From: Candidatus Babelota bacterium
GTDB taxonomy: Bacteria > Babelota > Babeliae > Babelales > JACPOV01
NCBI GenBank assembly: GCA_016191325.1
Contig: JACPOV010000008.1
Span: 718,351-782,350, forward strand
Reading direction: 5' to 3'
Length of the DNA stretch: 64,000 nt
The notes beneath the pieces were generated by a model. The model saw only the letters and a list, made by a program, of their open reading frames with translations, was not told the origin of the DNA and made no database searches. Numbering within the stretch: the first letter of the stretch is position 1; every line of letters begins with the position of its first letter. Shown piece by piece: positions 1 through 64,000 of the stretch. Both the position numbers and the translations under genes were made by a program.

Positions 1-888
1 CAATTGCTTTGCGATTAAAATTTTTTCAGGGCGAACGCTCATATATACTTTTTTGCCCGGCACCATCCAATCTCTTTTTTCAGGAACAAACATACGAACG
101 GTTGCCAATTGATCAACATCCATAAGTATTTCTTGCCCATTAATTTCTTGAAGTTTACCCTGCAAAAGATTTGTAGTACCCACGAATTTTGCAACAAATG
201 TAGAAACAGGAAACTCATAAATTTCTTTTGGCGTTCCAATTTGTTCTATTGCGCCATCGTGATTCATAATTGCCATTTGATCTGCTACGGTGAGCGCTTC
301 AAATTGATCATGGGTCACGTACACAAACGTCGTTTGCAAATTACTTTGAAGATCAATCAATTCAAGAAGCATTTTTTCTCGTAACTTCAAATCCAAAGCT
401 GCAAGTGGTTCATCTAGCAACAGAACGTCGGGCTGATTAATCACGGCGCGGGCAAGTGCCACGCGTTGTTTTTGCCCACCCGACAATTGATGAATAGATT
501 TGAACATGTGTTGTTCAAGATGCACGCTATTGAGCATTTTAATAACGCGTTGCTCGATAATTTCTGGCGAAACACCTTTTATTCGCTGGCTATAAGCGAC
601 GTTATCAAAAACATTTAAATGGGGGAAAAGAGCATAGTTTTGAAATACGGTATTTATGCGGCGTTTATTGATCGGAGCGTGAGTGATTTCTTGATCGCCC
701 AAAAAAATGTGCCCGTTATCAACCGATTCAAAGCCGGCAATAAGGCGCAAAATAGTTGTTTTTCCGCAACCGCTTGGGCCCAGAAGAGCAAAAAATTGGC
801 CTGAAGGAATTGTTAAATTCAAATCCTCAAGAATCGCCTGTCCATCATACGTTTTCTTTATATTTTCGAGCTTAATGCTCTTTGTCAT
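1..888 (-). CDS. potA: ABC transporter ATP-binding subunit, PotA-like; C-terminus runs off the window
   Basis: Absent from the ORF track because there is no stop in the window. Reverse-strand ATG at 888-886 opens MTKSIKLENIKKTYDGQAILEDL...FFALLGPSGCGKTT (Walker A), LSGGQKQRVALARA (ABC signature), LLLDEPLAALD (Walker B), FVYVTHDQ (H-loop). Frame stays open to position 1. ATGA overlap with the stop of the upstream ORF. Confidence 0.88.
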   Translation of the reverse strand, partial: MTKSIKLENIKKTYDGQAILEDLNLTIPSGQFFALLGPSGCGKTTILRLIAGFESVDNGHIFLGDQEITHAPINKRRINTVFQNYALFPHLNVFDNVAYSQRIKGVSPEIIEQRVIKMLNSVHLEQHMFKSIHQLSGGQKQRVALARAVINQPDVLLLDEPLAALDLKLREKMLLELIDLQSNLQTTFVYVTHDQFEALTVADQMAIMNHDGAIEQIGTPKEIYEFPVSTFVAKFVGTTNLLQGKLQEINGQEILMDVDQLATVRMFVPEKRDWMVPGKKVYMSVRPEKILIAKQL

Positions 889-1562
889 GCTTTCTCCGAC
901 CGCGCAATCACGACTGGGATAATAATATCTGCAAGCGTGCATGGTATCACAACTGCCATAATTAACAACACAAAAAGAGGACCCATAAACGGATACCAAT
1001 TAGTAAACCCTTCGGAAACCATATAAAAAAGTGCCGCTAACGAACTGCAAAAGATGTGCCCGATATGCGTGATCAAAGAATAGATTTTTTTTGAAGAGCC
1101 GTTTTTGCTAATCACTAAACCGTTGATAAGGCCGATCGACAAAAAAGGAATAACATTGCGCAGCTCTGAGCCCCAACAAATATGCAGCCTCATCGAAACG
1201 CCCAATAATCTTCCCGCTACGTACGGCAGCAAAATATCTGAAAGTGTACAGAAAACGATCGCTGAGCACATTGCAACCACAAAGCCACGCATCATATTAG
1301 TTGAATAGCGCGAAAATGTAATCAATGCACCAGATGCAGCAAACGCTAAGTGCACAAAATGAAAACTGTGAAAAAGCATGTGCGTCCCACGCGAAGCCGA
1401 TGCTGGATCGCCGCGCATAATACCAAAAAACTCAACTAAGCTGAGTACCAAGATCCCCACCGCTACCGAAAAAATAGCGTACGGAAAATGGCACATCAAT
1501 TCGTCCATTAACGTCCCGTTATGATGCTCGTGTAGATCGCATCCTTTTGAATGATCTTCCAT
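885..1562 (-). CDS. polytopic membrane protein with His-rich N-terminus (HEHH) and HSFHFVH motif; possible metal-ion transporter, function unknown
   Basis: 225-aa ORF with about 6 hydrophobic helices by eye. Its stop overlaps the potA-like start (ATGA). No family recognised. Confidence 0.6.
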   Translation of the reverse strand: MEDHSKGCDLHEHHNGTLMDELMCHFPYAIFSVAVGILVLSLVEFFGIMRGDPASASRGTHMLFHSFHFVHLAFAASGALITFSRYSTNMMRGFVVAMCSAIVFCTLSDILLPYVAGRLLGVSMRLHICWGSELRNVIPFLSIGLINGLVISKNGSSKKIYSLITHIGHIFCSSLAALFYMVSEGFTNWYPFMGPLFVLLIMAVVIPCTLADIIIPVVIARSEKA

Positions 1563-1660
1563 TTTATTTTAAACCTTTATTTTTCAATTAAAAAAGCCAT
1601 AAAAAGCCTGTGTCTTACACTATAAATCTTTTTTGGGAATTAATCAAAAATTGGATAATA

Positions 1661-1692
1661 AAAAAGAGCCCAGATTCAACCAGGCCCTTTTT
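1661..1692 (-). terminator. weak rho-independent terminator downstream of the 1716..2465 gene
   Basis: On the minus strand AGGGCC/GGCUCU form a 6-bp stem (one G.U) followed by a T run. The left half resembles the hairpin at 2527-2560. Confidence 0.4.
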
Positions 1693-1715
1693 ATAGTTTT
1701 TGTATTAAAATAAGG

Positions 1716-2465
1716 CTATTTTTTCTGCCACCTTTTGAGATATGCGGCAAATCCACAGGCGCTAACAATTGCACCGATTCCTGCAGCGATTACTGTTTTT
1801 TTGGTAAATAAGCGCTCGCCCATCTTGTTTTGATATGCAAGTTGCACTTGCAGTTTTTTAATCTGCTCTTCCTGGCTTTTTTGCTTTTCAGCATGTTGTT
1901 TCTTAAGTTCATCGTTGATTTTGATGAATTCCTGAAGCTGCTTTTCACATTGCTCGTTCTTATTTGCAGAGTGACGGCGCAAACTCTGATTAAATATGTT
2001 TTCTTTATAAAGGGGCATATACGGTGTATTTAAAGTTTCTATATTATTGTAATCTAAAACTGTTTTCTCCAATACGATCATTGCATCGACCAACAAGCGA
2101 TGTTCTTCTCTTGGGGCGAGTAAGTACATACCCGAATTAAATGGCACCACACTTACAGAATTGAGCGGCATAAGCGATTCAAAGGCGCACGCGACCTTCA
2201 CAAGCAAATCGATAAACCCACCGTTTTCATCAACGCGTAAGAGCTTATGATTTGGGTATTTTTTCATAGTTTCACCCATACTTTTTGGAGAAAGCGGCAT
2301 CGCATCAACGCTTTCCTTTGAGCTTTTAAGCTTTTCAATCATTGTTATAAATTGTCGTGCTGCCGACGGTGCTTCTTTTCGAGGCACAAGAGGGGATTCC
2401 ATCCCCAAGAGCACTTTTGAACAAATACTTATTATTATCAAACTGATAAACCCAAACTTTTTCAT
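1716..2465 (-). CDS. secreted/tail-anchored coiled-coil protein, hypothetical
   Basis: N-terminal signal peptide (MKKFGFISLIIISICSKVLLG), K/E/Q-rich heptad-like segment, C-terminal TM helix (VIAAGIGAIVSACGFAAYL) followed by KRWQKK. Confidence 0.7.
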   Translation of the reverse strand: MKKFGFISLIIISICSKVLLGMESPLVPRKEAPSAARQFITMIEKLKSSKESVDAMPLSPKSMGETMKKYPNHKLLRVDENGGFIDLLVKVACAFESLMPLNSVSVVPFNSGMYLLAPREEHRLLVDAMIVLEKTVLDYNNIETLNTPYMPLYKENIFNQSLRRHSANKNEQCEKQLQEFIKINDELKKQHAEKQKSQEEQIKKLQVQLAYQNKMGERLFTKKTVIAAGIGAIVSACGFAAYLKRWQKK

Positions 2466-2526
2466 ACCCCACTCCTTTTGAAAGCATTCATTTTTAGAAT
2501 AGCTCTAAAGGAGATCGGTTTAAAAT

Positions 2527-2560
2527 AAAAAGAGCCCGAATTGCATCGAGCTCTTTTTAT
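2527..2560. terminator. bidirectional hairpin terminator
   Basis: AGAGCCCGA / TCGAGCTCT form a 9-bp stem (1 mismatch) with loop ATTGCA, flanked by A-rich and T-rich runs. Lies just downstream of the 2585..3643 gene. Confidence 0.55.
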
Positions 2561-2584
2561 TTTTACTAAATTAGGTTTATATTT

Positions 2585-3643
2585 TTATGCTTTATTCATG
2601 TACCAGTTATAAGCTTTTTGTAAACCTGCGTAGCTAGCAAGCGTAACGGCACCGCCTACAAAATATTTTCGCCAAGAGTTTTTTTCGGCTTTTAGTTGGG
2701 ATTGAAGATTTTGAATCGTTGCGGCTTCGTTTCCAACTGGCTGGTTACCCATTTGCTCAATTAAAGTTTTTTGAGAATCTATTTGCTCTTCCAGCTGGTT
2801 TACAACCTGCTGATATTGTTGCGATTTAGCAAGAGCATCCTTTTGACATTGTTGATGGGCAGAATTAGTTTTCTCTGCGCGCAAGAGGGCTTTAATATCC
2901 CCTTCTTTTTGCTCTAATGCTTCATTGCCGCAATCTATTGTCTTTTTATAAAATTCAATATTTTGCTTCAGTCGTTTTACCTCTTCCTGAAGCTCATTTC
3001 CATTAGAATTGCCATTTTTCACTGAATGTTCAAGTTCGGCTTTTTCTTTTGAAATTTGCGAATAGAGTTTAGCAAGTTTTTCATTTTCTTCAGAAAGTTT
3101 TTCAACGGTTTCTTTCTCAGAATCACTTAGGCTATCGCGAACTAGCTTTTTAATTTTTTGAATATCTTGATCGCAAGCTTCGAAATCTAAGCGATCTAAT
3201 TTTAGATACCCGTACTTATCAGATTCGGAGTGAAAAAGTTTTATTGCTCCATCTTTGGCAAATCTACTTTCGAAAGTTCTGCCTGCGTCCACAATCGCAT
3301 TCATGAGCGCTGCATCACCAATTATGCCATCTTTATTATATTCTAGACGAATATATACATGCTTATTGTGTGGCGATCTCTCAAACGGCATGCTTAGGTG
3401 CGCGGGTAGGGTATTATATTTTTCATTTAGTTTTCGACCTTCGCTAATGGCTTGGGAAAACCTAAGTAGGCCCCCATTTATTACGTTTAGCCCTCCGTTA
3501 ACGCCATTAACGTATTCCAGTCGCTCTATATTTTCTTTTTTTAGTTTCTCTGCTAATTCAGTACTCTTATTTTCATTCATCCCAAATGCGGAACCGAATG
3601 GTATAAGTGCCATTGCTAATAACAATTTTTGTATTTTCTTCAT
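2585..3643 (-). CDS. secreted/tail-anchored long coiled-coil protein, hypothetical
   Basis: Signal peptide (MKKIQKLLLAMALIPFGSAFG), ~170 aa of E/K/Q-rich coiled-coil-like sequence, C-terminal TM (YFVGGAVTLASYAGL). Same architecture as the neighbouring 1716..2465 gene. Confidence 0.7.
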   Translation of the reverse strand: MKKIQKLLLAMALIPFGSAFGMNENKSTELAEKLKKENIERLEYVNGVNGGLNVINGGLLRFSQAISEGRKLNEKYNTLPAHLSMPFERSPHNKHVYIRLEYNKDGIIGDAALMNAIVDAGRTFESRFAKDGAIKLFHSESDKYGYLKLDRLDFEACDQDIQKIKKLVRDSLSDSEKETVEKLSEENEKLAKLYSQISKEKAELEHSVKNGNSNGNELQEEVKRLKQNIEFYKKTIDCGNEALEQKEGDIKALLRAEKTNSAHQQCQKDALAKSQQYQQVVNQLEEQIDSQKTLIEQMGNQPVGNEAATIQNLQSQLKAEKNSWRKYFVGGAVTLASYAGLQKAYNWYMNKA

Positions 3644-3769
3644 AAATCACATCCATAGTTTCATAGATTCAATAATCACTTATAGAATGCCCAAAATTAA
3701 ATAACTTGTCAAATAGAAATTATTACAAATAGGCCATTCTTATAGCCCCCTAGAAAGAAAAACTAAATC

Positions 3770-6643
3770 TCAAAAAGCATGGCCCAGTGTAAACCAAGCC
3801 GCGTAAGAGTTTTCTTCAGGGTCTTGCTTGCGCCATTTCCAGCCAATATCAAAACGCAAGGGGCCCATAGGGGTTAAATACCGCAAGCCAAAACCGGTTG
3901 ATCCCAAAAGAGAATTGCTATCGATCGCCGTTAGCGGTGCATCAGATACTAAAATGCCAATATCTTCAAAAACCGCGCCCCAAAGCCGATCCATAATCGG
4001 GATTGGAAATCGTATTTCCAGATTTGCGTTAAAAACAAAACGCCCCCCCTGCGGCACTAAACACTCTTTTCCTTTTTCATCAATAAAAACGCCAAGGGGC
4101 GGCGCAAAATCTGGCAAATAGCCCCTGAGGGACATTTCGCCACCCAAATAAAAACGGTCGATCGGCATGATCGTTGCAAAATGATGAGCAAAAATATTTC
4201 CCACGCGAACATGCAAACCAAAAATCGTGCGCCACACCGGAAAGAAGAGCGATTGATCCAGCAATATTTTTAAAAACGGTACGCCATTTTTATTGAAGGG
4301 GGCCATGCTCTTGCACGAAATAACGGTGAGCGATCCAAAACGTGGATTTGCTTTATTATCGAGCTTATCAATAAAAAGATTTGGTTCGATATAGGCATAC
4401 GGAGCTTTTTTATCAATTAAAACAGGCTCAAAATTAATGGCGCGAGCTAATTCTACCGATAAATGATTTGTTTCAAGAAGCTCAATGCCAGCATTTATGC
4501 CCCATTCCCTTTTATCAGCTTTATAACTTAACCCAAGTAATCCGCCTTGTTGGCGTGCTTGGTAAAGTGGTTTTGCAGATCCCAAAATAATCGGCTGCAT
4601 ATAGGTGCTATTGTATCCCTTCAAAATCAAATTGATCGGAAATCCTAAAAACCATGGCCGCTTATAAATGCCCGAAACATTTCGATAGAAACGAGTAACA
4701 TCAATATCCAACCGCATACTATCTGCATAATTAAACGGATTTTTAATCAACAACGATCCGCCAAGTTTATAAGTGGTGCCGTTGCGAAATGCGAAATTTC
4801 TGCTGACCTGCTGAAATCCTGCACGAACACGAACTTCATAAGGATCATCGTGTACTAATTTTAAGAGTACCGCTTTTTGGCTATCAAATTCTTGCGAACT
4901 ATCGCCATGCGCATAAATGGTCTCGAAAACATCTAAATCTCGTAATTTTAAAAAAGATTCCCGCACAAGTTCTTTGTTCCACCAATCTCCCTCGCGATAG
5001 CTCAGATTTTTTTCTATGAGCGAAAATGGTAATCGTGTCGCCCCTTGCAAAATAGTTTTGCCAAACTTGAATCGCTTTCCTGGAGTAACATGCCAAATAA
5101 TCTCGACACATTGATCTCGATGCACAATTTCTGCTTTCAATTGAGCATAAAGGTAACCGCGCGATTGAAAATAATTGAGAAGAGTTTTTTTATGGTTATT
5201 TAATGTATCGAATGTAAAAAGATCATCCGTTCTCTCTTTACGCAAAAGAATCGCAGCGCATTTTTCATCATCGCTGCATGCGCCCTCAACCGATATTTTT
5301 TCAATTGTTTTACGACTTCCTTCATATATTGTCAGCTCCAACATATATTCGTGTGGATTTATTGTGGGTACAAATAGCTCTTTCTCGATTTTTGCATCCA
5401 CAAATCCTTGTTGGTGATACCATTTTATTAATTGAGCAATCTGATTTTTCAAAACATCTAGATCAATAGGCTTCTTTTTTTTATAAGCTTTGAAAAATTT
5501 TTTACAAAGCCATTTTTCATCCATTGATTTTAAGCCTCGCAGAGTAATTGAGCATGCGTGAGCCCGAAGCCCCTCATTAACTAAAAAAAAATGGTTGTTT
5601 TTTTCCTGCTCAATTTCTATGCGAACTTCCCAAAAGCCTTTTGAATGATATCGCTCAATTATTTCCTCAGATATAATCGAAAGCGGCACCATATCAGCTG
5701 CCCTACCAAAACTAACGCAATGATCTATCAACTCTTTTTTTGAAAAAAACTGATTTCCAAAAAAAATAAATCTCCGCTGGTGCGCCACATTTAAATGAAA
5801 CGCCAAATTGACCGTGCATCGATCACTTTCGATAGTTTTGCGTAATTCAATGCGCGGATTTAAATATCCTTTTTTTGCTAAATATTCTCTGATCTTTTGT
5901 GTTTCATTATTAAGAAGATGCTGGCTGCACACCGAACGTAAAAGTTTTTTTGAACAGCGTTCTTCAATCTTGTGAGCCATCATTCGATGCTCATCATCTA
6001 CCACTTCTTGATCAAACTTGATCGATACTGCATCGATCGTAAATGGTGCGCCGGGCACAATCGATACGGTTGGTGTCACTAATTTTGATCGGTGATCATA
6101 AGTATTATAACTGCTGACACTTGCATTAATAAAACCTTCAGCGACTAACGCTTCTTTAATAATCTTTATAAAATGATAATGGCGCTCAATATCAAATTGT
6201 TCACCTTGCTCCATGCTATAAAGATGGCGATATGCTTCTTTTCCAAAAAAAACACCATCGAATTTAACTTTGTGAAACGTCCAGAACCCAACAAGTTTGA
6301 AATGGATTCGATAGCTCGTTTGATTACTATTACTAAAAAAAAGTTGGATTGTTTCGAATTTATTTTTTTTCTTTAGATAGGAAAGTGCGCACTCAAGCTG
6401 CGCGAAGGAAAGTTTCACTCCAGGTTTAATATCAACTAAATAATTGAACTCGTTCTGACTAAAGAAAACATCAGATTCGTATGAGACCGATTCTATTTTT
6501 AATTCTTCAGGAAATTTTTCTTCGAGTTCTTGAATTACTAAATCCCCAGATCGAACGACGGTAACATCAAAATCCGATTGAGCAGAAAATGATATTAATA
6601 AAAAGATAATAGAATTAAAAAACAAAACGCGGCAGTATAACAC
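3770..6643 (-). CDS. bamA: outer membrane protein assembly factor BamA (Omp85 family), long form 957 aa
   Basis: Signal peptide, repeated POTRA-like units, and an Omp85 C-terminal barrel with GGRFVFNANLEIRFPI...GAVFEDIGILV...GFGLRYLTPMGPLRFDIGWKW. Terminal residue is F. Confidence 0.85.
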   Translation of the reverse strand: MLYCRVLFFNSIIFLLISFSAQSDFDVTVVRSGDLVIQELEEKFPEELKIESVSYESDVFFSQNEFNYLVDIKPGVKLSFAQLECALSYLKKKNKFETIQLFFSNSNQTSYRIHFKLVGFWTFHKVKFDGVFFGKEAYRHLYSMEQGEQFDIERHYHFIKIIKEALVAEGFINASVSSYNTYDHRSKLVTPTVSIVPGAPFTIDAVSIKFDQEVVDDEHRMMAHKIEERCSKKLLRSVCSQHLLNNETQKIREYLAKKGYLNPRIELRKTIESDRCTVNLAFHLNVAHQRRFIFFGNQFFSKKELIDHCVSFGRAADMVPLSIISEEIIERYHSKGFWEVRIEIEQEKNNHFFLVNEGLRAHACSITLRGLKSMDEKWLCKKFFKAYKKKKPIDLDVLKNQIAQLIKWYHQQGFVDAKIEKELFVPTINPHEYMLELTIYEGSRKTIEKISVEGACSDDEKCAAILLRKERTDDLFTFDTLNNHKKTLLNYFQSRGYLYAQLKAEIVHRDQCVEIIWHVTPGKRFKFGKTILQGATRLPFSLIEKNLSYREGDWWNKELVRESFLKLRDLDVFETIYAHGDSSQEFDSQKAVLLKLVHDDPYEVRVRAGFQQVSRNFAFRNGTTYKLGGSLLIKNPFNYADSMRLDIDVTRFYRNVSGIYKRPWFLGFPINLILKGYNSTYMQPIILGSAKPLYQARQQGGLLGLSYKADKREWGINAGIELLETNHLSVELARAINFEPVLIDKKAPYAYIEPNLFIDKLDNKANPRFGSLTVISCKSMAPFNKNGVPFLKILLDQSLFFPVWRTIFGLHVRVGNIFAHHFATIMPIDRFYLGGEMSLRGYLPDFAPPLGVFIDEKGKECLVPQGGRFVFNANLEIRFPIPIMDRLWGAVFEDIGILVSDAPLTAIDSNSLLGSTGFGLRYLTPMGPLRFDIGWKWRKQDPEENSYAAWFTLGHAF

Positions 6644-6873
6644 AGCTTTCCTAGAGCTTTTCCTTGATGCAATTAGCTTATCATAATGGGCTACGATTGG
6701 TAGGTAACTCTCTGCGATACTATTTGCTAGCTTACGAAAAACAATTTGAAAACGAATTTTCTGAGAATGTAGATAAAAAAAGAGGTTCGCTCATCGCCGA
6801 ACTGAAAAAAAGAGAACTCTTGTTATTAGAAAAGCATTGGATTTGGCAGGCTAGGAAAGCCTGCCATTTAAAT

Positions 6874-7158
6874 TTATTCGATGATCCTGAAAACTCCTCG
6901 ATAATCCTTCGACTTAATGAACGGCTCAATTTGAATTCGATCGATACTTTTATTTGCCGCTTCTTTGTGCAAGGTGTCTATTAAATCTTGCAAATCATCT
7001 TTTTGCCCGCACGCGATGACCGTGATCGTAGGCTCCGTAGCGCCCACTAAATGCGCAGTTCCCTCGATCGACAATTCTCGAGCTCGATGCGCCACTGTTG
7101 CCTGCAAAAATCCCTTGGGGACTTTTAAGACAAACGTAATATGTAAACATTGCTTCAT
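6874..7158 (-). CDS. acylphosphatase-like small protein
   Basis: Start chosen at the ATG at 7158, preceded by AAGGAG 7 nt upstream. Has a beta-alpha-beta pattern (FVLKVPKGFLQATVAHRARELSIEGTA...VIACGQKDDLQDLIDTL) ending YRGVFRIIE, typical of the acylphosphatase fold. Motifs are degenerate. Confidence 0.5.
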   Translation of the reverse strand: MKQCLHITFVLKVPKGFLQATVAHRARELSIEGTAHLVGATEPTITVIACGQKDDLQDLIDTLHKEAANKSIDRIQIEPFIKSKDYRGVFRIIE

Positions 7159-7384
7159 TATCGTCTCCTTTTTCCAGAGCAATCAACCGCTAATGCTCGG
7201 TCTATTTTTTTCGCATCTCGTCGGCACCCAGAACTCGCAAGCCTTGAGGGCAATAAATTTGAGAGGAACCTAACAAAAGAGAATTTCGAATGTCAAAGTA
7301 AATTGCTGCTAAGTAGCAATACTGGACTCGAAACACCAAGAACGGTACACTATTGACAAAGATACGTATACTCAAGGAATATCA

Positions 7385-8815
7385 ATGAAACCATCAACAG
7401 TGCGAGTGCGTTTTGCACCTTCTCCTACCGGCCTTATGCATCTTGGAAGCGTTCGCATTGCACTTTTTAATTTTCTGTTTGCTCGCCATTATAACGGTAC
7501 CTTTATTTTGCGTATCGAAGATACCGATCTTGAGCGGAATTTTGATCCAGGTGGCGCGATCATTATGGAAGATCTGGGATGGCTTGGACTTTCTTATCAA
7601 GAAGGCCCTATTGTTGGCGGGCCCGATGCACCGTATGAACAATCAAAACGCGGCGCCCTTTATCAAGAAAAATTAACAGAACTTATTCAGAAAAATTCGG
7701 TCTATCGTTGTTTTTGCACCGTTGAAGAATTAGATCGCAAAAGAACTCGGCAAATAGCAAGCAAGCAGCCACCACGCTACGATAGAACGTGCTTAAAATT
7801 GACGCAAAAGCAACTAGATGAAAATCTTTTAAATAACGTCCCTTTTATTTGGCGCTATCAAATACCCGCCGGCACTATACAAATTACTGATCTTTCTCGC
7901 GGAAACGTTTCATTTGATCTGTCTAACTTTTCAGATTTTCCGCTTACACGAGAAGATGGCAGTTTCACTTTTTTGTTTGTTAACTGCGTTGACGATATTT
8001 TAATGAAAATTTCTCACGTCATTCGCGGCGAGGATCATCTTTCAAATACTGCAAATCAAGTTGTACTCTATCGTGCATTTGATAAAGAAGTGCCACTTTT
8101 TTGGCATATGCCGATTATTTGCAATCCTGAAGGAAAGAAACTTTCAAAAAGAGATTTTGGATTTTCCTTGCGCGATTTACGGCAAGCAGGATTTTTGCCT
8201 GAAGCAGTATGCAATTATTTAGCAATCATCGGCGGTTCATTTGAGCAAGAAGTAATGACTCTTCAAGAGCTTTCAAAGGCGATTGATTTTAAACATATTC
8301 ATACGGCAAGCACGATAAAATATGATCTTGAAAAACTTCGCTGGATGAATCATCAATGGATTATGCGCATGGATATCCCAACGCTCACCGATGCAATTTT
8401 GCCTTTTTTGATTGCCTCTTATCCGCAGGCTGCAAATCTTGATCGTATAACTATTGAAAAGCTAGTTTCATCAATTAGTAAAGAAATTCACACACTCAAA
8501 GATGCATCTACTGCTCTCCACTATTTCTTTGAATCACCTTTAATCACAAAAGAAAAATTGCTTGAACATATTTCGCCAGAAAATTTAGAAATTTGTTTAA
8601 CAATAATTCAAGAGAAAAAAAAGTTGCTGAGCAAACCGGAAGATTTTATCAAGGAAGTAAAGCAAGCTGCTGCAACTAAAAATGTGCCAACTAAAGCGCT
8701 CTTTGCTACCTTGCGTTTACTGATCGCTGGATCGGCGCATGGCGCATCGCTTCACGATATGATTACACTTCTTGGCGCCGATGAAATTACGAAACGGTTG
8801 TCGGTAAAAATATAG
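7385..8815 (+). CDS. gltX: glutamate--tRNA ligase
   Basis: VRVRFAPSPTGLMHLGSVRIALFNFLFAR (HIGH-type motif), ILRIEDTDLERN, KLSKRD (KMSKS-type). 476 aa. TAG stop. Confidence 0.95.
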   Translation: MKPSTVRVRFAPSPTGLMHLGSVRIALFNFLFARHYNGTFILRIEDTDLERNFDPGGAIIMEDLGWLGLSYQEGPIVGGPDAPYEQSKRGALYQEKLTELIQKNSVYRCFCTVEELDRKRTRQIASKQPPRYDRTCLKLTQKQLDENLLNNVPFIWRYQIPAGTIQITDLSRGNVSFDLSNFSDFPLTREDGSFTFLFVNCVDDILMKISHVIRGEDHLSNTANQVVLYRAFDKEVPLFWHMPIICNPEGKKLSKRDFGFSLRDLRQAGFLPEAVCNYLAIIGGSFEQEVMTLQELSKAIDFKHIHTASTIKYDLEKLRWMNHQWIMRMDIPTLTDAILPFLIASYPQAANLDRITIEKLVSSISKEIHTLKDASTALHYFFESPLITKEKLLEHISPENLEICLTIIQEKKKLLSKPEDFIKEVKQAAATKNVPTKALFATLRLLIAGSAHGASLHDMITLLGADEITKRLSVKI

Positions 8816-8826
8816 TGCATTAAAAA

Positions 8827-9019
8827 TTGCGCACCCTTCGATACAATTTTTAACGTAGTTAAAAATCACTCAGGGCGAGCGCAGTAGGTCTCAGTTTTAA
8901 ATTAGCTCCAGAATCGTTGATAAAATAAAAATTGTTCCCTTCAAAATTTGAAAAATTTCTCTCGCGCTCGTCCTGAGTGGTTTCGAGCGTAGCGAGAAAT
9001 TGTATCGAAGGATGCGCGA
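8827..9019. repeat. ~190-bp nested inverted-repeat (MITE/REP-like palindromic) element between convergent genes
   Basis: Outer arms 8829-8849 GCGCACCCTTCGATACAATTT and 8997-9017 AAATTGTATCGAAGGATGCGC match 20/21. Inner arms 8866-8882 and 8964-8980 match 15/17. Both internal spacers are exactly 16 nt. The centre is AT-rich, ~80 nt. Confidence 0.7.
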
Positions 9020-9029
9020 CGCGATGATT

Positions 9030-9284
9030 TCAAACAACAGCATCTGCTTGCATCAATCGATTAGGTAATTTTTTTAAATTACGTACGATCTCTTTTTCTT
9101 TAAATAATTCCATCAACTCGAGAAATGGTACTTCGTTCGCCACTGGAACAAAAAATTCAAAAATACTTTCTTGTTTATCAATCGTGCGTTCAAAAACCAA
9201 ATGTTCGTAACTGCGCAAAATCGCGGCAAACATCCAAACTCGCGAGCGCTCTATATGAGCTTGATAGTAAAAACAGTACGCCAT
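9030..9284 (-). CDS. small conserved-looking hypothetical protein (84 aa)
   Basis: ORF with a compact globular-looking sequence (WMFAAILRSYEHLVFERTIDKQESIFEFFVP...KKLPNRL). Family not recognised with confidence. Confidence 0.5.
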   Translation of the reverse strand: MAYCFYYQAHIERSRVWMFAAILRSYEHLVFERTIDKQESIFEFFVPVANEVPFLELMELFKEKEIVRNLKKLPNRLMQADAVV

Positions 9285-9383
9285 GCAAACACCTGTTTAG
9301 GAGAAAAAAAATCACAACCTTGTTTCCTAATGATCGTTTAGTATAGCATAAATGCACCGCTCATGCACACATCATCCAGCTGA

Positions 9384-9413
9384 TTGACGAACGTTATCTA
9401 AAGGTGCTATAAA
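9384..9413 (+). promoter_or_regulatory. candidate sigma70-type promoter for the downstream OMP gene
   Basis: TTGACG (9384-9389), an 18-nt spacer, then TATAAA (9408-9413), ~30 nt upstream of the ATG at 9445. Confidence 0.3.
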
Positions 9414-9444
9414 GGAAAAAGAAGCTTTGATTGAAAGGATAGTG

Positions 9445-10845
9445 ATGAAGAAAAAATTTATACCGGTGCTTTTGGCTGCCCTCGCCTTAGCTGTATGGCA
9501 TCGCACCAGTATGGGCATCACGATGCTCACCAAAAACGATCCTTACCCACTTTATACTACAGCCTATCCGTACCACTATCTCCTTTTTGGTGTAACTAAT
9601 TACTTTAAAGATATCACCGACTGCGTTAAAATTGATCGCGTCTCATTCCATGTTACCCCCTTTCATCAAAAAGCTAGCAGGGGCAGAGATTTTGAAGGTT
9701 GCATAAGATTTCTAGGAGATCTTGAAGGCCGCTGGAACATGCTCGGGCTTCTTTATGGCGCAGTGCCAACTGGCCAAAGTTTAGCAGGCACTCAAATCGG
9801 ATTTGCAAAACAACAAATTTTTCCTCCACTAGGGCCTAATGATACCGTCCCAGTAGAAAACGTATTGACCGATACAGGTTGTCATATTGGCTATTTTGCA
9901 GTACCACTCAAATATCGAAAAACCGGTGTTCGCTTTGAACTTGACGTCCAACCTTTTGAAGACTTTGGATTCACCATTCAAGCGGGACTCGCGGATATAA
10001 AACAAACACAAACCTGCCCATGCTGTGGCTTTATCGATCTTACCCCCACGGTAAGTTTAGATGATAGTATTTTCCCTGCTGCAGCTGTGCCTGTTATTGA
10101 ATCGCTTTTAATGTCTTGCACCGCCGCGACTCTCACCTTCAGCCAAATCGGGCTTGAAACATGCGACTTTGAAGAAGACTCTGTCGAAGATATGCGGTTC
10201 TTTGTTTGGTGGCGCCATGTATTTGAAGTAAATGCGAACAACTGTACTTATCCTTATTTTCTGTTTATTCCGTTTGTTCAGATTGAAGCAACTGCTCCTA
10301 TAGCCAAAACACAAAATCGACGAAAAGCGTTCGCGCTACCTTTTGGTAACGATGGCCACTCTTCGGTTGGGTTTACCGCAGGCTTCCATCTAGACTTTAA
10401 AGAAACAATCGAGATTGGGTTTTTTGGCGGTTACACAGCTTTTTCATCCAGAACCATTGATCTTTACAGATTACCAACGAGCCCCGTACAATCTGGCGTC
10501 TTTCCTTTTTCTACCACCGCGAAGGTACAACCGGGGCACAACAGCATATTTGGCGTACTTTTCCATGCATATCGTTTCCTTGAACGCCTCTCGTGCTGGG
10601 TCGAATACGACACCATTCATCATACTGAGGATAAAATAACAATCGAAAATCCGCCGGCTAATAACCCGTTTATTCCGCGGCAGCAAGAATGCCTTTCAAA
10701 ATGGCGAGTTCAAGTGCTCAATACAGCGTTTAATTATGAAATTTCACCTAATTTAACGCTTGGCCTTGCGGCGCAATGGCCAATCACACAAAGAAACGCG
10801 TACCGATCAACTACTCTTGCCGGTTCGCTCATTGCAACCTTCTGA
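9445..10845 (+). CDS. outer-membrane beta-barrel protein (porin/MOMP-like), Cys-containing
   Basis: Start moved to the ATG at 9445 (AAAGGA upstream). Signal peptide MKKKFIPVLLAALALAVW, alternating beta-strand-like pattern, C-terminal LAGSLIATF ending in F, and a CPCCGF motif. Confidence 0.65.
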   Translation: MKKKFIPVLLAALALAVWHRTSMGITMLTKNDPYPLYTTAYPYHYLLFGVTNYFKDITDCVKIDRVSFHVTPFHQKASRGRDFEGCIRFLGDLEGRWNMLGLLYGAVPTGQSLAGTQIGFAKQQIFPPLGPNDTVPVENVLTDTGCHIGYFAVPLKYRKTGVRFELDVQPFEDFGFTIQAGLADIKQTQTCPCCGFIDLTPTVSLDDSIFPAAAVPVIESLLMSCTAATLTFSQIGLETCDFEEDSVEDMRFFVWWRHVFEVNANNCTYPYFLFIPFVQIEATAPIAKTQNRRKAFALPFGNDGHSSVGFTAGFHLDFKETIEIGFFGGYTAFSSRTIDLYRLPTSPVQSGVFPFSTTAKVQPGHNSIFGVLFHAYRFLERLSCWVEYDTIHHTEDKITIENPPANNPFIPRQQECLSKWRVQVLNTAFNYEISPNLTLGLAAQWPITQRNAYRSTTLAGSLIATF

Positions 10846-10992
10846 TGTGATGTTTAAATAATACCTGTGGCTGCCTGCAAAAGAGCCGGCCTTACTAGAC
10901 ACGCCTGGCAAAAAGGGATATAGTTAAAGGCAGTTCTATAAACCTATTATTTACCCCGGCTGCGCTGCAGCTTGAAAGGATTGTGTTTCTCT

Positions 10993-11205
10993 ATGAGTAA
11001 GAGAAAAGCAAATATCGTTATCAACGTAAATGCAAACGTAGAAAAATCACTTAAGCAGCTTAAAAAGAAAATTGAGCGCGAAGGTGTTGTCCGAGATATG
11101 AAGCGATTAGGTTACTTTGAGCCGCTAAGCCAAAAAAGACGTAAACGCTTATTGCGCGCTATTAAGCAAAACTATATCCGCATGGCCTCTCAAAAGTTGA
11201 TTTGA
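10993..11205 (+). CDS. rpsU: 30S ribosomal protein bS21
   Basis: MSKRKANIVINVNANVEKSLKQLKKKIEREGVVRDMKRLGYFEPLSQKRRKRL matches the S21 pattern (VEKALR-FKRK-EKEG...R-R-YEKPS-KRK). The ATG at 10993 is preferred over the upstream TTG. Confidence 0.85.
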   Translation: MSKRKANIVINVNANVEKSLKQLKKKIEREGVVRDMKRLGYFEPLSQKRRKRLLRAIKQNYIRMASQKLI

Positions 11206-11216
11206 TCTCATAAGTC

Positions 11217-11594
11217 ATGGCCAACTTTGAATCCAAACGTGTACGCGATATAAAAAAAGCACAAAAAGAAAAATTGTTTTTTCGTGAAATATCGCAACTT
11301 TTTTTGCAAATGACGCTTGATGATAATCGCATCAGAGATATTCACGTAAACCGTGTCGAGCTTTCAGCTGATAAAAGTATGTGTTACATTTACTTTTACA
11401 CGCCAAAGGGCATTGAGGGCTTTAAAGAGAAGCTTGATATTTTGAAGCTCTACAAACCATCTTTGCGTAAAGCTATAGCAGCAAAAATTAAAGCTCGTTA
11501 TACGCCAGATCTTGTTTTTATGTTCGATGAACACTACGAAAAACAAGAAAAAATAGAACGGCTTTTTGACGAGATAAAAAAAACTGAGGAATAG
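11217..11594 (+). CDS. rbfA: ribosome-binding factor A
   Basis: 125 aa. KRVRDIKKAQKEKLFFREISQLF...IHVNRVELSADKSMCYIYFY...LRKAIAAKIKARYTPDLVFMFD follows the RbfA layout. Stop TAG at 11592-11594. Confidence 0.75.
   Translation: MANFESKRVRDIKKAQKEKLFFREISQLFLQMTLDDNRIRDIHVNRVELSADKSMCYIYFYTPKGIEGFKEKLDILKLYKPSLRKAIAAKIKARYTPDLVFMFDEHYEKQEKIERLFDEIKKTEE
11586..11590 (+). promoter_or_regulatory. Shine-Dalgarno (GAGGA) positioned for initiation at the ATC codon at 11598 of pilD
   Basis: GAGGA lies inside the last codons of rbfA, 7 nt upstream of ATC 11598-11600. There is no ATG/GTG/TTG in the pilD frame until 11829. Confidence 0.4.
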
Positions 11595-11597
11595 CTC

Positions 11598-12359
11598 ATC
11601 GAGCCATTACTTCTTCTGCCAATTTTTTTATGCTGGGGTTCATTCCTTAACGTTGCCGCTTATAGACTCATTCACGGCGGATCAATCATTTTTGGCCGCT
11701 CTTCATGCCCACATTGCCATCACATTCTTTCTTGGCCAGAACTCATTCCTGTTGTTTCGTGGTTTGCGCTGCGCGGAAAATGCTTACATTGCAAAAAACC
11801 GATTTCTTGGCTTTATCCATTCATTGAATTGCTGACAGCCTTTATATTTTATAGAATGGTAACTCAATTATCATCCACTTATTGGATCGCGTATTCGATT
11901 TTCTTTTCTGCATTAATTATTACTATTCGTACCGATATTGAAACAATGCTTATATCAAGATTTGTAAGCGCATTTCTCATTCCGGTAGGATTTTTGTTAA
12001 GTATTTTCGATCTATTGCCCATAACTTTTGTGCAAAGTTGTATTGGGGCAATCTCAGCGTATGTTTTTTTATACGGGATTGGCTGGCTCTATTATAAATT
12101 TACTCACCGCGTTGGCATGGGGCAAGGCGATGTCGAACTCATCGGTATGATTGGCGCTTTCTTAGGCGCTCAAGGCTGGTGGGCTTCGCTTATGCTCGCA
12201 TCTCTTGTCGGTTCATTTTCCGGTGCAATCATTCTCTTTGCGATTTCTGCAAGTAAAACTGAAAAAATCAAGCTTCCCTTCGGACCGTTTCTTGCTCTGG
12301 GCGCATTGTGCTATGTATTCTATGCACACTCTTTAATGAAACTATTTCTAGGCTTCTAA
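11598..12359 (+). CDS. pilD: prepilin peptidase (A24 family, PilD/GspO-like); start codon non-canonical or unresolved
   Basis: The frame opening at 11595 encodes LIEPLLLLPIFLCWGSFLNVAAYRLIHGGSIIFGRSSCPHCHHILSWPELIPVVSWFALRGKCLHCKKPISWLYPFIELLTAF. This carries GSFLNV and two CxxC pairs and continues into track ORF 11829..12359, which has the catalytic Asp regions IRTDIETM and GMGQGDVELIGMIG. Track ORF 11653..11835 is in the wrong frame. Confidence 0.85.
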   Translation: MEPLLLLPIFLCWGSFLNVAAYRLIHGGSIIFGRSSCPHCHHILSWPELIPVVSWFALRGKCLHCKKPISWLYPFIELLTAFIFYRMVTQLSSTYWIAYSIFFSALIITIRTDIETMLISRFVSAFLIPVGFLLSIFDLLPITFVQSCIGAISAYVFLYGIGWLYYKFTHRVGMGQGDVELIGMIGAFLGAQGWWASLMLASLVGSFSGAIILFAISASKTEKIKLPFGPFLALGALCYVFYAHSLMKLFLGF

Positions 12360-12890
12360 TTTTCTTAGTAAGTAATTTGGAATCGGCGGTATTTCTAATG
12401 CAAGCAGCTTTGGTGCGGCAAGAACTCGTTCATATTTAAAAAAATGTTTTGATTTTTCTTGGATTGTCAGCATATTCTTAGCAATTAACGAATATCCATA
12501 GAGTCGCCAATCTGTACGATTAACTTCAGATGTGAGTGCATTGGCTATAAGATCTAATGCTTCCAATGGCTTCTTGTGATACGTAAGTAAACTCATCGCT
12601 GCAAGGCGAAACGCACTGGTAAAATGCGGATCGAGTTTTTTCATAAGCATCATTCCATTTACAATTTCGTTTGCACCGCAGCGAGCAAAATCTTTTTGCA
12701 AAAACTGAAACCAATAAAAATCGGAAGCCATTAATCTCCAAGATCCTAAAAATTGGGCATATTCATAATGAGAGATTGAATGCCCGTTGCCCAATTTGGA
12801 TTCTTGCAATAAGACATTCAAAATAATCGAGAGTAGATAAACAACTACGATAAAAATGCAAACGAAATAATTTTCACGCCAAATCGTCAT
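12348..12890 (-). CDS. membrane-anchored helical-repeat (TPR-like) protein downstream of the pilin gene, hypothetical
   Basis: 180-aa ORF with an N-terminal TM (YFVCIFIVVVYLLSIILNVLL). Overlaps the pilin stop by 17 nt, suggesting co-translation. Confidence 0.55.
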   Translation of the reverse strand: MTIWRENYFVCIFIVVVYLLSIILNVLLQESKLGNGHSISHYEYAQFLGSWRLMASDFYWFQFLQKDFARCGANEIVNGMMLMKKLDPHFTSAFRLAAMSLLTYHKKPLEALDLIANALTSEVNRTDWRLYGYSLIAKNMLTIQEKSKHFFKYERVLAAPKLLALEIPPIPNYLLRKLEA

Positions 12891-13362
12891 GCGTAATTTT
12901 TATTTCATTGCGATGATCAACGGTGAGTCGATCGTCGGTACCATCCCCATCAATATCACCAATTGCTGCAGCTAGAAAAGTATTGGCATCAGCTTTGGTG
13001 TCGCCAAGGCTTGAACCACTCGCGCCCAATTTTCCAGTAAAACAACAATGACCTTCTTGGCCACTAAATCCATAGGTATAATAAAACCGTTCGTTTGCGC
13101 CGCCGCCTGAATATCCCTCCGGCTGCCATCCTGCGCCGTCTTTGCCAATAAGTTGCGTTGTATATTTTCCGTTTTCTGCCCAATACGCTTTTTCTGCTAA
13201 ATAAAGCGTTCCTAAATTCATATATGCTTCGGTCCGTTTTGCTTTTGCTAAAAATCTAAAAAAGCTTGGCATAGAAACCATCGATAGAAACGCGACGATC
13301 GCCACAACGATCATTAATTCAATTAAAGTAAATCCGCGACACTTTTGCGTGATCTTTTTCAT
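12874..13362 (-). CDS. type IV pilin / pseudopilin with class III signal peptide
   Basis: MKKITQKCRGFTLIELMIVVAIVAFLSM carries the prepilin cleavage/N-methylation motif (G|FTLIE). Strong SD (GGGGGGAGAA). The C-terminus has the Asp-rich loop GDIDGDGTDD. Confidence 0.9.
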   Translation of the reverse strand: MKKITQKCRGFTLIELMIVVAIVAFLSMVSMPSFFRFLAKAKRTEAYMNLGTLYLAEKAYWAENGKYTTQLIGKDGAGWQPEGYSGGGANERFYYTYGFSGQEGHCCFTGKLGASGSSLGDTKADANTFLAAAIGDIDGDGTDDRLTVDHRNEIKITHDDLA

Positions 13363-13593
13363 AGACTTGTTCTCCCCCCTAGCCCCTCATTCATCTGTTA
13401 CATTTTACGCAGGGAACGAACTATTAAGTCAATGATTGTCAGATAAATTTTTGGGTCGAATGAGCGTGGGGCTGCCACCATTAATAACTGCACCATTTTT
13501 AGAAAAATACCCGTGCTAATCCAATTTGAATAATTTACATTTAATCTGTCGTTTGCGTATAGTTGGTATAAAATGAAAATGTGAGGTGCATTT

Positions 13594-13998
13594 ATGAATT
13601 TTTTTTTTAAGCTCATTATAGCGGCAATAATAACGAACTCGCTTCTCTGCCAAAACTATCTAGATAACATTCCAAAATTTAGTCTTAAACAAACCGGCCT
13701 TATTAAAATGTCGATCGGTTCATTGATTATGTTTTACGGCGGCGCACAGTTTGGCATACCGGTTCCTTTTTTTTCTGCGAATCGATTTGAATCATTTTCT
13801 ACTCTTGTAAGAAGTGGAATTTTAGCAGGCACCGGTTTTACGCTTTTTGAAAGTGGCCTGAGTAACTACCATCAAGAAACAAACGTTGCTCTTGAGCCGC
13901 GTTCAATAATCCATCATTGGGAAGATCATTTTAAGAAAGCCGTGAAATACAGCATGCTCATAACTGCTGTTCCTCTTGCTCGTTTTTTAAATAAATAA
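13594..13998 (+). CDS. small membrane protein, hypothetical
   Basis: 134 aa. GAGGTG SD. Signal/TM N-terminus and 2-3 further hydrophobic segments. Layout resembles the next ORF (both have NIP shortly after the signal region). Confidence 0.55.
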   Translation: MNFFFKLIIAAIITNSLLCQNYLDNIPKFSLKQTGLIKMSIGSLIMFYGGAQFGIPVPFFSANRFESFSTLVRSGILAGTGFTLFESGLSNYHQETNVALEPRSIIHHWEDHFKKAVKYSMLITAVPLARFLNK

Positions 13999-14082
13999 TC
14001 GGCATACCGGAAAAAGACTATTGCTAATGGCGATTTTAAAAAAAGCTGTTATGATAATCTAAAGTAGTTGTCATTAAGCGAA

Positions 14083-14502
14083 ATGGATGCCATGAAAATT
14101 TCTACAAAGAGCCCGGCTCTCGCCTTGGCCTTTCTCATATTTTCAGCAAACGCTGGCGTATTGAACAATATACCGGTAGAAAAAACGTCAGTTGAACAGC
14201 CCAAAAGACAATTCGAGAAAATATCACGCAAATCACAAATGGCTCAATTTACTCTCGGGGCAGGCTTGGTTCTTATCTCCGCTTTTCTTATTGATACGAA
14301 TAAAAACAACTCACCCACTGAGGAAATTGTTCGGTTAGCAACAGGCCTACCAATATTTGGCATCGGATGCGAATTGGCCTATCAAAGCTTATCTGATCAT
14401 CGATTTACTACCGCTAAAGATTATTTCTATGGAGCAGCAGGACACACCGCGTTCGGTACGCTGAGCGTTCTCTGCATCAAATTCTATATTTCTAAGAAAT
14501 AA
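14083..14502 (+). CDS. small membrane protein, hypothetical (possible paralog of 13594..13998)
   Basis: Signal peptide KISTKSPALALAFLIFSANA plus further TM segments. Start ambiguous between 14083 and 14092. Confidence 0.5.
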   Translation: MDAMKISTKSPALALAFLIFSANAGVLNNIPVEKTSVEQPKRQFEKISRKSQMAQFTLGAGLVLISAFLIDTNKNNSPTEEIVRLATGLPIFGIGCELAYQSLSDHRFTTAKDYFYGAAGHTAFGTLSVLCIKFYISKK

Positions 14503-14736
14503 CCTTTCTTTTAGCTAAAAAACTGTAACTTTTGCCATTTTTTTACTTTTTTGTAAATAAAATACCCATATTTCCGCTTTAATTCGTAATTTGACATTTT
14601 TCGGGAATAATATATTCTATATGCATATAAGGAAAGCCTGAAATTTCAGTTTGAGATTTTAGGCTATAAAATCTGTCTGTAAAATTGTATTAAACTAGAG
14701 TGCGGCAATTTAACTACCGTCGAGTGGAGAAATCTT

Positions 14737-16161
14737 ATGATAAACCAAAATAAGCAGACGCAGGCGCCTAAGGGTGCAATATCTGGGTCTCAGAGAAACT
14801 ACAACGAAGTTGTGGAGTTTTTGGATGCTCGTTGGTCAGAACAACGAACAGAAAAGAACCTGGCAGCGGTCAAAGCGCTCGATAAAGCTTTAGGACATCC
14901 CAGCAAAAACGTTTCTACTGTTCTTGTTGCCGGAACCAATGGTAAAGGGCTCACGATCAACTTTGCAACGAGTTTGCTCAAAGAAGAAGGTTTAAAAGTA
15001 GGCGGTCTTTATAGCCCGCACGTTCTCACGTATAACGAACGCATCTCATTGAATAACGAAACAATTTCAAACAAAGCTTTTACTGAAGTTGCTAACGAAG
15101 TTATTAATGCTGCCGCAATCAATGATATCAAAGCTGATTCGCTCGATATCCTCAATATGATGGCACTTCTTTATTTTAAACAACAGAAAGTCGACCTTGC
15201 TTTATGCGAGTTATCTGACAGTTCTGTGAACCACCCACTCTCTCTAACAACGCCACAAGTCGTTGCGATTACGCGCGTTACGCAAGATAGCTCAACAATC
15301 GTTGATGAAAAAACGCTTGAACAAGAAGTTTTAAACTTAATGAAATTTGCTAAAGAAACAACCTACGTCGTTTCAGCAGATCAAAGCAAAGCTCATCTAC
15401 AATTAATGCTTGATGAAACAAAGCGTATTGGCGGCCGCTGGTCGATGCCAATTCGTAAGCTCGCACCACTTCGCTACCCATTTGAGCAGCTTTTTGGTCG
15501 CTGCGCAGCACTTGCTGAACGCATTGCACAAATTCATATCGATCACTTTGCCAATAAAGATTCACTCATTCCTGAAAATAGCTTACTAGCTAAGCAAAAA
15601 GGTCAACGTGGCCGTCCAACATTGGAAAAGAAACGTTTTGATGAATTGAATCCAAAACGTACTATCGAACAATTCTGGAAAGAAACAAATACAACACTTC
15701 CTGCTCACTTTGAACTGCTTGATAAAGAAAAGCCAACCATCTTGCTTGATAATGCACGAAATATCGATGCATTAAAAAACTTGCTTCTTGGTATTCGCTT
15801 GTTGCATTATCAACGTCCGCTCAAAGGGCTCACCTTTGTTTTTGGCTGTGATAAAAACAGACTTCATGTTGATGAGTTCTTGCGTTTGCTTCGTTATTTT
15901 TCAAAGAAAAACTCAGCAAACGTTATTTTCTGCCCAATATCTCATGCGGTTCCTGGTATTCAAACCGAATCATGGGATGTCGAGCAAATTACTAATGATG
16001 TTAAAAGCTTGAAAATTAAAGCTCGTTCTGCAAAAAACTTTGAAGAAGCATTCGATGCTGCTAAAAAATCGGTTGATGAAAGACACGGTCTCGTGGTTAT
16101 TACCGGTTCGCCATCGATTATTGCAGAATATTGGCATCACAAGGGAATTAAAAAAATCTAA
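14737..16161 (+). CDS. folC: folylpolyglutamate synthase/dihydrofolate synthase-like Mur-ligase family protein (divergent)
   Basis: VLVAGTNGKGLT P-loop and YSPHVLTYNERISLNNETIS are typical of FolC. The usual DGAHN motif reads DNARN here. GGAGAA SD. Confidence 0.65.
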   Translation: MINQNKQTQAPKGAISGSQRNYNEVVEFLDARWSEQRTEKNLAAVKALDKALGHPSKNVSTVLVAGTNGKGLTINFATSLLKEEGLKVGGLYSPHVLTYNERISLNNETISNKAFTEVANEVINAAAINDIKADSLDILNMMALLYFKQQKVDLALCELSDSSVNHPLSLTTPQVVAITRVTQDSSTIVDEKTLEQEVLNLMKFAKETTYVVSADQSKAHLQLMLDETKRIGGRWSMPIRKLAPLRYPFEQLFGRCAALAERIAQIHIDHFANKDSLIPENSLLAKQKGQRGRPTLEKKRFDELNPKRTIEQFWKETNTTLPAHFELLDKEKPTILLDNARNIDALKNLLLGIRLLHYQRPLKGLTFVFGCDKNRLHVDEFLRLLRYFSKKNSANVIFCPISHAVPGIQTESWDVEQITNDVKSLKIKARSAKNFEEAFDAAKKSVDERHGLVVITGSPSIIAEYWHHKGIKKI

Positions 16162-16164
16162 CCA

Positions 16165-16428
16165 ATGATTACTTTTTCTCAAAGCATTTTTGCAATTGCT
16201 GCGGGAATTATTGGTGGAGCAATTTATGGGCTTTTGTTCTTGCGAGCAAAGGCCCTTTGCCTTATTAAACCTCATTTTACCCCCATTTTAACCTTTCTCC
16301 GCCTTACGGGTTTAGCAATTTTTTTATTTTATGTATTGCGTAGCTCCATTTCTCATTCTATACTCCTAATAGTTAGCTTTTTTTCGGCATTCTGGTTCGT
16401 CATTATTAAGCACTCCCGGCAGCGTTAA
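16165..16428 (+). CDS. small 3-TM protein preceding atpB, AtpR/AtpI-like
   Basis: 87 aa, starting 3 nt after the folC stop. Helices IFAIAAGIIGGAIYGLLFL, ILTFLRLTGLAIFLFYVL (intramembrane Arg) and ILLIVSFFSAFWFVII resemble the N-ATPase AtpR layout. Assignment rests on pattern and position only. Confidence 0.4.
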   Translation: MITFSQSIFAIAAGIIGGAIYGLLFLRAKALCLIKPHFTPILTFLRLTGLAIFLFYVLRSSISHSILLIVSFFSAFWFVIIKHSRQR

Positions 16429-16471
16429 GAACTACGCGCTTATTGAGGGATCAATCTAAGGGCATGCGCTC

Positions 16472-17209
16472 ATGGAAGCGTTTGAAAATGGACAATCACT
16501 TTGGAATCCACTTGGTTGGTTGGGAATAGAAAACGAACTGTTAAAGTTAAACGGTTCGACTATTATCAATACCTGGATTGTTCTTTTTGTTCTTATAACC
16601 CTCTTGATTCTCGCTCGTATCTTTATCGCAAAAAGTACAATTTTAGCGCACCTCATAAAGAAATCGGTACAAAGTCTTATCGATTTGATAGAGCAAAACA
16701 TGGGAAAATTTATTTATTCCCACTTTTTGATGGTTGCTGCACTTTTCCTCTTCATTCTTGGCTGCAATTGGGTGATTCTTTTACCATGGACAAAAGAACC
16801 TACTACCGACATTAATACAACACTTGCGCTCGCTGTAATAGCATTTTTCTATAAAGAAATTGCCTGCATACGCGCTCGTGGATGGTGGGGTTATTTAGAA
16901 GAATTTCTAGAACCGTTTTTTATTATGGCGCCCATCAATGTAATCGGCCATTTTTCAAAAATCATCTCTCTTTCGTTTCGTCTTTTTGGCAATATTTTTG
17001 GCAGCTCAATTATCATGGATTTGTACACGCACGTTATTTCTACATTTTGGCTTACGGAACTGCTTGGCCTTCTTTCTGGGCTTAATATCGTTGTCGTTCT
17101 TTTCTTTGGGCTCTTTGAAGGGCTCATTCAAGCATTTGTTTTCTCAATGCTCACCCTTACTTATATTGGTTTAGCGGTGCAAAAAGATCATCACGGCGAA
17201 AGTAACTAA
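16472..17209 (+). CDS. atpB: F-type ATP synthase subunit a
   Basis: 245 aa. Contains the conserved ISLSFRLFGNIFG (essential Arg) and EGLIQAFVFSMLTLTYI helices. Confidence 0.85.
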   Translation: MEAFENGQSLWNPLGWLGIENELLKLNGSTIINTWIVLFVLITLLILARIFIAKSTILAHLIKKSVQSLIDLIEQNMGKFIYSHFLMVAALFLFILGCNWVILLPWTKEPTTDINTTLALAVIAFFYKEIACIRARGWWGYLEEFLEPFFIMAPINVIGHFSKIISLSFRLFGNIFGSSIIMDLYTHVISTFWLTELLGLLSGLNIVVVLFFGLFEGLIQAFVFSMLTLTYIGLAVQKDHHGESN

Positions 17210-18159
17210 TGCTTAATCCATCAATTATACATTACTCGAGCTTAGCAAGCGTTATTGCACTCACCAGCTTGGGAGCAAGTTTGGGCGGTGCGCGCGCAAG
17301 TAAGGCGGCGGTTGAAGCAATAAATATCCAACCAGCATCAAAAGCAGAGATCACAAAGGTTACGATTGTTGGACTCGCCTTAATCGAAACTGCTGCAATT
17401 TTGGCACTTATTTTAATTTTACTTTTATTATTCAAAATTAAAGGATTGCCAACTCCCGCAATGGCCTACGCAGAGCTTGGCATTGCTGCAGGAATGGGCA
17501 TAACAGGATTTATTAGCGGATTGGTTTCAGCGGCCCCTGTTGTACAAACATGTTTTGCAATTGCGCGCCAACCTTTTTTTTCGCAACAGTTGATGAATCT
17601 TATGATCATTACCCAAACAATTATTCAAACGCCATTGATTTTTGTATTTCTTATTTCACTTTTTGTAACATTTCAAAGCACTCCTGAACTTACACTCAAA
17701 TCGGGAATTATTTTAATGTCGGCCGGAATTTGTATGGGGCTTGGATCTGTCGGTCCATCAATTGGTTTAGGAAGATTTGCCGAAACCGCGTGTAGAAGCG
17801 TCGGCATCAATAAAAAAGCATATAGTTATATTTTGCCGTTCACGCTCATGAGCGGAGCGTTTATTGAAACGCCTCTTATTTTTGCTTTTCTCGTTTCTCT
17901 CATTTTGCTTGGCAATATTTCAAGCGCCGATGCTTTTATTGGAATCCGTTCGATTTGTGCAGCGCTTTGCATCGGCGTTGGCACGTTCATGCCCGGTATA
18001 AGTTCAAGCAAAACCGCAAGTGCCGCATGCGAGCAAATGGCATTTCACCAAACAAGCTATTCGCGTGTTTCGCAAGTGAGTATGTTTGCTCAAGGAATAA
18101 TCGACGCGGCTGCCGTCTATGCTTTACTGACCGCCCTGTTTATAGTATTTCTTAAATAA
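17209..18159 (+). CDS. atpE: fused four-hairpin F-type ATP synthase c subunit (8 predicted TM helices)
   Basis: 316 aa. TAATG overlap with atpB. Four c-like helix-loop-helix units with ~80-aa period. Unit 1, SKAAVEAINIQPASKAEITKVTIVGLALIETAAILALILILL, aligns well to canonical c subunits. Ion-site residues are E60, Q140, E220, D299. Loop motifs are NIQP, ARQP, GINKK, FHQTS. Confidence 0.8.
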   Translation: MLNPSIIHYSSLASVIALTSLGASLGGARASKAAVEAINIQPASKAEITKVTIVGLALIETAAILALILILLLLFKIKGLPTPAMAYAELGIAAGMGITGFISGLVSAAPVVQTCFAIARQPFFSQQLMNLMIITQTIIQTPLIFVFLISLFVTFQSTPELTLKSGIILMSAGICMGLGSVGPSIGLGRFAETACRSVGINKKAYSYILPFTLMSGAFIETPLIFAFLVSLILLGNISSADAFIGIRSICAALCIGVGTFMPGISSSKTASAACEQMAFHQTSYSRVSQVSMFAQGIIDAAAVYALLTALFIVFLK

Positions 18160-18163
18160 GTAG

Positions 18164-18195
18164 CCCCACAGACCGCTGCGCGGTCGTTTGTGGGG
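18164..18195 (+). terminator. GC-rich stem-loop directly after the c4 gene (no U-tract)
   Basis: CCCCACAGACCGC ... GCGGTC GTT TGTGGGG: 13 bp in two segments with a 3-nt bulge and a 3-nt loop, followed by ACCCCAGAAG rather than a T run. Confidence 0.4.
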
Positions 18196-18252
18196 ACCCC
18201 AGAAGAAAAACGTAACAGTTTTTGTTTCTGTCAAAAAATATTTAAGGAAAGT

Positions 18253-19392
18253 ATGAAAAAAAAAGAAGTGCACGTTTTGTATATTATTACAAAACTGGAA
18301 TTGGGCGGCGCGCAGAAAGTATGTTTAGCTCTTTTAAATGGAGCGCAAGAACAAGGCCACACGAGTTTTTTAATTGCAGGCGATGGCGGCATTTTATCTC
18401 AATCGGTTGCACACAATAAAAATGTTTTTTTATTAAATTCACTAAAACGAGAAGCGAATTTCGCATCGATTTGGGCCGAATTGAAAGCATTTAAAGATCT
18501 TGTCGCACACATAAGAAAAATTAGAATTAATTTCCCGAACTTAATCGTGCATACTCACAGCACAAAGGCTGGCATTATAGGAAGATGGGCCGCATTTTTT
18601 GCCGGCGCTTCTCGGCGCGTTCATACGATTCATGGTTTTGCATTTCATGATCATCAATCATGGCCACTTTGGTTTTTAATCTATGTTCTTGAGCTTCTGA
18701 CAAGTTTTATCACAACGCATTATGTTTGCGTTTCTTCGTACGATGTGCGAAAAGCTATTAACTTATTTCCGCGCTTTGCAAAAAAACATTCAATTATTCG
18801 CGCTGCGGTTGATCCCGAACCGTTTTTTCACGCTTCACGAAAAACAACGTTCGAAACCAAAAATGATTTATTCACTTTTGGGACCGTATCGTGTTTTAAA
18901 AAACAAAAAAATCTTTTTGATATGCTTCAAGCATTCTCTTATGGATATGAAAAAAATAATTTAATACGCCTTGAGATTATCGGAGACGGCGCAATGCGCC
19001 CCTCGCTTGAAGCATGGATTGCTCAGCGTAATTTGCAAGACGTTGTTAAATTACATGGCTGGCAAGAGAACGTCGCACCAATTATGGCAACATGGAACGC
19101 ATTTCTTTTAAGTTCCCTCTGGGAAGGATTGCCGTGTGCAATAGTTGAAGCGCGACTTTTAAAACTTCCCGTGCTTTCTTATGATACGGGCGGTGTGCAT
19201 GACGTGATATTTAACGGCGAAAATGGATTATTATACAAACCAAAATATTGGCAAGAACTTGCGCAAGGTATGCTTTCGGTAAGCAGCAATCGATTATTGC
19301 ATAAAAAACTTTCGCAATTCAAAGATGATCTTTCATCATTTGATCAGAATGTAATGATCAATCAACACTTGCAGCTTTATCGTTCATTTTAG
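18253..19392 (+). CDS. glycosyltransferase, GT4-like (GT-B fold)
   Basis: Start moved to the ATG at 18253 (AAGGAAA SD; the track start lies inside the upstream hairpin). MKKKEVHVLYIITKLELGGAQKV N-terminus and the C-terminal EGLPCAIVEA motif are typical of the family. Confidence 0.8.
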   Translation: MKKKEVHVLYIITKLELGGAQKVCLALLNGAQEQGHTSFLIAGDGGILSQSVAHNKNVFLLNSLKREANFASIWAELKAFKDLVAHIRKIRINFPNLIVHTHSTKAGIIGRWAAFFAGASRRVHTIHGFAFHDHQSWPLWFLIYVLELLTSFITTHYVCVSSYDVRKAINLFPRFAKKHSIIRAAVDPEPFFHASRKTTFETKNDLFTFGTVSCFKKQKNLFDMLQAFSYGYEKNNLIRLEIIGDGAMRPSLEAWIAQRNLQDVVKLHGWQENVAPIMATWNAFLLSSLWEGLPCAIVEARLLKLPVLSYDTGGVHDVIFNGENGLLYKPKYWQELAQGMLSVSSNRLLHKKLSQFKDDLSSFDQNVMINQHLQLYRSF

Positions 19393-19457
19393 TGACTTTT
19401 TCCGATCGTTGCATTACGTTATCATACGTAATTGCGCTTTGAGGTGAGGGGAAAACT

Positions 19458-20420
19458 ATGACACAAAATCAAGTCGAAAAAAAAACGTCGATTCAAAAAC
19501 TAATTCCTAAAGAATATAAAAACGTTATTGAATCGATCGGCAATACACCGTTAGTTAAAGTGGATTTTGGAACGGCACCCTTGATGCTTGCAAAACTGGA
19601 TTATCTCAATCCAGGCGGCAGCATAAAAGATAGATCAGCACTTTATATGATTGAAGAAGCAGAACGTCTTGGCCTCTTAAAACCTGGCGGAACGATTATT
19701 GATGCATCTTCTGGAAATCAAGGAATCGCCAGCGCAATGATCGGTGCGGTTAAAGGATACAACGTTATCATCACCGTTTCTGAAAAAATCAGCAAAGAAA
19801 AATTGCAAACAATTAAAGCATACGGCGCGCAGGTTGTAATGTGCCCCGCTACTTCATACCTTGAAGATCCCAATTCCTATCACAGCAAAGCGGTAGAAAT
19901 TCATAAAAATACACCCAACTCATTTATGCCAAACCAATATTTCAATAAATCAAATGCGTGGGCGCATTATTATTCCCTCGGCCCTGAAATCTGGAATCAA
20001 ACGGACGGCATGGTAACTCACGTTTTTGCGGCAGTGGGAACCGGTGGCCATATGAGCGGATTAGGCAAATATTTAAAAGAAAAAAATCCGAACGTAAAAG
20101 TAATTGCGCTCGATTCAATTAATTCATGGCGCTCCACAAACGGAAATCCAAAGCCGTATAAAATTGAAGGAATCGGCGTAGATTTTGCATCGCCTGTTCT
20201 TGATTATTCAGTCATTGATGAATTTGTCGGCGTAAGCGATGAAGATGGGCTTGGTATGCTCAAAACAATGGCACGCCATCATGGCTTGCTCATTGGGCCA
20301 AGCAGCGGTGCAGTGGCTTATGCTGCATGCGAATATAGCAAAAAACTCAAAGCGACCGATGTTGGCGTTATGATTTTTGGCGATTCTGGAAGAGCTTATT
20401 TGACGAAAGATTTTTATTAA
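19458..20420 (+). CDS. PLP-dependent cysteine synthase / cystathionine beta-synthase family enzyme
   Basis: IGNTPLVKV, NPGGSIKDRSALYMI (PLP lysine), SSGNQGIASA and GTGGHMSG motifs. 320 aa. CysK, CysM and CBS cannot be distinguished by eye. Confidence 0.85.
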   Translation: MTQNQVEKKTSIQKLIPKEYKNVIESIGNTPLVKVDFGTAPLMLAKLDYLNPGGSIKDRSALYMIEEAERLGLLKPGGTIIDASSGNQGIASAMIGAVKGYNVIITVSEKISKEKLQTIKAYGAQVVMCPATSYLEDPNSYHSKAVEIHKNTPNSFMPNQYFNKSNAWAHYYSLGPEIWNQTDGMVTHVFAAVGTGGHMSGLGKYLKEKNPNVKVIALDSINSWRSTNGNPKPYKIEGIGVDFASPVLDYSVIDEFVGVSDEDGLGMLKTMARHHGLLIGPSSGAVAYAACEYSKKLKATDVGVMIFGDSGRAYLTKDFY

Positions 20421-20422
20421 TA

Positions 20423-21715
20423 TTAATCGAGCTCTTCAAGTTTAGATTGAGCACCAAATAATTTTGCTTCTGTTTTAAGAAGCTCGCTAATGCGGCGTGC
20501 ATTATCATAGCCATAGGGGGCAAACGCATGCTCTTCTTTATCAGCAAATTCACGAAATTTCTCAGCATATTGCACACGCGTCATCTGATCTCTCTTTTTA
20601 TCATCATTCTCTACAGCTTTCTTTAAACAAAATTGCATACATTTATAGATTAGAGGAATACTTATGATACCAGCGAGACCTATTACTTTAAAAACATTAT
20701 CTTCATCCTTTTTATTACTCAATTCGATATAACCCCTCGCAAACAAAGCACTTGGGATCCCTGCTGCAATACCAGTTAACAACAAGGCCTCTGGTTGGGA
20801 AACCAGTCTAAGATCGGTCTGGGCACTCTTGGCATTCTTGCTATTAAGAGATGCAAAATGCTGGTCTGCTTGATATTCCTGGTGCCTCCATAAAGACAAT
20901 CTATCTGCTTCTGGTATGGTTTTTCCTCCTATTTCCCACGTATACTGAAATGAATGTAACTTTTTTGCATGCCCTAATTCATGCATCAATAATGCTATTT
21001 GCTTATCTGTGTTCATTAGTGCACAACGCGGAGTAAAAACAAGACGTACCCCATCTTTTCTTGAACGGAAATCACAGTAGCCGATCCAAGAACTATTGGG
21101 AAAGTCATTGCTAACCTCAACATAAATTTTCATTTTTTTAAGATCATCATCGCAAGAGACAATTTCTTCTAATTTCTCTCGCAATGGTTTAAAAAGCGAT
21201 ATTTTAACTAATTTTGAATAAATAATCCCAGGTTCTTTACAAAATTTTTCTTTTTTTTCCTGGCAATATTTAGAAACCGCAGAATATAATTCGCCAGGGG
21301 CATTAAATTTATCACCAAAATCTTTTTGCTGTATTTCATCAAAAATTCGCTCAGTGCGCTTATCCAAAAATTTGTGCACAAACTTCGTCACCGTCTGATT
21401 ATTTGCATGAATAGCGCGAACAAAACTTTCTTGAGGATTTACTTTCTGGGTGACGCGCTCTCGATAAGAGCGAAAATAACTATCGATCGTAGTTGGGTTA
21501 TCTTTTTGCCAAACTGTGTTCAATAATGCTTTTTCATTAAATTTTTCTGCAATACCAATTCCCAAAGCTGCTGGCTGAGGCGTGTTAGCTTGCCTAGAAA
21601 TTGTTTGTTTATTGGCGAATTTTTGCAAACCTTGAAAATCGGCATACGATGCCGAGGCAAAATTGTATAAAAAAAGGCAAATAATTATTTTCATTTTATT
21701 CATAAAATATCCCAT
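20423..21715 (-). CDS. secreted HExxH zinc metallopeptidase-like protein (M48-like) with C-terminal TM segments
   Basis: Signal peptide (MKIIICLFLYNFASASYA), LLMHELGHAKK followed by EYQADQHF (HExxH ... ExxAD pattern), and two hydrophobic helices near the C-terminus. Start ambiguous among 21715, 21703 and 21694. Confidence 0.6.
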   Translation of the reverse strand: MGYFMNKMKIIICLFLYNFASASYADFQGLQKFANKQTISRQANTPQPAALGIGIAEKFNEKALLNTVWQKDNPTTIDSYFRSYRERVTQKVNPQESFVRAIHANNQTVTKFVHKFLDKRTERIFDEIQQKDFGDKFNAPGELYSAVSKYCQEKKEKFCKEPGIIYSKLVKISLFKPLREKLEEIVSCDDDLKKMKIYVEVSNDFPNSSWIGYCDFRSRKDGVRLVFTPRCALMNTDKQIALLMHELGHAKKLHSFQYTWEIGGKTIPEADRLSLWRHQEYQADQHFASLNSKNAKSAQTDLRLVSQPEALLLTGIAAGIPSALFARGYIELSNKKDEDNVFKVIGLAGIISIPLIYKCMQFCLKKAVENDDKKRDQMTRVQYAEKFREFADKEEHAFAPYGYDNARRISELLKTEAKLFGAQSKLEELD

Positions 21716-21820
21716 AATTGATTACTTTATTATAGTATCAAATTTGATATTTTTTTCAAGTTGAATAAAATTGGCCAAATTTATAGCCATTTTAACAGAT
21801 ATACATCAGTTTGAATTGAC

Positions 21821-21875
21821 GTGATGGTTTTTTGGTGATTCGGGAAGAGCGTATTTAACAAAAGATTTTTATTAA
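21821..21875 (+). pseudogene. relic of the last ~18 codons of a cysteine-synthase-family gene (diverged direct repeat of 20367-20420)
   Basis: GTGATGGTTTTTTGGTGATTCGGGAAGAGCGTATTTAACAAAAGATTTTTATTAA encodes VMVF(+1 T)GDSGRAYLTKDFY*. The intact gene end is VMIFGDSGRAYLTKDFY*. There are 7 substitutions, 6 of them synonymous third positions, plus one extra T. Confidence 0.75.
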
Positions 21876-22456
21876 TAATACCCGAGACATTTCGTAAAGT
21901 TCCTCACGATGCCCGCGCTAACAGCACCAGTTACAACCAAAATAGTAAGATGGGCAATATAAGCTCTCGAAAAAGGATCATATACGCGCGGCCATTCGCT
22001 CAAACGGTGAAGCTGTGTCCCTTGTTTTTCGTACAAGGCATATGACCTAATATCCGCTTGCCTGATAAGGTCTTTTTTGCCTAAAATGAACGATTCTCCA
22101 ATGTGCTCAACGTCTTCTTTTTTTCCAAAATGGTGAGCAAAAGAATTCGCTTCATAATAAGAATGATATTTTAATAAATTTCTGGGGTTACGCGTCTCAA
22201 CGCGAACAACTTTTTTTCTTTCCTCAAATTGATTTATCGGAATCTGCGAAAATGTTTCTTGATCATCAAATTCATCCGATTTAATAAAAATGCGCACTTC
22301 GCCTGTTTGAGCCGGTTCGTCTTTTGGATCCATTTCAATGCGTGCAGGATGAGCATACTTTTGCTCAACACTCAATACCCAGCGCGGTAAGCAAGCATGT
22401 GTAATAAGTGTTAGATTAAAAAGTATCACCGAAAAAATAGTTGTTATAAAATTCAT
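21872..22456 (-). CDS. secreted/tail-anchored hypothetical protein, tandem paralog A
   Basis: Signal-like N-terminus and C-terminal TM (HLTILVVTGAVSAGIV). IRSYALYEKQGTQLHRL matches ISSYAVFKRSGTHLKKI of the next gene. Confidence 0.6.
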   Translation of the reverse strand: MNFITTIFSVILFNLTLITHACLPRWVLSVEQKYAHPARIEMDPKDEPAQTGEVRIFIKSDEFDDQETFSQIPINQFEERKKVVRVETRNPRNLLKYHSYYEANSFAHHFGKKEDVEHIGESFILGKKDLIRQADIRSYALYEKQGTQLHRLSEWPRVYDPFSRAYIAHLTILVVTGAVSAGIVRNFTKCLGYY

Positions 22457-22968
22457 TTACAGCTTCCGAATACATAAGAATCAACACAACATAAAGCACA
22501 TGCTACAACTATTTGCGCTCCAAAAAAATGATACGGCTTACTATCTATCAATGGGTGATAACTATTTTGTGAATTATTAGACTCCAATTTTCTTTCATAA
22601 ATTTTTTTTAAATGAGTTCCACTTCTCTTGAACACTGCATAAGAAGAGATATTCAACTGATAATTTGCATCAAGACGCTCCGATGGTTTCTTTTTGTACC
22701 ATTGATCAAAAAAAGGCACCGAGTCATAAAAGGATACTAATTTTTTACCATTCTTATCCAAACAAATGGTTTGAACGATTTTCTCACTTCTTCTGTTAGA
22801 TCGTCCGCTGATATCAATGATTTCACCCATCGAAATGTTCCGAATCCGGTCTTGATATACTATGTCTTTGTAATTCTTACTAAATAAAATCTTAATTTTG
22901 TTGGGGTGCTCTTCTGCATTGATGGAAAAAACCATAAGTAATTGCAAAATAAAAAAACGTTTGATCAT
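22453..22968 (-). CDS. secreted/tail-anchored hypothetical protein, tandem paralog B
   Basis: Signal peptide MIKRFFILQLLMVFSINA and a C-terminal hydrophobic Cys-rich helix. 4-nt overlap with the downstream paralog. Confidence 0.6.
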   Translation of the reverse strand: MIKRFFILQLLMVFSINAEEHPNKIKILFSKNYKDIVYQDRIRNISMGEIIDISGRSNRRSEKIVQTICLDKNGKKLVSFYDSVPFFDQWYKKKPSERLDANYQLNISSYAVFKRSGTHLKKIYERKLESNNSQNSYHPLIDSKPYHFFGAQIVVACALCCVDSYVFGSCK

Positions 22969-23074
22969 AGAGCCTGCAAGTAAAAATTAAATTTTTCTCG
23001 CACTAAAGATACCAATTTTTTGCAAATAATAAAGGCTTGCGCAAAACCGACAACCTTTAAAAATAATTATTCTT

Positions 23075-25447
23075 TTAAAAAGGTTTTTTTCTTTTTTGGT
23101 ATTCGCGCCAGATAATTGTAGCGCCGATGAGAGCAATAAAGAATATTAGCATGAAGATTCCGCTCGTTAAGGAATGCGAAGCTGCATAATTCTTTTTTTC
23201 TTCAGGTTGCATTCGTTTGCCAGAAACATTCCCTTTCGTTCCTTCTTCCATTGGCCCTTGATAGGGGTCGATTTCTCGATAGGGAGAGAACGGAGCAGTT
23301 GGCATGCCTTCTTTTGCATAACCAAATGGCTGAGCTAAAGGTTTTTGTTCTTGCGTTTGGCTCGCTTTTTCTGATGGCGTAGCGGGAATTGAATAACCTC
23401 CGTAAGGAAGTTGATTTCGCTCGCCCGTATCAAAGAAACCGGGTATGGACGGATAAGCTGCGGAATTGCGAGTTACGGATGAATTTCTATAACGATCTCC
23501 GGGCGCAAACGATTGATTGAACTCTCTTATTGGCAAAGTTCCTGTAGACTCGTATGGGGCATTGTCAGTTGATCTCGCGCGATTGCTTGATGAAGGTATT
23601 ATTCTTGATCTGCCCGGCTGTATTCGTGACCAAGGAGTAAATTCAATCTTGTCGTACGCTTTTTTAATTTCTGGTAATTTACCCTCGAACTGTTTTTTTT
23701 CAGAACTAGGCAATTTTGAATCTTTTTCAATACGCAGCATTTCATCTTTCTTATCAACTATTTTTTCCGGAACTGCTGATATTTCTGGAGAAAGAATTAT
23801 CTGCTCTTTTTCGCTTATTGCTTTCTTTGCATCTTTTTGACTATCAGCTTTTTTAATTTTCTTGAAAGCATTTTCATCATCTCCTGCAACATCACCAATT
23901 CTTGGGCGCTTAATTGTCGGTGGTAAATTCCCGCCTGCTACAATCGCTTGTTGCAACTGAAGAGTTCCTGGTTTTAGTTCTATCAAAGCTTGTTGGCGTG
24001 CAACATCTTGAAAAACCCCTTCTTTGAGAGCGGCAGATTCTTTAATGATACTCTCTTGCTCTTCGGGCGGTAAATTTTCGCCTGAGACGATCGCTTGTTG
24101 CAGCTCAAGAGTTCCTGGTTTTAATTCTATCAAAGCCTTCTCGCGCGCAATTTCTTGAGTGGCCCCTTCTTTTAGAGCCGCGGATTCTTTAACAATACTA
24201 TTTTGCTCTTCTTTGTTTTCTTGCGATTTTGGCATGCTAATTTCTAACTCTTTGCCTATTTGCTCAATCGATTGCGCAGGAACTCGAGGTTCCACTTTTT
24301 CTACTGCCTTGCTAACTGGCTCTTGAATATTCTTTTCTATAATTGTTTCCGGTTCCGGCGCGATTTGAACGATTGGTTCAGCTACGAACGGAATAGGGGG
24401 AATGATTTGTGCAGGAGAAACTACCGGTATAATGTAGTTTGATTGGCCAAAGTTCACCGGTTCGGTAAGCGCACGATATTTTTGCTCACTAATTTGCGGG
24501 CGCTGTTGTTCACGCTCTGCATTAATCGCAAGAGCATTAAGTCGCTCAACCGTTGTGCCAAATAAATTTCTTAGTATTGCGTCATCCGGAAGTTGAATAA
24601 CATCTTGCCTTGAGTTGTAACCGCTTAAACGGGCCATATCAACTACTAATTTTTTAATCAATTGCTGTACCTGAGGAATTGCTAGCCCTTTCAATGAGCC
24701 AATGCGCATTGCAATTTGAGCGACAGATTGAGATCCATATCCTTCAAACGGAATCATTTCTTTTGATTCTTCTTGCGGCAATTGCTCTAAAACGTGCTGC
24801 GCAATCGTATCAAAACCCGCAAGTATCAATTCAATTTTCCTTTGTTCTATTTGCGGCCGGGTAAGTGCTCGTTGCTCAAAACGTTGCTGAGCAATCTCTT
24901 GCCCTTCTATTTCGCTTAGTGCAGGAACAAATTCTTCTTGCTCCAGCTCCGGTTCTATAAGAGAAAGCTCTTGGTACATCGGATATTCAATTGCCGGATA
25001 TTCTTTTTTTACCGACTCAGTTTTTTTAATCGTTGCCTGTTTTTCAGCTTGGCTTTTTATTTTTTGTGCCATTTGAGCGGGAGTTAATATTGTTCTTTGA
25101 GAAGGCGCTGGCTCAATCTCTTGCTCTACGGGTTTTTCTAGAGGTGCAGAATAGACAGGAAAAAGGGGTTTAGTAAATTGGAATGACTTAATTGTTTGGG
25201 TAAATCTTTGAAGATAGGTAGGCTGAGCTGATTTTTCTGGCTCAATCGCTGGAGTTATGCTTGCTCCTGAAAATGCAGGCGTCACAGTTTTCGTTTGCAC
25301 CGGCCTAATTGTAGGGGATTGCTTCGTTTTGCGTATTGGCTGTGCAGGCTTTTTAAACTGTATACGGCTAGAAGCAGTACCAAATATTCCTGCAAAAGCT
25401 TCTACGCTTAAAAGTGATAATAAACTAAGGAATAATAATTTTTTCAT
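23075..25447 (-). CDS. large secreted, P/E/Q-rich low-complexity protein with C-terminal membrane anchor
   Basis: Start moved to the ATG at 25447 (AGAGG upstream). Signal peptide MKKLLFLSLLSLLSVEAFA, long disorder-like sequence, a 49-aa tandem repeat, and C-terminal TM SGIFMLIFFIALIGATIIW followed by REYQKRKKPF. Confidence 0.7.
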   Translation of the reverse strand: MKKLLFLSLLSLLSVEAFAGIFGTASSRIQFKKPAQPIRKTKQSPTIRPVQTKTVTPAFSGASITPAIEPEKSAQPTYLQRFTQTIKSFQFTKPLFPVYSAPLEKPVEQEIEPAPSQRTILTPAQMAQKIKSQAEKQATIKKTESVKKEYPAIEYPMYQELSLIEPELEQEEFVPALSEIEGQEIAQQRFEQRALTRPQIEQRKIELILAGFDTIAQHVLEQLPQEESKEMIPFEGYGSQSVAQIAMRIGSLKGLAIPQVQQLIKKLVVDMARLSGYNSRQDVIQLPDDAILRNLFGTTVERLNALAINAEREQQRPQISEQKYRALTEPVNFGQSNYIIPVVSPAQIIPPIPFVAEPIVQIAPEPETIIEKNIQEPVSKAVEKVEPRVPAQSIEQIGKELEISMPKSQENKEEQNSIVKESAALKEGATQEIAREKALIELKPGTLELQQAIVSGENLPPEEQESIIKESAALKEGVFQDVARQQALIELKPGTLQLQQAIVAGGNLPPTIKRPRIGDVAGDDENAFKKIKKADSQKDAKKAISEKEQIILSPEISAVPEKIVDKKDEMLRIEKDSKLPSSEKKQFEGKLPEIKKAYDKIEFTPWSRIQPGRSRIIPSSSNRARSTDNAPYESTGTLPIREFNQSFAPGDRYRNSSVTRNSAAYPSIPGFFDTGERNQLPYGGYSIPATPSEKASQTQEQKPLAQPFGYAKEGMPTAPFSPYREIDPYQGPMEEGTKGNVSGKRMQPEEKKNYAASHSLTSGIFMLIFFIALIGATIIWREYQKRKKPF
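23918..24211 (-). repeat. 2 x 147-bp in-frame tandem repeat inside the 790-aa gene
   Basis: GGTAAATT anchors at 23922 and 24069 give a 147-nt period. Encoded units are ESIIKESAALKEGVFQDVARQQALIELKPGTLQLQQAIVAGGNLPP and NSIVKESAALKEGATQEIAREKALIELKPGTLELQQAIVSGENLPP. Confidence 0.8.
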
Positions 25448-25536
25448 CTTTTCCAACCTCTTTTAATTCAACTATTAGTATAACTGATTTTGCAAAATTT
25501 TCAATCAGTAATTAATTAAGGTGCGGAAAAGTGATA

Positions 25537-25562
25537 TTTTTTTATAGCGCCCTATAAAAAAA
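25537..25562. terminator. AT-rich palindromic hairpin 5 nt downstream of the 25568 gene
   Basis: TTTTTTTATAG CGCC CTATAAAAAAA: a perfect inverted repeat with a 4-nt centre. Confidence 0.45.
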
Positions 25563-25567
25563 GCTAA

Positions 25568-25918
25568 TTACTCGCCTATTTGATTAGAGCAAGAAAACAA
25601 AGAGAAAAGGCCTAAAGAATGAGTTCTATTTATTTGCTGCGAGCGTACTTTGCTTATTTCTTGCGGTTTCGGTTCAAAATGGGATTTCTTTCTGCGGTTT
25701 CGCAAACCGGTTTCTTCATTCTCTTCTGTTTTTTCCATAATCATAGCTTGCGGCTGCTCAGAATCATATGAACGGCAGGATGGAAGAACTTGTTCATTTT
25801 GAGGTTGTTCTATAACTTTTTTAACCTCAACTTTAACAACGATTGGCTTTGGTAGCGGCAAATATTGCGTTGCTTCACTATTTAAAAATATTAATACAGC
25901 GACATACTGCAATTTCAT
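25568..25918 (-). CDS. small secreted protein, hypothetical
   Basis: Start moved to the ATG at 25918 (AAGGAAGAG SD 4-5 nt upstream). Signal-like MKLQYVAVLIFLNSEA, then basic/Glu-rich sequence. Confidence 0.5.
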   Translation of the reverse strand: MKLQYVAVLIFLNSEATQYLPLPKPIVVKVEVKKVIEQPQNEQVLPSCRSYDSEQPQAMIMEKTEENEETGLRNRRKKSHFEPKPQEISKVRSQQINRTHSLGLFSLFSCSNQIGE

Positions 25919-26124
25919 AACTCTTCCTTTGTTCCAAGAGTAGAAAATATGAGCTTCGTTAACTATCCTACCTGTTTTACGGCTGAGCGCAAACCAAGAA
26001 AAACATTCACCAAATAATTTTTGGTTCAAAAAATTAGAAAAAACGTTCTCATTTTAGATTATTTTTAGCATTCTCATCTATTTTCTATACACTAAAGTGA
26101 AATTTTATTTTAGGGAGACAACTA

Positions 26125-27405
26125 ATGCACGGCCTCAAAAAACATATCCTCTCAATAATAGTAGTGACGAAATTTTACTGTATATCGGCAATGGAACCGC
26201 AACCTGCACCAGAAATTGTTTCCTATGCTCAAGAATTCGCGCAGGATGAGATTCGCCCAGAGCTTCTTGAGCAATTGCTTGCTACGTGCCCCAAACTGAA
26301 GCAATTGGTTTTCCGTTTACAAAATCCTCTCCGCTATGGCAGAACAATCCCTACTAAACTTTTGCTCGTTGGCCCTCCTGGAGTTGGCAAAACTACTATT
26401 GCAAAAGGAATTGCTTCACTCATTAATCGCCCCTATATATTTCTTCGAGCATCGTTACTCACAAATGAATATAAAAATTCTGGGCCGCAAAATTTAGCGC
26501 GCGAAATAATACCTATTTTACAAAGCGGGCAACCTTATGTAATCATCGTGGATGAACTGCATGCGCTCACTGAAAATTATAAAAAAGACCACAATGCAGA
26601 TCCAGGAACTGCAGAAGCATTATGGTCGATTCTCGATGAATGCGCCAAAAATCCACAAGTTCTTTTTATTGGTACCACCAATGATGCTGTAAAACTTCCA
26701 GAACCGCTCAAAACAAGATTTGCAAACGGGATCATTGAAATACCACTGCCAAATCTTGAACAGCGAACTAATATTATTAAATATTATTTACACAACATCT
26801 CTTACACATTCGACAGATCATATTTTACAACTCTGGCAAAACAAACGAATCAACTTTCGGGTCGCAATCTTGAGCAACTAGTTTCTGATGCGATTACGTA
26901 CGCTTTAGATCGAGAAGAAATTCCGATGATTAGAAAAAAAGATTTTGAGCGCGCTTTGAAGGATATGAATGAAAATCAAAGTTCATTGGCATTGTTGGGC
27001 TGGGAAAAACATAAGCAATTTTTAAAAGATAACGCCACAACTATCGCCACGATTATTGGTATAGGTGTAAGCCTTGTTGGGCTCGCAATGCAATACTGGT
27101 CGATGCAGCGACAAATTTCCCTTCAGTTAGTTGCGCAAAACGCGCAAATAGACCAAAATAAAAAATTTCTCGATCATCAAGTAAAAGTGCAAAATGAGCA
27201 ATTTACTATCGAACAGGGAAACAAAGAAAAAAAAGCAAACCAGTCTGCGTTCATACAAAAAACTGGTGCCGGCGCGGGTATAGTTACAGGAGCATTTACA
27301 TTAGCTGCATCATTCCCACCCCTTTGGCCAGTAGCTTACGTAATTGGTGGTAGTGGAGCATTGATGGCTGCTGATGCATTTGATCAGAATTGGAGCAAGA
27401 TGTGA
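26125..27405 (+). CDS. membrane-anchored classical-clade AAA+ ATPase
   Basis: N-terminal hydrophobic anchor (ILSIIVVTKFYCISA), Walker A LLLVGPPGVGKTT, Walker B YVIIVDELH, sensor-1 region FIGTTN, PEPLKTRF. C-terminal TM TIATIIGIGVSLVGLAMQYW and Gly-rich helix GAGAGIVTGAFTLAASF. GGGAGA SD. Confidence 0.8.
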   Translation: MHGLKKHILSIIVVTKFYCISAMEPQPAPEIVSYAQEFAQDEIRPELLEQLLATCPKLKQLVFRLQNPLRYGRTIPTKLLLVGPPGVGKTTIAKGIASLINRPYIFLRASLLTNEYKNSGPQNLAREIIPILQSGQPYVIIVDELHALTENYKKDHNADPGTAEALWSILDECAKNPQVLFIGTTNDAVKLPEPLKTRFANGIIEIPLPNLEQRTNIIKYYLHNISYTFDRSYFTTLAKQTNQLSGRNLEQLVSDAITYALDREEIPMIRKKDFERALKDMNENQSSLALLGWEKHKQFLKDNATTIATIIGIGVSLVGLAMQYWSMQRQISLQLVAQNAQIDQNKKFLDHQVKVQNEQFTIEQGNKEKKANQSAFIQKTGAGAGIVTGAFTLAASFPPLWPVAYVIGGSGALMAADAFDQNWSKM

Positions 27406-30368
27406 TTTTTTCCAAAGCACGAAAAAAACTCTCTAAGAAAATCTTATTCGCTGCATTCGTTTCATTCAGCTTTTCAACATTGCAATCTATGGCAATACCG
27501 TGGCAAACCATTGCACCGACTCTTGCAAATTTAAGCTACGGATGCGGAGCTTTAGTTAATAAACTCTTAAACACACAGCGCCATAGCATTCCATCTCCAG
27601 CTCAACAAATACCAATTACTCGCGCGCCTCTAATTTTAAGCGTTAGGCAATCCTCGATCGCCCCAATTAGATCATTATGCATAAAATCGCCAATCGAAAC
27701 CTACAGCAGAGCGCTTCATTGTAAATTGCAACAGAATTTACCTACAGCGCTTCTCAAAAACCCCGCTTCGACCGCAACGCCAAAACTACGATTGGGTCAC
27801 CTGCCCTCAGCTCGTGGCAAAAGCGAAATTTATAAAACGAAAACTGCATCATCGCTCCTAAAATTGCCTCAAGTCAGGCCAGATTTGCAGTATGTAAAAC
27901 CTAAAAGCGCTTGGGAATCTTTTATCGATAAATTAACAATAACAGTCGTTCCACATGATATTGATTATCGCACATATGGCGCAGTCTCCGATCTGCATCG
28001 AGCTACCGTCGAACAGCAATCCCTCATCAACCAATACCAGCAAAATGGCATGTTCCATGTGCTAGAACAGAACGTTGCAAAATTTCAATCAATCTTATTG
28101 GATCTCTCGCGATCAGATCCTCAAGGCGTTATCGCGCGCAATAAATTTTCTGAATTGCAAGCACCTTTGCCACTCGCCCAGCATTATCTTAATGATTTTA
28201 AAACATGCATAAAAATGTTTGCTTTTGATAAAGCAGATACCATAAAACAAAACCTTTCGAAAGTTGATTCATTTTATATAGCAGCTCATTGTCAATCATT
28301 TATACAACGAAGCTTCGGCGCTCAAGCAGCAGCCGATTTTGTAAAAATGGGATGCGAACAAAAAATTCCTGGGTACCTTGAACTCAGCGGGCAAGTAAAA
28401 TATGGAAATATTTTTTCTCGAGCGCGTCGATGGTTTGCAGGATGTAAAACTGGATTCCGTTCAAATGAATTTAATCCGCATCATATTCTTGAAAATAGCT
28501 TTAATCAAAAGATAACGCACGTACGAACATTATGCGAAAACCAAAAATTCCATTTAGCTCATGCTTATATTCAGCAATCGTCAGGGGAAAGCAAGCAAAG
28601 TTTGCTGGGTGTTTATGGGGAATATTTTAAACAAAGCTATAATCAACTTGGTATCGAGCGCTGTTATGAAAATGATCCTTTTTTTGCGCAAATTTCATCC
28701 CAACTTAAATATAGTAGCGTACCCAGCGCAGGCCTCAATGATGTTTTTAAATCACGCCACGATATGTTCAATGCCATTAAGCAAACATGCGCTATCCCTA
28801 ACAACGCTGACGCGTTCAGCAATTCTTTAATGTGGCATCTAGTTGATCAATGCGGAAATAACGCAACTCCAAAGCAGATGGTGAGCGATTTAGCTGTTCT
28901 GTGCAAAGATAGCGCAGCCAAAACAATTTCTGGAGCGTATCATCATTTTTTTGATGGCAACGGGATCTTTAAGCTCTTAAATTATGATAAATCTAACTTT
29001 GCGCATCTTTCTTTTCATGAATCGATTCACCATGAACGCAATACTCACACACGAATCTTCTTAAATGATCTTATACAGATTCCGTGTACAACCAAGCAAC
29101 AGTTAGAGGCTTTTTCAAGCGCCCTAAATCACCTAAACCAATCATGCAAAAATCCTTCCCTAGCTACGCAACATATGACGTTCGCGCAAGACATTGCCAA
29201 TGCGCTCTCAAATCCTGATTACGACCAAAAAATTATTTCCTGCGGCGATTTTAGTAAATATGATATGCGCCTTCTTAAACTTGGATCCGAAATAATTACC
29301 GCTAAGAATAATACGAATGTTCAGCTTGCTGACATGCAAGAGCTGAATGCTGCATTGGCGCAACTAAACGATGCTGGAATCGCACGCTTGAATGGAGATT
29401 ATTATCTTTCAGAACACCTAACCAACAAAACCTTAGGATCGCTCGATATTGAATCAAGCAGTTTTTGGCAGCAAGAAAAAACGAGCTTTATAAAACCGAT
29501 ATCCGCTGATTTAAAAACATCATTTTTCAATATTCAATCTCCCAAAACTCAAGAAGCTGCCCCTTCTAAAAATAGTTTTGCAAACGGTTTTGCGGCCGCC
29601 GTGGGAGCTCGAGCATTGCAGCAGGCTTTTTCTGGAAATTCTTTCGCGCCAGCACCTTCAGCTAATTATTCACAGACGCAAACAGATGCCGCTAGTGCGT
29701 GCCCGCAATGTGCAAACGATGCAGACGCAATTCATGAGTATTTTGACTATTTAAATCAAGGCGGCCAACCTGTTGCCATTTCTGGCGGACAGGCTGATGC
29801 TGCTCAAAAGGCAAAAGAAGACGATTGCAATGAAGCGCCGACAAAATTATCACTTTTAGAACAAATAGAATTAGCAAGAAAAGCAAATGATTATTTCCGG
29901 GAACAAATTGCGAAATATGAAGCTGAAATCGTTGAGGCGATAAAGAAAAAGCTCAAAGAAAATAATTTAAATTATGAACCAACGATTCACGTTAAAGATA
30001 TTAATATGAAACACATCATGTTTACAGAATCGAGAGGCAAAAACCCAGTCGGATTACATTCAAAACGCTGGAATCCTGAACGAATAGTTACGGCAAGCGT
30101 CCGCCCTTGCAAATTCAATACAAGCCATGGGAAAGTTCAGCTCAATTGCATCACTAAACCTTCAACCTTTTTCCCCGATAGCTGGAATGAATTCATGATT
30201 GTTGATAAAATTTTTGAAGCATTAAAGAATATTATTAACGTAAATACAATAAGCAGTAAATTAATAATAAAAGGAATTACGCAAGAACAAATCTATATTG
30301 AATTACATCTTGAAAGTGGAGGTTTAATTTCAACGGCCTATCCATCATTTAAGGATTTATGCATTTAG
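27390..30368 (+). CDS. large secreted protein with C-terminal EndoU-like RNase (polymorphic-toxin type) domain
   Basis: Starts at TTG 27390 or GTG 27402, the latter overlapping the AAA stop as GTGA. Signal peptide KKILFAAFVSFSFSTLQSMA. The last ~128 aa (nt 29982-30365) carry KHIMFTE, VGLHSKRW, KPSTFFPDSWNEFMIVDKIFEALKN and LISTAYP. These parallel the EndoU His/His/Lys motifs and the bacterial EndoU hallmarks. Confidence 0.65.
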   Translation: MEQDVIFSKARKKLSKKILFAAFVSFSFSTLQSMAIPWQTIAPTLANLSYGCGALVNKLLNTQRHSIPSPAQQIPITRAPLILSVRQSSIAPIRSLCIKSPIETYSRALHCKLQQNLPTALLKNPASTATPKLRLGHLPSARGKSEIYKTKTASSLLKLPQVRPDLQYVKPKSAWESFIDKLTITVVPHDIDYRTYGAVSDLHRATVEQQSLINQYQQNGMFHVLEQNVAKFQSILLDLSRSDPQGVIARNKFSELQAPLPLAQHYLNDFKTCIKMFAFDKADTIKQNLSKVDSFYIAAHCQSFIQRSFGAQAAADFVKMGCEQKIPGYLELSGQVKYGNIFSRARRWFAGCKTGFRSNEFNPHHILENSFNQKITHVRTLCENQKFHLAHAYIQQSSGESKQSLLGVYGEYFKQSYNQLGIERCYENDPFFAQISSQLKYSSVPSAGLNDVFKSRHDMFNAIKQTCAIPNNADAFSNSLMWHLVDQCGNNATPKQMVSDLAVLCKDSAAKTISGAYHHFFDGNGIFKLLNYDKSNFAHLSFHESIHHERNTHTRIFLNDLIQIPCTTKQQLEAFSSALNHLNQSCKNPSLATQHMTFAQDIANALSNPDYDQKIISCGDFSKYDMRLLKLGSEIITAKNNTNVQLADMQELNAALAQLNDAGIARLNGDYYLSEHLTNKTLGSLDIESSSFWQQEKTSFIKPISADLKTSFFNIQSPKTQEAAPSKNSFANGFAAAVGARALQQAFSGNSFAPAPSANYSQTQTDAASACPQCANDADAIHEYFDYLNQGGQPVAISGGQADAAQKAKEDDCNEAPTKLSLLEQIELARKANDYFREQIAKYEAEIVEAIKKKLKENNLNYEPTIHVKDINMKHIMFTESRGKNPVGLHSKRWNPERIVTASVRPCKFNTSHGKVQLNCITKPSTFFPDSWNEFMIVDKIFEALKNIINVNTISSKLIIKGITQEQIYIELHLESGGLISTAYPSFKDLCI

Positions 30369-30757
30369 TAAAAATAAAACTTACCCCTTATTATCATATT
30401 GCATACGCGACGTCTGAGCCATTAAAGCTTCTGGGCTTTTTCTTAGAAGACTTTGGATCTGAAATTGGAATTGAGATTTTACGCTCAATTGTCATTGATA
30501 AATTACAAGACTGTACGTCGGGCAATAAAACATCACTATATACATTAAAAAATGGAAATTTGTGTATTACTATATTATTTCCAGACAAGAAAGATCCTGT
30601 ACGGTTAGAAATAACACCTGAAACGTTGCTTCAGGTTACAAAATTATATTTGGAAGCAGAAAAAAAACGACCAGCCGAAATTATTATTAAATTGGATCAT
30701 TCAATGGAAAATCCAACGATAGAAACTATACTATATTGTCCTCTTAATAAGGCCTAA
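30359..30757 (+). CDS. putative cognate immunity protein (132 aa, cytoplasmic)
   Basis: The ATG overlaps the toxin ORF end by 10 nt. No signal peptide. Small acidic protein. The assignment rests on position only. Confidence 0.4.
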   Translation: MHLVKIKLTPYYHIAYATSEPLKLLGFFLEDFGSEIGIEILRSIVIDKLQDCTSGNKTSLYTLKNGNLCITILFPDKKDPVRLEITPETLLQVTKLYLEAEKKRPAEIIIKLDHSMENPTIETILYCPLNKA

Positions 30758-30760
30758 AAT

Positions 30761-31201
30761 ATGAAATATTACGCACTGCTCAGTATTCTGTTATTTTTTT
30801 CCGCAGATGAGGCACGCTGTTCTAATGATTCAAATAAAGCACATTCTAACGATACCGTTTCTTTTCTAACTTCCAAAAATTGCTGCGCTGCTCTTTTAGG
30901 ATCGATGGCATTGGCATACTGCTATTACCTTTATAAATCAATACTATCACCAAAGCCACAAAAAAAATTAGCTCAAGAAACCGCAGATTCGCGTTTATAC
31001 AAGAAAAAGATCGAGGAGCAACAGCTGAAGCGCTTAAAAATAATTTTGCCAATGCTTTGCGTAATGTGGATTTTAAACTCGATTATTTTTAGTTACAATC
31101 CTTATTACAATCCAATCTATATTCCCCCAACCCATCTATATCAATATAGATACCCATATCAGTATTCATACTCATATCCATATATTTGGACATTCTACTG
31201 A
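30761..31201 (+). CDS. small membrane protein with Tyr/Pro-rich C-terminal tail, hypothetical
   Basis: Signal-like N-terminus and two TM segments. The tail is YNPYYNPIYIPPTHLYQYRYPYQYSYSYPYIWTFY. Confidence 0.5.
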   Translation: MKYYALLSILLFFSADEARCSNDSNKAHSNDTVSFLTSKNCCAALLGSMALAYCYYLYKSILSPKPQKKLAQETADSRLYKKKIEEQQLKRLKIILPMLCVMWILNSIIFSYNPYYNPIYIPPTHLYQYRYPYQYSYSYPYIWTFY

Positions 31202-31320
31202 GGCGCTAAGAATTTCATCTCGAAGTTATTTTATTTAAGGAATTTTGAGAAAGCAAACAGCTCTTTTTTTTACACTTTTTGATCGCTCTAACCCGTAATC
31301 ATAAATTCAAGGAAATTATT

Positions 31321-31776
31321 ATGAAATTAAAATCTCTAGGACTATTTTTCATCATGTTGATCTTTTTTAAAGGCATGAATGCGGAGCGTGTGTATTTCTA
31401 TCATGATTTCCATGAGCCGGTACGCGCAAGCGTAACAAAATCGATTGTTGCTAGCATTGGAGGAATTCTATTGCTCTCATTGGGATATAAACTGGAACAG
31501 AAACTCGAACAAACTGCCCGCGCGACTATTCCAGATTATAATAGACTCTTGGCTGAGCTTAAAAACAATGTCGAGTATATGAATAAAAAATACGGATTCT
31601 GGACACCAAGTCTCACCCGCTACTACGTTCCTGATATGCCCCAGTTTTATGAGATTGCAGCAAGCTCGCCAGAAACTGCCGCAGCGCTGAAAAAGCTTTA
31701 CTACCAAAGCGGGTGCTCATATGTTGCAGGCAGCGTTTTATTAATATTCGGGATATTTGGGTTATTAGGTGACTAA
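31321..31776 (+). CDS. small membrane protein, hypothetical
   Basis: Start moved to the ATG at 31321 (AAGGA SD). Signal peptide MKLKSLGLFFIMLIFFKGMNA, an internal TM and a C-terminal TM (VAGSVLLIFGIFGLLG). Confidence 0.5.
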   Translation: MKLKSLGLFFIMLIFFKGMNAERVYFYHDFHEPVRASVTKSIVASIGGILLLSLGYKLEQKLEQTARATIPDYNRLLAELKNNVEYMNKKYGFWTPSLTRYYVPDMPQFYEIAASSPETAAALKKLYYQSGCSYVAGSVLLIFGIFGLLGD

Positions 31777-31790
31777 ATATTAGTCAGGGC

Positions 31791-31830
31791 AAAAAAAACC
31801 CCTATCCAGACAGAACGTCGTGGACAGGGG
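31791..31830 (-). terminator. rho-independent terminator for the minus-strand ferredoxin/ligase/glycosyltransferase operon
   Basis: CCCCTATCCA (31799-31808) pairs with TGGACAGGGG (31821-31830) at 9/10. It is preceded on the plus strand by A8, which gives a T8 run after the hairpin on the minus strand. Confidence 0.65.
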
Positions 31831-31984
31831 AAATGGAGGTTATCTAATTAAATCGAATAATAAATTATTCTGTGTTGATGATACATCAAGCACACACAAA
31901 AATCAAATTTTATTCCGATCGCGCTTGCAACTGCATCATCAAGAAAAAACATATCAAAATATTATTTCAAAATGCAAATATTTC

Positions 31985-33100
31985 CTATTTTTTCCCAGAA
32001 AGTCTTTCATAAAGCTCCCGGTAGGAATCTGCCATTCGGTCAAATCTAAATTCATTCGCTATTGTAGCCATCCCCTCTTTCCCGAGAGCGGCCGCAAATG
32101 GGCTATCGGTCATTATAGCGCATAAATTATCATAAAAAATAGGGCCGTTATTTGCGGGCAATAAAAGCCCATTTTTTTTATGCTGAATGACATCGTGCTC
32201 AAGCTCGGCATTGGTAACCACACAGGGAATTCCGATACTCATCGCCTCTAAAAGTGCCATTGAAATCCCCTCTTTTACAGAAGATTGAACGAAGCAATCA
32301 AAAATAGGATAATAGCCGATCGCATTCTTCCCAACGATAAAAATAACCGCGTCTTTTATATCCAATTTCTCCGCCAGTGAACGCAAATAGGCCTCCTGGG
32401 GCCCGCCGCCAACCAAAACTAAGCGGGTTGAGGGATAATTCTTATGAATTTTTGCAAAAACTTCGATTAAGAATGAGTAATTTTTAAGTGGCACGAAACG
32501 GCCAACCGAGCCAAACACAAAATTATCTTCAGTAAGGCCTAAACTCTCTCTAGTTATAAGATTTTTTTCACTCTTGCTGCGTATTCGATCGGCATCAATG
32601 CCATTTTTAATAATGTGAACGCGTTGCGCTGGCATAAAGCGATAATCGTTCATGGTGCGGCAAATCCCCTCTGAAACAGCGATAATCTCATCTGCCAACC
32701 AAAGGGAAAGCGAATCGATCGCATTCCGCACGAAACCGTTTTGATCGTGATTATTATGAAGCGCACAAATGACGGGAATACCTTTCAGTTTCCCTACTAT
32801 TCGGCTGGCCACATTTGCCGCCCAAAGTGATGCGTGAATACAACTCGGTTTTTCTGAATCGATTGCTCGATAAAGCGCAATCCAAAAAAACGGATCGAAT
32901 AGACAAAAATAGCCTTTAACGTGATAGGTTTTTATGCCAAGTTCATTAATGCGCGCGACAAAAGGGCCTTCATGAAAATAAACCACTGCTTGCTGAATGT
33001 TTTTTTCTTGAAGCCGCTCAGTCAGATCATAAAGCAAACTCTCTGCGCCGCCCATTTTAAGGCTTGAAATGATATGAATTACTTTAACTGCGCTCCCCAT
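31985..33100 (-). CDS. glycosyltransferase, GT4-like
   Basis: KVIHIISSLKMGGAESLLYDL N-terminus and EGISMALLEAMSIGIPCV C-terminal motif. 371 aa. Confidence 0.8.
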   Translation of the reverse strand: MGSAVKVIHIISSLKMGGAESLLYDLTERLQEKNIQQAVVYFHEGPFVARINELGIKTYHVKGYFCLFDPFFWIALYRAIDSEKPSCIHASLWAANVASRIVGKLKGIPVICALHNNHDQNGFVRNAIDSLSLWLADEIIAVSEGICRTMNDYRFMPAQRVHIIKNGIDADRIRSKSEKNLITRESLGLTEDNFVFGSVGRFVPLKNYSFLIEVFAKIHKNYPSTRLVLVGGGPQEAYLRSLAEKLDIKDAVIFIVGKNAIGYYPIFDCFVQSSVKEGISMALLEAMSIGIPCVVTNAELEHDVIQHKKNGLLLPANNGPIFYDNLCAIMTDSPFAAALGKEGMATIANEFRFDRMADSYRELYERLSGKK

Positions 33101-33104
33101 TTTT

Positions 33105-34676
33105 TTAATCTCTGATCGTGTGATTTGCTAACTCAACACGAAGCTTCTTTTTATCTATTTTGCCCAAAGCGGTCATCGGCAAATCATCCATCACGATAAA
33201 TTTTCGCGGAATTTTATAAAGAGCTAAATTACGTGCACATAATTCTTTTAGCTGCTTTTCAATATCGGTAACTTTTTCTTTCAGCGCCAGAAACGCTACC
33301 GGAATCTCACCTATTGCTTCATCTTTTTTTCCTACGACAGCCACTTTGATCACCGCTGGATGACCCATAATAATATTTTCGATCTCTTGCGGATAAATAA
33401 TGAGCCCTTTGTTTTTGATAATGTCCCGCTCGCGTCCATAAATCACTATGCGGCCTTGATCATCAAAATAGGCGCAATCTCCCGTATTGAGCCAACCATC
33501 CTGCATCACAGCAGCTGTTTGCTCCGGCGCGTTATAATACCCAAGCATCACGTTATCGCCCTTCACCCAAAGTAACCCTTTTTTACCGTACGGAACTTCT
33601 TTATTATCTTCATCACGGATCGAACAATCAATGCCAATCGCTGGGCGACCTACCGTATTTGGGTCACACAGTTCCTCGTCAAAGTTGATCGCGATCAACG
33701 GCGAAGTTTCGGTCATTCCATAGCCATTGCTAATTTTGCGGCGATAAATAATTTCAAAACCGGTTCGAATTTTATCCGGCATCGCGTCGCCACCCGAAAC
33801 AAAATATCGAACGGAACTAAAATCTATGGTGCGCATCAAACAAAATAGGCCATACATTGCAGGAACCCCAATCACAGCAGTGGGTTTATGGCTCAAGCCA
33901 TGAAGAATGTATTTGCGGTCAATTTTGGGCACAATGATAACGCTTGCACCAACCACTAGATTTCCCCAAACACATGCAAACTGTGCAAAGCTGTGAAAGA
34001 ACGGCAAAACACCCAACACGCGATCCTCGGGATGAACATCTAAAATCGCTAAGCCTTGCATGATATTGGTCAAAATGCATTTTGTGCTCAACATTACGCC
34101 TTTCGGAACACCTGTTGTTCCTGAAGTATAAAGGAGTACCGCAATTTCATCCTCTTCCCGCTCAGGAATTTCCAGATTTTTCAGCTGATCGTCGGTCGGT
34201 AGGGCAAACTGCGCCATTTGCTCTGCAGAAATTAATGGTGGGAGTTCTCGGGCAATTTGTTTTATTTTTTCAGCAAGCTGCGCACCTGCAAGGAGTGCTT
34301 TCGGTTGCGCATCGCTAATAATATGATCAAGTTCTTTTTCATGCAAATACGTGTTGAGTGGGGCAACCACCGCTCCGGTTTGCCAAGCGCCGTAATAGGC
34401 AATGTAAAAGTCGATCGAATTTTCAAAAAGTACGCACACGCGATCGCCAGCTTTTACGCCCATTTGCCTTAACGCGAGAGTAACCGCTGTCGCTCGTTCA
34501 TAAAGCTTTTTATAGGTAACGATTTCCTCATCGGCAATAAGCGCCGGCATATCGGCAAATTTCATTGCCGCCCTTTTTAGTAAATGCCCCGCAAAAATAA
34601 ATGAACCGTTATGAGAAAATTCAGACTTTAAATGATTGAATCGGCCAATTTCGGCCCGAGAATGGCGCACCTGCAT
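33105..34676 (-). CDS. AMP-dependent synthetase/ligase (acyl-CoA ligase family)
   Basis: LLYTSGTTGVPKGV (AMP-binding motif), GYGMTETS, TGDCAYFDDQGRIVIYGRERDIIKNKG, and a C-terminal GKIDKKKL. Confidence 0.85.
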   Translation of the reverse strand: MQVRHSRAEIGRFNHLKSEFSHNGSFIFAGHLLKRAAMKFADMPALIADEEIVTYKKLYERATAVTLALRQMGVKAGDRVCVLFENSIDFYIAYYGAWQTGAVVAPLNTYLHEKELDHIISDAQPKALLAGAQLAEKIKQIARELPPLISAEQMAQFALPTDDQLKNLEIPEREEDEIAVLLYTSGTTGVPKGVMLSTKCILTNIMQGLAILDVHPEDRVLGVLPFFHSFAQFACVWGNLVVGASVIIVPKIDRKYILHGLSHKPTAVIGVPAMYGLFCLMRTIDFSSVRYFVSGGDAMPDKIRTGFEIIYRRKISNGYGMTETSPLIAINFDEELCDPNTVGRPAIGIDCSIRDEDNKEVPYGKKGLLWVKGDNVMLGYYNAPEQTAAVMQDGWLNTGDCAYFDDQGRIVIYGRERDIIKNKGLIIYPQEIENIIMGHPAVIKVAVVGKKDEAIGEIPVAFLALKEKVTDIEKQLKELCARNLALYKIPRKFIVMDDLPMTALGKIDKKKLRVELANHTIRD

Positions 34677-34681
34677 ACTAA

Positions 34682-34867
34682 TTATTCCTCATACTTGATA
34701 ACGGCAACAGGACATGCAAGCGCAGCTTCTTTAATCTGCTCTTTGTGCGCGTTAAAATTAGCTTCTTTTTTTACACGACAGATATCGGTAACCTCAAAAA
34801 CCTCAGGCGTAATAAATTCACACGCACCGCAGGTAATGCATCCGGGTTGAATAATAACTTTTTTCAC
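34682..34867 (-). CDS. small ferredoxin (single Fe-S cluster type)
   Basis: 61 aa. CITCGACEFITPEVF ... CPVAVI gives the CxxCxxC...CP pattern. First gene of the operon. Confidence 0.75.
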   Translation of the reverse strand: MKKVIIQPGCITCGACEFITPEVFEVTDICRVKKEANFNAHKEQIKEAALACPVAVIKYEE

Positions 34868-35064
34868 AAATATTCCTTCGGATAATCAGGCCACGACAAT
34901 GGCTTTTTATTATTTACCATAAAGTTTTTTTCAACATTTATCAAAAAACTCGTGGCTCGCCGCAAAAGTAATCGAACTGTTTAAGGTTTTTGTTATACTT
35001 TGCAATACTGTCATTTTAAAAATCTGTCTATGTAGATCTTTTGGTACTCAACCGAGGATAAACT

Positions 35065-35760
35065 GTGAGAAAGTTTTTCTTATTCGTTTTGTGCAGCGCA
35101 TTTTTTCAAACGAACACAATGGAGCTAACTAAAAAAACGGCAGCCCCAATCATTTTTAATGAACTTGCATGGCAACTTATTTTCCGCACGATTATTGATA
35201 CAACTTATGAACAAGATTCGGGAAAAGATAAATGCACTGTCAAAAATGAGATGCGCAACATAGCGCTTTGCTGCACATCCTTAAACAAAATAGTTAAGAA
35301 TCTAGGGTCTGACGATTCGTTCAATAACTATTTTATTTTGCGACGGGCCCCAAACATAAAATTCAAGAATTCCAGGCTCAATGACCTTATATCCAAGCAA
35401 ATGCTAGCTGCGGCCCATCTTGGAACACCTTCCGCTTTAAAAATTTTGGAAAAGCAACTTCAAGAAGGAACCCTAACATCGATCAAACTCGTTTTGGATG
35501 CGAAATTTAAATCGCGACAGCACCTCGTGCCTTGGTTTTTTGCTTGCAGCAATACATGTGGGGGTGAGTATGAAACAACGGTCTCCATCGCGGAAGCGCT
35601 AGCGGACGTTTTGAAAAACTTTCCCAAGACAACTCAATTATTTTGCCACAACGTTTTGAAGGAACGACAGAAGCAAACCCCATCATTTGCAAAGACCCAA
35701 AGCGTTTCCTCTGAATTGGATAAATTGGCCGCAGCGTACGACGAAAAGGAAGAATCATGA
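35065..35760 (+). CDS. hypothetical protein with N-terminal signal-like segment and a possible F-box-like motif
   Basis: GTG start with GAGGA SD. IIFNELAWQLIFRTII ... MRNIALCCTSLNKIV loosely fits the F-box pattern LPxE(L/I)xxxI(F/L) ... VC(K/S)xW. ATGA overlap with tmk. Confidence 0.45.
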   Translation: MRKFFLFVLCSAFFQTNTMELTKKTAAPIIFNELAWQLIFRTIIDTTYEQDSGKDKCTVKNEMRNIALCCTSLNKIVKNLGSDDSFNNYFILRRAPNIKFKNSRLNDLISKQMLAAAHLGTPSALKILEKQLQEGTLTSIKLVLDAKFKSRQHLVPWFFACSNTCGGEYETTVSIAEALADVLKNFPKTTQLFCHNVLKERQKQTPSFAKTQSVSSELDKLAAAYDEKEES

Positions 35761-36422
35761 TTACAAAATTAAAGCGTGGGCTTCTCGTCGCTATCGAAGG
35801 AATTGACGGTTCTGGTAAATCAACGCTCGCGCGAACCCTTGCTGAACAATTTGAAGGACAGAATATTACAACAATTTTAACCCGCGAACCGGGCGGCAGC
35901 CAATTAGGAAAGTCGCTGCGCACCATTTTGCAGCATCAGGAAAAGCCGCTCTCACCGATCGCCGAATTTTTGCTTTTCGCTGCAGATCGCGCTCAGCATT
36001 TTAAAGAAGTTGTTGTTCCTGCGCTTAATGAAAAAAAGCTTGTAATTTCAGATCGCCTGAGCGATTCATCACTCGTTTATCAAGGATTTGGCAAAGGAGT
36101 GGATCGCACAATGATCGCGCAAGTAAATGAATGGGCAATGCAATCAATAAAGCCTGATTTGGTTATTTACGTCCGCATTGATGCACAAACGGCCCGCGAA
36201 CGGTTGCTTGCTCGCGGCAAAAAGCTAACATCGTTCGAAAAAGAAGCAAGCGAATTTACCCAACGTTTGATCGATGGATTTGAAACTCTTTATGCAAACA
36301 CAAAAAATGTTATCATAGTGGATGGTACTTTCTCGCCACATGAATTGGCAACGTTCACCTTTAACCAGATTAATGTATGGCTCACCTCCAATCACCGCAT
36401 CACCGACTCAGCGAAGTTTTAA
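35757..36422 (+). CDS. tmk: thymidylate kinase
   Basis: LLVAIEGIDGSGKSTLARTL P-loop, TREPGGSQLGKSLRTIL, and the DRLSDSSLVYQG lid region. Confidence 0.92.
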   Translation: MITKLKRGLLVAIEGIDGSGKSTLARTLAEQFEGQNITTILTREPGGSQLGKSLRTILQHQEKPLSPIAEFLLFAADRAQHFKEVVVPALNEKKLVISDRLSDSSLVYQGFGKGVDRTMIAQVNEWAMQSIKPDLVIYVRIDAQTARERLLARGKKLTSFEKEASEFTQRLIDGFETLYANTKNVIIVDGTFSPHELATFTFNQINVWLTSNHRITDSAKF

Positions 36423-37156
36423 CGCTACACCCCGCTCACTTGGTGGTGGGCAACGAGTATGATGCAAAAGAAGCGGCAATGCATGCCCTTAAAAACTATT
36501 GGTGCACAAAAAAAGGATGTGGCTCGTGCATCGCCTGCATCCAATTAAAAGAAAATCAGCATCATGGCGTTTATTGGGCTTTTCCAGATCCGAATTATAC
36601 GCTTGCTCAGATTGATGAGCTTCTTGAAAAAACACTTCTTTCGCTACAGGAAAATGAACATTTCTTTTTAATTTTGAAAAAAACCGATTTTTTATCGGCC
36701 GCATGCGCAAATCGAATGTTAAAAATCCTTGAAGAACCGCCTCGGGGTTATCATTTTATTTTATTAGCAGAACGAACTGATGGCCTGCTTGTAACTATTC
36801 GATCCCGCTGTTTGGTTACCGATCTTAAATCGATCGCAGCAACTGCAGTTACCCATCCGATAGCATCACTTTTCGTTTCTCTGAATTTTAAACATCCTGA
36901 TGTTTTGCTGAAACTTCTTGATGAGCATGATTTGCATGATCGGCAAACGCTAGAGCTGACAGATCAACTTCTTGCTTACTGGTTGCAAAAAAAATCTGCT
37001 GCTTACAAAGAATCTGAAAAGAACCAGACCACGGCTTGCATCATGGTTGATTTGTTAAAAGAAGCTTTACTGCATCCGCCTATGCCAGGAAGCAGTAAGC
37101 TCTTTTGGAAAAATATGTATCTCAAGGCAAAAAAATTATCCGGCAGAATTAGTTAA
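36377..37156 (+). CDS. holB: DNA polymerase III delta-prime subunit (short form)
   Basis: HPAHLVVG, ANRMLKILEEPPRGYHFILLAERTDGLLVTIRSRC. Canonical tmk-holB order. The start is uncertain (46-nt overlap with tmk). Confidence 0.8.
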   Translation: MAHLQSPHHRLSEVLTLHPAHLVVGNEYDAKEAAMHALKNYWCTKKGCGSCIACIQLKENQHHGVYWAFPDPNYTLAQIDELLEKTLLSLQENEHFFLILKKTDFLSAACANRMLKILEEPPRGYHFILLAERTDGLLVTIRSRCLVTDLKSIAATAVTHPIASLFVSLNFKHPDVLLKLLDEHDLHDRQTLELTDQLLAYWLQKKSAAYKESEKNQTTACIMVDLLKEALLHPPMPGSSKLFWKNMYLKAKKLSGRIS

Positions 37157-37171
37157 TCGCGCCTAGAGAAA

Positions 37172-38821
37172 TTACTTTTTTTCTAGCAATGCCTTCACTT
37201 CTGCTGGTAACTTTTTATATTCATCTGCGAATTCTTTATTAAGCGCATTGACGCCTGCTTCTTTTGCAATTAAGAATATAATGAGCTGCTTGAGCGAAAG
37301 CGATTTTAATTTGAGCTCATCAGATTCCCAGATAATAACCGATCCTTTGATACCACCTACGCCCTGCGCTGATGCAAGTTTTCCATTTGAGTTGAATACC
37401 ACGTTTTGCACCCCCTTCGCCTCTAGAGTTTGAAGTTTTTTGCCGGTAAGCGCATCCCAAATTGTAATTGAGTCTTGGCCGCCAACGGCTAGTTTCGTGC
37501 CATGTTCATTGAATGCGACTGAAGTTACCAGCCTCTTTTCGTTATCGTTACTTTGCAATTTGTTTCCTGTAGCAAGATCCCATACTATAAAGCCATCGTT
37601 TCCTCCCGAAGCAAGCTTTGTACCATCTGGACTAAAAGCTACAGAGTTTATGATATGTGAATGACCAGTTAATGTTTTAAGCTTATTTCCAGTTGCAAGA
37701 TCCCATATAATTACCGAAAAATCTTGCCCGCCTGAGGCTACCATTTTTCCATCCGGGCTGAATTTTACCGAGTGAGCAGAAGCTGTGTGGCCTTGCAGGG
37801 TCTGAATTTGCTTTTCTTGCATAATATCCCATATAATGACGTTGGGGCCAAACGCCTCAGCCAAGGCCAACTTTAAGCTATTGGGGCTGAATGCAATAGA
37901 TCTTGTATTAACAGGTATCGCTTTAAGTTGTTTACCGCTAGGAAAATCAAATAGAGAAAGGTCTCGGGTGATTGATCCTGCAACAAGTTTTTTGCCATCC
38001 GGACTAAACAAAACGTTTTCAGGGCGAGTCTCAACTTGGATTAATGCAAAATCTTTTTTTAGAACAAGGTCCCAAACTATGATTGTAGCTTTATTTGCCC
38101 TACGAGACCCATACGCGATTTTTCCACCATCTGGACTGAATGCTACCGAGTCAATTTCACTGAGTTCAGTTAATGATTCTGATTGACTGAATGGCAAGCC
38201 CAAAGCGCTTATAAGATTGTTCGTTACCATTTTTTGAAGATCTTGTGGAAGCAAAGCATTTATTTGGTTGAAGATTCCCTGTCTTGCATTAAGCTCCGCC
38301 AAAGCGTTCGAGGATTGCAATCGTTTTACTAGAGCGTTAACTGATGCTTTTAATAGTTTTTCAATGTCTAAATAATTGGCAGCTTGAGCTACGTATGCAA
38401 TTTCTGTGAAAGTAAAATTTTCTAATGATTTTTCTATTAACTTTGCATCATCAAGTACGCCACTGTTTGCCAATGAAAAAATAGCTTGAACTGCCCCAAG
38501 CGAGAGTTTAGGAAGGGTTATTACACTCCCTGCTTGCAGTACTGCCTGATCATCCTCCGCCATATTTTTCAACGTGACAGAGCTTGCTACTACTTTTTTT
38601 AGTAATTGATATGCCTCAGAATTTATAGCAGGCACGGTTACTTCAATATTACCAGTATCGTCTTGCACAATAAACGGAAATTGGGGGGCTGATGTCTGTT
38701 GTATCCCTGTCGCTGGCAGATATTCCTCTTCCTCCATACCGCTCGGGGGACAACTGGCGTAAGCAAGATTCGTGCAAATGAATAATATGGATATCGCTCT
38801 GAATGTATTAATTATTTTCAT
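37172..38821 (-). CDS. secreted Skp1-like (BTB/POZ fold) domain fused to a seven-blade WD40 propeller
   Basis: Start moved to the ATG at 38821 (GAGGT SD). Signal peptide MKIINTFRAISILFICTNLAYA. SVTLKNMAEDD, VITLPKLSLGAVQAIF and AQAANYLDIEKLLKASVNALVKRL parallel Skp1 SVTIKTMLED, PVPLPNVNAAILKKVI and [24 protein letters not shown]. Seven repeats of the (V/I)xFSPDGxK(L/V)ASGG ... IWD type follow. Confidence 0.7.
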   Translation of the reverse strand: MKIINTFRAISILFICTNLAYASCPPSGMEEEEYLPATGIQQTSAPQFPFIVQDDTGNIEVTVPAINSEAYQLLKKVVASSVTLKNMAEDDQAVLQAGSVITLPKLSLGAVQAIFSLANSGVLDDAKLIEKSLENFTFTEIAYVAQAANYLDIEKLLKASVNALVKRLQSSNALAELNARQGIFNQINALLPQDLQKMVTNNLISALGLPFSQSESLTELSEIDSVAFSPDGGKIAYGSRRANKATIIVWDLVLKKDFALIQVETRPENVLFSPDGKKLVAGSITRDLSLFDFPSGKQLKAIPVNTRSIAFSPNSLKLALAEAFGPNVIIWDIMQEKQIQTLQGHTASAHSVKFSPDGKMVASGGQDFSVIIWDLATGNKLKTLTGHSHIINSVAFSPDGTKLASGGNDGFIVWDLATGNKLQSNDNEKRLVTSVAFNEHGTKLAVGGQDSITIWDALTGKKLQTLEAKGVQNVVFNSNGKLASAQGVGGIKGSVIIWESDELKLKSLSLKQLIIFLIAKEAGVNALNKEFADEYKKLPAEVKALLEKK

Positions 38822-39191
38822 ATTTACCTCAGCCACCTTGCGAGAATTGAATTGGTTTACTGTATTTATCATAGAGTATATATTAAATCTTATTTGAAAA
38901 TAAATAAAAAATTTGGGCTTATAATTAATTATTTTTACATTAAGAGTAAAAATATATTTTGAGAATATTATTTTATAAAATATGCCTGAATAGGCTGTTG
39001 AATATATGCTGGCTCACTAACTACTGTTTTTTGGGCTTGAGCTAGGAAACTTGTCTTACCTAAGCGCAACAACTATGCGCCCTGCCCACCCAATAACCTT
39101 CAAAAAATTTATTTTTTTCTAATTCCTTTTTTTTGTAAACCGGCAGCTTCTCAGGAATTTCGATGCTTACAAAAAAGTCGACCACCCATTA

Positions 39192-40700
39192 TTATCCGCC
39201 CTTAATCACCGCAATCGGCACTAAGCGCGCTACCTTTTTTGCAATACCCGCATCATGCACAACGTTTACTACTTCTTCGACATCTTTGTAAGCGCTCGGC
39301 GCTTCTTCTGCAAGGCCAACATCCGAATCGCATCGCACAATAATCCCTTTTGATTCCAATTGCCCGCGAAGCGCAGATCCGCGAACCGATTTTTTCGCCG
39401 CGAAGCGAGACATTTTTCTTCCTGCACCGTGGCATGAGGAACCAAATGATAACTCCATTCCTTTATTCGTGCCCACAAGTACATAAGAAGCGGTTCCCAT
39501 CGTGCCAGGAATTAAAACAGGCTGCCCAACTGCGCGGTATTTTACCGGAACCTCCGATCTTTCTGCGCCAAAAGAACGTGTTGCGCCTTTTCTATGCACT
39601 AAGAGATCAAGCATCGAGCCATCAACTTCGTGCTTCTCCTTTTTTCCCATGTTGTGCGAAACGTCGTACACTAAATTAAGATGTGCATTATCTCCGAGCA
39701 CCTCTTGCCATGCTTGCCGCACCCAATGGCCAATCAAATGTCTATTTGCCCACGCAAAGTTTGCTGATGCTTGCATTGCTGCAAAATATTCTTGGCCTTC
39801 AGGTGATTTAAAAGGCGCGCATACCAACTCCTTATCGGGCAGTTGTATGTTCCATTTTGGCAATAAGGGCATAAATTGCCGTACATAATCTGTGCATGTT
39901 TGATGGCCCAAACCGCGGGAGCCGCAATGGATCATCACCGTCACTTGATCTTTGCGCAAACCAAAAATCTGTGCCGTTTCAGGATCTAAAATCTCATCAA
40001 CTTTTTGCACTTCAAGAAAATGATTACCAGAACCGAGCGTTCCTAATTGATCAGCTCCCCGTTCTTTTGCTTTATCGGAAACGAGATCTGGATTTGCACC
40101 GCTCATGCATCCGCGCTCTTCACAATATTCAATATCAGCAGGTTCCCCAAATCCCTTTTCGAGCATAAAAGGTGCACCGCGAGCCAGAACATTATTAAGA
40201 TCTTTTCCTTTCATCACGACGTTGCCGCCCCGCCCAACGCCTGATGGCACTGCGTTAAAAAGTGCTGTCGCTAATCGTTCAAGATCTTGTGCAATTTCTT
40301 TCGCAGTAACATTTGAAGCCAATAGACGCACACCACAATTAATATCGTAACCTATTCCGCCGGGCGATATGACACCTCCATGATCAATAGCGGTCGCTGC
40401 AACGCCGCCGATTGGAAACCCGTATCCTTCGTGAATATCTGGCATCGCAAGCGCATAATTAACGATACCAGGCAACGTGGCAACGTTCACTAACTGCCAA
40501 AGGGAACGGTCAATGCCGATATCTTTGAGCATTTTTTCAGTTGCAAAGATGCGTGCCGGAACTCGCATATCAGAGCGAAATGTCCGCGGAATCTCATAAA
40601 GGTATTTTTCGATTTTAATTAAATCTGCTTGAGTTATTTTTTCTGCCATAGCTTCCTTTTTTTTGTGCGCAGCAGTTAGATCATCGTATAGAGAGATCAC
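39192..40700 (-). CDS. rtcB: RNA-splicing ligase RtcB (long archaeo-eukaryotic type, 502 aa)
   Basis: GYDINCGVRLL, GSGNHFLEVQ, HCGSRGLGHQ, LVHRKGATR, GTMGTASYVL, SCHGAGR, and a C-terminal PIAVIKGG. Confidence 0.95.
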   Translation of the reverse strand: MISLYDDLTAAHKKKEAMAEKITQADLIKIEKYLYEIPRTFRSDMRVPARIFATEKMLKDIGIDRSLWQLVNVATLPGIVNYALAMPDIHEGYGFPIGGVAATAIDHGGVISPGGIGYDINCGVRLLASNVTAKEIAQDLERLATALFNAVPSGVGRGGNVVMKGKDLNNVLARGAPFMLEKGFGEPADIEYCEERGCMSGANPDLVSDKAKERGADQLGTLGSGNHFLEVQKVDEILDPETAQIFGLRKDQVTVMIHCGSRGLGHQTCTDYVRQFMPLLPKWNIQLPDKELVCAPFKSPEGQEYFAAMQASANFAWANRHLIGHWVRQAWQEVLGDNAHLNLVYDVSHNMGKKEKHEVDGSMLDLLVHRKGATRSFGAERSEVPVKYRAVGQPVLIPGTMGTASYVLVGTNKGMELSFGSSCHGAGRKMSRFAAKKSVRGSALRGQLESKGIIVRCDSDVGLAEEAPSAYKDVEEVVNVVHDAGIAKKVARLVPIAVIKGG

Positions 40701-40702
40701 CG

Positions 40703-41146
40703 TTAAATATCAAAAACAAGTTCCGTAGTCCACAGGCCGTCAGCTGTTTTCGTAATATGACATTCATGATAGGTTACCGCTTTTATTTCTATTTCAAAAC
40801 GCAAAACAGGCACTCCTCGGAGCGTAGCTTTTAAAACATTGGTGCCCAACTGGTGAATGACCGCGTCAAGATAGGCTTCGTTATGAACATCTGAAAGATA
40901 CAATGCATCTGATAAAAAATTTACTAGAAGATCTTCTAGTTTTTCTCCAGAAACTTTTGAATTGCGTGTGACTATAAGATCTTGGCAAACAAGATAATCT
41001 TTTTTTTTAATGCAATTGACCGCCGACGGACCAATTGATTGAAACATGCCGATAAGCGCATTTATAAATAGTTCTTCCTGTGTCGAGCCAAAAACGCGAA
41101 TTTTCAAATCGGCGGTATGGGATTCAACCTCAAATTTTTTTTGCAC
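40703..41146 (-). CDS. archease (RtcB activator)
   Basis: 147 aa. ESHTADLKIRVFG at the N-terminus and KAVTYHECHI near the C-terminus. Lies 2 nt upstream of rtcB. Confidence 0.85.
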   Translation of the reverse strand: MQKKFEVESHTADLKIRVFGSTQEELFINALIGMFQSIGPSAVNCIKKKDYLVCQDLIVTRNSKVSGEKLEDLLVNFLSDALYLSDVHNEAYLDAVIHQLGTNVLKATLRGVPVLRFEIEIKAVTYHECHITKTADGLWTTELVFDI

Positions 41147-41178
41147 TTCGCTTACTCCCCTCTTTCACAAAACCACCA

Positions 41179-41481
41179 CTAAGAAATGAGACAATGCTTA
41201 TTTGTATCGGTTTTCATATCTGCATTGTCATCTTTATTTTTCGCATGCGCAATATCGACTTTACTGTTTTGGGATGGATTATTTTCCAGAACATACTCAC
41301 AGTAATACGCGCCGCGCGAGGCGCTACCAAAATCGAACTCAGGGTTTGGGGTGCAAGAGACAATCTTATATCCTAGGCAGACCGCTTGGAAATTGCGGTT
41401 TTGAGATTCGGTGCCAACAGGGCCCACGGCATTTACAATTACTGAGCCTAAAAACATTATTCCCAAGAGATTATATTTCAT
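41179..41481 (-). CDS. small secreted protein, hypothetical
   Basis: Start moved to the ATG at 41481 (AAAGGA SD 8 nt upstream). Signal-like MKYNLLGIMFLGSVIVNA. ~100 aa. Confidence 0.45.
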   Translation of the reverse strand: MKYNLLGIMFLGSVIVNAVGPVGTESQNRNFQAVCLGYKIVSCTPNPEFDFGSASRGAYYCEYVLENNPSQNSKVDIAHAKNKDDNADMKTDTNKHCLIS

Positions 41482-41590
41482 CGAAGATCCTTTATTATAA
41501 AAGCAGATGCAAGGTGAATGATCGCTCATTATACTTCGTATTGGAGATAATCTGTAGTATATTTCGCTATAAAAACTTTTACAGCAAATC

Positions 41591-41887
41591 TTAAAAACTA
41601 CCAGTACTCGAAACCTTGGGAGCGGCACTATTATTATTTGTTGCTGCGCTTGGATTTTGCTGTTGTAACGGATTTAGAACTTGGGGAGAATTTTGAAAAT
41701 TTTGTGCGCCGTAACTAATTCCTGGAAAGTCTGCCCAATACTGGCCCGTTTGTTGGGAAGTTATAGCGTAGCCAATGACTATAGAAACAGTGGGCTGCGT
41801 TTGGTTTGTTCCCGAGTCGATAGGACACGAAGTACCAATGGCGGTCCATGCAATGAGCATTATAGCAGTTAATAATCTTAGTTTCAA
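41591..41887 (-). CDS. small secreted protein, hypothetical
   Basis: A TTG start at 41887 gives (M)KLRLLTAIMLIAWTAIGTSC, a signal-like N-terminus, and a Q/N-rich C-terminus. The longer track ORF is less plausible. Confidence 0.4.
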   Translation of the reverse strand: MKLRLLTAIMLIAWTAIGTSCPIDSGTNQTQPTVSIVIGYAITSQQTGQYWADFPGISYGAQNFQNSPQVLNPLQQQNPSAATNNNSAAPKVSSTGSF

Positions 41888-42022
41888 AATTATGCCCTTT
41901 TGAAAAATTAATAATTTATTGAAATGAAAAGTATGCCAATCATTATAAGGTAATTCTGCTGGATGTTCAACCCAACACTTTTGCACAATCATTGATCTGG
42001 AGGCAATAAGTATCTACACTAC

Positions 42023-42493
42023 ATGAACGTTGAACTACTTTTTAAGGATTTCCTATCGATGCCAATGCATATAAAAGAACTCCTGCCACACTTGCTACCT
42101 GCAGATCAATCGTGGAAAGTGACACTCCTTGCACAGTGGCAAACGATTGTTGGGAACCTAAAGGCACATGTTACGCTTCTTAAAATCGCGGAAGACACGA
42201 TAACCTTAGGGGTCTTTAACTCAAGCTGGCTTCAGGAAATGTATCTCCTCTCCCCGGTCATTCTGGAAACAATTAACAAAAGTCTCGACCAGCCCAGAAT
42301 AAAAAATATACGATTTAAACAGATAGCGCAGAAAAAAAAAGGTGGAAACGCTCCTTCTTTTAAGCGGATTACTGCCGTCGCCCCACTATCGTTATCAAAG
42401 GAACAAGAAGCGGCGCTTAGCAAGATAAATGATCCAGAACTGCGCATCGTTTTATTTCAGTTTTTACAACGCTGCAATAGGGAGAAAGAGTAA
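42023..42493 (+). CDS. dciA: DciA-like (DUF721 family) protein
   Basis: WQTIVGNLKAHVTLLKIAEDTITLGVFNSSWLQEMYLLSPVILETINKSL matches the DUF721/DciA core pattern (W..IVG......T....i..g.L.v.v.ss.w..EL......il..iN). Confidence 0.6.
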   Translation: MNVELLFKDFLSMPMHIKELLPHLLPADQSWKVTLLAQWQTIVGNLKAHVTLLKIAEDTITLGVFNSSWLQEMYLLSPVILETINKSLDQPRIKNIRFKQIAQKKKGGNAPSFKRITAVAPLSLSKEQEAALSKINDPELRIVLFQFLQRCNREKE

Positions 42494-42494
42494 C

Positions 42495-44072
42495 ATGAAG
42501 CAATTAAGCCTTTCAGGCAGTTTTCTCTTCATTTTAATACAAACGACTTTATCCTTAATGCCAACTCCCCCGCCCCATCTAGATGATGGCCCTACTAATC
42601 ATTTTCATCTTTATATATGGGGATATTATAATGATTTATCAGCACAACATAACGTAGCTAAAAAATGTTTTGATACGATCATGCGATCAGGCGGATCCCT
42701 TTACAGCTATCCAGGCTACATTCACAATCTCTTTAATACTAAACAATACGAAAAAATAATTTCGATGATTCCGCAGATCGAAGCAAATTTTTCGCAGCAG
42801 CTTGATCTCCAGATGATCATTATTAAAGCTCTTGAATTGAGTGGCAAGCAATCACAAGCTGATAAACGAATCATGGCGCTAGCAAACTCACATCCAGAAG
42901 ATGCAGAACTCGTTTATTATGCTGCAGCGGCGCATGTTCGTGCACGGCATCCTGAAGAAGCAGTCGCAATCATGGATCGTTATTTAAAAATTCGGGGTGA
43001 AAAAAGCTCGAGCTTTATTTTCTATTTCTTAAAAGCCCAGATTTTTTTTCAGCTCATGCAAAAAGAGTCGGCCGTTTCTAACATCGGCAAATGCGTCGAA
43101 TTAAATCCAAATTTTGAGCAAGGATGGCTTCTTTCCGGTTTGATCAATGAACTCAGTGGAAATGTAGATAAAGCAATGTTAAGTTATCGCAACTTTCTCT
43201 CTATAGTCGGGCATGATCCCAACGTCGAACGCCAAATATTGAATCTGATGCTTAAGAAAGAAAACAGCAAACTCATGCCGCTGAATGATTCTCTCCTAGA
43301 TCGAGCACTCGACTTATATCACCAAAAAGAATTTATTACAGCATTGGAACTCATAAACGATCATTTATTGATTCATCCCTATGAAGAGTCTGCAAGACTC
43401 TTTAAAATTGAGCTTCTCGGCTGTCTTAAAAGGTCAAAAGAGGCGATCGCTCTTTTAAAGAACTGGATCGACGAAAATCCGAATAACCCTTCCTTGTATC
43501 GAATTTTGCATCTTATGTATCTTAACAAGACCGAACAACGAGCTGTTATAGCGACATTAAAGCATTATGCGCATTTAAATCCCTCGATTACCTATCCTTT
43601 TTTTTATTTGATCGATATTGCGCTCAAGAAAAATACGCTTTCAGAGGCATTATATTATCTTAATCAAGCGATTGCTTCATCAAAAGATGTACTGATTAAA
43701 ACACAACTTCTCTATCAAATTGCGATTATTTATTATGAGCGGCATCAATGGCCATCGATGCTTGAGACCCTTAATGTAGCATTTAAAATTAATCCAGACT
43801 TTGCTCCCCTGAGCCATCTCCTTGCCGACTATTATTTAGTAAAAGATAAAAATTTCAAAGCGGCGCAATTACATATCGATGCAGCACTTAAAAAAGATCC
43901 AAACAATCATCTTTTTCTCAATACTCAAGCAAAAATTTGGTATAAAGAAAGAAAATTCTATAAAGCACCAGATTTAATTCAAGTCAGTAGCTATCAGAGC
44001 ACAAAGAAATTACCTAAACTAAAATATGTTCAGAAGTTGAACAAAAAACACAAAGAACTTTCATTAGCGTAA
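42495..44072 (+). CDS. TPR-repeat protein with signal peptide
   Basis: Start moved to the ATG at 42495, 1 nt after the dciA-like stop. MKQLSLSGSFLFILIQTTLSL, then multiple 34-aa helical repeats (for example AQIFFQLMQKESAVSNIGKCVELNPNFEQGW). Confidence 0.7.
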   Translation: MKQLSLSGSFLFILIQTTLSLMPTPPPHLDDGPTNHFHLYIWGYYNDLSAQHNVAKKCFDTIMRSGGSLYSYPGYIHNLFNTKQYEKIISMIPQIEANFSQQLDLQMIIIKALELSGKQSQADKRIMALANSHPEDAELVYYAAAAHVRARHPEEAVAIMDRYLKIRGEKSSSFIFYFLKAQIFFQLMQKESAVSNIGKCVELNPNFEQGWLLSGLINELSGNVDKAMLSYRNFLSIVGHDPNVERQILNLMLKKENSKLMPLNDSLLDRALDLYHQKEFITALELINDHLLIHPYEESARLFKIELLGCLKRSKEAIALLKNWIDENPNNPSLYRILHLMYLNKTEQRAVIATLKHYAHLNPSITYPFFYLIDIALKKNTLSEALYYLNQAIASSKDVLIKTQLLYQIAIIYYERHQWPSMLETLNVAFKINPDFAPLSHLLADYYLVKDKNFKAAQLHIDAALKKDPNNHLFLNTQAKIWYKERKFYKAPDLIQVSSYQSTKKLPKLKYVQKLNKKHKELSLA

Positions 44073-44086
44073 AGGTTTTATTTCCT

Positions 44087-45127
44087 ATGAATAGCCCTAT
44101 TTGTTTTGTTGCTGGCGGATCGGGGGGCCATGTAGTTCCTTGTGCCACCATCGCGCAAGAATATCGCGAGCGCACAAATGCACCGTTCCTTTTTTTTACT
44201 TCAGATCGCGCACTTGAGCATTCTATTTTGAAAAATTATTCATTCATAGAAAATCCTGAAAAACTCCGCCTCAAAAAGTTTCCTGGCTGGCGCTTCTGGC
44301 TTTATCCTTCGTTTATAGTGTCGTTTGCCAAAAGTTGCTCCGCAGCATTTTCAGTATTAAAAAAAAATAAGCCATCCAAAATTATCAGCTTTGGTGGCGC
44401 AATTTCTATTCCTGTTTGCTTGAGTGGAGCGCTCCTTGGTATTCCAATTGAGCTTTATGAGCTCAATGCGATTCCAGGAAAAGCAGTACGCTTACTTTCA
44501 TATTTTGCTCAACGCATTTACATTTGCTTCGAGCAAGCGCTCGATAAGTTGCCCACATCAAAATGCATACTTACTCCCTACCCAGTGCGTTTCAAAACTG
44601 CAAAACGCGAACCATTGGCACTTGCGCAACCAAAAGAACACAAGACAATCTTAGTGCTTGGTGGATCTCAAGGATCTGCATTTATTAATTCGTTTATTAA
44701 AAATTGGATTAAAGAAAGTCCACTCGCGCCATCGTTGCATATTATTCACCAAACCGGTGCTCAACATAGAGCCGAACTTATGGAATTTTATACAGCCAAT
44801 CGCGTTACAGCGCATGTTTTTGATTACGATAATGCGCTTGACGCCTATTATCAACAAGCAGATTTAGTTGTATGCCGCGCGGGCGCCGGCTCACTATTTG
44901 AAACTCTTTTTTTTCAAAAACCTTGCATTACCATTCCGCTTGAAAATTGTGCAGACAACCACCAAAATGCAAATGCATCGGCATTTGCTGAGCGTTATCC
45001 CGAACTCGTGTATATTTTGCGCCAAAACGATTTGGTAACCGACCCAGAACTTTTTGATTACGCGGTTCGTATTGCGTTGAACTACGAAGGCCAAGAATCG
45101 GGCCTACCACCCAGCGTAAATACATAA
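44087..45127 (+). CDS. murG: UDP-GlcNAc:lipid I N-acetylglucosaminyltransferase MurG
   Basis: CFVAGGSGGHVVPCATIAQEY, LVLGGSQGSAFIN, DLVVCRAGAGSLFE. Confidence 0.9.
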   Translation: MNSPICFVAGGSGGHVVPCATIAQEYRERTNAPFLFFTSDRALEHSILKNYSFIENPEKLRLKKFPGWRFWLYPSFIVSFAKSCSAAFSVLKKNKPSKIISFGGAISIPVCLSGALLGIPIELYELNAIPGKAVRLLSYFAQRIYICFEQALDKLPTSKCILTPYPVRFKTAKREPLALAQPKEHKTILVLGGSQGSAFINSFIKNWIKESPLAPSLHIIHQTGAQHRAELMEFYTANRVTAHVFDYDNALDAYYQQADLVVCRAGAGSLFETLFFQKPCITIPLENCADNHQNANASAFAERYPELVYILRQNDLVTDPELFDYAVRIALNYEGQESGLPPSVNT

Positions 45128-47010
45128 TAGTTAATCCCTGCTTTTCGCAAAAGTGGATAGTTTGCAATACTTATAGGGCCGTCCAAAATCATATCAACCA
45201 TATGTTGCCCTTGTTGCGTAAGAACACGCTCACCGCTGGCTCCTGAACCATTAACAAAGAGCACCGCATTTCCATTTTCCTGAATATATTTTTTCACCTC
45301 GCTTTGAACATTCGCTTTATTCTTTGGATACTGCGCAAGCCAAGAAAGAAAGTTTTTCTGGGCAGCTTGAGCGATCGAAGGCTTTAAAACAATTGCGCCA
45401 TTTTGATCTTTAGTATACGAATCGTCGGAAAAATAAATGAGTCCCAATAATTGATCAATGCGCAAATCTGGCGGTGGCGCAAAATAATAAAAATTCGCTG
45501 AACTATCAACGCCCGTAGGTAGAAACGAATCGGCAAAAATAACATACCCAATAACTCCTGAACGGTTTCCATCTTTTGGATCGGTGTCAGCAATTAATCC
45601 ATTCGTATTTGCGCTCATTTTAGAGAGATCTAACTCGCCACCAATCAAGCCAGCTTTGGTATACACTGCGCCCTGCCCAATTTTGCCTTCACTCAAACGA
45701 TCGAGAAATTTTTTCGCTTTTGTGTCATCATTAGTTAAGAGAGTGACACCATACAGCCACGCCTCTTTTTCTTTTATTTGTGGACGAATAATCGTAAAAT
45801 CTAAAACTTTTCCCGCTTCCACTTTTTTTGCAATACTATAATCCTGAGTTTTATACGCAACCCAAAATGTTTCAGGCGCGTCGTACGCAATAGAAGTAGT
45901 ATCGTCAGTCGATTCTTTTGTAGCTGCCTTAGTGCGTTCGATTTGGGCCTGCTGCGCCGATTGCCGCCATACATGACATTGAACTGGATTGATATCACGT
46001 AGTTTTCCGGAAATTGGCTGATCAAAATTTCCGATCGATAAACCCTGAATTGTTACATCCAGCGCACCGCTATCTTTAGAATATACTTCATACGTGTAAA
46101 GCATAGGGCCAGCTGGATCGTAAGTTTTGGTGGTTTCATTATATGAAACGTTTCCTATGCCCTGCTGCGCAATCGGCATCGTTGCAAATGGATTGTTTCC
46201 CGCTGAAAAATTAAATGCAGCTTTTTTGCCCGGCTGCGGCCGAATAGAAAAAGGAAAATTTGTTGAGGTAGATTGCAATGAATTGAATGTGCCTGCTTCA
46301 AGAGTTATTTTATAATCCTGGCTATCTTTAACAAATTCGAGCGTCACATCTTTTGCACTATTATTATAGAACATTCCTAGAAAATCGGTTGTCGCCGTTT
46401 TTATCCCCAAATATTCTGCAGCAAAATTAGTTTTTGCTCTATAAACGCGATAGAAATACATATTATTATCATCTTTTGGCCAAGGATAAATATCACGAGA
46501 CAAAATTTGATATTGAGCAGATGCACCCGCTACTTTTTGTAAATCTTGCACAGACGCTTTACCAAGCAACTGAGCAAAACTATTTTTTGGATCCGCAAAA
46601 AGAGCCACACTAAAATAAAGTTGTTGATTTACAAACGATTGGCCACTATTAGTAAACGGCTCAACGATTTGAGCATAATCATAATCTTCTGAAATGCTCA
46701 TCCCCATTGCCGGAACAATTCTTTGCGTGGCAGCAAGTACTGCATTTGCCGTATCGTTCCATACTTGAAAGCTATAATGATAATCTGCCGTGACGATACC
46801 AACACTTTGGCCTATACCGTTAAGGAAACCACTCGCGCCATCACTAGCATTTTGCGCCGTATTTACAAACTTATTTTTTAAATCGTCCCACTTTTGGTCA
46901 ATATTTTCGTTTTTATTTGATTGATCGTTCTGGCTAGCGTGGCCCAAATGAGGCGTTATGAGAGAAAGAAAAATTATCACCCAATAAAATGGATTGCCGA
47001 TTATGCTCAT
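45082..47010 (-). CDS. large secreted hypothetical protein (642 aa)
   Basis: Start moved to the ATG at 47010 (AAGGAG SD). Signal peptide MSIIGNPFYWVIIFLSLITPHLGHA. No recognisable domain. The 3' end overlaps murG convergently by 46 nt. Confidence 0.65.
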   Translation of the reverse strand: MSIIGNPFYWVIIFLSLITPHLGHASQNDQSNKNENIDQKWDDLKNKFVNTAQNASDGASGFLNGIGQSVGIVTADYHYSFQVWNDTANAVLAATQRIVPAMGMSISEDYDYAQIVEPFTNSGQSFVNQQLYFSVALFADPKNSFAQLLGKASVQDLQKVAGASAQYQILSRDIYPWPKDDNNMYFYRVYRAKTNFAAEYLGIKTATTDFLGMFYNNSAKDVTLEFVKDSQDYKITLEAGTFNSLQSTSTNFPFSIRPQPGKKAAFNFSAGNNPFATMPIAQQGIGNVSYNETTKTYDPAGPMLYTYEVYSKDSGALDVTIQGLSIGNFDQPISGKLRDINPVQCHVWRQSAQQAQIERTKAATKESTDDTTSIAYDAPETFWVAYKTQDYSIAKKVEAGKVLDFTIIRPQIKEKEAWLYGVTLLTNDDTKAKKFLDRLSEGKIGQGAVYTKAGLIGGELDLSKMSANTNGLIADTDPKDGNRSGVIGYVIFADSFLPTGVDSSANFYYFAPPPDLRIDQLLGLIYFSDDSYTKDQNGAIVLKPSIAQAAQKNFLSWLAQYPKNKANVQSEVKKYIQENGNAVLFVNGSGASGERVLTQQGQHMVDMILDGPISIANYPLLRKAGINYYVFTLGGRPDSWPS

Positions 47011-47101
47011 CCGTTTCTCCTTGCTTCTTAAAAACATTGCTATACTACTAACCTGATTATGCGATTAGCAAGCATTGTATGTGTGCCCAGCAAGCCCCAT
47101 T

Positions 47102-48997
47102 TCATTCGGCAACGAGAATTCTCGTTGCGCGAGAATCGGCCAAAGTGCAACGCTTTCCGGTTTTTTCGTCGATAATTATAGCTTTTAAAGAAGGGTCATA
47201 GGTGAATTTTTTTTGCCCGCATGAAATATATTTCTGCATTGATAACCATAAAGGAAATGCTGTCGCTGATCCAAAAATATATCTCCCCAATGATCGATTG
47301 TCGTCGCAACCTATATAGACGCCGGTCGTGTGCGTTGGCGTTGAGCCAATGAACCAACAGGTGCGGCACGTATTTTCTGTTCCCGTTTTTCCTATCGCTT
47401 CACTTTGCAATAAATCTGGGTGCCTTTTTTTTAATCGCTCGATGCTCAAGCCAAGAATGTGTGCAACTTGTCCACTAACTGCAGGGGCGATCACTTGTTT
47501 TTTTAGCGGCTGTGCTTTCCAAATTTTAGTTCCCCATTGATCTTTTACCCATGAAACAAGATGTGGCTCCACATACGCTCCGTGTTGAGAAAAAATGTTG
47601 AACATTCCTACCGCTTCTTTAAGCGTTCCATCAATGCAGCCAAGTGCAAGCGAAGGATATTCGTGGATTTGACATTTTATTTGGCAGTCACGCGCGAGTT
47701 GTGCTACGCGCGCGGCACCGATGCGCAATAATGTTTTGATCGTCACGATATTATTTGAATGAGAAAGCGCATAGGCAAGCGTCATCGGCCCATCAAACTG
47801 ATTCGAAAAATTTTCTGGCTTCCAAACATTATTTCCCGAAGGAATTTCTAGCGGCTCATCAATCTCAACTTCATCAAATCTAATTCCTTTTTCTACCGCG
47901 GCTGCAAACACGAGCGGTTTTAATATTGAACCAAATTGCCGATGCGCTCCGTGCGCTCGATCAAATTTCGATGCAGCAAAATTGTATCCGCCCACAAGCG
48001 CTTTGATTTCGCCCGTCGCACCTTCCATAACGATAACGCTTCCATCTATTTCTGGCATCATCTTAATACGTAGTTGGCTAATTTTTTTTTCAAATTCTTC
48101 TTCAGCGTCCTTTTGCATCTGCAGATTTATTGTCGATTGAATAATCAGGCCGCCCTTGTACAATAGATCGCGCCCAATTGCTTGTTCTGCAAATGCACGA
48201 ATCCATTCTTTTGCATGTGGTGCGTGCATCGCTGTGGGCTTTGCAAGCTCAAGCGGTTTTTTTATCAAATTTTCGTAATCGTCTCTTTTAATAAATTCGC
48301 ATTGAAGCATCGAATGCAAAATAATATTTCTGCGCTCTTGGCAAGAAAGCGGAAACAAGAGCGGGCAATAATGCCCCGGCGATTTCATGATCGATGCAAG
48401 AACCGCAGCTTGATCAATCGTTACATCTTGCACCGAGCAATTCCAAAAACGTTGGCTCGCTGCTTGAATGCCATAAATACCACAACCAAAATAAACGTTA
48501 TTTAGATAAAGTTCTAGAATTTGATGTTTGCTTAATTGCTGTTCCAACATCAATGAAACAATTTGTTCTTTAATTTTGCGAATGAATGTTTTTTGTGGAT
48601 CAAAATAAAGCATTCGCACGAGCTGCTGCGTGATAGTGCTCGCACCCTGCATTTTTTTTCGGTGATAAATATTAACAAATAAAGAACGAATAATACCGCG
48701 CCAAGAAATGCCGGTATGTTTAAAAAAAGAACGGTCTTCTGCCGCGACAAATGCTTGGATTACATGCTCAGGGACGGCTGAAATAGTTATTGGCTCTTTA
48801 CGGTCTACTTGAAAGCGTGCCCATTCAACCCCTTCATCATCAAGAATAATTGAAGGGCGAACAGCACTATCCCGATGCAAAGCTGAAACATCAATCCAGG
48901 GATATGCTGCAATAAAAACAAAACAGCCAAAAAGCAGTCCTAAAAAAGAACCAAAAAAAATAAGGAAAAGTGTCAACACACGTGAATATATGTTCAT
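47102..48997 (-). CDS. mrcA: class A penicillin-binding protein (glycosyltransferase GT51 + transpeptidase)
   Basis: N-terminal TM. GT51 motifs EDRSFFKHTGISWRGIIRS and GASTITQQLVR. Transpeptidase motifs SILKP (SxxK), SHSNN (SxN) and KTGT. Confidence 0.9.
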   Translation of the reverse strand: MNIYSRVLTLFLIFFGSFLGLLFGCFVFIAAYPWIDVSALHRDSAVRPSIILDDEGVEWARFQVDRKEPITISAVPEHVIQAFVAAEDRSFFKHTGISWRGIIRSLFVNIYHRKKMQGASTITQQLVRMLYFDPQKTFIRKIKEQIVSLMLEQQLSKHQILELYLNNVYFGCGIYGIQAASQRFWNCSVQDVTIDQAAVLASIMKSPGHYCPLLFPLSCQERRNIILHSMLQCEFIKRDDYENLIKKPLELAKPTAMHAPHAKEWIRAFAEQAIGRDLLYKGGLIIQSTINLQMQKDAEEEFEKKISQLRIKMMPEIDGSVIVMEGATGEIKALVGGYNFAASKFDRAHGAHRQFGSILKPLVFAAAVEKGIRFDEVEIDEPLEIPSGNNVWKPENFSNQFDGPMTLAYALSHSNNIVTIKTLLRIGAARVAQLARDCQIKCQIHEYPSLALGCIDGTLKEAVGMFNIFSQHGAYVEPHLVSWVKDQWGTKIWKAQPLKKQVIAPAVSGQVAHILGLSIERLKKRHPDLLQSEAIGKTGTENTCRTCWFIGSTPTHTTGVYIGCDDNRSLGRYIFGSATAFPLWLSMQKYISCGQKKFTYDPSLKAIIIDEKTGKRCTLADSRATRILVAE

Positions 48998-49007
48998 AAA
49001 AAGGATA

Positions 49008-49040
49008 AAAAAAGGCCGCTTTTTTAAACGGCCTTTTTTA
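49008..49040. terminator. bidirectional hairpin terminator
   Basis: AAAAAAA GGCCG CTTTTTTAAA CGGCC TTTTTT, downstream of the 49077..49358 gene. Confidence 0.55.
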
Positions 49041-49076
49041 AATTCAAATTAATCAATGACTAATTCGAGCTCACAC

Positions 49077-49358
49077 TTAATTACGTGCAGCAAGCTTTGT
49101 CATATCATCTGATGTTTGTTCTTCTTGGCTAGAAACAATTTTGTAAACAACCAAAACACCAGCAATAAGAGCTGCGCCCACGCCATATTTAATTGGATGA
49201 GAACGAACGTGTGCTACAACAGATGATCCAACTTCTTTAATACGCGCAATAACTGAAGTATTGTCAACTGACTTAACCTCAACTTCTGCAGAAATATTAG
49301 AAACATTTACAAGTACTAAGCTAGCAAGTGCCGCCCCGAATAATAGATTTTTTTTCAT
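49077..49358 (-). CDS. small secreted/membrane protein, hypothetical
   Basis: Signal peptide MKKNLLFGAALASLVLVNVSNISA and an internal TM YGVGAALIAGVLVVY. 93 aa. Confidence 0.55.
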   Translation of the reverse strand: MKKNLLFGAALASLVLVNVSNISAEVEVKSVDNTSVIARIKEVGSSVVAHVRSHPIKYGVGAALIAGVLVVYKIVSSQEEQTSDDMTKLAARN

Positions 49359-49474
49359 AAGATCAACTCCTAAAAATAATGGTATCCTTATTATTTCGTA
49401 TAAAAGTTACTTGAATAAGGTGGTTTGTCAATATAATATCTCGATGGAGTCAATTTTTTAACGGAGGACCCAAA

Positions 49475-49918
49475 TTGAATATTATTTGCGCACCCAATAT
49501 ATATGTAATTCTGCCCGTATTTTTTTTTGCTGATCTTTCTGTAGCCTATTTTTTCTCCTATCCTTATTTGCAATTATTATGGTCACTTTTTTCTGTGGCA
49601 CTTTTTGCTACCAATTCTCTACCAACGCTGTGCGCACTGCTCGGCTTTCTTTATCTTGAATATTTTTCTTATATTTCATGTGCGCAGGAAAGTGTTACCG
49701 TTATTGCATACGCCACCTTATGGATCGTGCCTCTTCTGCCTTTTTTGAATTACAGGATAGATCTTTTTTCGTATATATTTTTGGGTTTTTCACTCATTAT
49801 GGCCCATTTTTTGCAAAATCCATCTTGGATACTCACGCGAAGCGAGATATCCTGTACCATTCTTCAGATTTTTGTTAATCTAATACTGATTCGCATACTT
49901 TTGAAATATAAGAATTAG
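49475..49918 (+). CDS. polytopic small membrane protein, hypothetical
   Basis: TTG start with GGAGGA SD 7 nt upstream. 4-5 hydrophobic helices. The stop abuts the 5' end of rnpB. Confidence 0.5.
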   Translation: MNIICAPNIYVILPVFFFADLSVAYFFSYPYLQLLWSLFSVALFATNSLPTLCALLGFLYLEYFSYISCAQESVTVIAYATLWIVPLLPFLNYRIDLFSYIFLGFSLIMAHFLQNPSWILTRSEISCTILQIFVNLILIRILLKYKN

Positions 49919-50255
49919 AGGCAATCTAGACAATCGCTTTCCCCTATAAAACAGGGAAAGAGGAAAGTCCGGACTCCTAACGAAAAAGCACCTTAGAAAC
50001 TAAGGGGGGCGTAAGCCCATGGAAAGTGCCACAGAAAATAACCGCCTTTTTGTATAAAAAAGGTAAGGGTGAAAACGTGCGGTAAGAGCGCACGCGTTAT
50101 TCTAGTGATAGCATAGCGAGGCAAACCCTGCTTGGAGCAAGACACAATAGGCACGGACGGTATTCGTTCCGGTTTTTACGTGCGGGTACGTCGCATAGAT
50201 AAATGATTGTCATTCGCGCAAGCGAAAACAGAATCTGGCTTACTGATTGCCTTTA
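49919..50255 (+). ncRNA. rnpB: RNase P RNA, bacterial type A
   Basis: GAGGAAAGTCCGGACTCC (P4 5' strand), GTGCCACAGAAA, GGTAAGGGTGAAA, GGTAAGAGCGCAC, ACAGAATCTGGCTTA (P4 3' strand). P1 pairs AGGCAATC (49919-49926) with GATTGCCT (50245-50252). P3 hairpin is TTTCCCCTATAAAACAGGGAAA. Confidence 0.95.
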
Positions 50256-50281
50256 ACCTTTTTCTTAACAGCACAACGACC

Positions 50282-50980
50282 TTGAAAATTAGTTCATTCT
50301 TTTGGATACTTCCATTTATAAGTTGTATTGCTGGCTACAGCATTCTTTATGTTCGCTACGCTCAGCAACAAATACCAGTTCCGCCACTTATTGGCAGCAC
50401 TGTGCACAATGCATCACTTCTTCTTGCAGAAAATCAACTTAATTTGCGCCTCCTTGCACAAAAAGAAGATAACGATTTGCCAGAAGGCACCATCGTAAAT
50501 CAAACACCGCAAGCTGGCCAATTAACACGTATTAATCAACCAGTTTTTTGTGTTGTCTCAAAAAAATCAACACTTATGCAAGCGCCTGATTTCATAGGAA
50601 AATCTATTTATGAAATCGATCAACTAGCAAAGAAGAATTCATTGCGTTTGAGCGTTTATGAAGTTCCGAGCTTGCAACCATCTGGCGCCTGCATCGGCCA
50701 AATTCCCGCAGCAAACACAGATTTAATAAACCGAAAACTAATGGTATATATCACGGCACCCGCAAACAAAGAATTTATTTTTCCAGATATCTGTGGCAAA
50801 AAAGTTTCGGATCTGATTTCTTTTATTGATGAGAATAATTTTAAAATAGAAATCGTGCATAATCGTGAGAAAACCTTCGCACACGATTGTTCAAAATGCA
50901 CCATCCGCGAACAACGTCCGCTTGCCGGCACAATTATTAATCAAAAAAACTATCTCTCGGTTCAGCTCTTGGTTGAATAA
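50282..50980 (+). CDS. membrane-anchored protein with three PASTA domains (no kinase or PBP domain)
   Basis: Start moved to in-frame TTG 50282 because the track start (50207) lies inside rnpB. TM FFWILPFISCIAGYSILYV. Three ~65-aa PASTA-like units begin VPPLIGSTVHNA, APDFIGKSIYEI and FPDICGKKVSDL. Confidence 0.65.
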   Translation: MKISSFFWILPFISCIAGYSILYVRYAQQQIPVPPLIGSTVHNASLLLAENQLNLRLLAQKEDNDLPEGTIVNQTPQAGQLTRINQPVFCVVSKKSTLMQAPDFIGKSIYEIDQLAKKNSLRLSVYEVPSLQPSGACIGQIPAANTDLINRKLMVYITAPANKEFIFPDICGKKVSDLISFIDENNFKIEIVHNREKTFAHDCSKCTIREQRPLAGTIINQKNYLSVQLLVE

Positions 50981-51039
50981 GCAAAATCCTTTGTTATACT
51001 GAACTCGAATTCCATATGTTTTTTTCTCAAGGAGAATTT

Positions 51040-51558
51040 ATGAAAAAACAAATCTCACTTTATGCTTTTGCATTTGTTTCATCTCTTGCGCAAGCAGATT
51101 GCTCAACATGCCCTGCTGCTGAATCTACTTCAATGAGAGAAATGGCAAACAAAATTGAAGGAATCGAGTTCAGATTTTCTGTAAGCAGAAAACCTGGATG
51201 CGACGAAGCAAATTGGAATCGCATTGTTGGCATGGCAAGTGATTGCATTATGATGTGCCAAAATCAAGCTGATCAAACAAATATTATGCCTGAAGTTTCA
51301 AGCGTAATGTGCCAAATCGCTGATTGCTGCAAGATGGATAAAAACCTCGAAGGTAATTTGTCTATCGGCGCTTTTGCTGATTCAGAAGAAACCACACGCC
51401 AAATGCCAATGGACGAAACCTGCAACACCTGCGAATCAGAATGCCAAGATGGCGTTTGCCCAGCAGTAAAGAACGAAGAAGTGTGTTGCGAACAAGTATG
51501 CGAAAAAGATGCTTGTGCAGAAAATTGTGCATCTACTGATATGCAAATGACTGCTTAA
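51040..51558 (+). CDS. secreted Cys/Met-rich protein, possible metal-binding
   Basis: Start moved to the ATG at 51040 (AAGGAG SD). Signal peptide MKKQISLYAFAFVSSLAQA. 17 Cys in the mature part, including CC pairs and CxxC/CxxxC spacing. Confidence 0.6.
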   Translation: MKKQISLYAFAFVSSLAQADCSTCPAAESTSMREMANKIEGIEFRFSVSRKPGCDEANWNRIVGMASDCIMMCQNQADQTNIMPEVSSVMCQIADCCKMDKNLEGNLSIGAFADSEETTRQMPMDETCNTCESECQDGVCPAVKNEEVCCEQVCEKDACAENCASTDMQMTA

Positions 51559-51582
51559 TAGCTTTTAAAAAACAACTATCTT

Positions 51583-51616
51583 AAGGGACGGCATTCGCTG
51601 TCCCTTATTTTTTTTA
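51583..51616 (+). terminator. rho-independent terminator
   Basis: AAGGGAC ... GTCCCTT stem followed by ATTTTTTTTT, just after the Cys-rich gene. Confidence 0.7.
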
Positions 51617-51624
51617 GGAGATAA

Positions 51625-52191
51625 ATGAAGTTAAAAAATATACTCGTTATTTTAATCATTGCACAAAGTTTCATCATTTATTCAGAAGATACTTTGCAGC
51701 AGAACTTTCAAACAGTAGCAATTATTCCTGGGTTACAAATTTTCCAAGGGATCGCTTCACAAAGTGAAATAATTTCGGTACAGGATGGAACAATCAAAGG
51801 AAATTTGGTGGTGCCAAGCGAGGCTCAAAAAAAGGGATTGGCGCTCATTTCTAAAATCAACGGAAATAAAGCTGCTTCTGAAAAATTACTCAGTGCTTAT
51901 GTAAACTATTTGAAAGAGATTGATCTCGTTCCAGATGCTGAACAACTTTCAGCGATAGAATTAATGATCAATTCAACTGCAATGCAAGCGCTCATGTTTT
52001 TGAATCTGCAGCACCGCAAAGAAAAGCAGCTGATTGAAATTTTCAAAAAAAATAATACCGATACTGAAAAAATTGCAGCGATCGAAGAATATAATAATCA
52101 AAGGCTTGCAGAATTCACCTTATTTCTCAATCAAACAAGAGATCTCATGAAAGAGCACTTCTTTCCTAAGTTTGAAGTTACAAAAAAATAA
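51625..52191 (+). CDS. secreted hypothetical protein
   Basis: Signal peptide MKLKNILVILIIAQSFIIYS. 188 aa, helical-looking. No family recognised. Confidence 0.55.
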   Translation: MKLKNILVILIIAQSFIIYSEDTLQQNFQTVAIIPGLQIFQGIASQSEIISVQDGTIKGNLVVPSEAQKKGLALISKINGNKAASEKLLSAYVNYLKEIDLVPDAEQLSAIELMINSTAMQALMFLNLQHRKEKQLIEIFKKNNTDTEKIAAIEEYNNQRLAEFTLFLNQTRDLMKEHFFPKFEVTKK

Positions 52192-52208
52192 TAAGTGATA
52201 GTAAAAAT

Positions 52209-52233
52209 AAAGAGGCATGCTTTATGCCTCTTT
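52209..52233. terminator. bidirectional hairpin terminator between convergent genes
   Basis: AAAGAGGCAT GCTTT ATGCCTCTTT: a perfect 10-bp stem with A/T-rich flanks on both sides. Confidence 0.7.
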
Positions 52234-52237
52234 TATA

Positions 52238-53245
52238 TTAATTTATAATAACGCATTCTTGTTCGAGTGGTCTTTTCATGAGCTCATTAAGCAAATCATC
52301 AATTTTTTTTATTCCAACAATTATTTCGTAAACACCCTTGCATACAGGCAAATCAAGTGAAAGCTCGGCGATCAATTGATTTACGGAAGCTGCGGTATTT
52401 ACACCCTCGGGAATGTATCCTGTTTGCGCAAGAATGTGCTCAATTGTTTGTCCTTTTCCAATTCGCTTTCCAACTTCGCGATTGCGACTGCGCTCTCCCA
52501 TCGCAGTAAGCACTAAATCTCCCACCCCAGAAAGCCCGAAGACCGTTTCCGCTCGTCCACCACGCAATTGGCAAATAAGCATCATTTCATGAAGCCCGCG
52601 CGTGAGAATAAAAGATTTTACATTATCTGAATAACCTGCCCCATCAAGCATCCCGATTGCCAGCGCAATAACATTTTTGAGTGCACCGCCTATTTGCACA
52701 CCAATAAGATCGAGCGATAAATAGGATCTAAAAAAATCGTTGCTCAACATTTTTTGCAATTCTAAACCGAAATCACAATCGGTGGTAGCTAAAGTTACTG
52801 CTGTGATTTGCTGAGTTGCGACATCCTGCGCAAAACTTGGGCCGACCAGTGCCGCTTTGTGTGCAACCGGGCCAAGAACATCATCAAGCATTTGCGTTGG
52901 CAATAATAATGTTTTGTTTTCAATACCCTTAGAAAGAACAACCCATTTTTGATCTGGTTTCACATATTTTTTGCAATTTTCTAACGTTGAACGTAAATAT
53001 TGAACCGGAATTGCTTCAAATATTATAGAAGAAGTATTAAATAATTCTTCTAAATCTGTGGTCGGCGTAATACGATCTGAAAGAATAATACCGGGCAGAT
53101 AGCGGGAATTAGTTTTTTTTGTTCGAATTTCTTGAGCAACTTCTTTATCATGGCACCACAAATGAACATTGAATCCATTATGGGCAAGCAATGTTGCAAT
53201 TGCTGTTCCCCAATTCCCCTCACCAAGAAGTGCCACGTGCTTCAT
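52238..53245 (-). CDS. gpsA: NAD(P)H-dependent glycerol-3-phosphate dehydrogenase
   Basis: VALLGEGNWGTAIATLLAHNG, GALKNVIALAIGMLDG, GDLVLT. 335 aa. Confidence 0.92.
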   Translation of the reverse strand: MKHVALLGEGNWGTAIATLLAHNGFNVHLWCHDKEVAQEIRTKKTNSRYLPGIILSDRITPTTDLEELFNTSSIIFEAIPVQYLRSTLENCKKYVKPDQKWVVLSKGIENKTLLLPTQMLDDVLGPVAHKAALVGPSFAQDVATQQITAVTLATTDCDFGLELQKMLSNDFFRSYLSLDLIGVQIGGALKNVIALAIGMLDGAGYSDNVKSFILTRGLHEMMLICQLRGGRAETVFGLSGVGDLVLTAMGERSRNREVGKRIGKGQTIEHILAQTGYIPEGVNTAASVNQLIAELSLDLPVCKGVYEIIVGIKKIDDLLNELMKRPLEQECVIIN

Positions 53246-53931
53246 GTACCAAAATTCCTTTTACTTTCTTCAAAATTTAAACAAGCAGCTTGCAGATGAT
53301 CTTCGGTAATTTCTGGCCAAAAACAATCGAGAAAATAAAATTCACTGTAAGCCGCTTGATAGAGAAGGAAATTACTCATCCGTTTGGTACCACCAGTACG
53401 AATAATCATATCTGGCTCAGGAATACCGGCAGTCCACAATGAATTATTGAGTGTTTCATCAGTAATATCATTTTCCGAAAGTTCACCGTTTTTTATTTTC
53501 TGAATTATAGATTTAACGCCTTGTATAATTTCCTGCCGAGCACCGTAGCAAAAAAGAAAGTTTACTTGCAGGTTATGCCCTTGGTTCGTTTGAGATTCTA
53601 GATTCTCAATTGTTGAAAGTAATTGCGCAGGAAAAAGTGATCGATCGCCAATAAATCGGGCACGCACACCATATTTAAGAAAATCGTCGACAAGTTGAGG
53701 CGCTTTTGAAGCAAGCAAATCAAAAAGGTAACTGCGCTCATGTTCTGATCGTTTAAAATTTTCAATCGAAAACGTATAAAGCGAAAGATAGGCAATTTTC
53801 TTCTTTAAACAGAATTCCACCGCTCGCTTTGCTGCTTCAAAACCGTTTGAATGACCGATAAGAGAACCCAGACCTTTTGATCGAGCCCAGCGCCGATTAC
53901 CATCCATAATAATTGCCAAATGCTTCATCAT
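53242..53931 (-). CDS. uppS: undecaprenyl-diphosphate synthase (cis-isoprenyl transferase)
   Basis: HLAIIMDGNRRWARSKGL, IIRTGGTKRMSNFLLYQAAYSEFYF. 4-nt overlaps with both neighbours. Confidence 0.92.
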   Translation of the reverse strand: MMKHLAIIMDGNRRWARSKGLGSLIGHSNGFEAAKRAVEFCLKKKIAYLSLYTFSIENFKRSEHERSYLFDLLASKAPQLVDDFLKYGVRARFIGDRSLFPAQLLSTIENLESQTNQGHNLQVNFLFCYGARQEIIQGVKSIIQKIKNGELSENDITDETLNNSLWTAGIPEPDMIIRTGGTKRMSNFLLYQAAYSEFYFLDCFWPEITEDHLQAACLNFEESKRNFGT

Positions 53932-54587
53932 GCCATCGATCCTTTTAAACCAATTGCAAAACCTTTAATCTTGATTAATTTTCCACCGAGCCAATTTACT
54001 AAATGATACATAAGCACCATGCCAGAAGCGTAAATTAATCGTTCAATGATAACAACCGGCATCAAAGCTGCAAACATCGGCACGGTCATTGGTAGGCAGT
54101 AAATCCATAAAACAGAACCAACTGCGTGCGCAGTAAAAGTACTCCCGAGAGCCGTCAGGAAAAGAGACCGAACCGGAAGCAACTGAATAATCATTGGAAT
54201 AAACCAATACAAGCTATACCACCATGCTTGAGCTCCAACCGAATGCGCAAGAAAAAGTGCTATACAAATAAGTGGAATAAGAATTTTAATTGCCCTGTTT
54301 TCTACCGTCCAATAAGCGGATGCACAAATGGTTGGAATCTGGTATGCTAGTGGTGTGAAGATAGTACCAGTAATTAACAAGCCTCTCAGCAATCCCCTTA
54401 TTACTAATCCGCCGATCGCCAACGGCAATCCGCACCAGATACCAATTAAAGGTAGCATCGAATTACTCAACGAAAAAAACCCATATTGGGAACCCAAAAT
54501 AGCGTTTACTTTAAAAAGGCTGACTATTTGAAGTAAAATAAAACTAAGAGCGAGCCCGAAAAGCGCTTTTGATGAAGGGCGAACCAT
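53928..54587 (-). CDS. polytopic membrane protein (about 6 TM), function unknown
   Basis: 219-aa hydrophobic ORF, translationally coupled to uppS. Family not recognised. Confidence 0.55.
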   Translation of the reverse strand: MVRPSSKALFGLALSFILLQIVSLFKVNAILGSQYGFFSLSNSMLPLIGIWCGLPLAIGGLVIRGLLRGLLITGTIFTPLAYQIPTICASAYWTVENRAIKILIPLICIALFLAHSVGAQAWWYSLYWFIPMIIQLLPVRSLFLTALGSTFTAHAVGSVLWIYCLPMTVPMFAALMPVVIIERLIYASGMVLMYHLVNWLGGKLIKIKGFAIGLKGSMA

Positions 54588-54684
54588 TAACTACCCCTGA
54601 GGTAAAATAAACAATGAAACATTTAAAACACATAAACGTAGTATATACACAAGACTGCTACGGGACAACACCGAAAGGGAACTC

Positions 54685-55362
54685 ATGATAAATCGGTATA
54701 AAGCCGTCATCTTTGATTTAGATGGCACAATCGTTGATACCGAACATATTTGGAAACGAGCAACTAAGGAATTGCTCAACCATCGCGGCATAGCGGTTTC
54801 GTCAGAAATCGAGCTTTTGTTGCAAGAAAAATTGAACGGCTTGGCACTCAATCAAAGCTGTACTTTTTTGAAGAATCATTTTGATTTACCAGATGCACTC
54901 GCAGTACTTATAGAAGAAAAAGCGCTACGCGCCAATCAACTGTATGTGCACGAAGTTCGGTTCGTTCAAGGTTTTTTAAGTTTTCACGGCGACGTGATTA
55001 AGCATAACTTAAAGACCGGCGTTGCGACTAACGCACACGATGAAACTGTAGCGATCACCGATCGAGCACTTGGCCTTTCCAAACTTTTTGGTGAGCATAT
55101 TTATCCAATATCGCGCGTAAGCAATAAAGGAAAACCCGATCCTGCGATCTACCTGCATGCGGCGGAAAAGCTCGGCATGAACCCGGAAGACTGCATCGCT
55201 ATTGAGGATTCGGCGCATGGACTTGCTGCAGCAAAAACCGCTGGCATGTTCTGCATTGGTATTAATACCGCAAAACGCAGATCCCAACTTGAGCAAGCTC
55301 ATCAGATCATTGAAGGATATGAGGAAATTAGCTTACCTCATCTATTGAGCCGCACTTCGTAA
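54685..55362 (+). CDS. HAD-superfamily hydrolase (beta-phosphoglucomutase/phosphatase-like)
   Basis: AVIFDLDGTIVDTE (motif I), GVATNA (motif II), GKPDPAIY ... IAIEDSAHGLAAAKTAGM (motifs III/IV). Confidence 0.85.
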   Translation: MINRYKAVIFDLDGTIVDTEHIWKRATKELLNHRGIAVSSEIELLLQEKLNGLALNQSCTFLKNHFDLPDALAVLIEEKALRANQLYVHEVRFVQGFLSFHGDVIKHNLKTGVATNAHDETVAITDRALGLSKLFGEHIYPISRVSNKGKPDPAIYLHAAEKLGMNPEDCIAIEDSAHGLAAAKTAGMFCIGINTAKRRSQLEQAHQIIEGYEEISLPHLLSRTS

Positions 55363-55392
55363 GCGAGGCTAACTTTTTGAGGCACATTATCT

Positions 55393-55440
55393 GTAATCAT
55401 CAGCACATCGGCTCATTTGAAACCGTGTACTGCTGATTAC
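55393..55440. other. intergenic stem-loop between convergent genes
   Basis: GTAATCATCAGCACA (55393-55407) pairs with TGTACTGCTGATTAC (55426-55440) at 13/15, with an 18-nt loop. Confidence 0.4.
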
Positions 55441-55487
55441 ACGCCTGGTTACACCAAGTTACAACCGGCCTCCAATTAGGAATTTCT

Positions 55488-56198
55488 TTATTTTTCACGA
55501 ATTCTCTTCTTTTTTTTCAGCAAATCTGTGTTCTCATGACTCGCATGCTGTAGAAACTTAAGCGCCTCGTCCAGATCATCGGTCATTCTAATAAAATTAA
55601 GCTCTTCTTGCGTAATCAATTTTTCTTTTAAACTATAGTCTTTAAGCCAAGCCACAAACGGTTTCCAGTATTCGGTACCAATCAAAACAATCGGAGCAAC
55701 TGATAAATTTTTTGTTTCCATTAAGGTTAATATTTCAGTTAATTCTTCCATCGTCCCAAATCCGCCCGGAAAAACGGCAAATGCAACCGAGTAATTAATT
55801 AGTAAATATTTACGCGCAAAAAAATAATCAGTGGTAATATAATCATCCATTAAACATGCATTCCCTGGCTCAGCATCCGATAATCCTCGTACTAGCACTC
55901 CAAGCGTTCTCGCCTTTGAAGTTTCGGCTCGAACTCCGCAAGTTGCTGCCTGCATAATACCAGGGCCGCCTCCTGTAATAACCGATAATTCATGTTCGAT
56001 TAATTTATGTGCTAAAAGATGCGCTTGGCGCGCATAAATGGTATCTTGCGCAAGGCGAGATCCCCCAAAAACTGTGACTATTGGTTGTGGTAACTTTGAT
56101 ATTTTCCAAACTCCGTAAATAACTTGAATCGTTGTTCGAAGCGATCCTCTCAGCAAGAGGCCATAGGTATACAAAAATCGTTTAAGCCCATCCAGCAT
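55488..56198 (-). CDS. LOG-family (TIGR00730-type) nucleotide phosphoribohydrolase-like protein
   Basis: VTVFGGSRL, ITGGGPGIMQAA, PGGFGTMEELTEILT motifs. Confidence 0.8.
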   Translation of the reverse strand: MLDGLKRFLYTYGLLLRGSLRTTIQVIYGVWKISKLPQPIVTVFGGSRLAQDTIYARQAHLLAHKLIEHELSVITGGGPGIMQAATCGVRAETSKARTLGVLVRGLSDAEPGNACLMDDYITTDYFFARKYLLINYSVAFAVFPGGFGTMEELTEILTLMETKNLSVAPIVLIGTEYWKPFVAWLKDYSLKEKLITQEELNFIRMTDDLDEALKFLQHASHENTDLLKKKKRIREK

Positions 56199-56269
56199 GG
56201 ATCCTCCTGTTTTTAAGTACTACGAGGCGTTGCCTTTTTGCAACGCCTCGTTCGTTTATGCAAATTTAA

Positions 56270-57427
56270 TTAAAGCACATCGATCATGAAGAGCGATTCA
56301 AACGAAGCGAATCTATTTAGAGCCGCTTTTTTCGTCATCCATTCTGGAACAACGCGTTGCGCGTATTCCATAAAGAAACGTAGCCCAACTCGATATTCCG
56401 TACTTCCATCTGGATACGAATATTTTTCAGGAAATGCGATCCCTATTCCAAATAAGCGAGGCGCTATGATTCCGGAGACATCATCATAGATGAGTTCTGT
56501 TTTACCATTGATTGGGGGTAATTGATTCGGCTCATAACCAACAGCGTAAATAATTTTATTGCATATCGGCAACCAAGCTTCCAGAGATTCCGGCGTATTA
56601 AAAATTCTGACTAAATTTGCAGGTGGATTCTTTTCGAGCACATTTTTTGCCCACTCTGCAGTTGTACCTTTCAATCCCGCTTGTTGGTGCTGCGCCCACG
56701 TACCATGATCAATAACATAGACGAGCGGATTCTTATAAAAATTCACAATTCTGCCAACCGGCAACTCAGAAAGAAATTTTAAAATGAGCATTGCAGAATG
56801 AGCACTTCCTACTACCGCAATCGTATCGGTACTTCGTACATGCTGCGCCAAAAAAGATTTATTAAGTGCAAGATCTAAAGGAATTTTATGCGCAACTGGA
56901 TAATCAAATTCCTTCGGATGCGAACCGGTAGCAAGCACTACATAATGCGAGTCAAAATGATTATTTTCTGTCGCTACATGCCATGTTTCATTATCAAAAT
57001 GAAGCGATTTAATTTTGTCATGAATTGCATGAACTTTTGTTTTTAAACATTCGGTAATTTTTCTGAGAGGATCGATAATCACATGCAGCGGATATGCGGC
57101 CGTCAGCTCAAGCTTTTTCAATTCATCAAGTGCTTCTGGCGCGCACTGCTGAAATGTATTGCATGCGCTCAAATAATCGATGTACATTTTTGTGGTCGCG
57201 TTTCCAGGCACCGTGTAATAATACTGGCCGAGCCGACCAACATCAAATTCAGGATCGATCCAAGCAATTTTATCAGGATCAACTCCCAGATCCATAAGCA
57301 ACCCCAGCACTGCTAGGCCCGCTGGCCCTGCACCAACAATAGTCCACAGAGGTTGAAAATCTCCATAAGATAAAGTGGTTATAAAAAAAAACGAATTTAA
57401 CAGCGCGATTTTTATCAGCTTCTTCAT
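56270..57427 (-). CDS. FAD/NAD(P)-binding oxidoreductase with N-terminal signal/anchor
   Basis: Hydrophobic N-terminus MKKLIKIALLNSFFFITTLSYG lies directly before WTIVGAGPAGLAVLG (GxGxxG). A second dinucleotide motif is IAVVGSAHSA. Confidence 0.7.
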   Translation of the reverse strand: MKKLIKIALLNSFFFITTLSYGDFQPLWTIVGAGPAGLAVLGLLMDLGVDPDKIAWIDPEFDVGRLGQYYYTVPGNATTKMYIDYLSACNTFQQCAPEALDELKKLELTAAYPLHVIIDPLRKITECLKTKVHAIHDKIKSLHFDNETWHVATENNHFDSHYVVLATGSHPKEFDYPVAHKIPLDLALNKSFLAQHVRSTDTIAVVGSAHSAMLILKFLSELPVGRIVNFYKNPLVYVIDHGTWAQHQQAGLKGTTAEWAKNVLEKNPPANLVRIFNTPESLEAWLPICNKIIYAVGYEPNQLPPINGKTELIYDDVSGIIAPRLFGIGIAFPEKYSYPDGSTEYRVGLRFFMEYAQRVVPEWMTKKAALNRFASFESLFMIDVL

Positions 57428-57560
57428 CGCCTTCTCCTTTTAATTGTAATCGATTTCACTGTACCTCAGAGCCTACTCAAAATACAAGATGCGCAGCGCA
57501 TCCAAGTGATTGACGAATGAAGCGTTCTTGAATTATGGTAAACAAAAAAGGAGTAGATCA

Positions 57561-57959
57561 ATGCCTAAACTTACGGAACAATCCAAAGAAATCTTAAATA
57601 ATACAATTGTTGAGTGTGAAAATTGTATCACAGCTTGCCAAGATCTCGTGGATATGTGCAGCACGAGTAACGGACCAGAATGCGCTGAGGCAGTTGGAAA
57701 AGCTGTTAAACAATGGTCGATTACTATTGAAACGTGCAATCAAACAATCGCATGGTGCAAACAAGAACTCAAAGATGGCTCGTTTGCTGGCCGCTCGCTT
57801 TATGATAATTGCATGCAGCTTTGCCACGAAGTAGTTGATAGTTGTAAAAAATGCATTGAAGAATGCCGCACTGGCAATGAAGGCTGCATGAATGCAACTC
57901 TTGATTGCATAGCAAAATGCGACGAAGCTGCAGAATGTTGCGATGAAATAATTGAATAA
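57561..57959 (+). CDS. Cys-rich four-helix-bundle protein (DUF326 / Csp3-like copper storage type)
   Basis: Start moved to the ATG at 57561 (AAGGAG SD). Repeated CxxC/CxxxC spacing along predicted helices (CENCITACQDLVDMC, CNQTIAWC, CMQLCHEVVDSCKKCIEEC, CMNATLDCIAKCDEAAECC). No signal peptide. Confidence 0.6.
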   Translation: MPKLTEQSKEILNNTIVECENCITACQDLVDMCSTSNGPECAEAVGKAVKQWSITIETCNQTIAWCKQELKDGSFAGRSLYDNCMQLCHEVVDSCKKCIEECRTGNEGCMNATLDCIAKCDEAAECCDEIIE

Positions 57960-57964
57960 TTAAT

Positions 57965-58816
57965 ATGAGGTCGGCTGGTAAACTAGTTATCAAAAGATTC
58001 TTTGTGGCACTTTTTTTTGCCGCAACCGTTCATTGGCACTCCAATTGCGCAAGTGGCGGATCTATTAGGGAAGATATACTTCCTGATATAGGTAAAACCA
58101 TTCCGCGCCAAGCAGGAGTCACCGATGTGCGAGAAACAATATTTTATTACCGAGCAAAAGAAGATCTTTTAGCATTTCTTGATACAACAGTTTCCTACGG
58201 GTTTACAGACAGAATTGGAATTCGATTTAATCTGCCAATTATTTTCCTTTACCAAAAGCTAGGACGTCAATCGAGCGGCAGCGGTGATTTGCGCGTAGAG
58301 CTTTCCGCAAACATTTTTATGGAAAAAACCTATTTAGTAAACGTGATGGCTGGCTTTTCGGCTCCTCTTGGAAATGTAAAAAAAATTCCCAACCTCGGCA
58401 CGGGAGCATACGGATTCACCGGACAATTTACCCTGGTTCATAGTTCTCATGATTGGTACATGGGCCAGCGGCTTGCATGGCATGCTACGACGACCACCAA
58501 ACGTGGATTTAAAAACGGAAATGAAGTAAATCTTGAGCTTGGATTTGGTAGACGCATGCATTTTGATGAAGAATCATTGTAATCTTTTTACTATATTATG
58601 CAGTTTGTTACACTTATAAATGAGCAGGATATTTTGTTTAAAAAGAAACTAAAAAATACGGGCCAGGCAGTTATTTTTTTTGGACCGCTCTTGAGTTGGA
58701 CGCGAGCAAATTTCTTAATGGAAGGAAGCTTTCAAGTGCCTATTGCACAGAATAGGTACGGCTTGCAACCGCTATTTGATTTTCGAGCTGCCTTTACTTG
58801 TGAATTTAAATTCTAA
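57965..58816 (+). pseudogene. outer-membrane beta-barrel protein (MetA-pathway/transporter-like OMP) interrupted by one in-frame TAA
   Basis: Track ORFs 57965..58582 and 58598..58816 are in the same frame, separated only by TAA at 58580-58582 (…FDEESL*SFYYIMQFVTL…). The combined 284 codons read as one barrel ending FTCEFKF. Confidence 0.7.
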
Positions 58817-58830
58817 ATCTTGAAAAGAAT

Positions 58831-59511
58831 ATGATCATTTCAAAACAAAAAAAAATCACTCTTTTTCTTATTCTCTTTTTGATGAGCTTTGCAATCTACT
58901 ACGCACAACATTCATCATATTTAAGCTTTGCATGCTTTAATGAAGGTAAAGAAGAACTGCTTATTCAAGTGCAAAATAGCCAAACCAAAGCAAGCCTCAT
59001 CTATATCTTGCTTTATATTATTGTTGCGATGCTCACCCCGAGCGCTGCCATGTTTGCTCTTGCTGGCGGTTTTTTATTTGGAGTCCTAAAAGCGACATCC
59101 TTTATTATTATCAGTGCAACAATAAGTGGGTCGATCGCCTTTGTTGCAACACGCTATTTATTGGGGCGTCAGATGCAAAACAGCTATTCTGTTCAACTAA
59201 AAAAATTTAACGATGAACTAAAGAAATACGGGAGTTATTATCTTCTGATGGTGCGCATTATACCTATTTTTCCATTTTTTTTGATTAATATCATTGCTGG
59301 GCTTACGAAGATTCCCTTCAGCACTTTTGTGTGGACTACTGCCATTGGCATTATTCCGGGAACCGTTATTTACACTTTTGCAGGCCGCCAATTATGCACT
59401 ATCAATTCACCCCGAGATATTTTATCCCCGCATCTTTTTGCAGCGCTGCTTTGCCTGGGTCTACTCACCCTGATTCCAGTTCTGCTCAAAAAGCGAAAAA
59501 ATTTGCAGTAG
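58831..59511 (+). CDS. TVP38/TMEM64 (DedA superfamily) membrane protein
   Basis: LLMVRIIPIFPFFLINIIAGLTKIPFSTFVWTTAIGIIPGTVIYTFAG is the family core motif. Confidence 0.8.
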   Translation: MIISKQKKITLFLILFLMSFAIYYAQHSSYLSFACFNEGKEELLIQVQNSQTKASLIYILLYIIVAMLTPSAAMFALAGGFLFGVLKATSFIIISATISGSIAFVATRYLLGRQMQNSYSVQLKKFNDELKKYGSYYLLMVRIIPIFPFFLINIIAGLTKIPFSTFVWTTAIGIIPGTVIYTFAGRQLCTINSPRDILSPHLFAALLCLGLLTLIPVLLKKRKNLQ

Positions 59512-59512
59512 G

Positions 59513-60304
59513 TTAATTCGTTTTATCTTTGGTTGTATCTTTATTACTTGGGTAAACCTCCGTGCTACTTCCATATTCACTGTTGCTGCTTGACTCAATT
59601 TCCCCAAGATGTGGCGTATCTGGATTGCTTCGGGTAAAATTAAAATCTTCTAATTTATATACGATTTCTCTGTTTTCAAGGGCAATTCTTTTTTGCTGTA
59701 TGCAATAGTTCTCATGCGAAAGTGCTTTATTAATACGATTTAATCCGGACGTACAAAGAGAAAGCGATGCAAAGCCCAAACCTGCAAAGCAAAATCCCAT
59801 TTTTGCCGCATCCATGGGTTTTAATTCGCGAGCGATCAAGCTTTGCCCAAAATTTTTAATATCATAAAATAAAACCGCTCCAATGCCTAATGCGCCAAGA
59901 AATTGAATGCTACCTTTCAAAAAACGCCATCTCACATAGCGACCTTTTTGTTTTAATTCATAATCCATTTTTGCATTAATTTGCTCTTCTTTATTTGGAG
60001 TCTCTTTCTTTAGAAGCTCCATCAATCCTTCATGATTCGCGTAAGCAGTTTTTATAACATGCGCGTCTTTAATTTTCAGAAGCTCATCGACTGTAGATTT
60101 TCTTAAAGAATTCTCATCGACACGCATGAGTTGCGCAAGTGGCTTTACAATGGATCGATTCTTTGCAAGATCCGTTACGATTTTTAAAGATTCGATTGTA
60201 GCATTGAAAGGCTTTTTGGCCTTTGTTGGCAGGACGGGCTGTTCCATTGCATAAGCATTAAGATAAGCTGTGGCCGAAAAAAAAATCGCTAAAAAAAAAC
60301 GCAT
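59513..60304 (-). CDS. secreted membrane protein, tandem paralog A, hypothetical
   Basis: Start moved to the ATG at 60304 (GGAGGT SD). Signal peptide MRFFLAIFFSATAYLNAYA. KGRYVRWRFLKGSIQFLGALGIGAVLFYDIKNF matches the next gene. S/T/N-rich tail. Confidence 0.6.
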   Translation of the reverse strand: MRFFLAIFFSATAYLNAYAMEQPVLPTKAKKPFNATIESLKIVTDLAKNRSIVKPLAQLMRVDENSLRKSTVDELLKIKDAHVIKTAYANHEGLMELLKKETPNKEEQINAKMDYELKQKGRYVRWRFLKGSIQFLGALGIGAVLFYDIKNFGQSLIARELKPMDAAKMGFCFAGLGFASLSLCTSGLNRINKALSHENYCIQQKRIALENREIVYKLEDFNFTRSNPDTPHLGEIESSSNSEYGSSTEVYPSNKDTTKDKTN

Positions 60305-60357
60305 GATTACCTCCAAAAGAGTAATGGGCCATCCCCAAAAGAATGGCCCATAATTCG

Positions 60358-61224
60358 TTATTGGTTGCTACTTGGCTTATCTTTTTCTTCTTTGCCCTTA
60401 TTTGTAGTTAGCCTAACTCGTTTTTTTGCCTTAGGCGTTTTTTCATTCTCTGGCAATTCAGATCGAACAAGCTTTCTATAATCGATCAGTGTTTTTAAAC
60501 AAACTAAATTATCGTCAGTATTATTTTTTGCTTGAGCAAGTTCTTCCTCTAGGTTTATACCTTTGTAGAGATTAGAAAACCCATTTTTCAATCCCCAAAT
60601 AGAGCCACCTATAAGTGTCGCATACGCCGCTGTCTTGATTGCTCCGTTATGCGCTGTTTGTTGAGTAAATAATGCTTCGCGACTTATTAATCCACCGTTT
60701 ATACAATTTTTAATATCATAAGCAAGAAATGCTAAGAAGCCCAACCCAAATGCTGCTTGCGCAAAACCCTTCGCGATATACTTACCTTTTACTGCATACG
60801 GCTTTTCATTAAGTTCTCTTATTTCTTGATCTAATGCCACTTGCAAGTCAACCGCACAATCGGCAATTCGGATCAAACTATTTTTATGCGGCCTCACATC
60901 TCTATAAAGCTTTTTTCGGTCAAGTTCAGCATTATCAGTTTGATCTCTGAGTACAAAGGTATCACTTCCAAATTCTGGCCATTGAGCAATACGAAATAAT
61001 TCTGTTAGTCCAGGACGGATCGGCATCCTTGACGTAACAACGCAGTCAAATTGTTTTAAAAGCTGGCATTTTGTTGGCATCGGTTCCGCTTCAAGCTTTG
61101 GTTCAGGTGCAGGAACTTGTGGGCCTTGCGTTGGGTTTTCGGATGGTTGTGGGTTCTCCATCCCAAAAACATTCATCGAGGTGAGGATCGCACATAGTAC
61201 AATTATAGAAAAAAACTTTCTCAT
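60358..61224 (-). CDS. secreted membrane protein, tandem paralog B, hypothetical
   Basis: AAGGAG SD. Signal peptide MRKFFSIIVLCAILTSMNVFG. KGKYIAKGFAQAAFGLGFLAFLAYDIKNC. Lys-rich tail. Confidence 0.6.
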   Translation of the reverse strand: MRKFFSIIVLCAILTSMNVFGMENPQPSENPTQGPQVPAPEPKLEAEPMPTKCQLLKQFDCVVTSRMPIRPGLTELFRIAQWPEFGSDTFVLRDQTDNAELDRKKLYRDVRPHKNSLIRIADCAVDLQVALDQEIRELNEKPYAVKGKYIAKGFAQAAFGLGFLAFLAYDIKNCINGGLISREALFTQQTAHNGAIKTAAYATLIGGSIWGLKNGFSNLYKGINLEEELAQAKNNTDDNLVCLKTLIDYRKLVRSELPENEKTPKAKKRVRLTTNKGKEEKDKPSSNQ

Positions 61225-61293
61225 ATTAACTCCTTTTGTTTTTTCCCAATCTACTCAAGCAGCTCGTAACGATTCAAGAAATTGCTGTAAAGT

Positions 61294-61809
61294 TTATCGG
61301 TAGAAGTAAAGGAGCATACAAAGCGCCATGATCGCCATTGAAATATTTTCTATGAGCGTAACGTAGGTCATCGGTAATTTAAAAACTGCGCCAAGGCATG
61401 CACAAACTATTTCTTTATTCTGCGCAAGTTCGTAAGCAACACCGATACTTCCCACTATCATGAAAAAAAGAGTTGCCAAATTGGTAGCGATCGGAAAAAG
61501 ACCATTAAGATAGGCGATTCCTAAACATAATTCTATAAATGGATACGCATACGCATACATGGTCGATCGTTTTGCAATAAGATCGTACATAGAGAATGCC
61601 TCAACAAAACCGTGCAAATTGTAGATTTTAAAAAGACTAAAAACAATAAAGAAACTCCCCATAAAATCATTCATCGCTGCAATAGCATCCCACCCATAGA
61701 TAAAGCGACGCATAATTGTAAAAAACATAATAATACTCAGAATTAGTATTAAAGGCGTAAACGTTTTTATGGTGCTCAAAGAACGCGCGTCCGAATTATT
61801 AAGATTCAT
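61294..61809 (-). CDS. MauE/DoxX-like membrane protein
   Basis: 171 aa with 4-5 TM. FFIVFSLFKIYNLHGFVEAFSMYDLIAKRS...YAYPFIELCLGIAYL resembles the MauE/DoxX layout. Confidence 0.55.
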   Translation of the reverse strand: MNLNNSDARSLSTIKTFTPLILILSIIMFFTIMRRFIYGWDAIAAMNDFMGSFFIVFSLFKIYNLHGFVEAFSMYDLIAKRSTMYAYAYPFIELCLGIAYLNGLFPIATNLATLFFMIVGSIGVAYELAQNKEIVCACLGAVFKLPMTYVTLIENISMAIMALCMLLYFYR

Positions 61810-61955
61810 TCAGTTTTTCCTTTTTCTTTTTTTATTCAATAAAGTCAACGTAATAGGTTCAATGATGGAAATAAATAATTTTGATATGTATTTTGTTTAC
61901 TCATAATCATCGTTCTGCAAATAACGAATAATAATTTCTTACCGTAAAGATTGAT

Positions 61956-63119
61956 ATGAATTATATCGCGCACTTGTTTCTTTTTATTTTCATGTTCTCA
62001 ATGAATGCATATTCATCTCATCATGAAACCTACATCCCATTGCGTAAGATGAAACAGCATATGTTTGAAGCGAACCATCGAATGCATGGCATGTACGGTT
62101 ACTATCCGATGGAGCGAGATATTTCAGGAACCGATTGGCAACCAGAGTCCATTCCGCTTGACGGGTTACAATTCGAAGCGCATAAATGGCTTTTTATGAC
62201 CCATGATTTTTTAAACGCAGCCTATACACACCAAACAGGGCCGCGAGGGGGCAGCCAATTATTTAGTACCAGCATGTTCATGGCAACTGCACAGCGCGAT
62301 TTTGGAAATCGATATACGTTTGCGCTGCGCGCTATGTTTTCTTTAGATCCGCTCATGGGCCCTAAAGGCTACCGCCTATTACTGCAAACGGGAGAACCGG
62401 GAAACGGAGAAACGCCGCTCATAGATCGCCAACATCCGCACGATTTATTTGATGAGCTTGCAATCGTCAATACGTTTGAAATTAATCAAAAGCATTCGGT
62501 TTTTTTCTATTTTGGATTGCCGGGACAACCAGCCCTAGGTCCGCCGATTTATCTAATGCGTTATAGCGGAACCTATAATCCTGAAGCACCAATCTCGCAT
62601 CATTGGCTCGATTCGACGCATGTTCAATTTGGTGTTTTTACCGCTGGCTATATTTGGCAAAATCTTAAAATAGATACCTCAATCTTTACCGGTCGCGAAC
62701 CGGATCAACACCGTTATGATATTGAGCGTCCTCGTTTTGATTCTTATTCGGTACGAGCCACCTATAATGCAACGCCAAATATTTCGTCGCAGATAAGTAC
62801 AGGTTTTTTAAAATCTCCTGAACAGCTTGAACCGACAATTAACATCACCAGAACAACTGCGTCTCTTTCTTACAACATCGTCTGGCGGTCGATAAAATGG
62901 CAATGGACCGGCTGTTGGGGAAGAAATCAGAAACATCCTGGGTCTGCTAGCAATGCTTTTTTGCGTGAAACGACGCTTAACGGTGCAGAAAAACATATTA
63001 TATTTGGTCGTTATGAACATGTAGAAAAAGATGACCTATTTCCTCAACCATTCGCTCAAGAAAAATTTCAAGTCGGCAAATTAACGATCGGCTATATTTA
63101 CCAAATAACCGATTGGTAG
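61956..63119 (+). CDS. putative outer-membrane beta-barrel protein with His/Met-rich N-terminal segment
   Basis: Signal-like N-terminus, then SSHHETYIPLRKMKQHMFEANHRMHGMYGYYPM, then amphipathic strand-like sequence ending IGYIYQITDW. Confidence 0.55.
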   Translation: MNYIAHLFLFIFMFSMNAYSSHHETYIPLRKMKQHMFEANHRMHGMYGYYPMERDISGTDWQPESIPLDGLQFEAHKWLFMTHDFLNAAYTHQTGPRGGSQLFSTSMFMATAQRDFGNRYTFALRAMFSLDPLMGPKGYRLLLQTGEPGNGETPLIDRQHPHDLFDELAIVNTFEINQKHSVFFYFGLPGQPALGPPIYLMRYSGTYNPEAPISHHWLDSTHVQFGVFTAGYIWQNLKIDTSIFTGREPDQHRYDIERPRFDSYSVRATYNATPNISSQISTGFLKSPEQLEPTINITRTTASLSYNIVWRSIKWQWTGCWGRNQKHPGSASNAFLRETTLNGAEKHIIFGRYEHVEKDDLFPQPFAQEKFQVGKLTIGYIYQITDW

Positions 63120-63975
63120 ATAGAAATTAATTTGACCCGCATCGCGTGGATCAAATTTTCCTGCTTTTAGCTCAACAACAATAAAACACGGTAACTTGAA
63201 GATAAAAAAGAAGATCAATATAATAATCTGTGTCGCCTACATATAAATGGACCTGCCTACCAACGAATGCAAATCCTTGCCCTAGTTCGAGGAGAAATTT
63301 TTGAATATGATCAATGAGCCCCCGTTCAATTTATTTTTCAAGATGTTCATCAGTATGTTCTAAGAAGTCAAAAAGATAGGGATCTTTGAGCGAGCGATGA
63401 GCCATGTCAGAATGAGGCTTTGACAATGTTTGGCTAAAATTGGTGATAGCCTTTCCTTCTCGTTGATATATTTTTGATTGAATTCTCATTTCTAATACAT
63501 TGCCTGACCAACCATTTTCAATGGCTTTTTGGGCATACCAAAATCGTTCAGCGTTATCTTTCAGCTTGGTTAACAGAATTACGTTATGCCACCATGGGAT
63601 ATTAAAAATAGGAAGGTCTTCTAATTGTCCAGAAGCCTTCTGGACTTTTTGATAAGCAAGACAAAATGCTTTCATATAAAAAAGATTTGCTCTTGAAAAG
63701 CCTCTCATTCCAGGGAATAAATTTTGAATATCTTTGGATAATTTTTCAATAGTACTTGATCCCCATCCATTTTTCTCTTGCTTCTCATTAATTATTTCGC
63801 CAATTTCCCAATAGAGCTCGATTAACTCTCTATTGGCAGACATAGTCGCTTTGACTTGAGCATTCTGAATTCTATTTTTTATATCTGCAAGTGTCTCAGC
63901 GTAATCTTTGATAGATATTTTTTTGGAAGGAACATTCTTTTTTTTATGATCTTGCTTTTTTACGACTCTTTTCAT
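63120..63975 (-). pseudogene. decayed DUF1016/YhcG-type PDDEXK nuclease gene (in-frame stop, frameshift, 3' truncation)
   Basis: The 214-aa ORF (63331..63975) is the N-terminal domain (NIPWWHNVILLTKLKDNAERFWYAQKAIENGWS). After TAA at 63331-63333 the same frame continues IERGLIDHIQKFLLELGQGFAFVGRQVHLYVGDTDYYIDLLFY. A +1 shift then gives FKLPCFIVVELKAGKFDPRDAGQINFY. The homology ends where the opposing gene stops at 63119. Confidence 0.75.
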
Positions 63976-64000
63976 ACCATGAACTCACGTTTATATTGTT

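Follow-up and report, generated by a model that had tools for sequence, protein, structure and literature searches.

A four-hairpin c subunit in the membrane core of a probable split F-type ATP synthase from Candidatus Babeliales (Dependentiae)

Analysis of a 64-kb stretch of DNA (hereafter, the window) from the lineage Candidatus Babeliales (Dependentiae/TM6) revealed a compact locus that very probably encodes the ion-translocating membrane sector of an F-type ATP synthase/ATPase. The enzyme would be a complete but split F1Fo whose other genes lie elsewhere on the chromosome. Its rotor gene departs from that of the usual subunit c, a single hairpin of about 70-90 aa, in that four hairpins are joined in one polypeptide, which we refer to as c4. 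The order on the plus strand is a FolC-like gene, a small ORF with three transmembrane (TM) segments, atpB, the fused c gene and a GC-rich hairpin (Table 1). This order and the coordinates had been given by a first-pass annotation of the window and were borne out, with each ORF lying exactly where it had been placed. The junctions, as read from the sequence, are tight: the stop codon of the FolC-like gene (TAA, 16159-16161) is followed after 3 nt by the ATG of the small ORF at 16165, the gap between the small ORF and atpB is 43 nt, and the start codon of c4 overlaps the stop codon of atpB in the string TAATG (17207-17211). The closest c4 homologue, 97% identical, comes from a Candidatus Babeliales metagenome-assembled genome (MAG), and all named c4 homologues belong to Dependentiae, Babeliales or TM6. 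Comparison with the closest relative gave dN/dS values of 0.012 for the FolC-like gene, 0.07 for the small ORF, 0.038 for subunit a and 0.027 for c4 (61-85 synonymous against 10-11 nonsynonymous changes in the last two genes), and this range of 0.01-0.07 points to strong purifying selection on all four genes.

Table 1 Features of the a/c4 locus in the window
Feature	Position	Strand	Remarks
FolC-like gene	14737-16161	+	474 aa
Small membrane-protein ORF	16165-16428	+	87 aa, three predicted TM segments
atpB (subunit a)	16472-17209	+	245 aa; PF00119, TIGR01131
c4 (fused c gene)	17209-18159	+	316 aa; four PF00137 stretches
GC-rich hairpin	18164-18195	+	5 nt past c4 stop codon

The product of atpB was matched by PF00119 (E 8e-36, 124.3 bits against a cut-off of 33.9) and by the generic F-type model TIGR01131 (103.5 against 102.6). 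In the alignment with spinach chloroplast subunit a (6fkf_a), the segment SLSFRLFGNI is identical and LIQAFVF is aligned. The essential Arg of the penultimate helix (RLFGN) is thereby present, as is the Q/E expected in the final helix. By these sequence criteria, atpB encodes an F-type ATP synthase subunit a, the stator component with the ion half-channels.

The rotor subunit belongs to the PF00137 family of c subunits, and its AF2 model (pLDDT 96.1, pTM 0.91) contains helical segments that group into eight TM helices. The ion-binding positions of the four successive hairpins are E60, Q140, E220 and D299, and hairpin 2, as judged from the sequence, is without a carboxylate. Searches yielded 115 full-length homologues of 309-331 aa, which together with the window copy make up a set of 116 sequences. 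Among these, the site patterns EQED (75), EQEE (17), EMED (7), EEEE (9) and EEED (4) were found; the hairpin-2 carboxylate is replaced by Q or M in 103 of the 116, and in a minority of lineages (13/116) every hairpin retains its carboxylate, which means that the silent site in hairpin 2 is not universal. The remaining positions are close to fixed, with E at the positions of E60 and E220 in 115 of the 116 sequences each, and D or E at position 299 in 114. Hairpin 1 carries the loop IQP and hairpin 2 the loop RQP (R120-Q121-P122), the latter being invariant among the c4 sequences, and other conserved loops are found in hairpins 3 and 4. The catalytic residues are kept across the whole set, down to 33% identity, and the four-hairpin fusion is conserved phylum-wide in Dependentiae.

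At the window locus, c4 is the sole c gene seen adjoining atpB. In the published COG table, the related Babela massiliensis has a count of 2 for COG0636, and a second c gene was considered as the cause; this was rejected, since V-type subunits are absent from the same genome and subunit a is present once, and the repeated domains of c4 are the likelier source of the count.

Which known rotor subunits does c4 resemble? The best PDB match in both sequence (E 3.8e-9) and fold (E 4.7e-5, rmsd 1.8 A) is Acetobacterium woodii c1 (4bem_J), likewise an F-type c subunit with fused hairpins, in which Gln replaces the ion-binding Glu of one hairpin. However, c1 has two hairpins and covers half of c4 (query-normalised TM-score 0.45), and it keeps one of two sites, whereas c4 keeps three of four. 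The A. woodii rotor ring, an F/V hybrid, mixes c1 with the single-hairpin subunits c2 and c3, in contrast to the window, where c4 is apparently the sole c gene next to atpB. Structural matches 2 to 40 are V-type proteolipids (e.g., NtpK, 2bl2), each covering half of c4, and no four-hairpin chain was found among the solved structures matched. The multi-hairpin proteolipids of V/A-type enzymes (Enterococcus hirae NtpK, yeast and mammalian Vo c) share with c4 the tandem fusion of hairpins and the loss of a carboxylate, with a lower ion/ATP ratio, but they work with V/A-type catalytic and stator subunits, whereas Dependentiae have an F-type a subunit, gamma and no V-type subunits. Further V/A-type examples are the c subunit of Methanocaldococcus jannaschii, with three hairpins, and that of Methanopyrus kandleri, with 13.

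The loss of one site raises the question of the direction in which such an enzyme would work. We propose that several c4 polypeptides would build the ring, two, three or four copies giving 8, 12 or 16 hairpins; that gamma/epsilon would be bound by two loops, (I/R)QP in hairpin 1 and RQP in hairpin 2; that E60, E220 and D299 would carry ions past the Arg of subunit a; and that hairpin 2, with Q140, would be a silent position, so that only three ions would be moved per four hairpins. As in V-type ATPases, the ion/ATP ratio lowered by the silent site would raise the attainable gradient. Dependentiae import host ATP, have ATP/ADP translocases and have no respiratory chain, and both published analyses favour hydrolysis-driven pumping; the enzyme thus most likely energises the membrane by pumping protons at the expense of ATP. 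Its most likely role would be ion pumping powered by ATP, at a lowered ion/ATP ratio, for which we infer both the direction and the ion species.

An alternative that we consider unlikely is that the split F1Fo enzyme acts mainly as an ATP synthase, fed by a gradient from a membrane pyrophosphatase or from a host compartment. Babela and TM6SC1 do encode a membrane pyrophosphatase (COG3808), Yeoh et al. name both enzymes as possible gradient makers, and PMC9171764 reports that V-type c subunits do not prevent an ATP synthase from making ATP. Against this stand the missing electron transport chain, the ATP/ADP translocases, the preference of the published analyses for pumping and the rotor itself: since one of four sites is lost, the ion/ATP ratio is lowered, and ATP synthesis would be disfavoured at low driving force.

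Another important question is whether the a and c4 subunits have an F1 sector and a stalk to work with. In the window, tblastn with Escherichia coli and Listeria queries found no match for alpha, beta, gamma, delta, epsilon or b, and the same was true of a Dependentiae gamma query; subunit a, serving as the positive control, was recovered in the same run. The Pfam scan of 56 window ORFs gave no ATP-synt_B, OSCP or DE match, a result to be read in light of the fact that, among 50 of the ORFs scanned, 26 lacked any Pfam match and that b, delta and epsilon diverge fast. As subunit b has an N-terminal TM segment followed by a long charged helix, the ORFs at 13594-13998 and 14068-14502 were considered as candidates and rejected, having no Pfam match and being unlike b in appearance. 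No atp families were found in the 10 kb past each window end (84 kb in total). Thus, the tblastn, Pfam and flank searches agree with the first-pass annotation that the window holds no other atp genes.

In the wider survey, which covered 85 c4 loci, neither beta nor gamma was found near c4 at any locus (45 of them with at least 3 kb of downstream sequence). Gamma itself occurs in at least 112 Dependentiae-type genome records among the matches listed, and in two genomes it shares a contig with c4. About 1.05 Mb separates a/c4 (near 646 kb) from gamma (near 1,700 kb) in OY969428.1 (contig_55632, 1,733,188 bp), and about 0.66 Mb separates c4 (near 1,444 kb) from gamma (near 780 kb) in CAWFXL010000001.1 (contig_10402, 1,604,641 bp). 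The c4 proteins of these two genomes are 41-42% identical to that of the window, and the linkage to gamma is accordingly one of relatives and not of the window's own strain; for the 97% relative (GCA_036260945.1), no gamma was present among the matches listed (120 protein matches, 80 loci). Gamma is solitary: at each of the 80 gamma loci, tblastn searches of the surrounding 10 kb detected neither F1 partners (alpha, beta, delta, epsilon) nor b; the AtpD query used was validated by its 99.8% identity to an annotated atpD. The published Babela annotation agrees with this layout, with a/c4 at 297-299 kb and gamma alone at 491 kb, and gives Deltaproteobacteria as the best BLAST matches of a and c.

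The published COG table for B. massiliensis lists AtpA, D, G, C, H, F and B once each and V-type subunits as 0; for TM6SC1, it lists alpha, beta, gamma, delta and epsilon as present and b as absent. Three papers describe Dependentiae as possessing an ATP synthase, and the presence of alpha, beta, delta, epsilon and b in the phylum rests on this table and on such statements. Gamma would then stand alone at a second locus, and the genes for alpha, beta, delta, epsilon and b would occupy at least one additional locus. The first-pass annotation had proposed searching the genome for the other atp genes; the answer came from relatives, through gamma on the same contig in two of them and the full set in the Babela table, and it favours the split loci that the annotation had offered as one of two alternatives.

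Its other alternative, an a/c4 pair kept without F1 as a passive or gated ion-conducting module, is very improbable. It can draw on the lack of any F1 or stalk gene within the 84 kb around the locus and next to c4 in all 85 loci, but it fails because gamma lies on the same contig in relatives, because the Babela COG table lists the F1 subunits and because the genes are under purifying selection. In addition, the invariant RQP loop is the motif by which c subunits couple to gamma/epsilon of F1, and the membrane potential would be lost through an Fo that is not coupled to F1. Separated a and c genes also have precedents. Niu et al. (2017, PMC5709465) described stand-alone a/c transcription units in Deltaproteobacteria and other splits in Alphaproteobacteria, Epsilonproteobacteria and Cyanobacteria. 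In the stand-alone units, as in the split F1Fo enzyme proposed here, a and c are encoded jointly and apart from the genes for F1 and the stalk, and the enzyme is still a complete F1Fo. The Dependentiae case differs in that the rest is further fragmented, with gamma solitary, that a/c is joined to the FolC-like gene and the small Arg-bearing protein, and that c is a four-hairpin fusion.

The gene preceding the membrane core encodes a protein with the P-loop GTNGKG that scored 133.3 bits with TIGR01499 (folC), below the cut-off of 162.65, and 28.6 with Mur_ligase_C, against a cut-off of 28.4. Its Babela orthologue, gene_640, is annotated as FolC (COG0285), and the product is best named FolC-like (folylpolyglutamate synthase/Mur-ligase family) on these sequence matches. 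Synteny in relatives, a comparison suggested in the first-pass annotation, proved to be conserved across Dependentiae: subunit a was upstream of c4 in all 61 loci with enough upstream sequence, the FolC-like gene was upstream of a/c4 in all 44 loci with at least 2.6 kb upstream, and a matching small ORF was present in 49 to 52 of 55 folC-a intervals. The FolC-like gene may be co-transcribed with the genes for the small protein, a and c4. Given the fixed order across the phylum and the tight junctions, we infer one transcription unit from the FolC-like gene through c4, in which a and c4 would be translationally coupled. The count of promoter-like sequences at the locus was below chance expectation.

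The hairpin that follows c4, noted in the first-pass annotation, is real by the measure of folding, with dG -22.2 kcal/mol and z -3.4 against shuffles, one of 200 of which folds as well. It is kept with three substitutions in the closest relative, in which the downstream spacer is not conserved. A canonical intrinsic terminator was rejected since the hairpin has no U-tract, and the terminator scan did not call it; the transcript may end here, or the hairpin may make the RNA more stable. The unrelated glycosyltransferase gene described downstream is present, with its start corrected: ATG 18254 is likelier than GTG 18190, which makes the hairpin intergenic.

The small ORF upstream of atpB requires separate consideration. 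Its hydropathy profile shows three hydrophobic segments, with R46 in the second ("FLRL"), and its Babela counterpart is gene_639 (84 aa). The gene is often missed by gene finders. In the alignment, Y21, L23, R46, L58, I66 and W77 are invariant, R59 is frequent but not invariant, and the third TM segment holds an invariant Trp and no Arg. Neither Pfam nor NCBIfam gave a match, and three Dependentiae copies searched against Pfam up to E 10 did not match PF12966, whereas the positive controls, three genuine AtpR proteins, matched it at E 5e-9 to 3e-21. Searches with the small ORF returned 11 short unannotated matches in HMMER, one of them a low-complexity artefact, and no match in a word-index protein search.

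The resemblance to AtpR (PF12966, TIGR03165) claimed in the first-pass annotation is real as an analogy: both proteins are small (~85-110 aa), have three hydrophobic segments that would span the membrane, carry an Arg within one of these helices and are encoded directly upstream of atpB, and their motifs are co-linear, with GxxxGxxY/F in TM1 and LRL in TM2. Homology is only weakly suggested by profile comparison (hhalign of 53 small ORFs with four AtpR sequences), in which the score was 20.9 and the probability 8%; control scores were 7.3-10.7 for 20 shuffles, 11.7 for the reversed profile, 14.7 for AtpQ and 14.5 for AtpI. AtpR has two conserved Arg residues, but the window protein has one, the position of the second seemingly being taken, as judged by eye, by the invariant Trp, and AtpR serves an N-type enzyme, whereas the small protein sits with an F-type enzyme. 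AtpI (UncI, PF03899) occupies the same place in the gene order, upstream of atpB, and has the same proposed role, but it is longer (126-132 aa) and shows no sequence or profile similarity to the small protein, with no Pfam match and an hhalign probability of 0.7% (score 14.5) against E. coli and Listeria AtpI. By analogy with AtpI and AtpR, the small protein is most likely a c-ring assembly factor.

The likeness to AtpR had led the first-pass annotation to regard the three genes as an atpR-atpB-atpE core that had come away from the rest of an N-type operon, here atpDC and atpFAG. An intramembrane Arg in a small three-TM protein directly upstream of atpB, and an hhalign score above all controls, are what such a detached core would offer, yet its likelihood is slight. 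N-ATPase operons have the order atpDCQRBEFAG (Dibrova et al. 2010), and the window has neither atpD/atpC upstream nor atpF/atpA/atpG downstream, the FolC-like gene, small ORF, a and c4 being followed by unrelated genes. The N-type models scored far below their cut-offs (82.5 against 302.1 for a, TIGR03306; 76.5 against 130.85 for c, TIGR03322) and were outscored by the generic F-type models for both subunits, the F-type cut-off being passed for a. The helix-1 positions of the four c4 hairpins are G27, S107, L187 and S266, and the full Na+ ligand set, with its helix-1 Glu/Gln, is absent from all four. The lack of a PF12966 match and of the second Arg in the small protein tells against the detached core as well. 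Finally, N-ATPases are without delta and always accompany a normal enzyme (Dibrova et al. 2010), whereas Babela, the relative in which this could be tested, has delta (AtpH 1), a single a subunit (AtpB 1) and no second ATPase (V-type 0).

A decaying remnant of a former atp operon, also raised in the first-pass annotation, would suit a reduced, host-dependent genome and a fragmented operon, but it is almost certainly wrong in view of the intact reading frames, the dN/dS of 0.027-0.038 for c4 and a, and the conserved catalytic residues.

For the split F1Fo enzyme, we tentatively propose a more specific picture, to which we give somewhat less than an even chance: an F-type enzyme with V-type-like gearing, in which the ring would be made solely of c4 with one dead site per polypeptide and in which a small, lineage-specific and remotely AtpR-like Arg/Trp protein would assist c-ring assembly.

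An a/c rotor-stator pair without F1 is the wrong description of this locus, and on that count it is an ordinary split operon; a/c units that stand by themselves have been described before, Deltaproteobacteria being one example. The value of the locus lies in its rotor, a four-hairpin bacterial F-type c subunit that is found phylum-wide and has lost one site in most lineages. It provides a natural series for the change in ion/ATP ratio, a step regarded as setting V-type pumps apart from synthases; in the Dependentiae and c-ring literature searched, we found nothing relevant on four-hairpin or quadruplicated c subunits or on the Dependentiae c-ring. With c4, ring sizes are fixed to multiples of four hairpins, and if the proposed picture is true, a three-copy c4 ring would match the three-fold symmetry of F1. 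For annotation, stand-alone Fo genes in a Dependentiae MAG are no reason to record its ATP synthase as incomplete or missing. If the proposal holds, the enzyme would be a dedicated ATP-driven pump in an energy parasite living on ATP taken from its host, the EEEE and EEED lineages would represent the ancestral state, and the loss of the site could be traced stepwise within one phylum.

The four + strand open reading frames (ORFs) lie exactly where the first-pass annotation had placed them, and their junctions are likewise as it described: the stop codon of the folC-like gene is followed after 3 nt by the ATG of the small ORF, and the start of c4, the gene for a fused c subunit with four hairpins, is overlapped by the atpB stop codon (TAATG). 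The DNA hairpin noted downstream of c4 does fold, with the energy listed in the table; it has no U-tract, and the terminator scan made no call there. For the GT4 glycosyltransferase, the mechanical ORF begins at GTG 18190, within this hairpin, while gene callers give a protein of 379 aa on an identical Logan contig, matching a start at ATG 18254. The latter is probably the true start, so the hairpin is probably intergenic.

Features of the a/c4 locus (window coordinates) and residues at the four c4 hairpin sites (protein positions; 115 full-length homologues plus the copy in the window)
Feature	Position	Strand	Evidence or residues
FolC-like gene	14737-16161	+	ORF, 474 aa
Small ORF	16165-16428	+	ORF, 87 aa
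atpB (subunit a)	16472-17209	+	PF00119 E 8e-36; TIGR01131 just over cut-off
c4 gene	17209-18159	+	ORF, 316 aa; four ATP-synt_C stretches (Pfam/NCBIfam)
Hairpin	18164-18195	+	-22.2 kcal/mol, z -3.4
c4 hairpin 1	60		E 115, D 1 (116 sequences)
c4 hairpin 2	140		Q 95, M 7, E 13, G 1 (116 sequences)
c4 hairpin 3	220		E 115, Q 1 (116 sequences)
c4 hairpin 4	299		D 87, E 27, G 2 (116 sequences)

The question is whether subunit a and c4 form an orphan membrane sector or belong to an enzyme encoded at split loci, both of which had been proposed. Searches of the window by tblastn with E. coli and Listeria subunits and a Dependentiae gamma subunit recovered subunit a only, and Pfam scans of 56 window ORFs detected no b, delta or epsilon families. 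These results agree with the initial report of no other atp gene in the 64 kb, and on the matching Logan contig the 10 kb flanking the window on either side showed no atp families. The E. coli AtpD query matched an annotated atpD at 99.8% identity. In CP061233.1, a 1-Mb E. coli entry classed as a plasmid, the chromosomal atp operon is present; atpA is unlisted at positions 4520-6061, where the translation has 11 stop codons, indicating a pseudogene or an assembly error.

The Pfam scans also revealed a type IV pilin, a prepilin peptidase, BamA, MurG and PBP1 in the window, along with many ORFs without a known family; together with the RtcB-archease pair and the WD40 protein described below, this gene content is consistent with a Candidatus Babeliales origin. 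A bacterial class A RNase P RNA (49917-50258, 252 bits) is abutted or overlapped by the mechanical ORFs 49475-49918 and 50207-50980; the latter encodes a PASTA-domain protein, the true start of which is therefore probably downstream of 50258. At 26125-31776 (+), the gene after an AAA ATPase encodes a 992-aa protein whose C-terminus weakly matches EndoU nuclease (E 2e-4); three small ORFs without a family come next, a layout resembling polymorphic toxin and immunity genes. An RtcB RNA ligase (E 7.5e-174) adjoins its activator archease at 39192-41146 (-); the two make up an RNA-repair pair, here in a genome that is reduced and dependent on a host. The 566-aa WD40 beta-propeller at 37172-38872 (-), whose top matches are eukaryotic-type propeller families, fits the reported host-interaction repertoire of Dependentiae.

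The isolation of the unit extends to its relatives. Among 85 c4 loci compared, 80 of them metagenomic, subunit a lies directly upstream of c4 in all 61 with enough upstream sequence, and a folC-like gene is found upstream at every one of the 44 loci where 2.6 kb or more is available. Neither beta nor gamma occurs near c4 at any of the 85 loci (downstream sequence of at least 3 kb in 45 and at least 8 kb in 20). Similarly, alpha, beta, delta, epsilon, b, a and c4 are all absent within 10 kb of gamma at 80 loci from species-representative genomes, among them Vermiphilus pyriformis and strain Noda2021, whose genomes are complete. In this phylum, therefore, atp genes are distributed among three or more loci, with the a/c4 unit in every case apart from the rest. 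Upstream of the locus, a block of GltX, two unknown genes, S21, RbfA, prepilin peptidase and an opposite-strand type IV pilin (window 7385-13362) is conserved phylum-wide, as seen at four relatives' loci and in Babela massiliensis.

Where, then, are the remaining subunits encoded? A search with the B. massiliensis gamma subunit published by Pagnier et al. (2015) yielded 665 homologues, two of which share Mb-size contigs with c4. On OY969428.1 (contig_55632, 1,733,188 bp), a/c4 is at ~646 kb and gamma at ~1,700 kb; on contig_10402 (CAWFXL010000001.1, 1,604,641 bp), c4 is at ~1,444 kb and gamma at ~780 kb. Dependentiae atpG neighbours genes for TsaE and an NYN/YacP (PIN-like) protein both in Babela (491091-491933) and on OY969428.1. 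The first half of the Babela annotation has no atp genes besides c4 and a, at 297-299 kb, and gamma, which stands by itself at 491 kb; this places the other atp genes at further loci. In the published COG table, alpha, beta, gamma, delta, epsilon, a and b are each represented by a single gene in Babela; for TM6SC1 the entries are alpha, beta, gamma, delta, epsilon and a, and V-type subunits appear in neither (Pagnier et al. 2015). Dependentiae have been described as possessing an ATP synthase, proposed to run in reverse (Yeoh et al. 2015; Deeg et al. 2019). The a/c4 unit in the window is therefore very probably part of a split-locus F1Fo enzyme, the presence of alpha and beta being taken from the COG table. 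The orphan-sector alternative is made very unlikely by gamma and c4 sharing a contig in two relatives and by these published F1 genes.

Stand-alone a/c units have already been described (Niu et al. 2017, PMC5709465). Compared with that split pattern, Dependentiae add a solitary gamma and a fixed folC-like linkage; the arrangement is a known pattern, fragmented further. Nor is the locus decaying, as the suggestion of a remnant of genome reduction would imply: relative to a Candidatus Babeliales MAG (GCA_036260945.1), dN/dS is 0.012 for the folC-like gene, 0.070 for the small ORF, 0.038 for a and 0.027 for c4, and subunit a retains LIQAFVF as well as SLSFRLFGNI, the motif that carries the essential Arg.

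The small ORF, a and c4 had also been read as the core of an N-type operon. We rejected this reading: the gene order differs from that of N-type operons, a and c score far under the N-type cut-offs, the Na+ ligand set in c4 is incomplete, and in Babela delta is present, subunit a occurs only once and a second ATPase is lacking.

The proposed resemblance of the small protein to AtpR holds in part. Of 55 folC-a intervals, no fewer than 49 and probably 52 contain a counterpart, 81-118 aa long (gene_639 in Babela). The protein shows three hydrophobic segments, and Y21, L23, R46, L58, I66 and W77 are invariant. Gene callers missed it on three relatives' contigs (about 8956-9220), though it is phylum-conserved and under purifying selection. 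A word-index search gave no match, and no Pfam or NCBIfam family matched even at E up to 10, whereas three real AtpR proteins from plasmid-borne N-ATPase operons match PF12966 (E 5e-9 to 3e-21). When its profile was compared with one built from four authentic AtpR sequences, the score was 20.9 (probability 8%). Among the controls, 20 column shuffles scored 7.3-10.7, the reversed alignment 11.7, AtpQ 14.7 and AtpI 14.5. The comparison aligned GxxxGxxY/F in TM1 and LRL in TM2. AtpR is defined by three TM segments with a conserved Arg in two of them and may assist c-ring assembly, like AtpI (Dibrova et al. 2010), while the Dependentiae protein has one invariant Arg. We therefore call the protein AtpR-like in predicted architecture and in position, and it may be a homologue of AtpR.

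The c4 protein is 97% identical to that of the Candidatus Babeliales MAG, and every named one of its 115 full-length homologues is from Dependentiae, Babeliales or TM6. Its AlphaFold model comprises eight TM helices (pLDDT 96.1, pTM 0.91). The top solved match in both sequence and fold is the F-type two-hairpin c1 of Acetobacterium woodii, followed structurally by V-type proteolipids; each spans only half of c4, and no four-hairpin chain was among the solved structures matched. Hairpin-to-hairpin profile comparison scored highest for 3-4 (101) and 1-4 (84), from which no duplication order was drawn.

Position 140 lacks a carboxylate in 103 of the 116 sequences, and forms with a carboxylate in all four hairpins are confined to the homologues farthest from the window's copy. 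The RQP motif, which couples c subunits to gamma/epsilon (R41-Q42-P43 in E. coli c), is invariant in the hairpin 2 loop, and hairpin 1 has (I/R)QP. At the helix-1 Na+-ligand position, hairpins 1-4 of the window's c4 carry G, S, L and S, which points to H+ as its coupling ion; hairpin 1 of other lineages has Q or E there. The EEEE and EEED variants also have Q at this hairpin-1 position and RQP in both loops, and may represent the ancestral state, possibly Na+-coupled.

These features suggest a ring of two to four c4 polypeptides, giving 8, 12 or 16 hairpins, in which three of every four hairpins would carry ions past the subunit a Arg and hairpins 1 and 2 would hold gamma/epsilon. With the silent site, the ion/ATP ratio would fall from n to 0.75 n, by a logic shared with V-type ATPases and with the hybrid ring of A. 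woodii. A minor alternative is that the enzyme works as a synthase, driven by a gradient built by pyrophosphatase. Since Dependentiae have no respiratory chain and import ATP (Yeoh et al. 2015; Deeg et al. 2019), the enzyme most likely hydrolyses ATP and would thereby build membrane potential. The part worth following is the rotor subunit itself, whose form, four c hairpins of which one is silent, has been conserved throughout a phylum.

Follow-up and report, generated by a model that had tools for sequence, protein, structure and literature searches.

A four-hairpin F-type rotor subunit c conserved across the Dependentiae

Introduction

A rotary ATPase has a "gear ratio", the number of ions moved per ATP, which is fixed by how many ion sites its c-ring carries. 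In the textbook description, the F-type ring is built from identical single-hairpin subunits, each with one ion site. To our knowledge, the only described F-type exception is the single copy of c1 in the ring of Acetobacterium woodii. The 64-kb window studied here (the whole stretch of 64,000 nucleotides that was analyzed, from a Babelota bacterium) contains an atpB gene followed directly by an open reading frame several times too long for a single hairpin. An earlier note had read this frame as four fused F-type c hairpins, one of them with a neutralized ion site. Is this gene, referred to below as c4, a genuine rotor subunit, and what kind of ring and enzyme would it serve?

The c4 gene and its four hairpins

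The c4 gene (17209–18159, forward strand) encodes an F-type rotor subunit c of 316 amino acids, with four fused hairpins and eight transmembrane helices. The last base of the atpB stop codon (TAA) is also the first base of the c4 ATG (CTAATGC); judging from this TAATG overlap, c4 is translationally coupled to atpB. The extent of the frame and the overlap are as the earlier note had described them. The ATP-synt_C model (PF00137) matches c4 with an E-value of 3e-21 (75.9 bits, cut-off 24) in four non-overlapping stretches, the number that had been expected from such a profile search, and the best of these stretches lies in hairpin 3 (residues 171–233). NCBIfam F0F1 subunit c models match three to four stretches. 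NF009998, the best NCBIfam equivalog for subunit c, scores 92.5 bits, below its cut-off of 116, and TIGR01260 scores 23.9 bits, under its cut-off of 43.95. The length of 316 residues and the four hairpins identify c4 as a fused variant, not a canonical single-hairpin subunit c. An AlphaFold2 model of the monomer, based on a 115-sequence alignment, has a pLDDT of 96.3, a pTM of 0.91 and eight long helices arranged as four hairpins. In a profile-profile comparison across the family, every pair among the four units is homologous at 97–99.5% probability. The reading as four fused F-type c hairpins is borne out by these profile matches, the mutual homology of the units and the model.

All four units lie on the forward strand. 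Hairpin 1 (residues 1–79; 17209–17445) has the loop NIQP and a carboxylate, E60 (GAA, 17386–17388), in the motif LIET. The loop of hairpin 2 (residues 80–158; 17446–17682) is ARQPFF (R120-Q121-P122), and its site position is Q140 (CAA, 17626–17628) in IIQT. Hairpin 3 (residues 159–238; 17683–17922) carries the loop GINKK, with no RQP, and E220 (GAA, 17866–17868) in the motif IETPxIF. Hairpin 4 (residues 239–316; 17923–18156) has the loop FHQTS and D299 (GAC, 18103–18105) in IIDA, with Tyr304 at +5; by inspection of the alignment and family columns, D299 and Tyr304 are in register with E65 and Y70 of I. tartaricus subunit c. The mid-membrane carboxylate of helix 2 is thus kept in hairpins 1, 3 and 4 and is Q140 in hairpin 2, while the polar loop motif is ARQP in hairpin 2, xQP in hairpin 1 and lost in hairpins 3 and 4. 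The E60/Q140/E220/D299 pattern and the four loops had been given exactly in the earlier note, and the codons agree. Its remark on the likeness of hairpin 1 to canonical c subunits also stands, as this unit gives the best match of the four to canonical F-type c models and to A. woodii c1 and c2.

Conservation in the Dependentiae

Homologues of c4 comprise 248 representatives (50% identity, E<1e-30), every one from the Dependentiae (TM6/Babeliales). The search of related genomes that the earlier note had proposed finds the same 1-2-3-4 architecture in 115 clusters at 90% identity, again all Dependentiae, and at least 92 species genomes, assigned to the Dependentiae by title or by synteny, contain c4. 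It is absent from IMG/VR. Of 87 independent Dependentiae loci, 86 have an intact frame with the same order of units, and the remaining one is cut by a contig end; the intact frame recurs in independent assemblies from NCBI, ENA, JGI and Logan. Compared with its closest relative, c4 has a dN/dS of 0.027 (85 synonymous and 10 non-synonymous differences); over all comparisons, the ratio ranges from 0.027 to 0.12 and is similar in all four units. The gene is under purifying selection across the phylum.

An artefact would take the form of an assembly duplication, of frameshift or stop errors merging separate c genes, or of a decaying pseudogene. The unusual length of the gene, and nothing else, speaks for it. 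The four units share only 18–31% identity in protein and 42–48% in DNA, which argues against a recent or assembly duplication and agrees with the old fusion proposed earlier; the intact frame in 86 of 87 loci and the dN/dS of 0.027 exclude frameshifts and a pseudogene. With independent assemblies in agreement and a very high AlphaFold2 confidence as well, we reject an artefact, whose probability is negligible. A clean (1,3)(2,4) pattern is absent from the inter-unit profile scores, and we do not claim an order of duplication.

The units are specialized. Among 115 family members, the site patterns are EQED (75), EQEE (16), EEEE (9), EMED (7) and EEED (4). Site 1 is Glu in 114 of 115 members, followed by Thr at +1 in 106. 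The second site is Gln in 94 members, Glu in 13, Met in 7 and Gly in one; the 13 members with Glu show that four hairpins can be fused without a blank site. Q121 and P122 in the loop of hairpin 2 are invariant (115/115), R120 is found in 114 members, and the QP loop of hairpin 1 is near-invariant. In hairpin 3, E220 and T221 are each conserved in 114 of 115 members, and P222 and F225 in 113. Site 4 is Asp (87), Glu (26) or Gly (2), with Tyr at +5 in 112 of 115. RQPFF in unit 2, IETPxIF in unit 3 and the +5 tyrosine in unit 4 are unit-specific, near-invariant signatures.

The helix-1 position equivalent to Q32 of I. tartaricus is Gly in the c4 protein. Among the family members, hairpin 1 varies at this position (Q/G/E/S), and hairpins 2, 3 and 4 have S, L and G/S, respectively. 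The canonical Na+ signature is not seen at these Q32-equivalent positions, which is not decisive for the type of ion.

An F-type partner and F-type relatives

The gene immediately 5' of c4, in all loci inspected, encodes an F-type a subunit. In the window, this intact atpB (16472–17209, forward strand; 245 aa) matches PF00119 with an E-value of 8e-36 and scores 103.5 with TIGR01131 (cut-off 102.6). In the alignment with the chloroplast a subunit (6fkf_a, E 8e-20), both proteins have the motif LSLSFRLFGNI, which includes the essential arginine, the stator Arg170 (codon 16979–16981). Upstream of atpB, at the position of atpI in canonical atp operons, lies a gene for a small multi-pass membrane protein of 87 aa (16165–16428, forward strand). 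At least 55 Dependentiae loci have a homologue in this place, immediately 5' of the a gene. Neither ATP-synt_I nor ATPase_gene1 in Pfam and NCBIfam matches this protein, and the only match of its family profile is a marginal one, to an AtpZ-like protein (10.7 bits). The gene order is FolC-like ligase, small membrane protein, a, c4 and GT4 glycosyltransferase; the module across the 87 Dependentiae loci examined consists of the small membrane protein, a and c4.

The closest relatives of c4, both in sequence and in fold, are F-type: A. woodii c1 and c2, chloroplast c and I. tartaricus c. The best is A. woodii c1 (PDB 4bem, chain J), with a sequence E-value of 3.8e-9, a fold E-value of 3e-5 and a TM-score of 0.77 on the target. 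V/A-type proteolipids share 13–19% sequence identity with c4 and are the next-best structural matches.

These last matches, and two others, could be taken to mean that c4 is a V/A-type or N-type proteolipid. V-type c chains follow directly after A. woodii c1 in the structural comparison, the V-type K model PRK06558 matches weakly (E 1e-7), and TIGR03322, the N-ATPase subunit c model, matches hairpin 1. However, c4 finds its best sequence matches among F-type models of subunit c and F-type chains in the PDB, its partner gene is an F-type a (PF00119) and not a V-type a/I subunit, and the two V-type K models reach E-values of just 1e-7 and 0.13, far under cut-off. The TIGR03322 score of 76.5 lies below the cut-off of 130.85, and atpQ, atpR and the atpDCQRBEFAG gene order are absent. 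A V/A- or N-type identity is largely refuted by this evidence and is highly improbable. Of the "F/N-type" label in the earlier note, the F-type half holds, on account of the F-type relatives and the neighboring F-type a, and the N-type half finds no support, given the sub-threshold TIGR03322 score and the absent N-ATPase operon.

Separation from F1 genes

Canonical F-type c subunits, such as E. coli AtpE, I. tartaricus c and chloroplast c, resemble the units of c4 in their helix-loop-helix form, their mid-membrane carboxylate in helix 2, their RQP loop (hairpin 2 of c4) and the position of the gene after atpB. They differ in being single hairpins of 70–90 aa with one site, encoded within atpIBEFHAGDC, whereas c4 has four specialized, non-equivalent hairpins and belongs to a split operon.

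Queries for b, delta, alpha, gamma, beta and epsilon, taken from two real F1Fo operons, were run with phmmer and found none of these subunits in the 64-kb window or within 6–10 kb of c4 in 87 loci. Regular-expression searches of six-frame translations detected no alpha/beta Walker A or DELSEED motifs in 86 loci and the window. Open reading frames at 39192–41992, which resemble b, delta and alpha by size, were considered and rejected, as they encode RtcB, archease and unknown proteins. For the presence of F1 in these genomes we rely on published statements; in the loci examined, a and c4 lie apart from F1. An ATP synthase and ATP/ADP translocases are encoded in all TM6 genomes studied, and none of these has an electron transport chain (PMC4776705). 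The ATP synthase of Chromulinavorax has been proposed to run in reverse (PMC6561590).

The separation of a-c4 from any F1 or stalk gene in 87 of 87 loci is what would be expected if a, c4 and the small membrane protein formed an Fo-only device that needs no F1, for example a channel or regulated leak for ions, or a rotor with a non-F1 partner. Yet the invariant RQP of hairpin 2 and the near-invariant QP of hairpin 1 are hard to explain without a central stalk, a complete ATP synthase has been reported for all TM6 genomes examined (PMC4776705; PMC6561590), and the membrane potential would be lost through an Fo without regulation. We consider such a device very unlikely.

Comparison with other fused rotor subunits

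Like c4, A. woodii c1 consists of fused F-type hairpins with a glutamine in place of a carboxylate, in the second hairpin of c1 according to the alignment. It has two hairpins and one active site, compared to four hairpins and three carboxylates in c4. In A. woodii, c1 is present once per ring beside nine single-hairpin c2/c3 subunits, and the genes are adjacent (PMC9171764). In contrast, c4 has no adjacent single-hairpin c gene in 87 loci and lies apart from F1 genes.

In V-ATPases, hairpin duplication with loss of sites is associated with dedicated pumping (PMC9171764). The V/A-type proteolipids (yeast Vma3-type c, Enterococcus hirae NtpK and Pyrococcus-type c) share with c4 the duplication of hairpins and the loss of ion sites; in the proteolipids, this results in fewer ions per ATP. 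They differ in having two hairpins with one site, an occupancy of 50% compared to 75% in c4, and in their partners, which are V/A-type a/I subunits and V1/A1 heads rather than an F-type a. The archaeal subunits c have three hairpins in Methanocaldococcus jannaschii and 13 in Methanopyrus kandleri. They resemble c4 in combining more than two hairpins per polypeptide, with sites lost or kept, but belong to A1Ao enzymes; none is F-type, as c4 is. A published list of hairpin numbers gives 1, 2, 3 or 13, and four is not among them (PMC9171764).

A four-hairpin F-type c did not turn up in full-text literature searches, in agreement with the earlier note's impression that the architecture had not been described. 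The Dependentiae genome papers speak just of "an ATP synthase", and the Babela paper and the dated-tree paper on ATP synthases contain nothing relevant to c4. The c4 protein is a fused-hairpin rotor subunit like A. woodii c1 and the V/A-type proteolipids, yet an apparently undescribed four-hairpin F-type form, as no paper on it was found.

F-type c genes with 3, 4, 5 and 13 hairpins were also found in other uncultured bacteria. Going beyond the earlier note, c4 is a phylum-wide architecture and one among several undescribed multi-hairpin F-type c families. Four of these other genes (3, 4, 5 and 5 hairpins) are located within complete F1Fo operons, which indicates that such proteins belong to real F-type enzymes, and each is accompanied by a gene for a single-hairpin c of 81–89 aa next in the operon. 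Their sites are E,Q,Q,Q,Q; E,S,S,Q; and E,Q,E; the fourth, P0251, retains all five carboxylates.

These operons raise the alternative of a hybrid rotor as in A. woodii, in which one to a few copies of c4 would be inserted into a ring made mostly of a single-hairpin c encoded elsewhere, and the ion/ATP ratio would be trimmed slightly. All four of the other multi-hairpin F-type operons carry a single-hairpin c gene, and A. woodii c1, the closest solved relative of c4, works in this way (PMC9171764). Against this stands the absence of a second c gene from the 64-kb window and from the 6–10 kb around c4 in 87 Dependentiae loci (0/87 with an adjoining single-hairpin c). The c4 protein also keeps three of its four carboxylates, whereas three of the four hybrid-type multi-hairpin proteins keep fewer (P0251 keeps all five). 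A protein search with hairpin 1 alone for a separate Dependentiae single-hairpin c returned no more than 14 candidates and one 110-aa fragment, and was uninformative for either side. On balance, a hybrid rotor seems rather unlikely.

Proposed function

The reading that we favor is that c4 is an F-type rotor subunit that forms a (c4)n ring and functions mainly in an ATP-driven ion pump of an ATP-importing Dependentiae parasite; we consider this probable. E60, E220 and D299 are the predicted ion-carrying carboxylates, while the Q140 hairpin would be a "blank" with no ion on board as it moves past the stator arginine of subunit a. If n copies of c4 alone form the ring, it would contain 4n hairpins and 3n ion sites. 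At three ATP per turn, exactly n ions would be moved per ATP, i.e. 2, 3 or 4 for 8, 12 or 16 hairpins. The F1 central stalk may dock onto two loops, the invariant RQP of hairpin 2 and the QP of hairpin 1.

The enzyme would operate mainly in reverse, as an ATP-driven pump for H+ (or Na+), since published genome analyses describe Dependentiae as importers of host ATP that have no respiratory chain. A lowered ion/ATP ratio would allow a larger membrane potential to be built per ATP, which parallels the duplication and site loss in V-type proteolipids.

The earlier note had suggested that the fusion restricts the ring to multiples of four hairpins and lowers the number of ions moved per turn. Both suggestions are reasonable, on the condition that the ring is built from c4 alone. 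As a more specific and tentative proposal, c4 could be the sole component of a rotor of (c4)2 or (c4)3, with 8 or 12 hairpins, 6 or 9 ions and exactly 2 or 3 ions per ATP. Such a rotor would mean that the V-ATPase route was "re-run" independently in a bacterial F-type enzyme, within a wider radiation of 3-, 4-, 5- and 13-hairpin F-type c subunits. With three copies of c4, the ring would have true three-fold symmetry matching that of F1, without the usual symmetry mismatch.

Implications

The presence of multi-hairpin c genes, in hybrid as well as whole-ring form, in other uncultured bacteria suggests that setting the rotor stoichiometry by gene fusion is much more common among F-type enzymes than the literature reflects. 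The c4 ring would be a simple structural target for cryo-EM, a ring of two to four polypeptides. If c4 is its sole component, the four-hairpin fusion and the conserved blank site would fix the ring to multiples of four hairpins and the ion/ATP ratio to an integer. The c4 of Dependentiae may also offer a natural, independent test of whether hairpin fusion and site loss accompany the switch from an ATP synthase to an ATP-driven pump. Should the c4-only ring prove true, "duplicate hairpins, lose sites, become a pump", as in the origin of the V-ATPases, would have occurred independently in this phylum.

A four-hairpin F-type c subunit

The gene at 17209–18159 (+) encodes a protein of 316 residues, c4, which is an intact and strongly constrained four-hairpin F-type rotor subunit c with three carboxylates and one glutamine at its ion sites. 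The Pfam ATP-synt_C model matches four separate stretches of the protein (E 3e-21), the number that the earlier note had anticipated. Likewise, the AlphaFold2 model of the monomer, obtained with an alignment of 115 sequences, consists of eight long helices that pair into four hairpins (mean pLDDT 96.3, pTM 0.91), with kinks located exactly at positions 60 and 140. The carboxylate positions are E60 (LIET), Q140 (IIQT), E220 (FIET) and D299 (IIDA), and the loops of hairpins 1–4 are NIQP, ARQP, GINKK and FHQTS, precisely as first read from the DNA. D299 lines up with the canonical carboxylate, since it is followed at +5 by a conserved tyrosine (Y304, kept in 112 of the 115 sequences), as E65 is by Y70 in I. 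tartaricus. Assignment of c4 to the V/A-type or N-type proteins was rejected, as it fails the Pfam and NCBIfam model tests.

The four units, defined by cuts at ~79-residue intervals, share pairwise identities of 18–31% in protein and 42–48% in DNA. Profile-to-profile comparison of their family alignments gives homology probabilities of 97–99.5% for all unit pairs. The divergence at the DNA level upholds the earlier view of an old fusion rather than an assembly duplication. The ORF, with unit order 1-2-3-4, is present in 86 of 87 independent Dependentiae (TM6/Babeliales) loci, the exception ending at a contig edge; a search for orthologs and their repeat number had been proposed in the earlier note. 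Compared with its closest relative (97% amino acid identity), c4 shows 85 synonymous and 10 non-synonymous differences (dN/dS 0.027), while dN/dS is 0.10–0.12 against relatives of 72% identity, and constraint is similar across all four units. An artefactual origin was rejected on the basis of the unit DNA identities, the intact loci and the lowest dN/dS value.

Genomic context

Directly upstream of c4 lies the gene of an F-type a subunit (16472–17209; PF00119, E 8e-36), which also scores above the TIGR01131 cut-off. The a subunit can be aligned with chloroplast subunit a along its whole length, and its stator-arginine motif, LSLSFRLFGNI (Arg170), is the same as in the chloroplast protein. The ATG of c4 and the TAA stop of the a gene have one A in common (AAC TAATG CTT), confirming the TAATG overlap described previously, and the a gene is immediately 5' of c4 at every locus inspected. 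Judged from sequence, the a subunit appears functional, and c4 is translationally coupled to it.

The atpI position upstream of the a gene is occupied by a multi-pass membrane protein of 87 residues (16165–16428, +), which matches neither AtpI, AtpZ nor other Pfam families. Its counterparts range from 83 to 116 residues, with homology seen in at least 55 of the Dependentiae loci, and the protein may assist assembly of the fused ring as a factor specific to this lineage. The local synteny comprises a FolC-like ligase, the small membrane protein, a, c4, a GT4 glycosyltransferase and a PALP enzyme.

Searches within 6–10 kb in the 87 loci and across the 64-kb window found none of the genes for b, delta, alpha, gamma, beta and epsilon; the presence of F1 in these bacteria is taken from published genome analyses (PMC4776705, PMC6561590), which do not mention c-subunit architecture. 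An Fo-only function of the a-c4 module is unlikely, given the ATP synthase in those analyses and the F1-docking loop, which is invariant in the c4 family.

Other genes in the window include a 566-residue eukaryote-like WD40 beta-propeller (37172–38872, −) with hits to numerous WD40 families in Pfam (best E 1e-51); such a propeller is typical of proteins used by intracellular bacteria for host interaction. An RtcB RNA ligase (E 7.5e-174) and archease form a gene pair (39192–41146, −); it is noteworthy that a parasite with a reduced genome has kept this tRNA/RNA repair module. A 793-residue protein of no assigned family (23075–25456, −) combines a signal-like segment at the N terminus with a TM helix at the C terminus, and an internal stretch is duplicated in tandem (IIKESAALKEG…ALIELKPGTL[EQ]LQQAIV[SA]GENLPP, twice). 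At 26125–30368 (+), the end of an AAA ATPase gene (426 residues) is overlapped by a 992-residue ORF without a Pfam match. Two further ORFs, of 472 (9427–10845) and 651 residues (45082–47037), have no family match.

Distribution and conservation of the ion sites

Searching 5.8 billion protein clusters yielded 115 full-length homologs (309–331 residues, 33–97% identity), the named ones being from Candidatus Babeliales, Dependentiae or TM6; database entries label the proteins simply 'ATP synthase F0 subunit C' or 'hypothetical protein'. When 1.84 billion representatives were searched exhaustively with a profile, 248 had E<1e-30. When GTDB species were scanned, each represented by one genome, the gene was present in at least 92 genomes, including Vermiphilus pyriformis, strain Noda2021 and a Chromulinivoraceae MAG; GCA_036260945.1 is a close relative of the window genome (Babeliales). 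Both c4 and its synteny also occur in MAGs titled 'uncultured Pseudomonadota bacterium' or 'Candidatus Saccharimonadales bacterium' (loci L007, L020, L039, L040, L043, L046, L050, L051, L053, L061, L063, L069 and others), which therefore belong to the Dependentiae lineage; their titles are probably taxonomic mislabels.

Among the 115 sequences, site 1 is E in 114 and D in one, site 2 is Q in 94, E in 13, M in seven and G in one, site 3 is E in 114 and Q in one, and site 4 is D in 87, E in 26 and G in two. The combined patterns are EQED (75), EQEE (16), EEEE (9), EMED (7) and EEED (4). Near-invariant signatures mark hairpin 2 (an A-R-Q-P-F-F loop, with Q121 and P122 invariant), hairpin 3 (I-E-T-P-x-I-F) and hairpin 4 (I-[DE]-x-x-x-x-Y). 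As each hairpin has a signature of its own, the four positions are specialized and not interchangeable, as would be expected of an ancient fusion whose hairpins keep a fixed arrangement in the ring. An E-T pair is present in hairpins 1 and 3 of c4. The ligand that helix 1 contributes in I. tartaricus (Q32) is replaced by G in c4, and the family does not conserve Q/E there. By default, and with low confidence, the transported ion would be H+.

Comparison with other multi-hairpin rotors

The best PDB match to c4, both by sequence and by fold, is the double-hairpin c1 of A. woodii (4bem_J). This match spans only two of the four hairpins, and no solved chain spanning all four was found in the PDB. 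Among rotary ATPases, 1, 2, 3 or 13 hairpins have been reported for archaeal A-type enzymes, and 2 for V-type enzymes and A. woodii c1 (PMC9171764). Full-text literature searches turned up neither a four-hairpin F-type c nor the Dependentiae fusion.

The profile search also revealed undescribed three-, four- and five-hairpin F-type c genes in complete F1Fo operons, each with a single-hairpin c in the same operon. A three-hairpin c (P0119, 249 residues; L087:8155–16050 and L088), with sites E/Q/E, is followed by an 81-residue single-hairpin c in a complete operon (atpI-a-c3-c-b-delta-alpha-gamma-beta-epsilon); this is an arrangement of the A. woodii hybrid-rotor type with a triple hairpin. A five-hairpin c with one carboxylate (E,Q,Q,Q,Q) is encoded at L089:6688–15324 (GCA_942491525.1; P0236, 406 residues; P0256 is similar), and a different one, with Glu in all five hairpins, at L092:4461–12630 (P0251, 434 residues); a single-hairpin c comes next in both full F1Fo operons. 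A second, unrelated four-hairpin c with one carboxylate (E,S,S,Q) is found at L091:6948–14822 (P0230, 320 residues), where an aspartate decarboxylase (PanD) gene lies between the fused gene and an 86-residue single-hairpin c in a full F1Fo operon.

A 968-residue ATP-synt_C gene at L090:8001–10907 (Logan SRR32804280_776), directly upstream of an F-type a gene (PF00119), contains 90 in-frame TGA codons. Under code 25 (TGA = Gly), its odd W-rich motifs become GxGxGxG, and 13 perfect hairpins are apparent, each with Glu within L[VI]E[SV]xAIY[GAS]L and most with GIGEG in helix 1. From its translation, the protein looks like an entire c-ring in one polypeptide from a Gracilibacteria/Absconditabacteria-like bacterium, and would be a bacterial F-type counterpart to the 13-hairpin c of Methanopyrus.

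The single-hairpin c after the fused gene in all four other multi-hairpin F-type operons raises the main alternative for c4, an A. woodii-like hybrid ring in which c4 is combined with a single-hairpin c encoded elsewhere. We consider this rather improbable: no second c gene occurs within 6–10 kb in any of the 87 Dependentiae loci, nor in the 64-kb window, and c4 retains three of four sites, whereas fewer sites are left in three of the hybrid-operon proteins (E,Q,Q,Q,Q; E,S,S,Q; E,Q,E) and all five in the fourth.

Proposed function

In the preferred reading, a ring made of c4 only, n copies would close into a ring with 4n hairpins and 3n ions; at three ATP for each turn, n ions (2, 3 or 4) would be moved per ATP, fewer than the 4n/3 of an unfused ring of equal size. 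The Gln hairpin would pass the stator Arg as a blank, as does the Gln hairpin of A. woodii c1, which has Q at the equivalent position in the alignment with c4, and the invariant RQP loop could serve for docking of gamma/epsilon. Because these bacteria import ATP and cannot respire, the enzyme would be mainly an ATP-driven pump. The same logic, that fewer ions per ATP suits pumping, has been applied to V-type proteolipids (PMC9171764). The lower ion/ATP ratio would allow the Dependentiae pump to attain a higher potential.

Follow-up and report, generated by a model that had tools for sequence, protein, structure and literature searches.

In a 64-kb stretch of DNA from the compact genome of an uncultivated member of the Dependentiae (hereafter the window, and its organism W), the end of a cysteine-synthase-family gene occurs twice, on the two sides of a single peptidase gene. 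This raises the questions of how a gene came to lie between two copies of its neighbor's end and of where the second copy came from. A preliminary description had proposed that incoming DNA brought its own, diverged version of the gene end, by analogy with att-site duplication. The explanation that we favor, with about even confidence, is that the locus is the scar of an old insertion that duplicated its target and needed no dedicated recombinase.

The duplicated gene end and its neighbors

The intact cysteine-synthase-family gene (cysK; 19458..20420, plus strand) encodes a 320-aa, CBS/CysK-like protein of PLP fold-type II (Pfam PALP, E 9e-70); the NCBIfam CBS/CysK models match this product, yet under their equivalog cut-offs. 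The gene closes a conserved block (atpB, a 316-aa c-subunit-like gene, GT4, and cysK), and the synteny upstream of it is kept in many Dependentiae. Its last 17 codons and stop (20367-20420, VMIFGDSGRAYLTKDFY followed by the stop) are present again at 21821-21875. As the preliminary description had reported, the two copies differ by seven substitutions, namely, six synonymous third-position changes and one Ile/Val exchange, and the second copy, a relic, has one additional T within a T-run.

The match extends further in both directions. The copies at 20362-20420 and 21816-21875 (59/60 nt) are 86% identical, and the repeat perhaps spans 70/71 nt. Self-BLAST gave a match of 71 columns (20362-20431 versus 21816-21886, 83%), and a repeat scan gave one of 58 nt (20374-20431 versus 21829-21886, 86%), which is the sole repeat of its kind in the window; by our rough binomial estimate, 50/58 matches would be expected ~1e-10 times among all window pairs. 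The copies share an identical run of 17 nt (20406-20422). At the upstream edge, the similarity (TTGGCGTTATG versus TTGACGTGATG, 9/11) reaches 5 nt beyond the start given previously and then ends abruptly. The weak similarity noticed earlier for ~10 nt past both stops amounts to 11 nt with 8/11 matches and runs into the tail of the next gene, p194 (chance P ~0.01, from our random-walk estimate).

Copy 1 (20362..20431, plus strand) holds the functional last 19 codons and stop of cysK (to 20420) and 11 further nt, to 20431; the convergent peptidase gene has its last two codons and its stop in these 11 nt, so that its ORF ends within the extension (CTC GAT TAA versus CTC GGG TAT TAT TAA). Copy 2 (21816..21886, plus strand), which begins 1.45 kb from the first, holds the orphaned last 19 cysK codons and stop, to 21875; in W, it is frameshifted by the additional T, and an in-frame TGA precedes it. 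Another assembly from this lineage (Logan SRR12113392) reproduces the whole relic, including this T. The relic was also found in a sister species, S, where it was independently assembled from several runs.

Between the copies there are only a 430-aa ORF on the minus strand (20423-21715), as described before, and an AT-rich spacer of 96-100 nt that came with the insert (21716..21815, minus strand; GC 0.21). By consensus scan, the spacer has promoter-like hexamers for the peptidase gene (TTGAAA at 21759, then TACTAT at 21732) and a weak terminator-like hairpin downstream of p194 (21789-21772); its positions 21716-21811 are 96% identical between W and S. Rfam searches of the region and the whole window returned nothing relevant, the only match being RNase P at 49917-50258. 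A perfect 8-bp inverted repeat, GAAGAGCT (20389-20396) and AGCTCTTC (20430-20437), encloses the stop codons of cysK and the peptidase gene and is kept in S. Its fold z-score (-0.8) is not significant; it could be a candidate bidirectional hairpin, which we note but do not claim.

The ORF encodes an M48-like HExxH metallopeptidase whose N-terminus resembles a signal peptide and whose C-terminal half has two hydrophobic helices. The M48 motifs (H245, E246, H249, and E280-Y-x-A-D-Q), which appear as HELGH and EYQADQ, are invariant in four family members. The likeness to peptidase family M48 (HtpX/Ste24/BepA-like) lies in the HExxH motif followed by an E-x-x-A-D motif and in the membrane helices, but the protein of W (16.3 bits) is under the Pfam gathering cut-off of 20.3, and its family is otherwise an orphan; the paralogs P0125, from the same genome, and P0128 score over the cut-off (22.2 and 22.0 bits, respectively). 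An AlphaFold2 model of the protein (mean pLDDT 41.9) was too poor for fold comparison. The family is known only from the W/S lineage, with a paralog in the same genome: among 1.84e9 representatives, there were only the W/S orthologs and one paralog lineage. The protein sequence evolves very fast (62% amino-acid identity between W and S), and synonymous divergence is normal (0.2-0.5 per 30-codon bin), which is consistent with vertical descent since the split.

Two suppositions about the peptidase gene were rejected. It has no similarity to the neighboring p194 and p171, as a tandem duplicate of them would have. The comparison of composition suggested in the preliminary description gave no significant sign of foreignness either, since both GC (0.364) and GC3 (0.295) deviate by less than 1.5 sd from the window's genes. 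P0128, which is found in L166 and is the ortholog of P0125, lies at an unrelated locus, in a gene table without a cysK or p194 neighbor, and so gives no clue to the source of the peptidase.

On the far side of the insert, p194 (21872..22456, minus strand) encodes a small tail-anchored or secreted protein of a clade-restricted family, and its paralog p171 (22453..22968, minus strand) is the next gene of a variable island. Both match the product of a 174-aa gene in the relative L001 by BLASTP (E 7e-9 for p194 and E 3e-9 for p171). A protein search with p194 found only W and S. An HMM of the p194 family has matches only in W, S, L001, L002, and L168, and each match adjoins the gene end or the relic.

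Empty sites and the age of the insertion

The 1.4 kb between the copies is an insertion, as had been supposed, and the empty site that the preliminary description proposed to look for exists in relatives. In L001 and L168, at the DNA level, the cysteine-synthase gene is directly followed by an opposite-strand p194-family gene with a 4-nt overlap; L002 has the same arrangement with its p194-family gene broken. In the gene table of J (JGI 3300047160; cysK 87% identical), convergent genes of 192, 201, and 716 aa follow cysK and there is no peptidase; the 192-aa gene is taken as the p194 ortholog by size, order, and orientation only. The junction of relic and p194 in W has the geometry of the cysteine-synthase/p194 overlap in L001 and L168: the relic stop overlaps the p194 stop in a TTAA, as at the empty sites L001, L002, and L168. 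p194 is the ancestral convergent neighbor of the cysteine-synthase gene. The sister species S (~82-90% nt identity to W) has the same insert and the same relic, the latter not frameshifted, so the event is older than the W/S split. The insertion thus dates to after the split from J and before that of W and S.

A whole-gene tandem duplication followed by decay would make the relic the last piece of a paralog overwritten by the peptidase gene. Such a history would suit another relic, that of L021, in which 43 well-kept codons are preceded by ~20 codons of weak, indel-ridden similarity. For W, however, sensitive tblastn and blastn searches of cysK against 20421-21875 returned only the terminal 14-17 codons, W and S alike show an abrupt end of the homology at 21816, and the 1.38 kb between the copies is taken up by a complete opposite-strand gene with its own promoter region. 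By these alignments, tandem decay appears effectively refuted for W and is barely credible as an account of the locus. The earlier view that the second copy is a displaced gene end, and not a piece of a decayed full-length paralog, was borne out by the same searches, since cysK gave nothing in the insert beyond the relic.

Under the favored reading, a target-duplicating insertion, the ancestral state would have been a cysteine-synthase-family gene and a p194-family gene that converged and shared their ends, with stops overlapping in TTAA. In the common ancestor of W and S, a segment of ~1.38 kb (20432-21815), consisting of one M48-like peptidase ORF and its AT-rich promoter region, would have been placed exactly between two copies of a ~60-70-nt stretch of these shared ends. 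Copy 1 would then complete the cysteine-synthase gene and give the peptidase ORF its last two codons and stop; copy 2 would complete p194 and leave 19 orphan cysteine-synthase codons. As the same DNA serves as the end of both genes, the two would stay intact only if the insertion duplicated it. Candidate routes are staggered-break fill-in, a replication template switch, and a short tandem duplication whose joint then received the insert. This argument from shared ends and the molecular route are inferred; the repeat, the polarity of the insertion, its age relative to the W/S split, the lack of mobile-element genes in the ORFs scanned, and the near-identity of the copies at origin are shown by the sequences.

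Origin of the second gene end

The divergence of the copies was traced by four-taxon parsimony over 59 nt, with the intact and relic copies of W (Wi, Wr) and S (Si, Sr). The branch that separates intact copies from relics receives only 2-4 differences over the 59 sites, each fixed in W and S alike; one of these, GGC to GAY, is non-synonymous. The terminal changes of the intact copies (1-3 in Wi and 4-6 in Si) are all synonymous, because these copies are still under selection, and the relics have 3-4 changes and the indel (Wr) or 1-2 changes (Sr). Furthermore, the Arg codon AGA is common to all four copies, with CGN in the outgroups L001, L002, L003, L167, and L168. These few fixed differences and the derived AGA in both copies indicate that the copies were near-identical at origin; the duplication would accordingly have arisen within the W/S lineage or population.

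These results bear on two claims of the preliminary description. The synonymous-dominated divergence had been taken to mean that both copies were once selected genes, but most of the synonymous differences arose later, in the functional copies; under the favored reading, the bias comes from purifying selection that has acted, since the event, on the copy that remained functional. It had also been claimed that the incoming DNA brought its own diverged gene end and that local duplication did not fit. With so few fixed differences and AGA shared, this claim could not be upheld, and in the explanation that we favor a diverged foreign gene end was not the source of the duplication. Judged from the sequences of the four copies, near-identity at origin appears to fit a duplication in the lineage or the same population at least as well as import.

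An imported gene end, in which related Dependentiae DNA with its own cysK 3' part and a peptidase gene displaced the resident end downstream, is possible but clearly less probable than an insertion with target duplication. Such DNA could have recombined by homology inside cysK on one side and at an illegitimate junction on the other (homology-facilitated illegitimate recombination); alternatively, a single crossover could have brought it in as a circle. The cysK gene end borders a hypervariable island, which varies even among close relatives: the atpB-c-GT4-cysK block is kept, and the content downstream of it differs between all relatives compared, which makes cysK a natural homologous anchor. 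Moreover, cysK-end relics occur in two other Dependentiae, L014 and L021, with junctions that differ among the three events (19 codons in W/S, 13-14 in L014, and at least 43 in L021) and with different cargo each time. The ORFs between the L014 and L021 repeats include secreted, WD-like, and ldh genes, the latter two identified by tblastn. The L014 and L021 relics differ from their own intact copies mostly at synonymous sites, and the relics have few first- and second-position changes for the third-position divergence that they show from the intact copy.

For rhs loci and type VI secretion system (T6SS) effector-immunity arrays, in which 3' ends are likewise displaced, homology-facilitated illegitimate recombination is the proposed cause of the C-terminal displacement (PMC5361080). 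The points in common are these: there is a conserved upstream anchor, new DNA comes in, the old 3' end is pushed beside its old neighbor, no integrase is involved, and junctions vary. In the present loci, we likewise found a conserved anchor on one side with variable content on the other and an old 3' end kept beside its old neighbor (relic and p194 in W and S; relic and then a WD-repeat-like gene in L014). However, rhs and T6SS loci concern polymorphic toxins in which the variable 3' end is itself the cargo and arrays build up, whereas the duplicated end in W comes from a housekeeping enzyme and is not the selected part, and the W/S evidence favors duplication within the lineage.

For W and S, the new gene end does not look donor-derived and already diverged. 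When the species split, at most 2-4 of the 59 sites distinguished the copies, which were so alike that any donor would have been closer than the sister species; the word foreign is then moot. The 11-nt extension into the p194 tail, if real, would mean that the duplicated unit came from a genome that already had the cysK/p194 overlap. Neither a source copy of the peptidase gene nor a donor arrangement was found among 5.8e9 and 1.84e9 proteins. A crossover-point search between the cysK genes of L014 and L021 showed uniform third-position divergence with no jump toward the 3' end, which also speaks against import, although this test is uninformative.

The form of the locus, with direct repeats of a gene 3' end at both insert borders and an empty site in relatives, is also that of an integrative element. 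In Escherichia coli K-12, the prophage e14 (~15 kb) leaves icd intact via a second copy of its 3' end at the near border and an orphan icdC fragment at the far border, and it excises by a site-specific recombination system induced by the SOS response (PMC13626634). The locus in W resembles icd/icdC at e14 (also phage 21) in having an intact gene, an orphan C-terminal fragment, and conservative differences between the copies. Unlike e14, the 1.4-kb insert in W contains a single gene of native appearance, lacks a recombinase, and gives no hint of being mobile, and the copies at its borders were near-identical at origin.

A decayed phage- or ICE-like element, with an integrase that targeted the cysK 3' end, a replacement end in its attP, and the loss of all but one cargo gene, is quite improbable, even though it would reproduce the icd/icdC pattern (PMC13626634) and the 17-nt identical run could be its att core. 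A Pfam scan of 46 of the window's 50 ORFs with 150 aa or more detected no recombinase, transposase, or phage domain, which agrees with the earlier remark that no integrase is visible. Gene tables with Pfam annotation for the surroundings of the S locus show none either, and the same holds for the L014 and L021 inserts as judged from ORF lists and tblastn. A tRNA scan of the window found no genes, and no terminal inverted repeat was reported around the insert. The repeats are also close together and enclose a single native-looking gene with a paralog in the same genome, and independent events differ in repeat length and boundaries, unlike a fixed att site. The att-site analogy of the preliminary description thus holds for the form of the locus and fails for the recombinase and the constancy of the boundaries; the search that it suggested for further repeat copies and recombinases found neither within the window ORFs scanned and the 64 kb compared.

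Target duplications made by transposases are short (~2-15 bp), and the element between them has terminal inverted repeats and encodes a transposase. Direct target repeats flank the insert in W as well, but they are 60-70 nt in place of a short exact duplication; no inverted repeat was among those reported at the insert ends, and no transposase was found in the ORFs scanned. The scar is of an ordinary, already-known kind, with no new mobile element or mechanism.

Persistence of the relic and the cysK border

The relics look less decayed than neutral sequence of such age should be. Over 17 codons, the relic of S is unchanged at first and second positions, for which a simple model of local duplication with a neutral relic gives a rough P of 0.002-0.02. 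Low decay would also be expected from an imported, recently displaced native end. The relic lies in a block (~21626-22450) with unusually low W/S synonymous divergence (4-fold sites of p194, 5/61, versus 0.29 pooled), which implies that the locus recombines between lineages, and this low regional divergence may be the cause of the low relic decay. The low decay, the recombining block, the synonymous-biased relics of L014 and L021, the only 8/11 matches in the extension, and the missing peptidase source or donor all count against the favored reading.

Retention by function would be compatible with any of these origins. The relic would then serve as the p194 3' UTR and as sequence upstream of the peptidase promoter, or as an RNA element. 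It lies between the p194 stop and the terminator-like hairpin, upstream of the promoter-like site, and shuffled versions of the 175-nt minus-strand spacer fold less well than the spacer itself (z -3.0). W and S differ at only 7 of the 59 relic sites, compared with a genome-wide value of 0.29 for 4-fold sites (P 0.001), and the L014 relic lies 60 nt upstream of the old downstream gene, which in L021 starts 4 nt after the cysK stop. However, the 4-fold divergence of the neighboring p194 is equally low with dN ~ dS, so that the low divergence is regional and more likely reflects recent exchange between lineages. In addition, the relic is the most diverged part of this block, has no Rfam match, and in W tolerates an indel and 3-4 substitutions, and the comparison is between only two species. 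We consider retention by function rather unlikely, and relic conservation was dropped as proof of function, since the whole block has low synonymous divergence.

Dependentiae are a group associated with protists. Among ~95 cysK loci, three cysK-end fossils were found, versus two candidate gene-end relics among about a thousand other genes at the same loci. We tentatively suggest that the cysK 3' end may be an entry point that is used repeatedly and without an integrase, and from which a hypervariable island of secreted or host-interaction genes grows in Dependentiae genomes. Genes would be added at the conserved border and, as genes there abut or overlap, each addition would duplicate a gene end and leave a datable fossil.

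The locus gives a base-by-base view of a Dependentiae genome gaining a gene between two genes with shared ends, and the relic is a dated marker of that insertion. It also illustrates that synonymous-biased differences between a gene end and its relic are by themselves no proof that the end is foreign, since synonymous changes continue to accumulate in the copy that survives. Finally, it flags the cysK border as a growing edge of a variable island with fast-evolving secreted proteins, where one might reasonably search for the clade's host-interaction genes.

The displaced cysK end and the gene inserted before it

The window belongs to a Candidatus Dependentiae/Babeliales genome (locus tags HYX58_). 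Its cysK gene (19458-20420) encodes a 320-aa PLP fold-type II cysteine-synthase/CBS-like enzyme (Pfam PALP, E 9e-70), which NCBIfam models match below their equivalog cut-offs. It closes a gene block shared by many Dependentiae: ATP synthase a, a 316-aa c-subunit-like protein, a GT4 glycosyltransferase, and cysK. The 316-aa gene (17209-18159), which follows ATP synthase subunit a and keeps its position in many Dependentiae loci, has only weak ATP-synt_C matches; its product looks like a multi-hairpin fused c subunit, not the usual ~80-aa protein.

As the preliminary description had given, the final 17 codons and stop of cysK (GTT ATG ATT TTT GGC ... TAT TAA) recur at 21821-21875 with seven substitutions (six synonymous third-position changes and one Ile/Val) and one additional T within a T-run. 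A repeat search aligned 20374-20431 with 21829-21886 (58 nt, 86%) as the sole repeat of its type in the 64-kb window, and self-BLAST aligned 20362-20431 with 21816-21886 (71 columns, 83%). The homology starts sharply at 20362/21816 (TTGGCGTTATG vs TTGACGTGATG), with no similarity between the copies 5' of these positions. Past both stops it runs on for 11 nt with 8 matches (chance extension ~0.01 by a random-walk estimate), in agreement with the weak similarity noticed there earlier. The second copy, hereafter the relic, is untranslatable as part of any ORF, having an in-frame TGA three codons 5' of GTG ATG as well as the frameshift. A second, independently made Logan assembly from this lineage carries an identical relic, extra T included. 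Both the repeat and the insertion are genuine, and the insertion is old.

Between the copies lies one opposite-strand gene, as described before: a single ORF (20423-21715, minus strand) encoding a 430-aa putative peptidase with a signal-peptide-like N-terminus, HELGH and EYQADQ motifs, and two hydrophobic helices. The match to Pfam M48 is weak (16.3 bits vs a cut-off of 20.3). A search of 5.8e9 proteins returned only the peptidase itself and a 59-62% identical ortholog in the sister species S (GCA_036260945.1, for which assemblies from several SRR128441xx runs also exist). When 1.84e9 representatives were searched with a profile, one further protein appeared, HYX58_01255, which is encoded elsewhere in the same genome, is 27% identical to the peptidase, and scores above the M48 cut-off (22.2 bits). 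Based on this distribution, the cargo appears to be a lineage-restricted M48-like metallopeptidase rather than an obvious import from a distant taxon. Its GC (0.364) and GC3 (0.295) are within 1.5 sd of the window genes. A perfect 8-bp inverted repeat (20389-20396/20430-20437; GAAGAGCT/AGCTCTTC) encloses both the cysK stop codon and that of the convergent peptidase gene. It is kept in S; its fold z-score is not significant, and it could be a bidirectional terminator hairpin.

Polarity and age of the insertion

Beyond the relic lie the minus-strand genes p194 (21872-22456) and p171 (22453-22968), neither of which is similar to the peptidase gene. Both are homologous (E 7e-9 and 3e-9) to the 174-aa gene that, in the Dependentiae locus L001, directly faces cysK in convergent orientation. 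A p194-family HMM matches only the window's organism (W), S, L001, L002 (with a broken gene), and L168, always beside a cysK end or the relic. In the last three loci, the stops of cysK and the p194-family gene overlap by 4 nt (..TAT TAA.. on both strands), and the relic/p194 junction in W (21872-21875) has exactly the same geometry. The empty site expected in relatives, with cysK directly followed by this gene, is present in L001 and L168. Together, the empty sites and the shared stop overlap show that the relic is the original gene end, still joined to its old neighbour; the newcomers are the peptidase gene and the gene end that cysK has now.

In the closer relative J (cysK 87% identical; gene table only), three convergent genes (192, 201, and 716 aa) come after cysK, and there is no peptidase gene. 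In the more distant locus L167 (81%), a GT4/AMP-binding block follows 127 nt after cysK; this block sits 11.5 kb away in W, at 31985-34676. The sister species S is collinear with W (82-90% nucleotide identity) and has the same order of cysK, the peptidase gene 2 nt past the stop, a spacer, the relic, and the p194 ortholog. Its relic reads VMIFGDSGRAYLTKDFY followed by the stop and lacks the frameshift. This shared arrangement indicates that the insertion predates the W/S split, at a fourfold-site divergence of 0.29 pooled and 0.40 in cysK, and is younger than the split from J.

The peptidases of W and S (20423-21715 vs L081 10001-11308) are 62% identical in amino acids, with ordinary synonymous divergence (0.2-0.5 per 30-codon bin) and up to 21/29 amino acid differences in the central, catalytic-domain bins. 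This combination points to vertical descent of a fast-evolving protein, suggesting relaxed or positive selection. The genes p171, p793, and p153 are likewise unusually diverged between W and S (68-79% nucleotide identity).

Origin of the two copies

The preliminary description took the synonymous-dominated divergence to mean that a diverged gene end had been imported and that local duplication did not fit. Four-sequence parsimony with the intact and relic copies of W and S supports neither claim. The branch between intact and relic copies holds a second-position G/A (GGC vs GAC/GAT, Gly to Asp), GTT/GTG, and at most two more changes (TCN and ACN codons). The intact copies have one to three (W) and four to six (S) changes of their own, all synonymous, as expected of a gene still under selection; the relics have three to four substitutions plus the indel (W) and one to two substitutions (S). 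Furthermore, all four copies have AGA at an Arg codon that is CGN in L001, L002, L003, L167, and L168. These branch counts and the common AGA indicate that, at the time the repeat formed, the copies were almost identical, and that each is the other's closest relative. Most of the synonymous bias within W is post-event drift of the functional copy; it neither shows that a diverged gene end came in from outside nor rules out local duplication.

In the account that we propose, an insertion in the W/S ancestor would have occurred where two convergent genes shared their ends, and the 60-70 nt common to them would have been duplicated. One copy would end cysK and, if the 11-nt extension is real, would also supply the final two codons and stop of the peptidase gene (CTC GAT TAA vs CTC GGG TAT TAT TAA at the p194 end). 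The other would end p194 and bear the orphan cysK codons. A relic would be visible here because only duplication of the shared segment keeps both genes intact. For the route, we infer staggered-break fill-in, replication template switch, short tandem duplication followed by insertion at the joint, or single crossover of a segment-bearing circle as candidates. We give this in-lineage duplication an even chance of being correct.

Import with the donor's own gene end, a mechanism discussed in PMC5361080, is rather unlikely: it would fit relics that are less decayed than neutral sequence of the same age (P ~0.002-0.02; Poisson, with half of the third-position divergence assigned to the relic), but the near-identity of the W and S copies at formation and their common AGA speak against it. 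Part of the slow relic decay is accounted for by regionally low divergence. Synonymous divergence between W and S is very low across ~21626-22450: p194 differs at 5/61 fourfold sites (vs 0.29 pooled), with dN about equal to dS, and the spacer (21716-21811) differs at 4/96 sites. The relic (7/59 plus a gap) is the most diverged portion of this block. The simplest reading is later exchange of the block between the two lineages; recent recombination or an unrecognised nucleotide-level constraint could produce such low divergence. Since the low divergence is regional, the relic's conservation does not count as evidence that it has a function; it may still serve as the p194 3' UTR or as sequence 5' of a promoter.

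Decay of a full-length cysK paralog was rejected and is scarcely credible, as the insert contains no further cysK similarity.

Recurrence at other loci and the island beyond cysK

Two more relics emerged when Dependentiae cysK loci (42 from genomes, 53 from metagenomes) were each scanned with the tail of their own cysK gene. In L014 (8874-8912/9491-9535), a 13-14-codon relic lies 580 nt downstream, just 5' of the old downstream gene encoding a WD-repeat-like protein; a gene for a 174-aa secreted protein separates the copies. In L021 (8787-8929/12140-12280), the relic is 3.2 kb downstream and retains 43 well-preserved codons; two WD-repeat-like genes and a disrupted ldh precede it, and the contig stops 370 nt past it. 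Their relatives L018 and L024 have a plain cysK-ldh arrangement. As in W, relic and intact copies diverge mainly at synonymous sites.

The repeat lengths, junctions, and cargo differ among these cases, which argues against a fixed att site. The att-site analogy drawn earlier holds in form, as the repeat resembles icd/icdC around e14, but the recombinase that defines that system is missing in W. In line with the earlier report of no visible integrase, no Pfam recombinase, transposase, or phage domain was found in the window among the 46 ORFs scanned, out of 50 that reach 150 aa. The window is also free of tRNA genes, and none of the inverted repeats reported for 18000-24000 is at the insert ends. 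A decayed integrase element is thus highly improbable, and no evidence points to a mobile element or to any novel mechanism. The scar is a fresh example of an already known feature class, displaced gene ends.

Self-BLAST across 1.1 Mb of these cysK loci turned up just two further candidates for gene-end relics, both orphan 3' ends of other genes, in L005 (10699-10734/13212-13247; 36 nt, 94%) and L015 (786-838/2076-2129; 54 nt, 93%). The cysK gene looks over-represented among such relics, in a rough comparison for which every locus was picked for containing cysK.

Compared with L167, L001, L168, J, and L081 (the locus of S), the region between cysK and the minus-strand GT4/AMP-binding genes (20421-31984) is a hypervariable island. 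L167 has a 127-nt gap with a hairpin instead, and the gene sets of L001/L168, J, S, and W are unlike each other. The products are mostly signal-peptide or tail-anchored proteins with no Pfam families. The 793-aa secreted-looking p793 contains a 147-nt (49-aa) tandem repeat (82% identity, 23919-24211). About 5.8 kb in W (25994-31787) is missing from S and contains an AAA ATPase gene (26125-27405), a 165-aa ORF, and a gene for a 992-aa protein (27390-30368) with a weak EndoU-nuclease-like C-terminus, possibly a polymorphic toxin. Elsewhere in the window, a 54-nt inverted repeat (8829-8882/8964-9017; 78% complementary, 81-nt loop) lies just 3' of a Glu/Gln-tRNA-synthetase-family gene and has no Rfam or tRNA match.

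In this clade the island grew stepwise, and cysK is its fixed border. The recurrent use of this border, at which the variable island grows, is the sole aspect that might repay a wider survey.
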